The position numbers were made by a program, and so were the translations under genes. From contig CP091279.1 of NCBI GenBank assembly GCA_021650915.1, positions 3,930,001 to 3,962,000 on the forward strand: a stretch of 32,000 nt of DNA. Reading direction: 5' to 3'. This DNA comes from Candidatus Brocadia sp. GTDB lineage: Bacteria; Planctomycetota; Brocadiia; Brocadiales; Brocadiaceae. Positions 1 to 32,000 of the stretch are shown here, piece after piece; within the stretch, counting starts at the first letter, position 1, and each line of letters starts with the position of its first letter. Below the pieces are notes generated by a model. That model did no database searches and had not been told where the DNA came from. It worked only from the letters and a program-made list of their open reading frames with translations.

Positions 1-1
1 T

Positions 2-457
2 GAACTTGAACCAATCACCCTTGAGCTTACTTACGGACTCGAACGCATCGCCATGTTCATCCAGGAAAAAGAATCGGTATTCGATCTTGAATGGGTCAAG
101 GGCTACACTTACGGCGATATCCACAAGCAGGACGAAGTCCAGTTTTCCACCTATAATTTTAAAGTTGCAGACACGACCATGCTTTTCCAGCTCTTTGATG
201 CATACGAAAAGGAATGCCAGCGACTGCTCAAAGAAGACCTGGTGTTGCCCGCCTATGATTACGTTTTAAAGTGCTCACACACGTTTAATCTGTTGGATGC
301 CCGCGGGGCTATCGGAGTCACCCAGCGTACTGGTTATATCGGAAGGGTAAGAAACCTCGCCCGACGCTGTGCCGAAAGTTACGTCCAGTTGCGCGAGACG
401 CTGCATTGGCCGCTACTAAAGGAATTCAAGGCGAAAAAATATGAATACGCGGAATAA
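2..457 (+). CDS. glyQ: Glycine--tRNA ligase alpha subunit, 3' part (5' end outside window)
   Basis: The frame is open from base 2 and reads [21 protein letters not shown]...[34 protein letters not shown], the conserved C-terminal half of GlyQ. Stop TAA at 455-457. Confidence 0.9.
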
Positions 458-869
458 CCATAATTGCGCAGGTTTGCGTTACATAGACTTATTCTGTGGA
501 ATCGGAGGATTTCGCCTTGCTATTGAAGATGTTTGTCGAAAAAATGGCGTCCAAGCAGAGTGCGTTTTTTCATGTGAAATTGACGAAGAATGCCGCAAGT
601 CGTATTTGGCAAATTTCTCTGATTTACCTCATGGTGACATTACACAAATTTCCGAAAAGGCTGTTCCGGATCACGAAATTTTGCTCGCCGGCTTTCCATA
701 TCAACCTTTTAGCATTATTGGCAAAAGAAAGGGGTTTGAGGACACAAGAGGCACTTTGTTTTTTGATATTGCCCGAATAATACAGGCAAAACAACCGACT
801 GCATTTGTGCTGGAAAACGTTAAACTTCTTTCTGGGCATAATCAAGGAAAGACCTTGGTGACATGTTAA
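441..869 (+). pseudogene. DNA (cytosine-5) methyltransferase, N-terminal fragment only (motifs I-VI), catalytic Cys replaced by Tyr
   Basis: Motif I is DLFCGIGGF. Motif IV reads GFPYQPFS instead of GFPCQPFS (TAT codon). TRGTLFF and motif VI (LENV) are present. The ORF stops after 142 aa, so motif VIII, the target-recognition domain and motifs IX-X are absent. The start overlaps the glyQ stop. Confidence 0.85.
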
Positions 870-1858
870 CGGAGTTTAAAGTCGGTGAAAAATACACAAA
901 TGATTAGATTCGCTTTGCATTGAACGTAGAAAATTTGGGTGGTATTCGTCCTTCTGTTGATGCAAACAAGAATCTTAACCATCTTGTTATATTAACTACA
1001 ACAGAGCAGTATGCGAAAAACATAGCAGAAAATCCTTACCATGACAGGATCGAAAACAACATACTAATTTACACGGCGCAAGGAAGAACTGGCGATCAAG
1101 AAATCAGCGGTAGGAACAAAAGGATTATTGAACAATACTCTGCGCCAATTCCTTTTTATGGCTTTTCAAACGAAGGAAGACAAAAATATACATTTCCTGG
1201 ATTGCTTGAGCTTCTTCGCCATTTCCAAGAATATCAGATAGACAAAAAGAATATCTTAAGAAAGGTTTGGGTTTTCGAATTTTACATTCATGACGAAATA
1301 CCAACAGTTCCTATCCAAAATGCAAAAGACTTAATTGTTGCAATATTTAAGGAATCAAGAAAAATCCGCGAAATAGAGAGAGAAGAAAGAGAAGTCATTT
1401 TATCTGAAGTTCAACAAAAAGTTTATGAAACTGCAAATTGTGAAACAGAAGAAATTCGTTCTTATCTTCTTCGTATTAATCCGTATCGTTTTGAATTTCT
1501 TGTAAAAGATGTAGTTGCGTCGAATGGTTTTATAAATGTTACCGTGACGACTCCTTCACAAGATGGAGGGATTGATGTAAATGGATATGTTGCAGAATCT
1601 AATTACTTTTTCTCTAGGACGCATGTTCAATTCCAGGTAAAACGTTGGCGTCATTCTGTGGGCAGTGTCGAAATTAACAATTTCAGAGGTGCGCTGCACA
1701 CAACCGCAAAAGGGATATTTGTGACTACAAGCCACTTTACGAAGGCTGCAATGCAAGAGGCAGAACATTCTGTCAAACCTTGCATTTCACTTATCGATGG
1801 ATTTAGGTTTTCAAAACTCATAAAAGACACTGGAATAAACATAAACAAATATCTGTGA
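863..1858 (+). pseudogene. Type IV (modification-dependent) restriction endonuclease: SRA/YDG-like N-terminal domain plus Mrr-type PD-(D/E)xK C-terminal domain. In-frame TAG at 905-907
   Basis: ATG at 863 gives MLTEFKVGEKYTND*IRFALNVENLGGIRPS, in frame with the listed ORF 920..1858 (TTG start). IYTAQGRTGDQEISGRNKRI resembles the SRA YTGxGGxxDQxxxxxNxAL signature. The C-terminus, GGIDVNGY...VQFQVKRW...FRGAL...KGIFVTTSHFTKAA, matches the Mrr catalytic core. Confidence 0.7.
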
Positions 1859-1903
1859 GGTCTTATGACTAAAAAGCACTGTGATGAAAAATGAGACTGC
1901 TAT

Positions 1904-2059
1904 ATGTGTGGCAAAGAAACCGTTTCACAACTCACTCCTGGAGGGTGGTTGGGCAATTACCATCCGCTCTGTGACCCATGTGCGGATTCTATCTTTCTCG
2001 ATGTCACATCCAAATTCCATGCCGCTATGACGTTTCATTATGCGGTTGGCGATTTCTAA
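1904..2059 (+). CDS. Small hypothetical protein with CxxC...CxxC (zinc-ribbon-like)
   Basis: MCGKETVSQLTPGGWLGNYHPLCDPCADSIFLDVTSKFHAAMTFHYAVGDF (51 aa). The same frame is also open from ATG 1865 (MTKKHCDEK) but is interrupted by TGA at 1892-1894. Too short for the supplied ORF track. Confidence 0.3.
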   Translation: MCGKETVSQLTPGGWLGNYHPLCDPCADSIFLDVTSKFHAAMTFHYAVGDF

Positions 2060-2072
2060 ACGGACGCTATAG

Positions 2073-2218
2073 TTATTGAACAAACGGCTTATTTCAGGTA
2101 GAAATTCGCCTGTGTACTCATTCGGCGATAGAGAAGTAAGCGAATGTAATCCAAATGAACTTGGAGAAAAAATACTCGCTATTTGGAATGAGCGTGTTGC
2201 GGCAGTTCGCAAGTTTTT
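2073..2218 (+). pseudogene. Left half of an ORF split by IS insertion (unknown function)
   Basis: The open frame ...ECNPNELGEKILAIWNERVAAVRKF runs into the target-site copy AAGTTTTT (2211-2218). After removing the IS and one duplication copy it joins in frame with 3613..3928. Confidence 0.4.
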
Positions 2219-3604
2219 GGTAGAGTAGAAAAAGAGAGACTTGGTTAAAGAAAAAGCCCTCCAAATATGGTAAAAAATAGTTTTGATACAAGAAACTAAA
2301 CCATAAAGAAAAGGAGGGCTATATGGGAGCAACCCCATGCACAGATGGTATCACAATAGAATTTGGTTGTCAAATTCGGGTTGAATTAAAGGACGGCAGC
2401 CTGGAGTCGATTCTCAAGGCATTTTGCAAGATACTGCCGGAGATATTAAGGGATTTTATTCAGAAGATCGTGGTTGGTTTTGGTGAGAGTGCGATGGCGC
2501 AATCACGGAAGCCATTTTGCTGCGACGAATGTGGGAATGACAAGGAGTTTATCTGGAAGACGAGGCATGGAAAAGAGACGAAGATACTGACGGTCTTTCA
2601 GTGGTTGAGATTAGAGCAGTTGCAGGTGCAGTGCAAGAGGTGCGGTCATAAGATGTATATAACGCGAAAGCTTCTGGGGATGGAGCGGATGAAGCGAATA
2701 CCACCGGAGACGTATCGGAAGCTTGGGCTGGTAGGATCGTTAACGACCTACCGGGTAGCGAAGAAGATCGTGTCGATGTTTGGCTGGACAGTAGACAAGA
2801 TGACGATATGGAAATCGGTACAAAAGACGGCAGCAGAGATAGATTTTCAACTCGACGAGAAGGGACTTCCCCTGGGAGAAGCAGACGGGACAGGGGTAGG
2901 GATTAAGGGATAGCCAAACGAGGCAAGGAACTCAAGGTCTTTGTGCAATACAAGAGCGGTGGAGGGGTGAGAGTGGCAGGGCTTGACATAGGGGATTACA
3001 ACGGTAGTTGGGATAAGCTTTTTGGTAAGAGTGTTAAGGTGTTCAGGAAGTTTTCCCGGTTTCTTTTGATAACCGATGGAGACACCTCTATTTTGGATAG
3101 TTTGAAAGGTAAGATCAAGGTGCTTGTACAGAGATGTTTGTGGCATATTCCGTATCAGGCAAAGTATGTATTGTGGCAAGATGGGGTCAAGAGCAAGGGG
3201 AAAGAATGGCTGGAGGTGATGTCGGAGCTTATGGAGGTCTGTGCGATACGGCCATTGGTTGATTGTCAGAAGACCATCGAGAAAATGATAGAGTCCAAGA
3301 GGAAACGATTGGATGCGGTGATTCAGCATTGTTTGTCGAAGGGATATGCTCATACCGCATCCTATCTTGAGAATGCCAGGCCTGATATGTTTACGGCGAT
3401 AGAAAAGAGGCTCAATGGCAGAACGACAAGTAAAGTAGAGCGCGTCATGCGTACGGTTAACCTGCGGGTGAATGTGAGCAAATGGAGTGTTGCTGGGGCG
3501 CTGAACGTTACCAAAATTCGGCTTGCCTATTACTACAACGGCTTTGATGCGTGACAACTATACATTGGAGGACTTTTCTCAGGTCTCCACTTGACAACGC
3601 TACT
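2219..3604 (+). mobile_element. Insertion sequence (~1.39 kb), DDE transposase with N-terminal double CxxC. Family uncertain (ISL3-like or ISKra4/UPF0236-like)
   Basis: 8-bp direct repeats AAGTTTTT sit at 2211-2218 and 3605-3612. The imperfect terminal inverted repeats are about 50 bp: left GGTAGAGTAG...GAGAC...GAAAAAGCCCTCCAAATATGG versus reverse complement of right AGTAGCGTTG...GAGAC...GAAAAGTCCTCCAATGTATAG. Confidence 0.7.
2323..3554 (+). pseudogene. IS transposase, split into two frames by a frameshift near 2905-2913
   Basis: ORF 2323..2913 ends ...GEADGTGVGIKG*. Frame -1 is open only from 2907 and continues GIAKRGKELKVFVQYKSGGG...LLITDGDTSI...SKVERVMRTVNLR (listed ORF 2943..3554). The frames can be joined only within a 2-codon window. 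Confidence 0.75.
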
Positions 3605-3612
3605 AAGTTTTT

Positions 3613-3928
3613 TAAACATGTAAGGACAATTGTTCTTGTAAAATCCAATGATTTACTCGAATTAGCCGTTTTTGAATTTGATACCACCATTTATCCTGCT
3701 GACCAATTTATGTGGAAATGGAATGAAAGAAATAATCTCGAAGGGTACGAAAAACCTTCAAACTTGCACAAATTCACTTGGCAACCTCACGGTTCACAAT
3801 TTACAATCATAGAAAATGTTCCCAAAGATCGCCTCGCTCTACGAATCAAGCAACCACCAAAACTTGATAGTAATGCAATTCTAAAAGCTTTGAAATTTAA
3901 TAGTTCGTGGATAGAAATTCTAAAGTAA
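3613..3928 (+). pseudogene. Right half of the IS-split ORF (unknown function). Possibly a remnant of the cognate restriction endonuclease of the dead C5-MTase
   Basis: The listed ORF 3551..3928 starts inside the IS right end. From 3613 it reads KHVRTIVLVKSNDLLELAVFEFDTTIYPADQF...SSWIEILK. I recognise no family motif. It ends 7 nt before vsr. Confidence 0.4.
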
Positions 3929-3935
3929 CCGATTT

Positions 3936-4346
3936 ATGGATACCTTCAGTAGTGCCGTGCGTTCTCGCATTATGGCACGCGTACGTTCACAGAGAAATAG
4001 GTCTACAGAGCTAAAAATTATTGAAATTTTAAAAAGAGGAGGGTTGAAAGGATGGAGAAGAAACTCTCCATTGCATGGCAAGCCTGACTTTATTTACCCG
4101 AAACAAAGAATCGCTCTTTTTGTAGATGGCTGTTTCTGGCATGGTTGTCCTAAATGTTGCCGTATGCCAAGCGCGCATCGCAAGTATTGGGTGAATAAAA
4201 TTGAAAGAAATAAAAATAGAGATAAAGACGTTACAAAGGCGCTAAAGAAAAAAGGTTGGAAAGTAATAAGAATTTGGGAACACGAAATAAGCGCGGCAAA
4301 AATAGCTAGGAAATTAAATATCCTCAGCAAATATTATAAAACCTAA
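3936..4346 (+). CDS. vsr: Very short patch repair (T:G mismatch) endonuclease
   Basis: SRIMARVRSQRNRSTELKI...GKPDFIYPKQRIALFVDGCFWHGCP...YWVNKIERNKNRD...GWKVIRIWEHE is the canonical Vsr sequence pattern, full length at 136 aa. Confidence 0.9.
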   Translation: MDTFSSAVRSRIMARVRSQRNRSTELKIIEILKRGGLKGWRRNSPLHGKPDFIYPKQRIALFVDGCFWHGCPKCCRMPSAHRKYWVNKIERNKNRDKDVTKALKKKGWKVIRIWEHEISAAKIARKLNILSKYYKT

Positions 4347-4423
4347 ATTCTGTAAATGATTTTCGAGTAGCAAATAATCGGCCTTCCATAGTATCTTTGC
4401 TATGCAAAAATCAGTAGCAAACT

Positions 4424-4750
4424 TCAATGATTAGTGGCTTGCTGAGTTACCCGGTGGTTGGTCGACGGGCGGAAACGAGAAAGAGCACTGCCTACATCAT
4501 TCTGAGCAACAAAATCCGGAATAGAGACATACCGTCCGCCTGTGCTTATTTGCCACAAACCGTCTTGCATCTGGCACTCAAGGCAATTCTCAGACAAACG
4601 GTTGATTCGTAACAAGCGGGCATTTTGTGAACTTCGCGGATCTGTTTCATACGGTGCAATAATATTAAAACCGCAGTAGCATTTTTTTCCCTCTGATGTG
4701 AAGACTTGCTTGTGGTGTTTCCGGAGATAATCATGCCTGATATTGATGAA
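4424..4750 (-). pseudogene. Possible gene remnant with CYCG...CLEC cysteine pairs and no usable start
   Basis: One minus-strand frame is open for about 109 codons (KGKNVKQFINIRHDYLRKHHKQVFTSEGKKCYCGFNIIAPYETDPRSSQNARLLRINRLSENCLECQ...) but has no ATG. The only ATG (4761) is in another frame that reads low-complexity SSSSSIS. An A7 run lies between them. Confidence 0.2.
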
Positions 4751-4924
4751 CTGCTTGACATTTTTTCCTTTTTATGCTGTGCTTAATTAGTGTCGAATTC
4801 TTATCCTTGAATATCCTGTGCCGCTGCTACCTGGCACTTTGGCGGAATTGATGCGTACGGAGATACTGTTGGGTTTACCTTGCGAATTATTGAACTATAA
4901 AAAAGAAAGGGGGGAAAGGGTACG

Positions 4925-6037
4925 ATGAACGCAACATTAGCTCAGAGTTCGTGGAAAGTTGCTAAGATCATGGGGATACCCATACGGGTGCATTTCTCGT
5001 GGTTTATTGTCTTTGGTCTGATAACATGGTCGTTGTCCACTCGTTATTTCCCAAAAGCGGCACCCGATCTTCCGGCGGCAACCTACTGGATTAAGAGTGT
5101 GCTTGCGGCCTTGCTGCTCTTTGCCTCCGTTGCGTTTCATGAGCTCTCCCATTCGTATATTGCAAAAAAATACCGCGTTTCTGTTACCGGCATTACCCTG
5201 TTTATTTTCGGAGGTGTTGCACAGATGAAAGGAGAACCGCCGCATCCCCGGGCGGAGTTCAGGATCGCAATCGCCGGACCTCTTTCAAGCTTTCTCCTGT
5301 CGGGTCTTTTTTTCCTCGTATCTGAAAATACGTCCGGTGGATCAAGGGCGCTCTTTTCTTACCTTATGCGAGTTAATCTTATCCTCGGCGCTTTCAATCT
5401 TATTCCGGGTTTTCCGATGGACGGCGGAAGGATACTCAGGGCAGCACTATGGAGCAGGACAAAGGATTTTTTTTATGCTACCCAAAAGGCGTCCATCTTC
5501 GGGCAACGAATCGCCTTGTTCTTTCTCCTTTTTGGTTTATTTTCAATTTTTTCAGGTTCTTCCGGTGGATTGTGGCTGCTGCTTATCGGATGGTTCCTCT
5601 ACATGGCGGCTCAGTCAAGCCAGCAACAGTCAACCCTTCAGGAAGCGCTCTTGACTATCAAGGTCAAAAACGTTATGGCGACAGATATAGTAACCATTGA
5701 TTCCTCCATTCCTCTTGAGGAGGCAGTCGACAAATATTTTCTGAGATACGGCTACGGTGGATTCCCTGTCACGGACAACGGAAAATTTCTGGGCATGATA
5801 ACCCTTAAGGAGATCAAAAATGTCAGTCGGACAGATTGGAGGGAAGTAAAGGTTTCGGACATTCTGATTCCCCACGACAATAAATGGGAAATGACTCCTG
5901 ATTCTGATGTCATGAAGGCGCTTGAATTGATGATTAAAGAGGACAAGGGAAGGCTTGTCGTTATGAAAAATGAAAAAATCGTCGGGCTCATTACGAGGAA
6001 CGGTATTGCACGGTATTTACAGATTATGGGGAAATAA
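4925..6037 (+). CDS. Site-2 protease family (M50) zinc metalloprotease with C-terminal tandem CBS domains
   Basis: HExxH is present as FHELSHSY, and the second metal motif is NLIPGFPMDGGRIL. There are multiple TM segments. The C-terminal CBS pair shows VMATDIVTI...GGFPV and LVVMKNEKIVGLITRNGI. Confidence 0.85.
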   Translation: MNATLAQSSWKVAKIMGIPIRVHFSWFIVFGLITWSLSTRYFPKAAPDLPAATYWIKSVLAALLLFASVAFHELSHSYIAKKYRVSVTGITLFIFGGVAQMKGEPPHPRAEFRIAIAGPLSSFLLSGLFFLVSENTSGGSRALFSYLMRVNLILGAFNLIPGFPMDGGRILRAALWSRTKDFFYATQKASIFGQRIALFFLLFGLFSIFSGSSGGLWLLLIGWFLYMAAQSSQQQSTLQEALLTIKVKNVMATDIVTIDSSIPLEEAVDKYFLRYGYGGFPVTDNGKFLGMITLKEIKNVSRTDWREVKVSDILIPHDNKWEMTPDSDVMKALELMIKEDKGRLVVMKNEKIVGLITRNGIARYLQIMGK

Positions 6038-6445
6038 TCGGTGAAACACAAAATTCCTGAAACCAGATGGAGATATCTGCGACCGCGTCATACTTACATA
6101 CGGCAGGAAAGGATACGATAGCAACCCTTTCTATGCTCAGAAGAGTTATTAAGTGTCTCATAATTGTATTGATTCGTCGTATGCTTTCCTTCTCCAATAT
6201 TGAGGCGCTAAACGGACAGCTTAATGTGTGTTCTATTATGAGACGATTAATAAGCATCTTTTCAAGGGAAACAAATTGCGGTTACCTCTTTTGCACCTTG
6301 TTTCACGGCAACACCATTTACGCGGCACAATATTTCATCTCGCATGGAGAGATGTTGCACGGCAAACGTGGAAAAATACAGAACTTCATGCCGCATTTTT
6401 AGCAAATAATTTCTCACGCTTTAGGGAACAACCTATTATCAGAAC

Positions 6446-7492
6446 ATGGAATGGATAATTGTAATCGTATTAGTCCTTTTTAATGGTGTATTTTCTTGTA
6501 TGGAAATGGCGTTTGCCTCTGCCAATGTACCCCTTTTACGGGAAATGGCCTCGAAAGGTAATACCTCTGCAAAGATATTTATTCATCTCAAAGGACGCCC
6601 GGAAAGAACTTTTGCCGTTATTCAGATAGGTATCACGCTGGTGGGAATATCGTCTGCGGCAGTAGGCGGCGCCGAAGTTAAGACATCTATCCTTCCATAC
6701 ATCAGGGACCTTTTCCATGTTTCCGGTGCCTTTGCTGAAATTCTTGGGATCGTATTTTTCATCATTCCATTTACCTTTTTTACGGTTATTATTGGCGAAC
6801 TCGTACCCAAAGCTATTGCAATCCGTTATCCGGAAGAAGTGTCTTTGTTCTCCAGTCGTTTGTTAACCCTTATGACAAAGATTGCTTCACCTTTGGTCCA
6901 TATCCTGGAAAAATCGACAGTAAAGCTGCTTTTCCTTATAGGGATCCGCCACAGTCCTCCTTCTGAAGAAACGGTTCCAGATTTGCCTCTGAAATCATTG
7001 CATCCGTTTCACAGAGATTACATTTTAAATTTATTTGCACTGCGTTTTAAGAAGGCATCTGATGTTATGCTTCCTTTTCATAAAGTTGTTGCCATTCACA
7101 GCTCTATGGGCAAAGAGGAAATATTAAAAATCATCATTGCCTGTGGGCATACCAGGATTCCCGTCGTCTCTGACGAAACCGAGCCACGAGTAGTTGGTAT
7201 CCTCCACACAAAGGAATTTGTGGCCATGATGGACACCAAAACAGAATTTTCTTTAACTAGCTTACTCCGTAAACCGTATTTTATCGATGCTAATGAATCC
7301 ATTCTCAGGATACTCAAGAATTTCCAGGGGAATCGAATCCACATGGCCATAGTGCTCCGGGATACCAGGCCCATAGGCATCATATCATTAGAAGATATTA
7401 TAGAAGAGGTTGTCGGTGAAATTTATGATGAAGACGATGATGGAATCGTAAAAAGGATATGGAATCAACGAATCAGCACAAGAAGGCAGTAA
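6446..7492 (+). CDS. CNNM/DUF21 transmembrane domain plus CBS-pair protein (CorB/TlyC-like putative Mg2+/Co2+ transporter)
   Basis: The N-terminal TM region has the AFASANVPLL and GELVPKAIA motifs typical of DUF21. A CBS pair follows (GHTRIPVVSDE...VVGILHTKE; HMAIVLRDTRPIGIISLEDIIEEVVGEIYDEDD). The protein ends shortly after the EIxDExD motif. Confidence 0.8.
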   Translation: MEWIIVIVLVLFNGVFSCMEMAFASANVPLLREMASKGNTSAKIFIHLKGRPERTFAVIQIGITLVGISSAAVGGAEVKTSILPYIRDLFHVSGAFAEILGIVFFIIPFTFFTVIIGELVPKAIAIRYPEEVSLFSSRLLTLMTKIASPLVHILEKSTVKLLFLIGIRHSPPSEETVPDLPLKSLHPFHRDYILNLFALRFKKASDVMLPFHKVVAIHSSMGKEEILKIIIACGHTRIPVVSDETEPRVVGILHTKEFVAMMDTKTEFSLTSLLRKPYFIDANESILRILKNFQGNRIHMAIVLRDTRPIGIISLEDIIEEVVGEIYDEDDDGIVKRIWNQRISTRRQ

Positions 7493-7548
7493 ATGAAACG
7501 TTCACTTGCAGAGAACGAACCATATCGTGTTGCCGTATTAAATCTTTC

Positions 7549-7700
7549 GTAATACTTTAGTTTTTTGAAAAGGCAGGGGCGAAGCATTCGCTTGCTTGGG
7601 GTGTGAATACCTGTATGCCAATGTATGGCAAATGCTTCGTCCCTGCACCATGCGGTAATATCGTTATTATGGTAATTTTTCAAAGAAACTAAAGTGTTGC
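7549..7700. mobile_element. MITE copy 1 (152 bp), nested inverted repeats, 8-bp target-site duplication AATCTTTC
   Basis: Termini are GTAATACTTTAGTTTTTTGAAAA ... TTTTCAAAGAAACTAAAGTGTTGC. The internal inverted repeat is GGGGCGAAGCATT...AATGCTTCGTCCCT. It is flanked by AATCTTTC at 7541-7548 and 7701-7708. A second copy lies at 16911-17061. Confidence 0.8.
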
Positions 7701-7899
7701 AATCTTTCTTTTTTGCGTATCATTGCTTCTTCCTGTATTTGACGTAGTCCTGAAAAAATATCTCCTACCTTGCAATCTCTGTTTTAAGTTACTATAATGT
7801 ATCCCGTTCTCCCGACGTCTCCGTGTTCAGGATTCAATAATCACAATCATGTAGTTTTCTAAAAATTTCCAACAAAAACAGGATATTGCATACCGTAGC

Positions 7900-7918
7900 G
7901 GCAGGTTTCAAACTTGCC
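7900..7918. repeat. Short REP-like palindrome GGCAGGTTTCAAACTTGCC upstream of gdh
   Basis: It is near-self-complementary over 19 bp (3 mismatches against its own reverse complement) and lies in the intergenic region. Confidence 0.4.
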
Positions 7919-8006
7919 CCTGCAAGACAATAATTATCCTTAACAGAGGGTTTTTCAAAAAACTCCATTGTTACCAATAATCTTATCCGATGAGGGACTA
8001 TGCGAG

Positions 8007-9257
8007 ATGGAAAAAAATGACATCCTTTTCGAAACAGCGCTCGAACAATTTGATACCGTTGCTGAAATACTGCAGTTAGAGGATGAAATCAGGGAACGCA
8101 TGCGGTTTCCCAAACGATCCCTGATTGTTTCTGTGCCCGTAAGGCTGGACAACGGAACGGTAAAGGTTTTCAGGGGCTACCGGGTGCAGCACGATATTAC
8201 CCTGGGACCATCCAAGGGCGGTATCCGTTACCATCCGAACGTCGATCTCAACGAAGTATCCGCGCTTGCCATGTTAATGACGTGGAAATGCGCCCTTATG
8301 CACATGCCGTACGGCGGCGCGAAGGGTGGCGTGCAATGCAATCCGGAAGAGATGTCGCAGAATGAACTTGAACGCATGACGCGGCGCTATACCACAGAAA
8401 TTGTGCAAATCATCGGGCCGGACAGGGACATTCCTGCCCCTGATCTGTATACCAATTCCCAAACCATGGCCTGGATGATGGACACCTACAGCGTACAGCA
8501 AGGAAATACCGTTCCGGGCGTTGTTACCGGCAAGCCCCTGCTGCTGGGAGGGTCGCTGGGAAGGGCGGAAGGCACGGGGCGCGGGGTTGCCTATATGGTT
8601 ATCGAGGCGGCGCGGGTTTTATACAAAGAGCTCCGCGGTTTGCGCGTGGCAATTCAGGGCATGGGAAATGTCGGCTCCGTGGCAACCAGACTCTTGTACG
8701 ACCAAGGTTGCAATATTGTGGCCGTCAGTGACGTCAGCGGTGGCGCTTACAATCCGAAAGGCATTCTCGTCCCCTATCTCATGCATCATATCAAAGAACA
8801 TAAACATGTTGTTGGACTGAGGGAAGCGGATGCAATTACCAATGAAGAGCTTTTTGAACTGGATTGCGACGTCATTATACCGGCAGCTATAGAGGGTCAG
8901 ATTACCGAGACGAATGCGGATAAAGTGAGGGCCAAAATTATCGTGGAAGGGGCAAACGGTCCGACAACGCCTGAGGCCGATAAGATCCTCTTCGACAAAA
9001 AGGTATTTTTAGTCCCTGACATCCTTGCCAATGCCGGTGGCGTGACGGTGTCGTATTTTGAATGGGTGCAGGACATTCAGTATTATTTCTGGAGTGAAGA
9101 AGATATCCAGAAGAAGCTCAAAGACGTCATGGTCGGCACGTTCAACCGGGTGCTTGCACTATCCAATAAACAAGGCGTTGATTTGCGCACCGCCGCATTA
9201 ATGCTGGGTATAGGACGTGTGGCAGATGCCAAGAAGTTGCGCGGATTATACCCTTAA
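8007..9257 (+). CDS. gdhA: Glutamate dehydrogenase (Glu/Leu/Phe/Val dehydrogenase family)
   Basis: Motifs LGPSKGGIRYHP, PYGGAKGG and the Rossmann-type GMGNVG are present. I prefer the start at ATG 8007 (MEKNDILFETA), with GAGGGA about 10 nt upstream, over the listed alternative start at 7968. Confidence 0.9.
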   Translation: MEKNDILFETALEQFDTVAEILQLEDEIRERMRFPKRSLIVSVPVRLDNGTVKVFRGYRVQHDITLGPSKGGIRYHPNVDLNEVSALAMLMTWKCALMHMPYGGAKGGVQCNPEEMSQNELERMTRRYTTEIVQIIGPDRDIPAPDLYTNSQTMAWMMDTYSVQQGNTVPGVVTGKPLLLGGSLGRAEGTGRGVAYMVIEAARVLYKELRGLRVAIQGMGNVGSVATRLLYDQGCNIVAVSDVSGGAYNPKGILVPYLMHHIKEHKHVVGLREADAITNEELFELDCDVIIPAAIEGQITETNADKVRAKIIVEGANGPTTPEADKILFDKKVFLVPDILANAGGVTVSYFEWVQDIQYYFWSEEDIQKKLKDVMVGTFNRVLALSNKQGVDLRTAALMLGIGRVADAKKLRGLYP

Positions 9258-9274
9258 CGGAATTATGGATTTTC

Positions 9275-10543
9275 ATGGAAGCGCGGCACAGTAAGCAACA
9301 GGAAAGAATTGCCGTCAGAAGGAGTCTGAGGTATTCTATCAAGGACGGAGTGGCATTTGCCGCAACGACAGGATTTGGCGACAATTACCTCAATCCCTTT
9401 GCCGTAGCGCTGGACGCAAGCGCTTTCCAGATCGGGCTCTTAAGCTCCGCATCCCAGTTCGTTCCCTCACTAGCTCAGTTCAAGGTCGCCGACCTTACGG
9501 AACGGTTTGGCAGCCGAAAGAAGGTGATCGTACGGTCGGTCTTCATCCATGCCTTTCTGTTGCTGCCTATCGCACTGATCCCCTTTCTGCCGGAGTTTGT
9601 GCGGGTGTATGCCCTCATAGGTCTGTGCACCTTGTACGTCTCGTTTGCTTCGTTTGCCGGACCCGCCTGGGGTTCTCTCATGGCGAACCTCGTGCCTGAA
9701 CGCAAAAGAGGCGCATTTTTCAGCAGGCGCGGGCGGCTGATTAGCCTGGTTATGGTCGTCAGCTCTTTTCTTGCCGGATACATACTGCATTTTTTTCAGA
9801 AACAAAACCTGTTCGGCTTTACGATCATATTTCTTGTTGCCATGATTTCACGATACATCTCATGCTATTTCCTGAGCAGGATGTATGAGCCTCCCCTGGA
9901 GATAAAGCGCGAGCATTATTTCTCCCTGGGAGAGTTTTTGCGGAGGTTGAACGTCGGAAATTTCGGGAAGTATGTGATCTTTCACAGTTGTTTTAGTTTT
10001 GCCGTATTTATCGCCTCCCCCTTTTTTCCTGTATTCATGCTCCGGGATTTGGGCTTTTCCTACATTACCTACACCATCGTTACTACCACCGTCCCCCTGG
10101 CGAGTATCCTGGCGGTGAGCTATTGGGGGCAACGCGCTGACGCCCTGGGAAACCGGCAGATTATCTGGATATGCAGCCTTGTCATATCAGTACTACCCGC
10201 CATGTGGTTGATTTCCCAGCAGATATATTTTCTGATTATCATTCAAATCCTGGCGGGAATCTTCTGGGCGGGGTTTAATCTCTGTTCCTCCAATTTCATC
10301 TATGACTCGGTGATCCCTGAAAAACGAACCCGCTGCATCGCATACTTTAACACCCTGAACGGGTTTTCCATTTGCGCCGGCAACCTGCTGGGCGGTTTTC
10401 TTGCAACCCACCTTCCCTCCTTCTTCGGATATCGGTTGCTTGCCCTGTTTGCCGTCTCATCCCTCCTGAGAATTCTGACTGCAACCCTCCTGCTGAAACG
10501 GGTCAAAGAGATACGGAAGATGGACATCGCCGTGGCAAGATAG
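9275..10543 (+). CDS. MFS-type transporter (about 12 TM), substrate unknown
   Basis: The 422-aa protein is highly hydrophobic with regularly spaced TM segments. Basic loops (RKRGAFFSRRGR, GQRADALGNR) sit at positions typical of MFS loops 2-3 and 8-9. Confidence 0.7.
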   Translation: MEARHSKQQERIAVRRSLRYSIKDGVAFAATTGFGDNYLNPFAVALDASAFQIGLLSSASQFVPSLAQFKVADLTERFGSRKKVIVRSVFIHAFLLLPIALIPFLPEFVRVYALIGLCTLYVSFASFAGPAWGSLMANLVPERKRGAFFSRRGRLISLVMVVSSFLAGYILHFFQKQNLFGFTIIFLVAMISRYISCYFLSRMYEPPLEIKREHYFSLGEFLRRLNVGNFGKYVIFHSCFSFAVFIASPFFPVFMLRDLGFSYITYTIVTTTVPLASILAVSYWGQRADALGNRQIIWICSLVISVLPAMWLISQQIYFLIIIQILAGIFWAGFNLCSSNFIYDSVIPEKRTRCIAYFNTLNGFSICAGNLLGGFLATHLPSFFGYRLLALFAVSSLLRILTATLLLKRVKEIRKMDIAVAR

Positions 10544-10689
10544 CCCGGCCAGCAATAAACGCACGGTTCAAGCCCTGCGCCCTCTTTCTTTTCCGGTTGT
10601 TCGGGCAAGTGAGATCATTCTTGTGGTTGAAAATTGAAACGGGGTGAAGGGAGTTGTAAAAATTTGTGAAGAAAGAAATATTTTCATCT

Positions 10690-10851
10690 GGTGGATACGC
10701 TCCCGCTTAATCCACCCTACACAAAGGGTAAATCATAAGTCATGGGGAACGGCAACGCTCCTCCCCATGCTCTATCCCACGATCATACGGATATCGCCAT
10801 ACATGGGGGTAGGGTGGATTAAGGCGATTGTCTTGTATCGCCGTATCCACC
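10690..10851. repeat. REP-like composite palindrome: two hairpin units in inverted orientation
   Basis: GGTGGATACG (10690-10699) pairs with CGTATCCACC (10842-10851). CTTAATCCACCCTAC (10706-10720) pairs with GTAGGGTGGATTAAG (10809-10823). Each unit is itself a GGTGGAT...ATCCACC hairpin. Confidence 0.6.
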
Positions 10852-10924
10852 TTTCGTTTCTGGTACTTCCGGATCTTTTAGCAATAAGGCGGAGCGCATC
10901 CGCCATTTCCCTTACAAATTCGAC

Positions 10925-10954
10925 CGGAGAGCGAAGGGGGTGCTTCGCTCTCCG
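10925..10954 (-). terminator. Stem-loop 13 nt downstream of the LamG-domain ORF stop
   Basis: A perfect 12-bp stem, CGGAGAGCGAAG / CTTCGCTCTCCG, closes a 6-nt loop. The trailing sequence on the minus strand (GTCGAATTTGTAAGG) is only weakly U-rich. Confidence 0.4.
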
Positions 10955-10966
10955 AATCGCCAGGTC

Positions 10967-11752
10967 TCAGTTATTGTAGATGTCCAGCACCTCCTGCTCG
11001 GTCAATGCCCGATGAGAAATACAAACCCCATCGATGACACCATTGAAGCAACCTTTCTTCGACAAGGAATTCCCGATTTTCATGCCAGGATAAGAGGTCA
11101 GCGGAACGATGCTGTTTCCCGCCGGGTGTCTTACCATCCTGACCAGTTGCCCATTGACATACAACTTCTGCTCGCCGGTGGTCTTGTTGTATGTGCCTGC
11201 AACATGATTCCAACCACCTACGGAATTACCCAGATCGTATGATACAGTCCTCTGCTTTCGCATTCCGCTTGCATTTTGTGTTACAACAGCAAAACCCACT
11301 ACATTTGGATTTCTCTTTAAGAATTTAAGAGCAAATCCTTCACGTAATTGCGGATCAGAATGCATCCTCAATCCGTCGAAGATAAAATCATGCCTCTTCG
11401 TGTCATTTGCATTCTTATAGAACCATGCGCCAAAGGAGACTTCCTCGCTGTTCATGGTCGGAATTGATACCTCATCGTCAACCCCGTCAGAACTCAGACC
11501 GCTGCCGTCATTTCCGATAGTCCAGACCGCTCCAACGACCGCGCCGTCATGGCCATTGCCCGACGAGTCGCCAGCCACATTCCCATTCCCTTCGTCAAAA
11601 GAATAGCATGCCTCTGCGTCCGGACAAGGACATGATGCAGGAGTTGGTGTCGGCGTTGGTGGGGGTATCGTAGAGGCGAATTTGCACACGAATGCATCCC
11701 ATTCACCATTATGGCTTCCATCGATGGCGTTTGCCGTTGGGAAGTCAACCAA
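10967..11752 (-). CDS. C-terminal piece of a secreted SBBP-repeat/LamG (concanavalin-A-like lectin) protein. TTG start, probably not independently expressed
   Basis: It starts VDFPTANAIDGSHNGEWDAFVCKF, which is the tail of an SBBP beta-propeller repeat. A PPPTPTPTP linker follows, then a LamG-like domain (LSSDGVDDEVSIP...GWNHVAGTY...LYVNGQLV...GVIDGVCISHRALTEQEV). Confidence 0.7.
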   Translation of the reverse strand: MVDFPTANAIDGSHNGEWDAFVCKFASTIPPPTPTPTPASCPCPDAEACYSFDEGNGNVAGDSSGNGHDGAVVGAVWTIGNDGSGLSSDGVDDEVSIPTMNSEEVSFGAWFYKNANDTKRHDFIFDGLRMHSDPQLREGFALKFLKRNPNVVGFAVVTQNASGMRKQRTVSYDLGNSVGGWNHVAGTYNKTTGEQKLYVNGQLVRMVRHPAGNSIVPLTSYPGMKIGNSLSKKGCFNGVIDGVCISHRALTEQEVLDIYNN

Positions 11753-12590
11753 ACTGGAGGATCTTGCCTTCCTTCAGTTTTATCTCAAGGTCGCCGTTTT
11801 CCGCCACCGTTAATCCCTCTATCCCCTGATAAGAAAGCTGCACCCGTGACGGGCTTGCTCCGGGCTGTACGATGATATCATACTCCATCTGACGGTTGTT
11901 GCCGTAGAATTTCATATCTATGCCATCGTACACCCCCTTATAGACTACAGATTCGTACGCAGGGACGTTCGTCTTCCACTTTTTTGGGTCGTTACCAATA
12001 AAGTAATTCACCGTTCCCGGCTGTTCATCTCCGGCAACAATCTCCACGTCCTTCTCCATGCCCAGTGGCATGAGATGTACGATTTCGGATTGCGGATTGC
12101 GGATTGCGGATTTTTTGCCTTTCGCCCCCCTGATCGTATCCTCATCTCTGCCCTGCTGGTTCAGGCTTGCAGACTGAACGGAAACGTCTTGGTCCAATCG
12201 GCCTGCTGCATTTGCCTGACTGCTGTCCACTTGCTCACTTACAGGCGGGGCGCTTGTCCCACCGCCAACCAGCGACAGATACACCCCCCTTTTGGTAAAA
12301 TATGTGGCGTGGCCAGCCCCTCTTTCGTAATATCTTACCCGGCCATCCACCTGGCCGTCATTCCGGATGAATGACAATGGCAGCTTGCCATAGGATTCCG
12401 CTGCCTTCAACCTTGCCAACTCGTCCGGTTTGTCCTGATGTGGCATCGAATCCCGAATCGTATCAAAACATTTTTCATCAAATTTGTTAGCAAGAATGGC
12501 CCCCTTGTCTGTTTCTCCTGCACGCACGGTATCCAGCGCCCCGATTACCAGCATCATCGCCAGAACGCCCAATATATCTCTGTATTGCAT
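11745..12590 (-). CDS. N-terminal piece of the same secreted protein (signal peptide plus the conserved N-terminal domain usually found ahead of SBBP repeats)
   Basis: A signal-like N-terminus (ILGVLAMMLVIGALDTVRA) is followed by YGKLPLSFIRNDGQVDGRVRYYERGAGHATYFTKRGVYLSL and ...YDIIVQPGASPSRVQLSYQGIEGLTVAENGDLEIKLKEGKILQ. It stops at 11745, overlapping the next ORF by 8 nt in another frame. Confidence 0.7.
   Translation of the reverse strand: MQYRDILGVLAMMLVIGALDTVRAGETDKGAILANKFDEKCFDTIRDSMPHQDKPDELARLKAAESYGKLPLSFIRNDGQVDGRVRYYERGAGHATYFTKRGVYLSLVGGGTSAPPVSEQVDSSQANAAGRLDQDVSVQSASLNQQGRDEDTIRGAKGKKSAIRNPQSEIVHLMPLGMEKDVEIVAGDEQPGTVNYFIGNDPKKWKTNVPAYESVVYKGVYDGIDMKFYGNNRQMEYDIIVQPGASPSRVQLSYQGIEGLTVAENGDLEIKLKEGKILQFG
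12086..12113. repeat. Heptanucleotide tandem repeat (CGGATTG) x3 perfect plus one 6/7 unit, inside CDS 11745..12590
   Basis: Read directly: cggattg cggattg cggattg cggattt. On the coding strand it encodes SAIRNPQSEI. Confidence 0.9.
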
Positions 12591-12803
12591 ACCCCTTCCC
12601 TCCTTTTCTCGTTTTTACCAGAAGACTTTTACAATCATGACTGAACTTTCGAAAAAAACTGCTTGGTTGTACACAAAATCCGTCTTTCACGGTATTTGTA
12701 CGCAGCGAATCTTCGCTCCCTTCGCAGACACAGGACAGGCTTAGCCCATCATCAGCGTGCTTTCGCTCACAATCACTACGAGTGAACAAAATATTGATTC
12801 TGT

Positions 12804-12959
12804 AATCCCGAAGAGATGTCATGATTATAGCATATGGTTATGCAAGTATGGTGAACCCCGTAGGGGTGGCATAATATCGTTATTTTTCCGATATTTCACC
12901 CCTACGGGGTTTAATATAGTGGTGCGTTTTTTCTATAATCATGTCATCCCTTCGGGATT
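12804..12959. repeat. REP/MITE-like nested palindromic element
   Basis: Outer arms are AATCCCGAAGAGATGTCATGATTATAG (12804-12830) and CTATAATCATGTCATCCCTTCGGGATT (12933-12959), with 2 mismatches. Inner perfect arms are AACCCCGTAGGGGTG (12854-12868) and CACCCCTACGGGGTT (12897-12911). Confidence 0.6.
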
Positions 12960-12996
12960 TTTCAAGAAGCTACATCGTTACCATTTTTGTTCAAAC

Positions 12997-13060
12997 AAAA
13001 AAAGCCTTACCACCGATCTCCCCCCCCAAGACCTTCGGCAGTAAGGCTGTTTCTTCTCTT
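12997..13060 (-). terminator. Orphan terminator-like hairpin with flanking A/T runs
   Basis: AGCCTTAC(CA)CCGA (13003-13016) pairs with TCGG(CA)GTAAGGCT (13035-13048). On the minus strand the stem is followed by a T run (complement of A7 at 12997-13003). On the plus strand it is followed by GTTTCTTCTCTTTTCTC. No ORF ends nearby on either strand. Confidence 0.35.
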
Positions 13061-13301
13061 TTCTCTTCTTCAGGAAAAGATTCAAAAGACCCTGTTACTT
13101 TGCGCCCCCTGATCACTCAGGGTTTGCCTTTATCGCTCTATCGTGATATTGACAATGTCTTCGTGAAGAGCGTGAATTATGTGCACTATATATTGCTCTA
13201 ACAATCGGTGTCAAGCAAATAATAATACACTTTTTTCGTTGATTGTCCTGCTTATTATTGTTTCAATATTTACTCTAATATATCGTGTCTCATAAAAAAT
13301 A

Positions 13302-13321
13302 TTTTGACATTGTTGTCAAAA
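13302..13321. promoter_or_regulatory. Perfect palindrome TTTTGACA-TTGT-TGTCAAAA (candidate operator; contains a TTGACA hexamer)
   Basis: Two 8-bp perfect inverted arms are separated by 4 bp, about 400 bp upstream of the DUF362 gene. No convincing -10 element lies at the right spacing. Confidence 0.3.
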
Positions 13322-13720
13322 AACGTGAATAGACATAACCCTGCCAGGGTTGACTCGTTTTTCCGACTCATTCGGGTTGGGAAGAAGAGCCAATTGGCCA
13401 TACAACGTTGTTTCCGTTTTTCCTTTGTATGGAGACAAGTAAAGCGGCGTGGAAATTGTTTAAGCGATTAGCGCAACGTTTTATAGAGTCGTGCGGAACG
13501 TCGACGAAGAGGCAGAGGACGGTTCGTTTTTTTATGCATGGGTGGTTAATGACTCTGTCTCGTCACGGGTTATTCAGAGAGACGCTGAGGGTGTTTCTGC
13601 AAAACTTACGAAAACAGCCGCCGTCGCTGTTTCTGCTGCACAAACGGCCTTTAACTCATTTTTTCTTCGCGTTTTTTCATTCATTAATAAATATTACTGG
13701 TCGAAAGATGAGGCTCTCGT

Positions 13721-14713
13721 ATGAGCGCTAAAATATCACGCAGGGCATTTCTTAAGACCAGCATTGCGGTGGGAGCTGGCATTTATGGTGTATCCTATTT
13801 AGGCGGCATCAAAAGGACTCCCGCCATAAAAAAGTTCAAGGAACACCGCTTAAAGCCCGGGCTAATCGTAGCTCACGGAAACATTTCTGATGCAACGGAC
13901 GAACCCGTGATCGTCAAAGAGATGGTGCGGCGCGCCATAAAGGCGCTGGGTGGTCTGGACAAGCTCGTTGCCAAAGGTGACAGGGTTATTATTAAACCCA
14001 ATATCGCCTGGAATCAAAGGCCGGAATTTGCTGCCAATACCAATCCTTACGTCGTGGCAGCCCTTGTGGAGCTATGCAAAGAGGCCGGGGCGGGCCGGGT
14101 AAAGGTCATGGATCATACTTGTTCCGTCAACCCGGAGACCTCGTATACGACGAGTAGGATTGCCGCAATTGCACGGGAAGCGGGCGCTGAAGTTGCGTAC
14201 ATTCATAAGAACCGTTTCACAGACTTTGCCATTCATGACGGCAAGGCGCTGAAGTCATGGCCTTTTTATGAAGAAATGGTGTATGCAGATGAAGTGGACG
14301 TGCTCATCAATGTGCCCATTGCAAAACAACACGGAACATCGAGGCTCTCTATGGGACTGAAAAACGTCTTTGGTATGATCGGAGGCGACCGGGGCAGTCT
14401 CCATACCGATATACATCCCAAAATTGCGGATCTCAATAAATTCCTGAAAATAGACCTGACCGTCCTCGATGCCTTCCGGATACTCAAAAATCATGGGCCC
14501 ACCGGCGGCCGGCTGGATGACGTTGACAATTCTGCAGAATGTGCACGACGCATTATCGTAAGCACCGACCCCGTTGCTGCGGATGCTTACGGCGCGACCT
14601 TATTCAGTATGCAGGCCACGGAGGTGGGATACATCAGGCAATCCCATGAGCAGGGGCTGGGGGAGATCGATTACCGGCGAAAGGGTTTTGAAGAAATATC
14701 GGTAGCATTATAG
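13721..14713 (+). CDS. DUF362-family protein with twin-arginine (Tat) signal
   Basis: The N-terminus, SRRAFLKTSIAVGAG, is a Tat motif. The body has VIIKPNIAW...NTNPYVVAALVELC...PIAKQHGTS...LTVLDA, typical of DUF362. Confidence 0.7.
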   Translation: MSAKISRRAFLKTSIAVGAGIYGVSYLGGIKRTPAIKKFKEHRLKPGLIVAHGNISDATDEPVIVKEMVRRAIKALGGLDKLVAKGDRVIIKPNIAWNQRPEFAANTNPYVVAALVELCKEAGAGRVKVMDHTCSVNPETSYTTSRIAAIAREAGAEVAYIHKNRFTDFAIHDGKALKSWPFYEEMVYADEVDVLINVPIAKQHGTSRLSMGLKNVFGMIGGDRGSLHTDIHPKIADLNKFLKIDLTVLDAFRILKNHGPTGGRLDDVDNSAECARRIIVSTDPVAADAYGATLFSMQATEVGYIRQSHEQGLGEIDYRRKGFEEISVAL

Positions 14714-14864
14714 GAAACGCAACACTACAAATTGGACCATCTTCGGCTGGCGCCCTCAGACCAGAACTTGTGTTGCGGGGCGGAATGATACCAAAGGTCC
14801 TGGTTCAATCGGGGGCGAGTGGACCAGCGAAGGGGCAAGAATACCAAAAATGGGTAAGATTAAA

Positions 14865-15611
14865 TCAGGGGCTCACCTTTAAAATCCCAATTTCCTCCGG
14901 ACTCAACGATTCCGCATAGTCATTGACCTTGTAAAATTCCTTGTAGTGCAGAAGCATCTCATTGGAGTTCTTGTAACCCAGACGGCGACCGTAATTGACG
15001 ATACACATGGTTCGCGCCTCTACAAAAGAAAATCCCTTGAATTGCAACGCCTCAAGAAAACACTTTTTCATATGATTCAGATGATAGGCCGTAGTGCGGG
15101 CATAAAAGCAATTATTGCTCTTAAAGAGGGCCTGCACGTCGGCAGGATAATCGGGATTGCCCTGGGGTGTGGTCAGGGTCTTTGTGCTATGGGGAGTGGT
15201 AGGGGAGACCTGACCGCCCGTCATACCATAAATCTCATTTGCATAACAGATAACGGTAATGTTTGTATTGCGCCGTATCGCATGCAACAGGTGATTGCCT
15301 CCGATGCCGAGCAAGTCGCCATCCCCGCTTACCACGACAACCTTCAGCGCATCGTTGGCATATTTGATGCCTTCAGCCACGGGGATAGCCCTGCCATGTG
15401 CCGTATGGACGGAATCCAGATCGAAGAAACCGGCGCTCCTGCCGGAGCATCCAATTCCGGAAACGACCACCGTCCCTTGCTTTGGCAGGTCAAGTTCGTC
15501 AAAGGCCTGACATATGGTCTTCAGGGCAATTCCGTTCCCGCAGCCGGGGCACCAGGGTGTTGGCAGCAAATCAAGTTTCAGATAACGTTTAAAATTGCTA
15601 TCTTTGTCCAT
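14865..15611 (-). CDS. 2-oxoacid:ferredoxin oxidoreductase, beta (TPP-binding) subunit
   Basis: Motifs WCPGCGNGI, SGIGCSGR, VVVSGDGDLLGIGGNH (TPP GDG motif) and NEIYGMTGGQ are present. It overlaps the alpha subunit by 14 nt. Confidence 0.85.
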   Translation of the reverse strand: MDKDSNFKRYLKLDLLPTPWCPGCGNGIALKTICQAFDELDLPKQGTVVVSGIGCSGRSAGFFDLDSVHTAHGRAIPVAEGIKYANDALKVVVVSGDGDLLGIGGNHLLHAIRRNTNITVICYANEIYGMTGGQVSPTTPHSTKTLTTPQGNPDYPADVQALFKSNNCFYARTTAYHLNHMKKCFLEALQFKGFSFVEARTMCIVNYGRRLGYKNSNEMLLHYKEFYKVNDYAESLSPEEIGILKVSP

Positions 15612-16614
15612 AGATACTTTGCTTTATCTCTTTCAGATCGATACGACCGCCCAGGATCGGGATAAATTCCACTTCACGATGGAGTATACGCTCGATTTCA
15701 TAAACATACTGCCCCATATTCATTTCCATCATAAGAAGCCGCTTGTACCGGGGCGCAATACTCCTGATCTCTTCCACCACCGGGAACATACGGATGGGAC
15801 GGTACAGTGCAAAATCATTCTTAAAATAATAGGCGATCCGGGACAGCACTCCATACGAGATCAGAAGCGTGTCCGTTTCTCCGCTGCATTCCAGATATTC
15901 ATAGTAGTTGTGTCGCCGGGCCGTTGTCTGTTGCTTTTCACGAAAGCGGGTAATCAGCCGCCGGTAATTGTCAGCATCAGAAGTCTTCGGCACAGAGTCC
16001 TCGTGCGACAGCCCGGTAAAATGCCGGTTTCCCGTGCCTAAAGCCGGACGATTTCTTATGGTAATTGCAAAATCACGGCGAGGTTCAATGGTTTCATAAA
16101 GATGGCTGATGTATCCGTCACTGAGAAGGATAACCGGACTCATAGATTCTTCGGCGGCATTAAACGCTGCAATGGTGTACCGGTAGAGCTCTGAGACGGA
16201 ATTGGGATAAAAAACGATGGGAAAATAATCCCCGTGACTGCCATGTGCGCATTGAATAATATCTCCCTGCGCCGGAAGGGTTGGCATGCCGGTGCTGGGC
16301 CCTACCCGCTGGACATTGACAATAACCAGCGGCACTTCCATCATGTGTGCAAGCCCGATGCTCTCCTGCATCAGCGAGAATCCCGGCCCGGATGTGGCTG
16401 TCATGGCCTTGAGCCCTGCCAGTGATGCGCCAATGATAGCGTTGATGGAGGCAATCTCGTCCTCCATTTGGAGCGCCTTGATGTCTTTTTTATTGACCAG
16501 TTCGTGAATAATTTCAGAAGCCGGCGTGATGGGGTATCCTGCGAAGAATTGTAGTCCGGCGATCTCTGCTGCCTGTACAATGGCCTCATTTCCCTGCAAT
16601 AACTGTTTTGGCAT
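15598..16614 (-). CDS. 2-oxoacid:ferredoxin oxidoreductase, alpha subunit
   Basis: LQGNEAIVQAAEIAGLQFFAGYPITPASEI...MEDEIASINAIIGASLAGLKAMTATSGPGFSLM...VIVNVQRVGPSTGMPT is the canonical KorA/PorA/VorA N-terminal region. Confidence 0.85.
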   Translation of the reverse strand: MPKQLLQGNEAIVQAAEIAGLQFFAGYPITPASEIIHELVNKKDIKALQMEDEIASINAIIGASLAGLKAMTATSGPGFSLMQESIGLAHMMEVPLVIVNVQRVGPSTGMPTLPAQGDIIQCAHGSHGDYFPIVFYPNSVSELYRYTIAAFNAAEESMSPVILLSDGYISHLYETIEPRRDFAITIRNRPALGTGNRHFTGLSHEDSVPKTSDADNYRRLITRFREKQQTTARRHNYYEYLECSGETDTLLISYGVLSRIAYYFKNDFALYRPIRMFPVVEEIRSIAPRYKRLLMMEMNMGQYVYEIERILHREVEFIPILGGRIDLKEIKQSIYGQR

Positions 16615-16819
16615 CTATCTCCTCAATTTCAATGGCTATGTCCGGACAATATCGCTCACACATCCGGCAGGCGATACATCGTTCCAATTCCCTTAACTTC
16701 TGCTGTCGAATCTCCAGATTTTTCACCGGACAGAAATTCACACAGATACCGCAGCGCTTACAGTATTCATGGTTAATGTGCACAATTCCTTTTCGTTTGG
16801 GAGTCTTTTCTTCAGGCAC
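16586..16819 (-). CDS. 2-oxoacid:ferredoxin oxidoreductase delta subunit (2x[4Fe-4S] ferredoxin)
   Basis: Two cluster motifs are present: CKRCGICVNFCP and CIACRMCERYCP. At 77 aa, it lies directly upstream of and overlaps the alpha subunit. Confidence 0.8.
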   Translation of the reverse strand: MPEEKTPKRKGIVHINHEYCKRCGICVNFCPVKNLEIRQQKLRELERCIACRMCERYCPDIAIEIEEIDAKTVIAGK

Positions 16820-16910
16820 GTGGTCTTCTCAATCCTCCTGTGATTAAAAGAAAAATCCGCTTTTTTTAGAATAGTCTAGCAATATTATTTATCAAATTCT
16901 AGGAATATTT

Positions 16911-17061
16911 ATAACACTTTAGTTTTTTGAAAAAGTAGGGGCGAAGCATTTGCCAGCTTGGGGTGTGAATACATTTATGCCAATTTATGGCAAATGCTTC
17001 GCCCCTACACCGTGCGGCAACATCGTTATTATGGTAATTTTTCAAAAAACTAAAGTGTTAC
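16911..17061. mobile_element. MITE copy 2 (151 bp), 8-bp target-site duplication GAATATTT
   Basis: Termini are ATAACACTTTAGTTTTTTGAAAAAG ... TTTTTCAAAAAACTAAAGTGTTAC. A perfect 18-bp internal inverted repeat pairs AGGGGCGAAGCATTTGCC with GGCAAATGCTTCGCCCCT. It is flanked by GAATATTT at 16903-16910 and 17062-17069. Confidence 0.8.
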
Positions 17062-17645
17062 GAATATTTTAACAGCACTTTTTGAAAGCGTGTTTTCCCG
17101 CGAGCCCGTCAGATCAGAAGGCATTGACACCGCGCGCGCCCCACCCGCCGCTTGCTCCTTCAGGGGCTCTGTAACCTCACCACCCAGGTTCTTCAGATGC
17201 AGGAGCGCAGGCAACACCCCGTTCAAAAAAGAAAGAAATCGTGGATTTGCCGTGGATTCGTAATTATTCAGCGTATCTTCAAACCTAAATGTCCATGGCA
17301 AACAAGATCAGACAATAAGCAGGGAATTTGAAGCCTGAAAGGCCATCAGGATAGAGCAGAGCATGAAGCCATCTCCTGTCTTTGGATAACAAAAACAGCA
17401 AGCCCCGATGGGCAGAAGGACTTTATGAAAAAGCCATCTGAATTCCTTTCACCCGTTCAGGACAAATCATAATATTATCCATTTTCAGGAGGCTTTGCCA
17501 CCTGCGATACCCTGTCTGCCCTTCTCAAGGAAAAAGACCATTTCCTATTATTTATTTTGGAAACCTTTTTCCATCATTTAGTGTTCTATCTTTGATTCTT
17601 AAAGAAGAATTATTTTCTATCACCTTTTTGTTGTGGATAACCTCT

Positions 17646-18788
17646 ATGAAAAAAAATTTTATATACTTGAGTGTTTGGACTGCTTTATTCATAAGTGCGT
17701 GCTCATCAGATAAAAAAAGCAGCATTAGCCATGAAAAATACCCTGTTACCAGCCCTATCGTGATGGATACGACATATACACATGATTATGTTGCAAATAT
17801 ACATTCTTTACAACACGTAGAGTTGAGCGCCAGGGTAAAAGGATATATAGAAAAAATTCATGTTGACGAAGGTGAAATCGTAAAGGCTGAGCAGGTTCTT
17901 TTTAGCATAAGCCCTCAGGAATATGAAGTGGAACTATTAAAAGCAAAGGCAATGCTGAAAAGCGCCATTGCAGATGCAAAGGCGGCCGAACTGGACGCGC
18001 AAAATGTAAAAATACTGGTAGAAAAAAATATTGTCGCAAAAACTGAACTTGAAATGGCGCAGGCTAAATTGGATGCACTTCATGCAAAGATTGATGAAGC
18101 AAAATCCTATATGGCAAGCGCGGAACTAAACTTGTCTTATACCGTAATAAAGGCGCCATTTGATGGAATCATTGACAGGATTCCCAATAAAGCGGGAAGT
18201 TTAGTCGATGAAGGAACTTTGTTAACCACCCTTTCAGATAATAAAAAAGTATTTGCTTATTTTAATGTGCCTGAAAAAGAGTATCTGGATTTCACCACGC
18301 TCATAGACTCCGAAAAGAAGAGCGATGTGGTATTTGTTTTAGCCAATAATCAAATTCACAAGTATACAGGGTGTATCGATACCGTTGCAGGAAAAATCGA
18401 TAAAAACACCGGGAATATAGCCTTCAGGGCATGCTTTCCTAATCCGGAGCTTCTTTTAAGACAGGGTTCCAGCGGTGAAGTCAGGATAGTAAAAGAAGAA
18501 AAAAATGCCTTGGTCATTCCACAAAAAGCTACCTTTGAAATTCAGGATAAAATATATGTATTCACCGTAGACTCCGACGACATTATAAAAATGAAAAGCA
18601 TTGTTCCAAAGCTGCGCATCCCCCATTTATATGTAATTGAATCCGGACTATCTCCCAATGATAGAATTGTCTATGAAGGCATTCAACAGGCAAAGGAAGG
18701 AGACAAGATCATTCCTGAAGTAATTTCTATGAAACAAATCCTGGCGGAGCAATCAAGAGCTCAAGCCGTCCGTATGGCTCAGAATTAA
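17646..18788 (+). CDS. RND efflux periplasmic adaptor (membrane fusion protein, HlyD/AcrA family), lipoprotein
   Basis: ATG 17646 gives MKKNFIYLSVWTALFISAC, a lipobox ISAC. Also seen are the coiled-coil hairpin region (AELDAQNVKILVEKNIVAKTELEMAQAKLDAL), SYTVIKAPFDGII and beta-barrel segments. Confidence 0.85.
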   Translation: MKKNFIYLSVWTALFISACSSDKKSSISHEKYPVTSPIVMDTTYTHDYVANIHSLQHVELSARVKGYIEKIHVDEGEIVKAEQVLFSISPQEYEVELLKAKAMLKSAIADAKAAELDAQNVKILVEKNIVAKTELEMAQAKLDALHAKIDEAKSYMASAELNLSYTVIKAPFDGIIDRIPNKAGSLVDEGTLLTTLSDNKKVFAYFNVPEKEYLDFTTLIDSEKKSDVVFVLANNQIHKYTGCIDTVAGKIDKNTGNIAFRACFPNPELLLRQGSSGEVRIVKEEKNALVIPQKATFEIQDKIYVFTVDSDDIIKMKSIVPKLRIPHLYVIESGLSPNDRIVYEGIQQAKEGDKIIPEVISMKQILAEQSRAQAVRMAQN

Positions 18789-18802
18789 TGAGAAAATAAA
18801 TA

Positions 18803-21800
18803 ATGAGTTCAAAATTTATCCATAGGCCAATTTTATCCATAGTGCTGTCTTTAATAATCACCCTATTGGGGGCGTTGGCTTTAGCCAAATTGCCAATGGA
18901 ACAATTCCCCAGTATAGCTCCGCCCGTGGTAAACGTTACCATCGAGTTTACCGGCGCCAACGCGGAAACCGTTACAAAAGCCGTCATTGTGCCTCTGGAA
19001 CGCGCTATCAATGGCGTTCCGGGAATGAAATATATGTCGTCTATTTCGGGAAATGATGGCATGGGTATTGTGCAAGTCATTTTTGAGGTAGGCACCGACC
19101 CTGACATTGCTGCGGTAAATGTTCAAAACAGAGTGGGCACCGTAGTGGACGAGCTTCCTGCGGAAGTAATAAAAAACGGAGTAAAAATTGCCAAGGAAGA
19201 GCGCGCTATGCTGATGTATTTAGACATCTTCAGCACCGATAACACACTAGAAGAAAAATTCCTCTACAATTTTGCGGATATCAACATACTGCCAGAATTA
19301 AAAAGAATTGATGGAGTTAGTTATGCAGATATATTGGGCGCTAAGGAATACGCAATGCGTATCTGGCTAAAACCCGACAAAATGCTTAACTATAATATTT
19401 CTACTGATGACGTGCTGATTGCGCTACGGGAACAAAACGTAGAAGCAGCGCCGGGTACCGTAGGGGAAAGTTCAGATAAATCAGCCCAGGCATTGCAATA
19501 CGTAATAAAGTACACGGGGAGGTATAACACCGAAGAACAGTATGAAAATATTCCTGTAAAATCGAATGCTGACGGCGGGATACTTCGCATGAAAGATATT
19601 GCTGATGTGGAGTTTGGCACCATTTATTTTGATGTAGAGTCAAAACTGAACGGCAGGCCTGCTGCTTCAATTATCCTGAAGCAGTTGCCAGGCTCCAATG
19701 CCAGTGAAGTAATTGGTAAGGTAAAAAAGCGCATAGCTGAGATTAAAGACACTACCTTCGTTGAGGGTATGGATTATGCAATTAGTTATGACGTGTCGCG
19801 TTTTTTAGACGCCTCCGTTCATAAGGTGTTAAAAACGTTAGTTGAGGCGTTTTTGCTGGTATCATTGGTGGTATTTATTTTTCTGCAGGATTGGCGTTCA
19901 ACACTCATTCCCGCGATTGCCGTACCTGTTTCACTGATTGGCACACTCTTTTTCATGCAGTTATTGGGATTCTCTTTGAATCTTATTACCCTTTTTGCGT
20001 TAGTGCTTGCCATAGGCATTGTCGTGGATAATGCCATCGTGGTGGTAGAAGCGGTGCATGCAAAAATGGAACACTCAAATATCGGGGCAAAGAAGGCCAC
20101 GGAAAAGGCGATGAGAGAAATCAGCGGCGCCATCATTGCAATTACCCTGGTAATGTCTGCAGTGTTTATTCCAACGTCTTTTATGTCAGGCCCTGTTGGC
20201 GTTTTTTATAAGCAGTTCTCTATTACCATCGCCATCGCTATTGTTCTCTCAGGCATCGTTGCGTTAACGCTTACCCCGGCGCTGTGCGCTTTATTTTTAA
20301 AAAACCCACACAACAAACACAAAAAGAAAAATTTCCTCCATTATTTTTTTCATGGTTTTAACAGATGGTATGAAAGTCTTTCGGCAAAGTATCAAAGGCT
20401 GCTAGGTCTTATTATCAACCGCAAGGTTGTTACCTTCTCAATATTGCTGTTATTTTGCGCCGGAACGGGTATTTTTGGAAAACTCCTGCCTTCAGGGTTT
20501 ATCCCCAATGAAGACCAGGGGACATTTTATGCCAGCATCACTACCCCTCCCGGCTCGACGTTGGAAAGAACAAAAGAAGTAGTAAGTGAAGTGCAAAAAG
20601 TATGTGAGGAGATTGGAGCCATCGAGTCTGTTTCTTCCTTAGCGGGGACAAATATCTTGTCTGATGGAACGGGAGCGACTTACGGTACGTGCTTAATCAA
20701 CTTAAAAGACTGGCATGACAGAAAGGAATCTGTTAACGAAATCATTGAATTAGTTGCCGAAAAAACGAGACACATTAAAGACGCAAAAATTGAATTCTTC
20801 CCTCCGCCGGCCGTGCCCGGCTATGGAAATGCCAGCGGTTTTGAATTAAGGTTGCTGGATAGAACCGGCAGCGGAGATGTTAAAAAGATGGAAACGGTAG
20901 TCAACCAGTTTATCACGGACTTAAAAGACCGGCCTGAAATATCAAGGGCATTCACCATTTTTGATGCTAGCTATCCGCAATACATGGTTCATATTGATAA
21001 TGATAAGGCCGCTCAAAAAGGGGTGACCGTTAATGATGCGATGAGTACCTTGCAAACCTTATTGGGAAGCGAATACGCCACGAATTTCATTCGCTTTGGC
21101 CAAATGTACAAAGTAATGGTGCAGGCGCTGCCTGAATACCGGGCAAAGCCTGAAGATATCCTCAAATTATATGCAAAAAACAATGAAAATAAAATGGTGC
21201 CTCTATCCGCCTTTATGACGATGGAGCGCATCTATGGCATGGATCAGATTACCCGTTACAATATGTATCAATCTGCAGAGCTGAACGGAGAGGCTGCCCA
21301 AGGCTATAGCAGCGGAAGCGCTATCGCAGCCATTCAGGAAGTAGCCAAAGAAAAATTACCGAAAGGTTACAGCATAGATTGGGCTGGTATAACCCGCGAT
21401 GAAATACTATCCGGCAATGAAGCCATCTATATTTTTCTTATTTGTCTGGTATTTGTGTATCTGTTGTTATCTGCACAGTATGAGAGTTTTCTCCTGCCCA
21501 TGCCCGTTATCCTCTCTTTGCCGACCGGGATATTCGGGGCATTTTTACTCTTGATGGTCATGGGTTTGGAAAACAATGTTTATGCCCAGGTAGCTATGAT
21601 TATGCTTATCGGATTGCTCGGTAAAAATGCCATTCTGATTGTTGAATTTGCCACATTAAAACACCGGGAAGGGCGAACGCCTGTACAAGCAGCCATTGAA
21701 GGAGCCACCGTGAGGTTGCGCCCAATCCTCATGACCTCTTTTGCCTTTATCGCCGGATTGATTCCCTTGATGCTTGCAACCGGTGCAGGCGCTGTGGGTA

Positions 21801-21958
21801 ATAGAACCATAGGTGCCGCTGCGGCGGGAGGCATGCTGTTCGGAACAATATTCGGAGTAATTATTATTCCCGGGCTGTATGTCGTCTTTGCAACCCTTGC
21901 AGAAGTGTTTGCGCGGAAAGGCGTCAAGGAAGCAATAGCATTTACAGAAACCGTTTAA
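18803..21958 (+). CDS. RND efflux transporter permease (AcrB/HAE1-like), 1051 aa
   Basis: It starts FIHRPILSIVLSLIITLLG. It has 12 TM segments with two large periplasmic loops, and AIGIVVDNAIVVVE and GLLGKNAILIVEFA are the conserved TM4/TM10 regions. Confidence 0.95.
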   Translation: MSSKFIHRPILSIVLSLIITLLGALALAKLPMEQFPSIAPPVVNVTIEFTGANAETVTKAVIVPLERAINGVPGMKYMSSISGNDGMGIVQVIFEVGTDPDIAAVNVQNRVGTVVDELPAEVIKNGVKIAKEERAMLMYLDIFSTDNTLEEKFLYNFADINILPELKRIDGVSYADILGAKEYAMRIWLKPDKMLNYNISTDDVLIALREQNVEAAPGTVGESSDKSAQALQYVIKYTGRYNTEEQYENIPVKSNADGGILRMKDIADVEFGTIYFDVESKLNGRPAASIILKQLPGSNASEVIGKVKKRIAEIKDTTFVEGMDYAISYDVSRFLDASVHKVLKTLVEAFLLVSLVVFIFLQDWRSTLIPAIAVPVSLIGTLFFMQLLGFSLNLITLFALVLAIGIVVDNAIVVVEAVHAKMEHSNIGAKKATEKAMREISGAIIAITLVMSAVFIPTSFMSGPVGVFYKQFSITIAIAIVLSGIVALTLTPALCALFLKNPHNKHKKKNFLHYFFHGFNRWYESLSAKYQRLLGLIINRKVVTFSILLLFCAGTGIFGKLLPSGFIPNEDQGTFYASITTPPGSTLERTKEVVSEVQKVCEEIGAIESVSSLAGTNILSDGTGATYGTCLINLKDWHDRKESVNEIIELVAEKTRHIKDAKIEFFPPPAVPGYGNASGFELRLLDRTGSGDVKKMETVVNQFITDLKDRPEISRAFTIFDASYPQYMVHIDNDKAAQKGVTVNDAMSTLQTLLGSEYATNFIRFGQMYKVMVQALPEYRAKPEDILKLYAKNNENKMVPLSAFMTMERIYGMDQITRYNMYQSAELNGEAAQGYSSGSAIAAIQEVAKEKLPKGYSIDWAGITRDEILSGNEAIYIFLICLVFVYLLLSAQYESFLLPMPVILSLPTGIFGAFLLLMVMGLENNVYAQVAMIMLIGLLGKNAILIVEFATLKHREGRTPVQAAIEGATVRLRPILMTSFAFIAGLIPLMLATGAGAVGNRTIGAAAAGGMLFGTIFGVIIIPGLYVVFATLAEVFARKGVKEAIAFTETV

Positions 21959-22064
21959 TTGGAGAGGAATTTATATTTTATTTAAGCGGCTTTCACCGTG
22001 GCACAGACAAACTATTATTTGTCGGCGTCTTCAGCCCCTTGGTAAACCCTCATAACTATTAAGC

Positions 22065-22874
22065 ATGATCAATTCATCGGTACGAAAATTACAAATAAGC
22101 GCTTTCTTAACATTCATAGGGATTAATATCAGGTTCCTTTCGGAAAATGTTTTTAATGCTCTTGTTTTTCTTAATATTCTCCAGTCTGGAAATCCTGATA
22201 ACAAGTATGATTTTCATACGCCAGGCGTCCCGGATGTGTATGGAGACGCAGCAGTCGTTGTTGTGTTTGCCGTTGCATATCTACTCCACAAGTCTGCAAG
22301 TGAAACTATTGTTTTACATATTATGGATTACCTGTATGAGAGACGCAGGCAACGTTTCAAAACTATCAGATATCTAAAAAACTGTATTATCTGGTCAAAA
22401 AAGAACTTTTTTTTAGTTATTACAGGCTTCGGTCTGTATATGGTATCCAAATATCCTTTATCGATAGGATTAGAGCTCATTTTTATTGAGGATATTACGA
22501 CGTTATCTTTTATCCTGAATGTTCTTAGAGGTATAACACTATGGTACTCCTCTTTTATTTTTTGCAGTGTTTATTGCAAGTATCTATTCATAAGTAAATC
22601 TGCCGCTCTCATGATGCATACATTTTTTGTCATAAGGAATCTTTTTGATACCAATGTGTATTGGTTAATTACCTCCTACGACTTGCATATAGGCGCACCT
22701 TTATTAGATGTTTTATCGCCTATCATTATTGTTTATTCAGTAATTTACATCATAGTTAACGGTGGCATATCAAGCCGGATTTTTCACTCTTTAAAAAATG
22801 ATAAACATGAATTTGCACACATGAAAAAGGGCGCCTCCCTTACCGTAAAAGACCTGTCTTTAATTCCCGGATAA
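22065..22874 (+). CDS. Hypothetical polytopic membrane protein embedded in the efflux operon
   Basis: An uninterrupted 269-codon ORF in very AT-rich (stop-rich) sequence. It has several hydrophobic segments and ends 4 nt before the OMF start. No family motif was recognised. Confidence 0.55.
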   Translation: MINSSVRKLQISAFLTFIGINIRFLSENVFNALVFLNILQSGNPDNKYDFHTPGVPDVYGDAAVVVVFAVAYLLHKSASETIVLHIMDYLYERRRQRFKTIRYLKNCIIWSKKNFFLVITGFGLYMVSKYPLSIGLELIFIEDITTLSFILNVLRGITLWYSSFIFCSVYCKYLFISKSAALMMHTFFVIRNLFDTNVYWLITSYDLHIGAPLLDVLSPIIIVYSVIYIIVNGGISSRIFHSLKNDKHEFAHMKKGASLTVKDLSLIPG

Positions 22875-22878
22875 ATCA

Positions 22879-24339
22879 ATGGAAAAATTTAAAAATACCG
22901 TGGTTTTTGGATGTGTGGTTACCTGCTTACTTTTAGCTGGTTGTCAAACAACAAAGAGCACTGAAGATAGCCCCATAAAACCAATACCTGAATCATTTGC
23001 AAGTACGAAAGATTCAACAAATTCAGCAATGATTGACTGGCGGCAGTTTTTCTCTGATGCGACATTAATTGGTTTGATAGATACGGCCTTAAAAAATAAC
23101 CTGGATGTGTTGATGACCTTGCAAAAAATCGAAATTGCACGGGCAGATCTGAAATTGCGCAAAGGCGCTTTGCTGCCGGAAATTTCCGGTGGTGGTTCTG
23201 TTGCACAAAGAAGATTCGGACGATACACGATGGATGGCGCCGGAAACAGAGCAACGGAGATTACTCCTGGGCAAATAGTGCCTGATGACCTTCCCGATTA
23301 TTTTATCGGTTTGCAAACAACCTGGGAAGTGGATATCTGGGGCAAGCTTCGTAATAAGAAGAAGGCCGCATTTGCCCGTTATCTTAGCAGCATCGAAGGA
23401 AAAAACATCGTACTTACCAACTTAATTGCAGAAATAGCAATTACCTATTATGAATTATTAAGTTTAGATACTGAATTGGAAATTATCAAAGAAACCATCC
23501 ATCTGCAGGAAAACGCACTTTCCATTGTTGCCATCCAAAAACAAGCTGCCGCAGCCAATGAGTTGGCTGTACAGCAGTTTGAGGCGCAATTGTTGAATTC
23601 AAGGGCACTGGAAGTTGAATTCCTCCAAAGAATTACCGTGTGTGAAAACAGAATAAACTATTTATTGGGCAGATTTCCACAACCGATCATGCGTAAAAAA
23701 TCAATTCTTCCAAAGGAAATTCCTGCCCAGGTAAAGGTCGGCATTCCATCCGATTTGTTAGAAAACAGGCCTGATATAAAACAAGCTGAGTTTGAATTAA
23801 TGGCCACAAAAGCAGACGTCAAATCAGCAAAGAAGGCATTTTATCCTTCCTTTAATATTACCGGGGCAATGGGTTTCCAGGCTTTCAATACCTCGTATCT
23901 ATTCAGATCACCGGAATCCATTGCATACGCGGTAATGGGCACTTTAACCGCCCCAATAATTAACCGGAGTGCGATTCAGGCGCAATTTAAAACGGCGCAG
24001 GCTAAACAGGTAGAGGCATTGTACCAGTATCAAAAAGCAATTATTAATGGGTACATAGAAGTATATAATGAAATGCATAATATTAAGAATCTGGAGCGGG
24101 CATACAACCTTATCACTAAAAAAGTGACGGCTTTAACTCAATCGATAGAAATATCGTCGGAACTATTCAAGACCGGCAGAGCAAATTACTTAGAGGTATT
24201 GATAACACAACAAAACGCACTCCAGTCAAAATTAGAATTGGTAAGCACCAAACAACAGCAATTCAACGCCAGTGTAAACATTTACAAGGCGCTTGGCGGC
24301 GGTTGGAGACAGATGAAAGAAAAGCCTACGCAAGGATAA
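22879..24339 (+). CDS. Efflux outer membrane factor lipoprotein (NodT/TolC family)
   Basis: The lipobox is LLLAGCQ. The body has two repeats of the TolC-like helical/beta pattern and ends in the family-typical NIYKALGGGW. Confidence 0.9.
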   Translation: MEKFKNTVVFGCVVTCLLLAGCQTTKSTEDSPIKPIPESFASTKDSTNSAMIDWRQFFSDATLIGLIDTALKNNLDVLMTLQKIEIARADLKLRKGALLPEISGGGSVAQRRFGRYTMDGAGNRATEITPGQIVPDDLPDYFIGLQTTWEVDIWGKLRNKKKAAFARYLSSIEGKNIVLTNLIAEIAITYYELLSLDTELEIIKETIHLQENALSIVAIQKQAAAANELAVQQFEAQLLNSRALEVEFLQRITVCENRINYLLGRFPQPIMRKKSILPKEIPAQVKVGIPSDLLENRPDIKQAEFELMATKADVKSAKKAFYPSFNITGAMGFQAFNTSYLFRSPESIAYAVMGTLTAPIINRSAIQAQFKTAQAKQVEALYQYQKAIINGYIEVYNEMHNIKNLERAYNLITKKVTALTQSIEISSELFKTGRANYLEVLITQQNALQSKLELVSTKQQQFNASVNIYKALGGGWRQMKEKPTQG

Positions 24340-24515
24340 GAGCATCCGAATGTTTTTCAGAAAAAAGTGTTTTTGTTCAGAATGAATTACTTCTCTGCAT
24401 CACCTTCCGGCACATAGATTACCTTTCCATCTTTTAACCGATAAGCTGTTCCCAACCAGGCGTCTTCTCCCTGTAGTTTTTTATCGGGAACCTTTTCAAT
24501 TATTATCTGCTTTTC

Positions 24516-24720
24516 GATTCTTCCAGGCGGAATCTGACAGGGACTGCCACCTTGGATTTCACAGAGAGGTCTCCCCTCCGTTCAGGTTGAAATCTCCAAT
24601 GCCTCACTTCTTTTAATCCTCCCGATCAAGGGGTTGATAGCCACTACTCTGTTCAACTTCAACCTGAATCGGCATACCTTTCTTATCTACTTCTACCATG
24701 AACAACACCAATCCTTCATG
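24516..24720 (-). pseudogene. Decayed duplicate of the TonB C-terminal domain (no N-terminus; in-frame TAA plus a 1-nt deletion)
   Basis: It aligns base for base with 29209-29413, the 3' end of intact tonB. Its translation is HEGLVLFMVEVDKKGMPIQVEVEQSSGYQPLDRED* / VRHWRFQPERRGDLSVKSKVAVPVRFRLEE. The tonB equivalent is QEGLVILRVEIDSKGIPVQVEVEQSSGYQLLDRAALKAVRHWRFQPERIGDLPVKSVVAIPVRFRLEE. Confidence 0.8.
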
Positions 24721-24796
24721 TTATAAATACGAAAAATCTTTATTGCAATTAATCCTCTATTATCTTATAAACGGCAAGATTGAAAGGAGGTTAAAT

Positions 24797-24963
24797 ATGC
24801 CATCTGCGAGTACCATACGTAAAGCAAAACTGACAGTAACAATCAGTGGTGTGTGGTTAATGAAATAGACGAAATTGCAAAAGAAAAAGGTACCCCAAGG
24901 AGTCAGGTTATGGAAGAAATGTTACGTGATTGGTTGCTGAAATCCAAAAAGAAAATGATATAA
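24797..24963 (+). pseudogene. Ribbon-helix-helix (CopG/antitoxin-like) gene with a frameshift
   Basis: AAGGAGG precedes the ATG at 24797. That frame reads MPSASTIRKAKLTVTISGVWLMK*. The +1 frame continues VVNEIDEIAKEKGTPRSQVMEEMLRDWLLKSKKKMI*. The switch lies in a GTGTGTGG run. Confidence 0.55.
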
Positions 24964-24977
24964 TTACTGAATGCAGC

Positions 24978-25946
24978 CTAATCCTCATACGGCCCTAGGA
25001 ATCGTTCACCGTTGAAATGGATCAAATGCGTCGGGGTTTCTGCAATCCAGACTTCTGTTTCCCAAGAAATTTCTTCGAGGTATTTCATCATGGCTTTTCG
25101 ATCAAGAAAAGCCGTCACATACACTATGCCAACTTTTGATCCGGCAAACAGCGTCTTTAATTCTTGCCTACGCTTCGGGTTTACGGGACCATGGCTAATA
25201 ACTGCCTCTATCAGAACAAGCCAGTTCTTCTCAACGTGATGCACCACGACATCCGGCATCTTTCCATGCTCTTCTATCTCAATAGCCAACTCCTTAAGCG
25301 CATCGGAATCGAAATATGCCCATTTCGTCTCCGTGTCGCCTACGTATATTACACGTCCCCCTGGGATAAAAAGCGGACAAAAATCGTCTATGATCTTTTT
25401 AATCAATACATTCTGGCCACCTGGCGAAAGACTGAGCTTGCGGCCATTTGATAGCTTAACAGGAATCCGGCGCATATCTCGCTCTCGCGCATAGAGCTTC
25501 TTCAAAGTCTTGAACGCATGCAGATACGAGCGCAAATGGCTACCCCAGGAGGGCCTCCCAAACTCCCGAAACAGCTTCAATGCGAAAGGCTCTATCTGGT
25601 AGACTGCTTGGGGGCTATTTGTCGGTCTCAAAGGTTTATCAGGATTAGGCACAATCACCCCCGCCTGCATAAATTGATGAACCGTCTGTCGGCGTACCGT
25701 CTCCCTGGTATTTGGTGCGTATCGCTTGCCATAATGCACAGCAAAGAACTCCATCATGGGTGTAACACCAATTAATGGGTCGCTTGCGCCCTCCCACGCA
25801 TCGTCAGGTTTGAGGTTCAACAGCGAAAGAAGTGTCAATGCTGAACGCTCATTCTGTTGCTGTCGAGGAAAACCAAGCATTTTTAATATCTCCAGTGCTT
25901 CCTTGATTTTTCGTTCGGCCTTCTTTGTGTCGATTTTTTTAGCCAT
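24978..25946 (-). CDS. Type II restriction endonuclease, BsuBI/PstI family
   Basis: LGFPRQQQNERSALTLLSLLNL...PLIGVTPMMEFF..YGKRYAPNTRETVRRQTVHQF...NPDKPLRPTNSPQAVYQIEP...LIHFNGERFLGPY matches the conserved blocks I recall for this family. At 322 aa it is close to R.PstI in size. Its start overlaps the methylase stop (ATGGCTAA). Confidence 0.8.
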   Translation of the reverse strand: MAKKIDTKKAERKIKEALEILKMLGFPRQQQNERSALTLLSLLNLKPDDAWEGASDPLIGVTPMMEFFAVHYGKRYAPNTRETVRRQTVHQFMQAGVIVPNPDKPLRPTNSPQAVYQIEPFALKLFREFGRPSWGSHLRSYLHAFKTLKKLYARERDMRRIPVKLSNGRKLSLSPGGQNVLIKKIIDDFCPLFIPGGRVIYVGDTETKWAYFDSDALKELAIEIEEHGKMPDVVVHHVEKNWLVLIEAVISHGPVNPKRRQELKTLFAGSKVGIVYVTAFLDRKAMMKYLEEISWETEVWIAETPTHLIHFNGERFLGPYED

Positions 25947-27459
25947 TGATACCGCATTCCGTTTCCAATATCTCGTCTACCATTGCCTGATCTGGCATTT
26001 GATGTTTTATGTGAGCACCGAGCCTCAGCAGTTGCTCGTGAGAAGGATAACGCATCTTTCTCAGGTCAGTGGCGTTGACCTGTGTATGTCCACTGAAAAG
26101 GCGAAAGTACTGATCGAAGAGCGAAGAATTTAGATATAAAGCCAGCCCTTTCGCTAAATTTGCCGATAAGCCTTTACCTTTCGCATGAAAATAATTAAGA
26201 TGGTTCTCAAAACCGACAAGCGCAGCTTCAACCCTGTTGGGGTCGTATATCGCAGCTACGACACGGCGTGGCTCCTCCTTTGTCGAGAAACGCTTTGTGA
26301 GAACATAGTATCCTGCCGGTAACACTAAATCCATTGTCTGTGGCGAAACTGCAATAGCATTTGGCTTTTTTCCTGATTCAGCGGGCCAACTTACAAAGCC
26401 AGACACAAAGTGGCAAGGATATATAAGCGGAGATGTCCCCTCTTCCGGTAAATAGCGGAGATATTCCTGAGCGCGAAAGTCCACAACTCTCCCTGTTGAG
26501 ACATCCACCCCAAGTATGACGAGCGAAGTCGCAAATGCCTCCATCTTCTCCATCAGGCGGTCGTCGGTATCGTTCAATACAAGATGAATGAAAGCATCGC
26601 GATCGCCTGATAAAATAACGTGATCGTATGGAACAGAGCGACTCCTTGATTTGTCAAAGTCCGTACCTTCGGACGACGAGACTATTAATCGCTCCGGTTT
26701 TCGTTCACCCCGAATCATATGATAGATCACATTTTCCTGAAGCACATCGTCGTCCCTGAATGCCTTATTGCGTGACCCAAACACATGAATACGATGTAAG
26801 CTCATCATATTCAGCAGATTAATTCTAAACCGGCGGAAGTACGGCCCATTACAGAAACTTCGGGGCGTAATCGCTACCAATTCGCCTCCAGTCTCAAGCA
26901 ACTTAGCGGATAGCCATACAAACGCAGCATAAAGATTTGACACCCCAAACCCTGCAGCGTCTAGCAATTGGCGTGTTGTCGATTCCCCGACGATCTTCTT
27001 GTAAGGTGGATTGAGTATTACATGAGTGAAACGCTCCCTATGGACAGCAAACAGGCGTCCTTCTGCCTGCGCTATGACCGCCGCAATAAAGTCCTCCACC
27101 CGTATTTCCCCCTGAAAGGGAATACCGGCTCTCTGGCAGATCAACTTGCACCATTCCATGGTTTCTTTCAAGTACTGCAATATCTTCTGATCGTTCTCGT
27201 ATGCAACCACATGAATCGAAAGCGGACGATAATTCCTAGAAAGCAGTGTCTCTACACACGCCGCAAACAGAGTCCCCAATCCTGCACCTGCATCCAGAAT
27301 TCGCACGTGTTCTCTTTCACGCTCAAACAATGATGCCATAAACAGCGCAATCCTGGCAGGTGTCAGGAACTGGCCAATCCTTGAGCGTTCTAGTCGGCAG
27401 CTACTGCCGTTCACTGAGTTACGGACACTATCGAGAATGTTTGTTAATTCAACAGTCAT
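25939..27459 (-). CDS. N6-adenine DNA methyltransferase (gamma class), partner of the BsuBI/PstI-type endonuclease
   Basis: The motif order is GQFLTP, then motif I (ILDAGAGLGTLF), then motif IV (ILNPPYKKI). The long C-terminal region is taken as the target-recognition domain. Confidence 0.85.
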   Translation of the reverse strand: MTVELTNILDSVRNSVNGSSCRLERSRIGQFLTPARIALFMASLFEREREHVRILDAGAGLGTLFAACVETLLSRNYRPLSIHVVAYENDQKILQYLKETMEWCKLICQRAGIPFQGEIRVEDFIAAVIAQAEGRLFAVHRERFTHVILNPPYKKIVGESTTRQLLDAAGFGVSNLYAAFVWLSAKLLETGGELVAITPRSFCNGPYFRRFRINLLNMMSLHRIHVFGSRNKAFRDDDVLQENVIYHMIRGERKPERLIVSSSEGTDFDKSRSRSVPYDHVILSGDRDAFIHLVLNDTDDRLMEKMEAFATSLVILGVDVSTGRVVDFRAQEYLRYLPEEGTSPLIYPCHFVSGFVSWPAESGKKPNAIAVSPQTMDLVLPAGYYVLTKRFSTKEEPRRVVAAIYDPNRVEAALVGFENHLNYFHAKGKGLSANLAKGLALYLNSSLFDQYFRLFSGHTQVNATDLRKMRYPSHEQLLRLGAHIKHQMPDQAMVDEILETECGING

Positions 27460-27546
27460 AATAAATATGGTTTTATCGTCTATCTTTTTCCTCTGGACTA
27501 ATACACAAAAACAGGGATGCTGTATAGTGTTTGCTGGGTTTTCTTA

Positions 27547-28413
27547 TTAGCCAATAATTTCCTCTATGTTTGTTAGTTTCGCCACTATGTCCACATGATC
27601 ACCGTTAACATATTCTTTAGAGATACAACATTTTTTAAATTTCTTTCCACTTCCGCAATAACATGGGCTGTTTCTTTTCTTCTTTTGAAACTCATGGTTT
27701 TTTGCTTTCTTCTTACTAAATTGCAATTCTCCAAAGTCAAATGGTTGTAATTTGTTTGTTGTAATTAATTCTGATAAAAAACGTATCAGCTCAAATTGTT
27801 CCCCGTTGTCATCGTATACCACTACACAGCGCTTATCTGCTGGATGTTTAACCATAGCCACATGATCTGTCTCGACAACATTATGAGCAATTCCATACGC
27901 CATCTGGCCTCTATATAACTCTCCCCTAGTGTGATGACAATCGAAAGTGTCTATGTCCCTTCCACAGATGCTACACTCGAACCTCTCCACAGTAATCCCA
28001 ACACTACAGAAAACACGGTACGGATATAATTTCTCCAATTCTAGTAGCTGGTTCTCAAAAAAACTTACGGCTTGGTTTGTATTTCGGCTCGAAAACTTTT
28101 TTACCTGCCTTAGTTGATCGAGGGCGTCCTGAAGGGAATTCCAGGAGGAAGAAAATTCCATTTTAATGATTTTCTTCCACAGATCGCAGTACGAAGACAG
28201 CATATCAACGAATCTGCTCAATACGTAAAATTCATTGAGTACTTCCTCGTGACTCGCTTTATGTTCTTCTTTTGCGACCGTTAAATTGTTTTTTAGTTGA
28301 TCAATTTGTTCTCTACACTCTTGAAAACTCAAATGGTTCGAGAAATAAAACAACTTCTTAATGGATGGTTTTGATTTTCTATACAGAGATTCTACTTCAG
28401 AGGTGATGAACAT
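27547..28413 (-). CDS. Hypothetical protein: helical N-terminal region, CxxC..CHH cluster, C-terminal SEC-C-type zinc motif
   Basis: It is 288 aa. The cysteine cluster is ECSICGRDIDTFDCHH and the C-terminal motif is NSPCYCGSGKKFKKCC. Its ATG directly abuts the stop of the upstream ORF. No enzyme family was recognised. Confidence 0.65.
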   Translation of the reverse strand: MFITSEVESLYRKSKPSIKKLFYFSNHLSFQECREQIDQLKNNLTVAKEEHKASHEEVLNEFYVLSRFVDMLSSYCDLWKKIIKMEFSSSWNSLQDALDQLRQVKKFSSRNTNQAVSFFENQLLELEKLYPYRVFCSVGITVERFECSICGRDIDTFDCHHTRGELYRGQMAYGIAHNVVETDHVAMVKHPADKRCVVVYDDNGEQFELIRFLSELITTNKLQPFDFGELQFSKKKAKNHEFQKKKRNSPCYCGSGKKFKKCCISKEYVNGDHVDIVAKLTNIEEIIG

Positions 28414-28911
28414 TTACTTGTCCATGAACTTGTTCAAATCGAATTGTTTGATGGTTTTTTGCAATCCATCGACATCACCTTCAAAATGGAACTTTTTAAC
28501 AACGCCTTCTTGTTTGTCTTCATACATGGCTTCCAAATGAATCCGTCCTTTCTCTCCTCGTAATGCCCCTTTCATTCGGTCATAAACGTAATTTGTAACG
28601 AGATTAAGATAAAAGGGGAGAGCAACGTCTTGGGCAAGAAAAACAAGCGGTAGCCAAAAATCGCTAGACTTCAACACTAACCGCTTATCGGCTTTACGCA
28701 CTTCGACATTTAGCTCTGGTTTGTTTTTCCGCAACCATTTTGAAAAATCGCCAGCATCAGGCTTTAATACCAGACCTTCGCATCCTTGATATTTTTCAGG
28801 AGTAATCAAAATGCCAGACAGTGATGAATTTAAGAAATTCCTGAATTCTTTGTCATCATCAACAATGACAACCTCACATGAGTCTTTGTTGTCGAAGATA
28901 TCCATATTCAT
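28414..28911 (-). CDS. Hypothetical 165-aa protein, first gene of the cassette
   Basis: An uninterrupted ORF in AT-rich DNA with AGGTAGGT 5 nt upstream of the ATG. It contains a hydrophobic stretch, FWLPLVFLAQDVALPFYLNLV. No family was recognised. Confidence 0.6.
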   Translation of the reverse strand: MNMDIFDNKDSCEVVIVDDDKEFRNFLNSSLSGILITPEKYQGCEGLVLKPDAGDFSKWLRKNKPELNVEVRKADKRLVLKSSDFWLPLVFLAQDVALPFYLNLVTNYVYDRMKGALRGEKGRIHLEAMYEDKQEGVVKKFHFEGDVDGLQKTIKQFDLNKFMDK

Positions 28912-28982
28912 GATACCTACCTAGGCTATACTGTTTCTATGCAGTCTTTTTTTGCGGTTGTAAAGGAAGTTTGTATTGTAAA

Positions 28983-29010
28983 TGTATAATAAAATAAGCT
29001 ATTCTGTCAA
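28983..29010 (-). promoter_or_regulatory. Sigma70-like promoter for the cassette (and possibly the R-M genes)
   Basis: On the minus strand, TTGACA (complement of 29005-29010) is followed by a 16-nt spacer and then TATACA (complement of 28983-28988). This lies about 70 nt upstream of ATG 28911. Confidence 0.4.
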
Positions 29011-29207
29011 CAAGGATTTAACATCCAGGAATTTCCAACTAGCCACACAGTCACTAAGTTTTTTAATTTGTGCCTTGAGGTTTTCGGGGCGGCGGAATTG
29101 AGAGATTTTATGAGTTATTTTTTAAGGATGTTTAGGTGTTGTTTTGACGAATAATATATTGAGTATATACTTTTCATTCTTTTACATCATCTTTTGCATT
29201 CCGTGCC

Positions 29208-30047
29208 TTATTCTTCCAGGCGAAATCTAACAGGGATTGCCACCACGGATTTAACAGGTAGGTCTCCTATTCGTTCAGGTTGAAATCTCCAATGCCTCAC
29301 TGCCTTTAAGGCCGCCCTATCAAGGAGTTGGTAGCCACTGCTCTGTTCAACTTCAACCTGAACCGGTATACCTTTTGAGTCTATCTCTACCCTGAGTATC
29401 ACGAGTCCTTCCTGACGCATTTGTCTTGCAAGCTGGGGGTATTCCGGCGGTTGATTCTGGAAATAACCCGGTCTGCTTTTCGTTCTGATCGTCCCGAGAG
29501 AAGACTGCGGCATGGTTTTAACTGTTTCATGCTGCTTTTCTTTTGGTGAAGCAACGGATTGAGCAGTATCCGTATTTGGGTGAGGCCGTGCCATCTGCTC
29601 TTCCCGCGGCGTAATCTTAACTGTTTCCTGTTGCCTTTCCGTTGTGGACGCATCAGGCATAACGGTGTCTGTCTCCGGTTTCGGCAGTGTCTCAACCGCC
29701 ACCTGCTGTCTTTCCGCTGTGGGTGTAGATGATTGCGTCGTAGCCACGTTTGGTTGCGCCGGAGCCTCCGGTTTTTCCTGCGGCACAGCTTTCATAACTT
29801 CCTGCTGTTTTTCCATTGCAGGTGTAACGGACTGAACCGACTCCGTATCGGTTTGTGACACGGCAGTCAACAGATCAACGTCGATGCTCCCCGTGTCAGA
29901 TTGAACGCTGTACTGAACAGGCTTACCATAATACTTTCCGCCAACCAAAAACAAGGCGCCATGAATGGATAATGCAAGGATAAATGCCTTAATTATGCCG
30001 TAGGTACCGGGTTTAATCTTGAAATAGCCGAATCTTTCTCTTGTCAT
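29208..30047 (-). CDS. tonB: Energy transducer TonB
   Basis: It has an N-terminal TM anchor (IIKAFILALSIHGALFLV), a long Pro/Glu/Thr/Gln-rich linker and a C-terminal TonB domain (PPEYPQLARQMRQEGLVILRVEIDSKGIP..VEVEQSSGYQLLDRAALKAVRHWRFQP). It overlaps exbD by 4 nt. Confidence 0.85.
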   Translation of the reverse strand: MTRERFGYFKIKPGTYGIIKAFILALSIHGALFLVGGKYYGKPVQYSVQSDTGSIDVDLLTAVSQTDTESVQSVTPAMEKQQEVMKAVPQEKPEAPAQPNVATTQSSTPTAERQQVAVETLPKPETDTVMPDASTTERQQETVKITPREEQMARPHPNTDTAQSVASPKEKQHETVKTMPQSSLGTIRTKSRPGYFQNQPPEYPQLARQMRQEGLVILRVEIDSKGIPVQVEVEQSSGYQLLDRAALKAVRHWRFQPERIGDLPVKSVVAIPVRFRLEE

Positions 30048-30466
30048 TTTTGCAAAGGTTCTCCCAGCTTTGTCTGAATGGCAACTTTCGTGATTCCTGA
30101 AGACCTTACCTCGTCAAGTATTTGAATAGCAGCGCCAAAATAGGCTTCCCTGTCCCCATTAATAAAGACTCTTGTGTCAGGATTTTCTGTCTTTAATTGT
30201 TTCAAGCGCCCGGATAAAAGGCCTGGAGCCAGTTTTTCCTGATTCAGGTATACATCTCCCGACTTTGTGACGGTGATGGTTACCGCCGCCTCACGCTCTT
30301 GAGGGTTGCCGGTAACGGCGGAAGGCAAATTCACGCTGATGCCCTGATTCTTGACCATCGAAAGAGAAACCACTACAAAGGTAGCCAAAAGAAAAAATAT
30401 GACATCAATAAGCGGAATAATCTCTATCCTTGCCCTCCGCCTGGTTGCTGGTAGTGGTATCTTCAT
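30044..30466 (-). CDS. exbD: Biopolymer transport protein ExbD/TolR
   Basis: EIIPLIDVIFFLLATFVV is the single TM. At 140 aa it has a periplasmic domain reading VFINGDREAYFGAAIQILDEVRSSGI. Confidence 0.85.
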   Translation of the reverse strand: MKIPLPATRRRARIEIIPLIDVIFFLLATFVVVSLSMVKNQGISVNLPSAVTGNPQEREAAVTITVTKSGDVYLNQEKLAPGLLSGRLKQLKTENPDTRVFINGDREAYFGAAIQILDEVRSSGITKVAIQTKLGEPLQK

Positions 30467-31071
30467 GAGTTTTTATCCTGTTTTAAAAGTAAAAGTTCGA
30501 GATGTGCAGTGGCATCCTCAATTTCATGCCTGGCTTCTTCAAGGCGCGCATTGAGATAGTTAAACGGAATAAGCGCGACAATGGCGGTGAGAAGGCCGTA
30601 TGCGGTGGCAATTAAGGCCTCGGCAATGCCGCCGGTGATAACCGCAGGCGCCTCAAGCTCTCTGCCTCCCAGAAGACCAAAGGCTTGTATCATACCGATC
30701 ACCGTACCAAAAAGACCCAGGAGCGGCGCAAGGGTGATAATCGTGTCAAGCACCGGAAGCCCCCGGTTAAAGCGCTTCAGTTCCTTATTTGCAGCCTGCA
30801 AAAGGGCATTTGAAAAGGCTTTGTGACGGTGGCGAAGACCGTAAACAAGGGTAACGGCGACAAAATCACCACATCCTTCTCCTGCCTGTATCGCTTCTTC
30901 AATTTTTCCTTTCTCAACTTCAGAAAATATCTTTCCTACCGTTTCCGGGTACCTTGATCTTTTTTCTCGGATAAGAAATGCAATCCGCTCTATAATTACG
31001 GTTAAGGCCGCCAAAGACGCAACGAGGATAGGCCACATGACAGGTCCCCCTCTTAAGAATAAATGAACCAT
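30463..31071 (-). CDS. exbB: MotA/TolQ/ExbB proton-channel protein
   Basis: It has three TM segments and the conserved LDTIITLAPLLGLFGTVIGMI..F and GIAEALIATAYGL blocks. Confidence 0.85.
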   Translation of the reverse strand: MVHLFLRGGPVMWPILVASLAALTVIIERIAFLIREKRSRYPETVGKIFSEVEKGKIEEAIQAGEGCGDFVAVTLVYGLRHRHKAFSNALLQAANKELKRFNRGLPVLDTIITLAPLLGLFGTVIGMIQAFGLLGGRELEAPAVITGGIAEALIATAYGLLTAIVALIPFNYLNARLEEARHEIEDATAHLELLLLKQDKNS

Positions 31072-31090
31072 TTTTTACTCCTTTTAAAAA

Positions 31091-32000
31091 TTAGAACCGG
31101 AAAGCCAATGCAGCACGCACCGCAATGGGTTCGACCGGTTTAAAATGAATGTCATTATGCGAAGCGCCCTCATCTTTCAAGCGCGATGGATAATAATAAT
31201 CAATCTCGTGGTCCTCGTTGTTGAGGAGATTGAAACCCTCGACACTGAGAGTCCAGTTTTTGTTGAAATTGTAGCCCGCTTTTGCACTCAGCAGCCTGGT
31301 GGATCCGGAGCGAATACTATTGTCTTCCGTAAGAGGGCGAGGGCCAAAAAACCGCAACCGTAGTTCACTGAAGAGGCCACGCTCACCTGGCTGATGGAAT
31401 GCAATTCCTGTGGATATAACGCTGTCAATTGCGCCGGGGATGTGTCTGCCCTGCACTCCTTCACCCTCAACAGTTTCGCTAAACTCAGCGTGCGAAAATG
31501 AGAAATCAGCGTCCAGAGAGAGCCATTGGGCGGGCGTATAGTAATTTGTCCACTCGACGCCATAACGTCTCGTCGGGGCGCTGGCTTCAGTGCTGCCAGC
31601 GTCTCCGGAAAAAACGAGCTCAGAATCCATATCCAGCAACCATAACGCCAGCGTGCTTTGCAATCCCTTAACAATCGTCGTGCGCACACCAATTTCCGCC
31701 CCTTTTGTGCGCACTAAAGGATCTGCGGATTCCACAGCGTCTCCCGTTTTTGGATCAACCTGTTGCGTCACGCCGTTCCCGGAATTGCTGTGGAAACCGA
31801 AGCCTCCGCTCAAATAATACTCCGTTTTGGCCCAGGGGCCGAAGACAAGCGACCCTTTGGGGCTAACGATCGCGTCATCTCGCGTGCCAGAGTTGGCGGA
31901 TAAATCACTATTCACATCGAAGTGGTAATAATCCATCCGTAATCCGAAAACCGTGCGGAATTTGTCAGCCCATTGAATCTTGTTCTCGACATAGGGAGAG
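31091..32000 (-). CDS. TonB-dependent outer-membrane receptor, C-terminal beta-barrel (5' end outside window)
   Basis: The frame stays open to the window edge (SPYVENKIQWADKFRTVFGLRMDYYHFD...). It shows alternating amphipathic beta-strands and ends ...AALAFRF, with the aromatic terminal residue typical of OM barrels. Confidence 0.8.
   Translation of the reverse strand, partial: SPYVENKIQWADKFRTVFGLRMDYYHFDVNSDLSANSGTRDDAIVSPKGSLVFGPWAKTEYYLSGGFGFHSNSGNGVTQQVDPKTGDAVESADPLVRTKGAEIGVRTTIVKGLQSTLALWLLDMDSELVFSGDAGSTEASAPTRRYGVEWTNYYTPAQWLSLDADFSFSHAEFSETVEGEGVQGRHIPGAIDSVISTGIAFHQPGERGLFSELRLRFFGPRPLTEDNSIRSGSTRLLSAKAGYNFNKNWTLSVEGFNLLNNEDHEIDYYYPSRLKDEGASHNDIHFKPVEPIAVRAALAFRF

Follow-up and report, generated by a model that had tools for sequence, protein, structure and literature searches.

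The 3′ end of tonB in Candidatus Brocadia fulgida, the organism from which the window (the whole 32-kb stretch of DNA analysed here) derives, harbours an integrase-less defence islet. The islet is composite: a PstI/BsuBI-type restriction-modification (R-M) pair is preceded by an unannotated two-gene SEC-C cassette and followed by a small RHH gene. On either side stands a copy of the final 68 codons of tonB, both in the same orientation (Table 1). The explanation favoured here, at slightly better than even confidence, is that the R-M genes arrived by "insertion with long target duplication", sparing tonB, and that the islet was subsequently moved and eroded by homologous recombination.

Table 1. 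Features of the tonB islet and its surroundings (positions are those of the window)
Feature	Position	Strand	Details and basis
Outer-membrane efflux (OMP) gene, convergent with tonB	22879..24339	+	Pfam, UTAMX2 comparison
DUF2149 gene 3′-end remnant	24388..24512	-	fused to old tonB end at AAGAA microhomology
Native 4-codon tail (SKSR) and stop of displaced tonB end	24503..24516	-	as in UTAMX2, L108 and P0123-type tonB
Left direct repeat, dead tonB 3′ fragment	24517..24720	-	1-nt deletion, in-frame TAA; alignment
Inserted islet, 4,489 nt	24721..29209		absent from UTAMX2 and L108
Small RHH (CopG-like) gene	24797..24962	+	own SD and promoter-like site; frameshifted here, intact (55 aa) in L095/L096
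BsuBI/PstI-family type II restriction endonuclease, 322 aa	24978..25946	-	Pfam E=3e-63, 2e-51; PADLOC REase_II E=3e-135
Cognate N6-adenine DNA methyltransferase, 506 aa, Eco57I-type fold	25939..27459	-	Pfam; PADLOC MTase_II 2e-163
SEC-C cassette gene 2, 288-aa protein, CxxC...CxH and C-terminal SEC-C motif	27547..28413	-	Pfam, model
SEC-C cassette gene 1, 165-aa protein	28414..28911	-	no family match (Pfam, PADLOC)
Leader, 127 nt, TTGACA-type promoter (predicted)	28965..29091	-	sequence comparison
Intact tonB	29208..30047	-	279 aa; ORF list; Pfam TonB_C E=6e-23
Right direct repeat, last 68 codons of intact tonB	29210..29414	-	repeat search, alignment

The tonB repeats had been described in an earlier note made from the letters of the window, and they are real: the copies, 204 and 205 nt in length, are identical at 170 of 204 positions (83.3%) with one 1-nt indel in addition, and match each other within the window at a BLAST E value of ~6e-49, far beyond chance. 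The indel offsets two sub-blocks recovered by the repeat search, 24517-24616 against 29210-29309 (87%) and 24610-24720 against 29304-29414 (79%). Apart from an error of one base in the coordinates of the right copy, the earlier description of the two repeats is borne out, in that the right copy completes the intact tonB whereas the left copy has no tonB sequence upstream, an in-frame stop and a 1-nt deletion. The suggestion that similarity continues past the stop codon did not survive alignment, as the resemblance stops at GAAGAAT; beyond the repeat end the left copy runs into the native 4-codon tail and the DUF2149 remnant, and the right copy into island DNA. The intact protein ends in ...RFRLEE-TAA and lacks the 4-codon tail of its closest relatives, and its stop resembles the one in tonB alleles that are unfused, for example GAAGAATAAG in L001.

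An empty site, which the earlier note had proposed to seek in relatives, is found in the conspecific Brocadia sp. UTAMX2 (L105/L106), where the efflux operon is followed by a short spacer of 146 bp and one tonB, with no island and with far flanks only 0.08-0.3% divergent from the window. L108 is likewise island-free, with one tonB end and then the OMP gene directly. The left fragment sits where this single tonB has its 3′ end and runs directly into the native tail and DUF2149 remnant, both of which are also present in UTAMX2, L108 and P0123. The remnant itself is the scar of a lost TBDR/CobN operon of ~8.3 kb, which L001, L002 and L004 still have between tonB and the OMP gene. Tandem duplication or translocation of that operon was considered as the source of the remnant and rejected, since the remnant and its AAGAA junction with tonB are common to the island-free UTAMX2 and L108, and both must predate the island. 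A metagenome scan with a TonB alignment returned just 16 distant anammox loci, which have other downstream contexts.

The R and M genes form a tight 2.5-kb unit (24967-27467) in which the M gene lies upstream and overlaps its partner by 8 nt. The R protein gives full-length profile matches that comprise a BsuBI/PstI catalytic domain and an N-terminal HTH domain; identity to its homologues ranges from 77 to 90%, and in one source the exact-match cluster goes under the name AplI. The pair is a type II system of the PstI/BsuBI family with putative CTGCAG specificity. It shares with AplI-like type IIP systems both BsuBI_PstI_RE domains and the upstream, overlapping M gene; its recognition site and activity are predictions. 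The window shows no avoidance of CTGCAG, with 7 sites against 5.6 expected. R-M units 82-89% identical to this one are encountered in unrelated contexts in Kuenenia, Nitrospirota and other genomes. One of these, in Kuenenia L109 (JBDIWA010000022; 89% nucleotide identity), is flanked by sharp direct repeats of 108 nt (105/108 identical) with no integrase, and by analogy may be a parallel case, that is, a putative target duplication. Flanking repeats are absent around the homologous units in L113, L118 and L111, and the first two of these indicate that such repeats are not a constant property of the R-M unit.

In L089, from ERZ4903185, the cassette unit (27485-29015) is present at 91% identity without the window's tonB-proximal upstream sequence, on a contig that ends before the position where an R-M gene could show. 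The model of the SEC-C protein is confident (pLDDT 89.7) and has no significant fold match in PDB or BFVD; PADLOC matches to the cassette are confined to the SEC-C motif, and IMG/VR contigs match the protein only in the 20 residues of that motif. Ahead of the homologous R-M unit, a Kuenenia genome carries sequence 85% identical to the leader, whose last 52 nt recur in L089. The RHH gene, read earlier as a pseudogene, does carry a 1-nt frameshift in the window strain, but the frameshift occurs only there. Among the sequences searched the whole island is found only in B. fulgida contigs, while its cargo units are found separately in other genomes; plasmid and phage BLAST searches gave only ~66% matches, to BsuBI/PstI endonuclease genes. 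Pfam searches with window ORFs of at least 90 aa found neither integrase nor transposase nor phage genes within the insert or next to it, and there is no tyrosine or serine recombinase in the island or the 32-kb window. The earlier observation that the island has no integrase thus extends to transposases and tRNA genes and to the whole window, with nothing found in a tRNA scan of the entire window or in an Rfam scan of positions 22000-32000.

Sequence comparison shows that neither repeat is simply the resident copy or an imported copy. In the right copy, alignment columns 1-113 correspond to the UTAMX2 empty-site allele with 1 mismatch and are thus resident, whereas columns 121-204 differ from that allele at 15 of 84 compared positions; together with the missing 4-codon tail, these differences mean that tonB now uses a replacement 3′ end. 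Divergence of the left copy from UTAMX2 is ~19%, and this copy is a mosaic, in which columns 41-87 and 114-205 are ~97-98% identical to the allele of the P0123 lineage from SRR25822380, and columns 1-40 and 88-113 are divergent from all sampled alleles. Over columns 114-142 both repeats are P0123-like or identical, and a 29-nt block of perfect identity (GTGAGGCATTGGAGATTTCAACCTGAACG) lies inside repeats that are otherwise 80-83% similar. Divergence from all the sampled alleles is greatest at the cargo-proximal ends of the two arms, in left columns 1-40 and right columns 143-205. A reading in which the left copy is the native copy decaying uniformly had been drawn from 34 left/right differences polarised with the outgroups L001, L004 and L005 only; it is ruled out because the "left-unique" changes in columns 143-205 are mostly allelic (P0123-type), and it is also contradicted by the resident character of the first 113 nt of the right copy.

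The divergence between the window and UTAMX2 peaks beside the island, where it amounts to 48% in 24431-24516, 18% over the final 84 nt of tonB and 5% over the 3′ half of the OMP gene (23800-24339, against a background of 0.1-0.3%), and falls to ~0.1% farther away. The divergent tracts extend hundreds of bases past the repeats, into the OMP gene and exbBD, and the 5% divergence in the OMP gene marks a recombination tract linked to the island. At OMP sites that differ between the window and UTAMX2 the outgroups favour the UTAMX2 state by 30:8, and it is mainly on this count that the events would be read as gain in B. fulgida rather than loss in UTAMX2. Two island-bearing strain types can be distinguished; their island interiors show 5 differences in 4,487 nt, yet their mosaic junctions in tonB differ, the resident-like tract of the right copy ending at about column 120 in window-type strains versus about column 72 in the L095 type.

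These observations bear on the proposal of the earlier note that an island had integrated into the 3′ end of tonB while carrying a replacement for it. The insertion itself stands, as the empty site exists and the replacement end is in place. The left copy, however, is not simply the displaced resident end, most of it being ~97% identical to P0123, and the right copy is in part resident rather than supplied by the island. The strain-variable junction, the divergence that reaches neighbouring genes and the separate occurrence of the cargo units elsewhere speak for an older insertion reworked by homologous recombination, and not for one clean integrase event, although an integrase at the origin may be compatible with the mosaic and variable-junction features.

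Under the favoured explanation, an R-M-led unit would have inserted in some Brocadia lineage and thereby duplicated the final ~205 nt of tonB as its target. Of the two copies, one would have kept tonB whole, and the other would have become a dead fragment still joined to the original downstream DNA. The island haplotype would later have entered the B. fulgida population, and been eroded there, through homologous recombination in the flanking genes. Recombination of the flanks explains why the repeats are 83% identical with different alleles, why they are mosaic and why the junctions vary among strains. This later history is better supported than the duplication from which the island is thought to have originated, and the direction and number of the recombination events are inferred. 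The segments regarded as old (left columns 1-40 and right columns 143-205) do not overlap, so that the original identity of the two copies is uncheckable. The perfect 29-nt block and the unfused-type stop of the right copy also resemble an element-borne att arm, which counts against a target duplication.

The latter two features belong to a rival explanation that appears rather unlikely, namely a classical site-specific integrative island whose attP arm carried a replacement tonB 3′ end with its core in the 29-nt block, the tyrosine or serine recombinase having since been deleted or being encoded elsewhere in the genome. Here the sequence that restores tonB is non-resident and ends with the stop codon, without the tail of its clade, the resident-like part of the right copy in the window strain ends at the 29-nt block, and from that block onward the left copy again resembles the intact allele of another lineage. 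The lack of any recombinase in the island or the window tells against this account, as does the resident-like tract of the L095 type, which ends ~50 nt earlier and suggests that the crossover was not fixed; moreover, the left copy resembles P0123 both before and after the block, where this account would have one side match the element and the other the resident, and the modules occur separately elsewhere while the whole island is restricted to B. fulgida. A variable crossover, and the absence of an integrase, would be expected of RecA-dependent, Campbell-type mobility, in which a non-replicating circle with one hybrid tonB arm looped out between the repeats in an earlier host and re-integrated into the tonB of a new host by a single homologous crossover at a variable position, always regenerating the gene. 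Repeated crossovers of this type would leave the cargo-proximal arm ends most divergent and the centre like the alleles of recent hosts, as is seen. The P0123-like or identical state of both copies in columns 114-142 is nevertheless not predicted by a single reciprocal crossover, and tracts that run hundreds of bases into the OMP gene and exbBD suit linear double-crossover import better than a crossover within a 205-nt arm; no circular form is known, and this account is more doubtful than the integrase-based one.

A bolder version, which we regard as speculative and still less probable, holds that the islet is a self-sufficient, recombinase-free mobile unit with a ~200-nt tonB arm, spread by RecA among co-resident anammox lineages, with the R-M pair enforcing retention and the SEC-C cassette a new anti-phage system aboard; spread would proceed by looping out between the repeats and re-integration at tonB, so that a gene of essential function is always regenerated. 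At the other extreme, the left fragment might be what remains of another tonB paralogue in tandem, or might stem from a segmental duplication at the locus, the accessory genes having arrived later between the two copies. B. fulgida does have a second, divergent CobN/TBDR/ExbB-like/DUF2149 operon upstream of the tonB cluster, but that operon is also present in UTAMX2 and is unrelated to the repeat. No relative examined has a second tonB here, and the DUF2149 remnant and OMP gene that come after the left fragment also come directly after the single tonB of UTAMX2 and L108. The empty site in the conspecific UTAMX2 rules out a second paralogue, and this explanation is effectively refuted.

The class of R-M insertions with long target duplication has been described by Nobusato et al. 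(2000, Gene 259:99) and Furuta et al. (2010, NAR 38:2428, PMC2853133). In the latter paper such cases are recognized by R and M genes inside an insert of less than 20 kb, direct repeats of more than 30 bp and a single copy at a related empty site, and the repeats often span a stop codon so that the target gene is spared (PMC2853133). The tonB islet shares with them an R-M pair within an insert of 4,489 nt, the lack of mobility genes, repeats of 204/205 nt, an empty site, and a repeat that covers the stop codon of a target gene that survives (PMC2853133). Published repeats and targets are near-identical (43-47 of 46-47 in Table 2 of PMC2853133), whereas those at tonB are 83% identical and mosaics of alleles, and the favoured explanation consequently needs later replacement of alleles. 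The insert also differs from those described in PMC2853133 in having a second, non-R-M cassette, and its host is an anammox planctomycete, a group not among the examples named in the available text of that paper. The islet is a well-documented example of this known kind of R-M insertion and not a new kind of element.

Islands of the integrase type at the 3′ ends of tRNA or protein genes offer a second comparison. Shared with them are the duplicated gene end, its restoration by insert-linked sequence, the displaced fragment at the far end and a short perfect block in imperfect repeats, and the 3′ end of tonB is, as in such islands, supplied by element DNA. The tonB islet differs in lacking recombinase, excisionase, conjugation and phage genes, in a crossover position that appears to vary between strains, in cargo units that are individually mobile, and in that the same element was seen as a unit in B. 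fulgida only, rather than at the same site in other hosts. Chromosomal islands such as integrase-less defence and capsule loci transfer by homologous recombination in conserved flanks. The islet resembles these in its presence or absence within a species, in a peak of divergence at the island that decays outward and in strain-specific mosaics; one of its "flanks", however, is an internal duplicate of the tonB end, and recombination can therefore also act between the two copies.

To our knowledge, no anammox bacterium has been obtained in pure culture or is open to genetic manipulation. The case leaves the knowledge of island biology unchanged, and it is a clean natural example of how R-M and other defence genes enter a chromosome without a recombinase of their own and without destroying the target gene. 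The widespread two-gene SEC-C cassette is flagged as a candidate defence module. A near-identical empty-site genome, two island-bearing strain types and graded mosaic flanks together provide a direct record of homologous recombination between Brocadia lineages.

The window belongs to Candidatus Brocadia fulgida; it matches LAQJ01000086.1 at 99.97% identity and several Logan contigs at 100%. Up the window, an RND efflux operon is followed by the island and then by tonB-exbD-exbB and a TonB-dependent receptor (TBDR) gene on the minus strand. As the earlier note had described, the island lies between two same-orientation copies of the tonB end, which agree at 170 of 204 positions with one 1-nt indel (BLAST E ~6e-49, search inside the window). 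The right copy is the last 68 codons of tonB; the left copy lacks upstream tonB sequence and is broken by an in-frame TAA and by the loss of 1 nt. The similarity thought to continue past the stop codon ends at GAAGAAT, on the base where the stop codon of the right copy begins, with none further. The intact tonB ends in RFRLEE-TAA, like unfused alleles such as that of L001 (B. pituitae), and the left copy retains a tail, ESKSR-stop.

The empty site that the earlier note had suggested seeking is present in Brocadia sp. UTAMX2 (two assemblies, L105 and L106), where the gene order is the same, the island is missing, and tonB (283 aa), the end of which occurs just once, lies 146 bp from the OMP gene convergent with it. 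Away from the island UTAMX2 differs from the window by 0.08-0.3%, and by this measure it is effectively conspecific with the window strain. A more distant Brocadia, L108, is arranged like UTAMX2 and is also island-free. The single-tonB empty site of UTAMX2 rules out a second tonB paralogue as the source of the left copy. No integrase or transposase was found by Pfam among tested ORFs of ≥90 aa across the window, no tRNA in a scan of the window, and no known RNA in an Rfam scan of 22000-32000.

Coordinates of features and divergence of segments from UTAMX2 (window positions unless a contig is named)
Feature	Position	Strand	Details
Defence-type cluster	441-4346		truncated C5 cytosine methyltransferase (142 aa), Mrr-type endonuclease, Vsr mismatch endonuclease, several ORFs without family matches
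Second direct-repeat pair	7550-7687, 16912-17049		138 nt, 89%, 9.4 kb apart, intergenic
RND efflux operon			MFP, RND pump, 269-aa ORF, outer-membrane factor
269-aa ORF	22065-22874		low GC, 32-38%
Outer-membrane factor (OMP gene)	22879-24339
DUF2149 remnant	24388-24512		3' end of gene
Left copy	24517-24720
RHH gene	24797-24962		1-nt deletion at 24851
R-M unit	24967-27467		PstI/BsuBI-type pair
Two-gene cassette	27485-29015	minus	27547-28413 (288 aa), 28414-28911 (165 aa)
Leader	28965-29091		127 nt, predicted promoter
Right copy	29210-29414
tonB	30047..29208	minus	279 aa, TonB_C domain
Operon between tonB and OMP gene, B. pituitae	L001 1754-9775; L004 11500-19248		~8.3 kb; TBDR, DUF4430 protein, CobN-like, ExbB-like, DUF2149 protein
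Kuenenia direct repeats	JBDIWA010000022.1 (L109) 5914-6021, 9587-9694		108 nt, 105/108 identical
PIN-pair direct repeats	L118 5335-5395, 6283-6343		61 nt, 90% identical
OMP gene, upstream segment	23000-23799		1.5% divergent
OMP gene, 3' half	23800-24339		5.0% divergent
Island-proximal segment	24431-24516		48% divergent
tonB, last 84 nt			18% divergent
tonB linker			2.6% divergent
exbD/exbB			0.9% divergent
Farther out			0.08-0.4% divergent

The interval between the tonB and OMP genes differs in content from one Brocadia genome to another. In B. pituitae (L001, L002, L004) it holds a long operon, of which only the 3' end of the DUF2149 gene is kept in B. fulgida, UTAMX2, L108 and P0123 (another Brocadia lineage, as far as its short contig reaches), and almost nothing remains in B. 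carolinensis (L005). In the window this remnant directly meets the end of the left tonB copy, with an AAGAA microhomology where the two join. The same junction occurs in the island-free UTAMX2, L108 and P0123 sequences, where it adds a 4-codon tail to tonB (ESGGR, EKENR, ESESR), so the operon was lost before the island arrived. Elsewhere in the neighbourhood, the 269-aa ORF, which has no Pfam match, lies between the RND pump and OMP genes; these are just 7 nt apart in L002, L003, L004 and L011, marking the ORF as an insertion within the efflux operon. It is common to UTAMX2 and, at least partly, to L001, whose locus begins inside it.

When the repeats are aligned in tonB orientation (columns numbered from 1), columns 1-113 of the right copy show a single mismatch to UTAMX2 and are thus resident sequence. 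Columns 114-142 are identical to the left copy (29/29), with one mismatch to P0123 and five to UTAMX2, and columns 143-205 have at least 7/63 mismatches against each sampled allele. In the left copy, columns 1-40 mismatch each allele at 11-14 of 40 positions, several amino-acid changes there agreeing with states in distant anammox TonBs. Mismatches to P0123 then number 1/47 in columns 41-87, 5/25 plus the 1-nt deletion in columns 88-113, where the TAA lies, and 4/112 in columns 114-225. The cargo-adjoining segments of both copies are the most foreign. On these comparisons both copies are mosaics, neither plainly resident nor plainly imported.

Divergence between the window and UTAMX2 forms a steep gradient around the island (see table). 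At OMP sites that differ between the two, five outgroups side with the UTAMX2 state by 30:8, so it is the island-bearing haplotype that carries the unusual OMP allele. Island-bearing strains are of two types, whose island interiors differ at 5/4,487 positions. Strains of the L095 type depart from UTAMX2 at four sites within columns 74-96 of the right copy and agree with it in the tonB linker and exbDB, and the opposite holds for window-type strains. Such a pattern fits an allele that would have been imported by homologous recombination and then eroded differently from strain to strain, and it speaks against one fixed crossover.

The UTAMX2 allele (L105 10754-10925, compared with window 24431-24516 and 29211-29294) is itself unusually divergent from all other lineages across the final ~85 nt of tonB and the ~75 nt with which the DUF2149 remnant starts. 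Here it is 69-81% identical to L108, against 87-88% in adjacent segments, and has lost 18 nt; the allele at the empty site may thus itself be a recombinant patch.

The cargo is composite. Homologues of the R-M unit occur in a genome of Candidatus Kuenenia sp. (89% identity) and in two other metagenomic genomes (~82%, one labelled Nitrospirota), each time as a compact 2.5-kb block with unrelated genes around it. In Kuenenia the leader lies 5' of the R-M unit (85% identity), and in the window 5' of the two-gene cassette; since it adjoins the R-M unit in Kuenenia, the cassette was apparently inserted between leader and M gene. The last 52 nt of the leader also stand upstream of the cassette in contig L089 (94%), and the leader may serve as a shared regulatory element where one set of cargo genes is exchanged for another. 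Sharp direct repeats in Kuenenia enclose the leader, the R-M pair and a truncated RAYT-like transposase ORF, a second and younger-looking case of long flanking repeats at this R-M family. No such repeats were found at the R-M units of L113 and L118. On L118, the Nitrospirota contig, a PIN-toxin/antitoxin pair beside the R-M unit is flanked by direct repeats of its own. The RHH gene is frameshifted in this strain only, either by a very recent mutation or by a sequencing error, and encodes an intact 55-aa RHH protein in the island-bearing B. fulgida L095 and L096.

The cassette is widespread, with 236 matches for the 288-aa protein and 173 cluster representatives for the 165-aa protein, and its genes are side by side in 4/4 other contexts inspected (L089, L091, L092-L094). 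The copy in L089 is 91% identical and is not preceded by the window's tonB-proximal sequence; that contig stops 2 nt beyond the match, leaving any downstream R-M gene outside view. More distant copies adjoin MmeI/Eco57I-like genes (one context) or housekeeping genes. The 165-aa protein has no family match. The 288-aa protein has invariant CxxC...CxH and His/Asp/Lys positions and a C-terminal SEC-C motif; its confident AF2 model (pLDDT 89.7) has no fold match in PDB or BFVD, and in IMG/VR it is absent save for the motif. The cassette is a candidate for a new module of defence or addiction.

Two further features lie elsewhere in the window. The defence-type cluster sits immediately past the 3' end of glyQ. 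The second direct repeat shares a 44-nt piece with L089, and the 3.25-Mb L096 assembly has a copy of window 12442-17010 that ends inside this repeat and stands where the CobN operon would be, upstream of the TBDR gene; the sequences overlap by 41 bp where they join, and the arrangement reflects either rearrangement or misassembly.

An insertion into the 3' end of tonB that keeps tonB intact, without a mobility gene, with composite cargo and recombination-type mosaic flanks, has as its best-fitting known origin the R-M 'insertion with long target duplication' (Nobusato 2000, Furuta 2010). Such insertions are recognised operationally by R and M inside an insert of <20 kb, repeats of >30 bp and a single copy at the empty site, all of which are found for the Brocadia islet. 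Furuta 2010 (PMC2853133) adds that the repeats often span a stop codon, so that the target is spared. The islet's repeats, unlike those of the published cases, are not near-identical. The low identity would stem from exchange by homologous recombination with alleles of other Brocadia at a later time, for which the graded flanks, the 30:8 outgroup count and the strain-variable junctions are direct evidence. The old segments that survive in the two copies cover different columns, leaving no shared stretch in which the original identity of the copies would show.

The chief alternative is an island that integrated site-specifically, with an integrase that has since disappeared or works in trans. 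Such an island would suit the 29-nt perfect block and a replacement tonB end that halts at the stop codon, but no recombinase was found in the window, the junction varies between strains and the left copy is P0123-like on either side of the block. Thirdly, a circle carrying a tonB arm could have gone through a Campbell cycle driven by RecA alone. Of the earlier interpretation, insertion into a gene end and a non-resident replacement end hold; the data point to an older integrase-less R-M insertion on which homologous recombination would later have acted, rather than to one clean integrase event. The locus is one more case of a known type of insertion, and of moderate interest as such; it is valuable chiefly for showing, at good resolution and in a natural setting, how anammox bacteria, which are uncultivable, gain defence genes and recombine between lineages.

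Follow-up and report, generated by a model that had tools for sequence, protein, structure and literature searches.

A translationally coupled two-gene cassette beside a PstI-type restriction–modification system in Candidatus Brocadia, a candidate defence module with a phage protease-like segment

In the 32,000-nucleotide stretch of the Candidatus Brocadia genome analysed here (the window), we observed two open reading frames of 165 and 288 amino acids, which we call gene A and gene B, at the head of a Type II restriction–modification (R-M) gene pair (Table 1). The two frames abut with no intergenic base, the junction reading GAC AAG TAA followed directly by ATG TTC. They lie on the same strand as the R-M genes, with the methylase gene beginning 87 bp downstream of the B stop codon, and a scan of that gap detected no terminator-like site. 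The start of the endonuclease gene overlaps the methylase stop, and a small RHH_1 ORF, split across two frames in this window, is convergent with the endonuclease gene. The A/B pair has a GC content of 0.36–0.38 (0.37 overall) versus 0.46–0.48 (0.47) for the R-M genes. These features correspond well with an earlier note made from the DNA sequence, which had described an abutting, AT-rich pair upstream of the R-M genes with no terminator between. The same note had pointed to a sigma-70-like promoter; the hexamers TTGACA-16-TATACA are indeed present at positions 29010–28983, but they carry no statistical weight, since such sites are not commoner in the region than in shuffled sequence (8 found versus 8.7 expected), and we treat them as a consensus match only. 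An Rfam search over positions 24300–29400 returned no RNA element.

Genes A and B, the R-M pair and the RHH ORF together constitute an insertion of about 4.7 kb at the 3′ end of tonB, as the block is flanked on both sides by a 204-bp direct repeat of that 3′ end. The repeat families D1 and D2 have a spacing of 4693–4694 bp, and the right copy, which forms the far border of the insertion, is 79–87% identical to the left. The earlier note had placed the pair in a mobile island. We find no integrase, transposase or tRNA in the window, but the bracketing repeat does mark the block as an insertion. Exact-match scans of metagenome contigs for an empty site, in which tonB would adjoin the efflux gene, gave no match.

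Table 1. Positions of the genes, domains and flanking repeats, numbered from the first nucleotide of the window
Feature	Position	Strand	Description
Right direct-repeat copy	24517–24720		Decayed tonB 3′ end with its frame broken; interrupted ORFs retain TonB C-terminal sequence
Small RHH_1 (CopG-like) ORF	24698–24963	plus	RHH_1, 55–88 aa, as called in loci L094–L098
BsuBI/PstI-family restriction endonuclease	24978–25946	minus	PF06616 3e-63, PF17728 2e-51; PADLOC REase_II 3e-135
Type II N6-adenine methyltransferase (PstI-type)	25939–27459	minus	Eco57I/N6_Mtase (Pfam); PADLOC MTase_II 2e-163
Gene B	27547–28413	minus	288 aa; helical N-domain, zinc-ribbon beta-domain and SEC-C knuckle
SEC-C zinc knuckle of B	27625–27675	minus	Residues 247–263, PCYCGSGKKFKKCC; PF02810 5.2e-8
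Protease-like segment of B	27820–28008	minus	Residues 136–198; Ser-strand / zinc-ribbon / 'VPAQ'-strand half
N-terminal five-helix domain of B	28033–28413	minus	Residues 1–127; AF2 secondary structure; invariant W91
Gene A	28414–28911	minus	165 aa; alpha/beta protein with no family detected; obligate partner directly upstream of B
Hydrophobic segment of A	28597–28659	minus	Residues 85–105, FWLPLVFLAQDVALPFYLNLV; best-conserved part of the A family
Sigma-70-like hexamers upstream of A	28981–29010	minus	TTGACA-16-TATACA (29010–28983) or TTGACA-18-TACATT
Left direct-repeat copy	29210–29414		Intact tonB 3′ end; TonB_C match; repeat families D1/D2

B comprises a helical N-terminal domain, a beta-domain and a zinc knuckle. 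Its AF2 model (pLDDT 90) places helices at residues 5–127, in keeping with the long helical N terminus described in the earlier note. Inspection of the helical domain sequence disclosed no HEPN-type Rx4-6H motif. Across 105 diverse relatives, residues S137, C147, C150, C159, H161, Y167 and G169 are invariant, as is W91 (105/105 superfamily sequences). The three cysteines and H161 form the ECSICG...DCHH cluster, a Cys3His zinc site. The SEC-C knuckle scores 33 bits against a Pfam cut-off of 20.4, which places B among SEC-C proteins; it sits between two strands and is modelled with low confidence (pLDDT 61–69). In searches of PDB sequence profiles, this knuckle matches the C termini of YchJ and SecA, and no match to B extends beyond the motif. 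A motif regular expression, rather than an HMM, failed to find SEC-C in 43 of 129 superfamily representatives with a B-type N terminus, suggesting that the knuckle is present in about two thirds of B relatives. We collected 236 homologues of B, and 1090 clusters (50% identity) were matched by a profile of its beta-domain. Of these, 222 have E ≤ 1e-10, and the weaker matches include some related phage proteases. A homologue search with a domain-only query returned one fragment.

The earlier note recognised no enzymatic family in either protein. No described family fits, but B does contain part of a prohead serine protease from phage. Residues 136–198, which hold S137, C147, C150, C159, H161, Y167, G169, P191 and K194, align to residues 135–197 of the XkdF/HK97-type prohead protease (Peptidase_S78_2; zinc-ribbon subfamily phrog_16951) with an hhalign probability of 98% (E 2.3e-13, 61 columns). 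The PHROGs family phrog_16951 matches B at 1.8e-9, tblastn aligns the segment to phage ORFs at 36–38% identity, and local hmmsearch scores are 20–42 bits. Both proteins have the nucleophile-Ser strand (xSVGC in phage, xSxG in B), a CxxC...CxH zinc ribbon, a G-x-x-Y-x-G motif and a following strand that ends in Pro. These alignments show that the B beta-domain descends from a phage prohead protease of the zinc-ribbon kind, namely from its Ser-bearing half, with S137 as the equivalent of the nucleophile.

B retains the nucleophile strand and the downstream core strand of Peptidase_S78_2 (clan SH), but it lacks the His-bearing half and has no Pfam S78 match. Where the phage protease has an N-terminal half with an invariant DH motif containing the catalytic His, B has a helical bundle instead. 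The Glu of the 'AYEWS' motif is conserved in phage and variable in B relatives, and the phage enzyme has neither the SEC-C knuckle nor the obligate partner gene of B. Phage protease genes lie between portal and capsid genes, a position that B never occupies in the loci examined. Because the phage DH motif resembles the 'DHVDIV' near the C terminus of B, we considered a rewired or circularly permuted Ser137-His273-His184 triad and rejected it as a family-wide feature, position 184 being His in 36% and position 273 in 67% of relatives. With the His-bearing half missing and its candidate replacement not family-wide, catalysis by B is doubtful.

Gene A has no match in Pfam, PADLOC, NCBIfam or PHROGs; we found 60 homologues. 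Like that of B, its AF2 model (pLDDT 87) has no fold match in the PDB by Foldseek. The hydrophobic stretch that the earlier note had singled out corresponds to residues 85–105, where the maximum Kyte-Doolittle value over a 19-residue window is a borderline 1.56, versus 2.14 and 1.99 in distant plasmid partners. In the model, this segment forms a buried strand (85–92) and a helix (98–114), so that A is predicted with high confidence to be a soluble globular protein with its hydrophobic segment buried. Five of the 44 loci have a broken or truncated A beside an intact B, and one locus carries an A-B deletion fusion. The decay of A with retention of B is in keeping with a costly effector being lost, and it speaks against a toxic B with A as its antitoxin. 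Several of the apparent frameshifts in A may be sequencing errors; the contig names suggest long-read assemblies. The idea of a split protease, with A providing the N-terminal half that B lacks, was rejected (hhalign probability 1.6%).

A genuine defence pair, by the reasoning of the earlier note, would co-occur and lie near defence genes across genomes. We find an A homologue directly upstream of B, abutting or overlapping it, in 44 of 44 loci (43 by HMM and the last, L043, by BLAST clustering). The two genes are translationally coupled, never apart, and form an obligate pair; a conserved third gene was sought across the 44 loci and rejected. The pair occurs in over 10 phyla, on plasmids and in one archaeal virus; the taxa include Planctomycetota, Nitrospirota, Desulfobacterota, Gamma- and Betaproteobacteria, Actinomycetota, Chloroflexota, Verrucomicrobiota, Bacillota and Bacteroidota, and its distribution is clearly patchy and horizontal. 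Distant versions are found on an 8.7-kb Acinetobacter plasmid, on more than 200 plasmids, most of them conjugative and most from Enterobacterales (IncHI2 pEho7-1 is one), and in the Halorubrum pleolipovirus Humcor2. Among 2.9 million viral contigs of IMG/VR there is a single true B homologue, at a contig edge. A phage-borne origin of the pair was rejected, as only this one of 80 IMG/VR loci is a true homologue and the others match through SEC-C alone. Most copies are chromosomal, within islands rich in defence genes.

Defence genes lie within 8 kb of the pair in 10 of 11 Pfam-annotated contexts, as a raw count; the contexts are L001, L003, L004, L005, L007, L185–L189 and the Brocadia locus, and only L001 has none. 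By these raw counts, residence in defence islands recurs in unrelated genomes. The neighbours include Mrr with NACHT and HEPN/MNT (L003); E1-E2-JAB with an integrase (L004); HNH, ResIII, type I S and M subunits, ParE, MazE and Fic (L005); an integrase, AbiEi, type IIG R-M, NERD and a 2061-aa AAA protein (L007); TIR, OLD-TOPRIM/AAA (OLD/Gabija-like), PIN and SIR2-STAND (L185); ApeA and Druantia (L186); HigB, HipA and PLD (L187); an integrase, a PstI-type R-M system and MobA (L188); and an integrase, SIR2, an SMC-like protein, FRG, DpnII and a caspase (L189). Two further loci have Mrr-nSTAND3 (L037) and CHAT (L029). R-M methylases recur as immediate neighbours; an R-M gene adjoins the pair in a minority of loci, and the R-M types vary. 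Some loci adjoin housekeeping genes, including those for seryl-tRNA synthetase, glycine cleavage, glutamine synthetase and two-component systems.

The suggestion of the earlier note that the pair is a candidate novel defence system is supported by these observations. That A and B form an autonomous, horizontally spreading and hitherto undescribed defence module against phages or other mobile elements is inferred solely from genomic context and moderately likely, at about an even chance. In such a module, B would be the sensing or catalytic core. W91 of the helical domain would join Ser137 and the P191-x-D-K-R-C196 loop in a putative conserved pocket, where some conserved ligand arising in infection may be bound or cleaved. 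The SEC-C knuckles of SecA, YecA and YchJ are the model for docking on SecB or the ribosome, and by analogy that of B could dock the protein on either. A would be complexed with B and act as the output. Its hydrophobic strand-helix, predicted to be buried here and openly transmembrane-like in the distant plasmid versions, may enter the membrane once A is released and stop the infected cell, as in abortive infection. The assignment of B as sensor and A as effector is our working hypothesis. Less likely than not, in our estimate, is the fuller proposal of a new family of prokaryotic immune systems, spread across phyla, plasmids and an archaeal virus. Its core protein would have been built from an exapted half of a phage protease (nucleophile strand and zinc ribbon), joined to a new helical domain and to a SEC-C knuckle that docks on SecB or the ribosome. 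This protein would be a rewired Ser (perhaps Ser/Lys) hydrolase, or else a mimic engaging a conserved ligand specific to infection, and would control a small partner whose membrane-inserting segment is latent. Speaking against the defence reading is the unusually high conservation of B across phyla (45–60% identity), since sensors in co-evolution with phage proteins tend to vary more.

The pair could alternatively be a toxin–antitoxin (TA) or addiction module that stabilizes its carrier islets, plasmids and viruses, in which a membrane-active toxin A is neutralized by a zinc-binding B and any anti-phage effect is secondary. The compact, coupled two-gene format would suit such a role, as would carriage on small plasmids among other TA and Abi genes, on conjugative plasmids and in the pleolipovirus genome, the TA-rich surroundings of L005 and L187, and the decay of A with B kept, a suggestive pattern that is usual for toxin loss. 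However, the antitoxin of a type II module usually has a DNA-binding domain, and neither protein shows an HTH or RHH domain or that of a known toxin in Pfam, PADLOC and NCBIfam, or a known toxin fold by Foldseek; in addition, antitoxins are not usually as large as B or equipped with invariant residues of an enzyme-like kind. We consider an addiction role unlikely, and it overlaps with the defence reading because many TA systems are themselves defence systems. Plasmid and viral carriage, the recurrence of R-M genes beside the pair and the phage origin of the protease-derived domain would also accord with a weapon or counter-defence device, used between mobile elements or against host immunity, as in anti-restriction or superinfection exclusion. 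The scarcity of B in viral contigs, and the location of most copies in chromosomal defence-rich islands rather than in leading or phage early regions, make this improbable.

The close similarity of the B knuckle to those of YchJ and SecA, the housekeeping genes at some loci and the high conservation across phyla raise the idea of a housekeeping or stress role tied to SecB or the ribosome, like that of YecA and YchJ, with the island position incidental. The patchy, horizontal distribution, the inserted islet in this window, the defence-rich surroundings, the third of B relatives that lack SEC-C and the lack of any match to the N-terminal domains of the YecA and YchJ families all argue against it, and we hold it to be decidedly improbable. 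Finally, the pair might be an accessory or regulatory unit serving the adjacent PstI-type R-M system, either to control it or to set its specificity, given its position on the same strand 87 bp upstream across a terminator-free gap, the overlap of A with the stop of the type IIG R-M gene in L007, and a second PstI-type system 4 kb from the pair in L188. Yet most loci have no adjoining R-M gene and the R-M types differ, the pair is some 10 GC points apart from the R-M genes, and neither protein has a helix-turn-helix, a C-protein-like domain or a specificity or modification domain. The likelihood of such an accessory role is very slight.

If the pair is a defence system, then it represents a widespread family (about 1,000 clusters at 50% identity, the weaker ones partly phage proteases) that current annotation has missed. 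It would also bear on the origin of defence sensors, as a case in which a piece of a phage morphogenetic protease had gone into the making of a host immune protein. The distant pair is of interest for plasmid biology and for phage therapy, occurring as it does on more than 200 plasmid records, most of them from clinical Enterobacterales. Brocadia itself is not genetically tractable. The hypothesis is directly testable through the homologues in cultured Vibrio, Photobacterium, Aliidiomarina, Burkholderia and Paraburkholderia.

Comparison with known systems identified relatives of B at the SEC-C motif. None of the 5027 models of PADLOC-DB v2.0.0 matches A, and B is matched only through about 25 SEC-C residues; Pfam and NCBIfam (2026) likewise give matches no further than SEC-C, Foldseek comparison of the two confident models with the PDB adds nothing beyond it, and our literature search found no description of the pair. 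The PADLOC candidate PDC-S12 and the CBASS E2 and E1-E2 proteins have a SEC-C-like C-terminal stretch in common with B (E 2e-5 to 6e-5), but only those ~25 residues align. The C-x-C-x8-C-C knuckle of B is near-identical to those of the SecA C terminus, YecA, YchJ and the PBPRA1643 family TIGR04102, the last of which aligns over 47 residues (217–263). These matches are limited to the motif and its flank and score far below family cut-offs: against YecA (UPF0149) and YchJ, B reaches 15–30 bits in the SEC-C region only, compared with NCBIfam cut-offs of 120–158. Rugutis, a lactococcal plasmid antiphage system demonstrated experimentally, resembles B in having a SEC-C motif while the rest of its fold is absent from the PDB (PMC11381338). 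In its published architecture it is, however, the product of one gene (359 aa) and carries SEC-C at the N terminus, whereas here there are two genes and the motif lies near the C terminus of B. No Lactococcus plasmid appears among the tblastn matches of B. Abortive-infection systems made up of two genes, one of them for a small hydrophobic effector, have no sequence or fold kinship to A and B, and A is predicted to be globular rather than an obvious membrane protein. In format, they are nonetheless alike: a compact, coupled pair in defence islands, in which a larger sensor- or enzyme-like protein, as B, accompanies a small protein with a conserved hydrophobic segment, as A.

The gene pair lies on the minus strand with no nucleotide between the TAA of A and the ATG of B, and the B stop falls 87 bp upstream of the methyltransferase gene of the neighboring R-M pair, across a gap that contains no terminator-like hairpin, all as the earlier note described. 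The pair is also more AT-rich than the R-M genes, as that note observed, with a GC fraction of 0.36–0.38 across A-B vs 0.46–0.48. The "good" promoter that it placed in front of A is present as TTGACA-16-TATACA (29010–28983), but we read it as a consensus match only, because promoter-like sites are no more common than in shuffled sequence (8 observed vs 8.7). The closest database protein is 100% identical and likewise derives from Candidatus Brocadia sp.

Features of the window and settings of A-B relatives (L numbers denote loci)
Feature	Location	Strand	Remarks
RND efflux operon	17592-24339		flanks the block
Direct repeat, decayed copy	24517-24720		frame-broken tonB 3' end
RHH_1 (CopG-like) ORF	24698-24963	+	small; convergent with endonuclease gene
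Endonuclease	24978-25946		BsuBI/PstI family; overlapped by methyltransferase gene
Methyltransferase	25939-27459		Eco57I/N6-type
ORF B	27547-28413	minus	288 aa
ORF A	28414-28911	minus	165 aa
TonB-ExbD-ExbB-receptor operon	29208-31936		flanks the block
Direct repeat, intact copy	29210-29414		3' end of tonB, ~200 bp
Distant pair	8.7-kb Acinetobacter plasmid		AbiEii and YafQ genes beside
Distant pair	206 plasmid records, mostly Enterobacterales (clinical)		176 predicted conjugative
Distant pair	Enterobacter hormaechei IncHI2 pEho7-1, L090 5380-6642		one of the 206 records; FRG-domain gene adjoining
Distant pair	Halorubrum pleolipovirus Humcor2, MW344764.1, L091 3420-4828		between Rep and structural genes
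Neighborhood	L003		Mrr nuclease, NACHT, HEPN/MNT
Neighborhood	L004		E1-E2-JAB, integrase
Neighborhood	L005		HNH, ResIII, type I S/M fragments, ParE, MazE, Fic
Neighborhood	L007		integrase, AbiEi, type IIG R-M (stop overlaps A start), NERD, 2061-aa AAA protein
Neighborhood	L029		CHAT
Neighborhood	L037		Mrr-nSTAND3
Neighborhood	L185		TIR, GIY-YIG, OLD-TOPRIM/AAA_21, PIN, SIR2-STAND
Neighborhood	L186		ApeA, Druantia-like operon
Neighborhood	L187		HigB, HipA, PLD
Neighborhood	L188		integrase, another PstI-type R-M, MobA relaxase
Neighborhood	L189		integrase, SIR2, SMC-like, FRG, DpnII, caspase

The two genes are obligate partners. Our search of 5.8 billion proteins returned 236 homologues of B and 60 of A, and a profile of the B beta-domain matched 1090 clusters at 50% identity (222 at E ≤ 1e-10). 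In all 44 B loci, drawn from encoding contigs and GTDB species representatives, the gene directly preceding B, in the same orientation, is an A homologue (43 detected by HMM, the 44th through BLAST clustering); the two genes either abut or share up to about 20 nt. Hosts belong to Planctomycetota, Nitrospirota, Desulfobacterota, Actinomycetota, Chloroflexota, Verrucomicrobiota, Bacillota, Bacteroidota and Gamma- and Betaproteobacteria, the proteobacterial ones being Vibrio furnissii, Photobacterium, Aliidiomarina, Burkholderia, Paraburkholderia and Rhodoferax. Distant versions, with B identities of 24–26%, occur in three further settings. The pEho7-1-type variant is shortened and uncoupled (126 aa and 235 aa, separated by 174 bp), and the abutting Humcor2 genes encode 181 aa and 287 aa, the larger product being a "CxxC motif protein" without SEC-C. 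The small partners of these distant pairs are collinear with A (hhalign probabilities of 5–86%) and share with it a hydrophobic segment and an F-E-G-D/P...L-Q motif.

In the Brocadia genome, the A-B pair, both R-M genes and the RHH ORF make up a ~4.7-kb block inserted at the tonB 3' end, since this end is duplicated at the far side of the block. The two 204-bp copies are 79–87% identical, lie 4693–4694 bp apart and indicate insertion at this site of a block that itself carries no integrase. The "mobile island" of the earlier note thus stands as an insertion bracketed by a direct repeat, in a window holding no integrase, transposase or tRNA. The RHH_1 ORF, which encodes 55–88 aa in other Brocadia assemblies and is spread across two frames in the window, could serve as controller of the R-M system or represent an orphan antitoxin. 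The arrangement is identical in all B-carrying Brocadia assemblies, most of whose contigs are only 2–5 kb and stop near the islet borders (27 of 41 index blocks holding Brocadia B, L094–L099). Strain-level heterogeneity is a more likely cause of these short contigs than repeat collapse, because the exact runs shared by the flanking repeats reach only ~29 nt. Exact-match scans of metagenome contigs for the tonB/efflux junction found no empty site lacking the islet. On the Brocadia contig L094, DUF2149 sequence occurs twice, as a gene (1–333) upstream of that for the TonB-dependent receptor and as a weak 56-aa fragment (9858–10028, window ~24386–24556) just past the islet, which points to duplication of a second flank or to an older rearrangement of the TonB region. 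Within the RND operon, a 269-aa ORF without a Pfam match (22065–22874, plus strand) separates the AcrB-type pump and outer-membrane factor genes.

Defence genes occur within 8 kb in 10 of 11 Pfam-annotated contexts, a raw count that includes the Brocadia locus and has L001 as its sole exception. The 130 immediate neighbors in GTDB loci include recurrent R-M methylases, NERD proteins and integrases, and ordinary metabolic and signaling genes recur beside them; A-B therefore resides in small, variable islets, many of them, though not all, in defence islands. An FRG gene lies near the pair in L189, as in pEho7-1. At L187 7588–8804, within a toxin–antitoxin-rich island (HigB, HipA), an rve_3 integrase fragment takes the place of A, and B, at 267 aa, is shortened at its N terminus.

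By sequence comparison, B carries half of a phage prohead protease. Residues 136–201 match phrog_16951 (listed as "unknown function") at 1.8e-9, tblastn aligns B with ORFs of gut phage contigs at 36–38% identity, and Foldseek against BFVD returns "prohead protease" entries with probabilities of 0.99–1.0 and weak E-values. The matched ORFs are encoded between portal and major capsid genes; the homologue in Flavonifractor phage Cormatin carries the annotation "major head and protease protein" and has the portal and major head genes on either side; and one ORF matches Pfam Peptidase_S78_2 (XkdF) over residues 32–140 at 4.6e-5, just below the cut-off. Profile–profile comparison of the beta-domain with seven phage proteases aligns B 136–198 with protease 135–197 (98%, E 2.3e-13, 61 columns). 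The shared elements are the strand of the presumed nucleophile serine (E-x-S-V-G-C in the phages, F-x-S-x-G in B), a CxxC...CxH zinc ribbon, a G-x-x-Y-x-G motif and the next core strand with a proline at its end. The N-terminal half of the protease, with its invariant "DH" motif, is missing from B and replaced by a five-helix domain in the AF2 model. Across 105 diverse relatives, W91, S137, C147, C150, C159, H161, Y167 and G169 never vary; F135 and P191 reach 99% conservation and K194 95%. A rewired Ser-His-His triad fails family-wide, with histidine at position 184 in 36% and at 273 in 67%; B may have a Ser137/Lys194 dyad or act by binding without catalysis. In the phrog_16951 subfamily of prohead proteases (L092 2590–3528, L093 2596–3510, L100 2501–3193), the zinc ribbon is inserted after the catalytic-serine strand, and no solved structure was matched by the sequences of this type.

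The AF2 model of A is a compact alpha/beta fold. Its best-conserved segment reads W-L-P-L-V-F-L-A-x-D-V-x-L-P-x-Y-L-N-L-V, and the hydrophobic stretch previously pointed out is borne out by a maximum Kyte–Doolittle value over 19 residues of 1.56 (A-family average 1.64). The plasmid partners reach 2.14 and 1.99, and their segment resembles a genuine transmembrane helix. A has no conserved residues of catalytic type and, by profile–profile comparison, is unrelated to the phage protease. Frameshifts, nonsense interruptions or truncations affect A in 5 of 44 loci, some of them perhaps sequencing errors, and B is whole in all 44; the asymmetry nevertheless disfavors A as antitoxin to a toxic B and fits loss of a costly effector. 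The module also exists in degraded form, as a recurrent in-frame deletion fusion (the 170-aa protein P0167, 14 contigs) that joins the N-terminal ~125 residues of A to the C-terminal ~45 of B (SEC-C and final strand).

The reading with the best support is that A-B is a new self-contained defence-island module, which we consider an even call. In a tentative working proposal, which we rather doubt as a whole, B would be a sensing or catalytic core formed by the helical domain and the protease-derived zinc-ribbon domain with its Ser137 site, sometimes tethered by SEC-C, and A would bind this core and deliver the output, possibly by acting on the membrane. That the pair is a toxin–antitoxin or addiction module, a reading that overlaps with defence and has HigB and HipA genes near one relative, seems unlikely.

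A factor for mobile-element competition or counter-defence is improbable; distant pairs do reside on plasmids and in a pleolipovirus, and viral contigs hardly ever carry the pair, with one true B match among the 80 best IMG/VR loci. Still less probable is a SecB- or ribosome-linked housekeeping role. The SEC-C knuckle binds SecB or the ribosome in SecA, YecA and YchJ; in B it looks like an accessory docking element, since the motif (by regular expression) is lacking in 43 of 129 superfamily representatives with a B-type N terminus and forms a low-confidence loop in the model. An R-M accessory, suggested by the gene order in Brocadia, is very improbable. Clustering of all neighboring proteins revealed no third conserved gene.

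The proposed self-contained defence module has no sequence or structural relative among described systems. A matches nothing in Pfam, NCBIfam (June 2026), PADLOC v2 or PHROGs. B matches PF02810 (SEC-C) in Pfam at 5e-8 and, through SEC-C alone, PDC-S12 and CBASS E2 in PADLOC v2 (~25 residues) and YchJ/SecA C termini among PDB sequences. The confident AF2 models (pLDDT 87 for A, 90 for B) yield no PDB matches in Foldseek (best E 0.1 and 1.0). The earlier view that no enzymatic family is recognizable holds insofar as no described system fits, but B carries the protease fragment; the known parts are limited to a 17-residue SEC-C knuckle and this 61-residue stretch. The literature searched contains no account of the pair; from the evidence so far, the family counts as undescribed, with an unproven function. 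The only SEC-C antiphage protein that we found reported, Rugutis, differs in being encoded by a single 359-aa gene with SEC-C at the N terminus.
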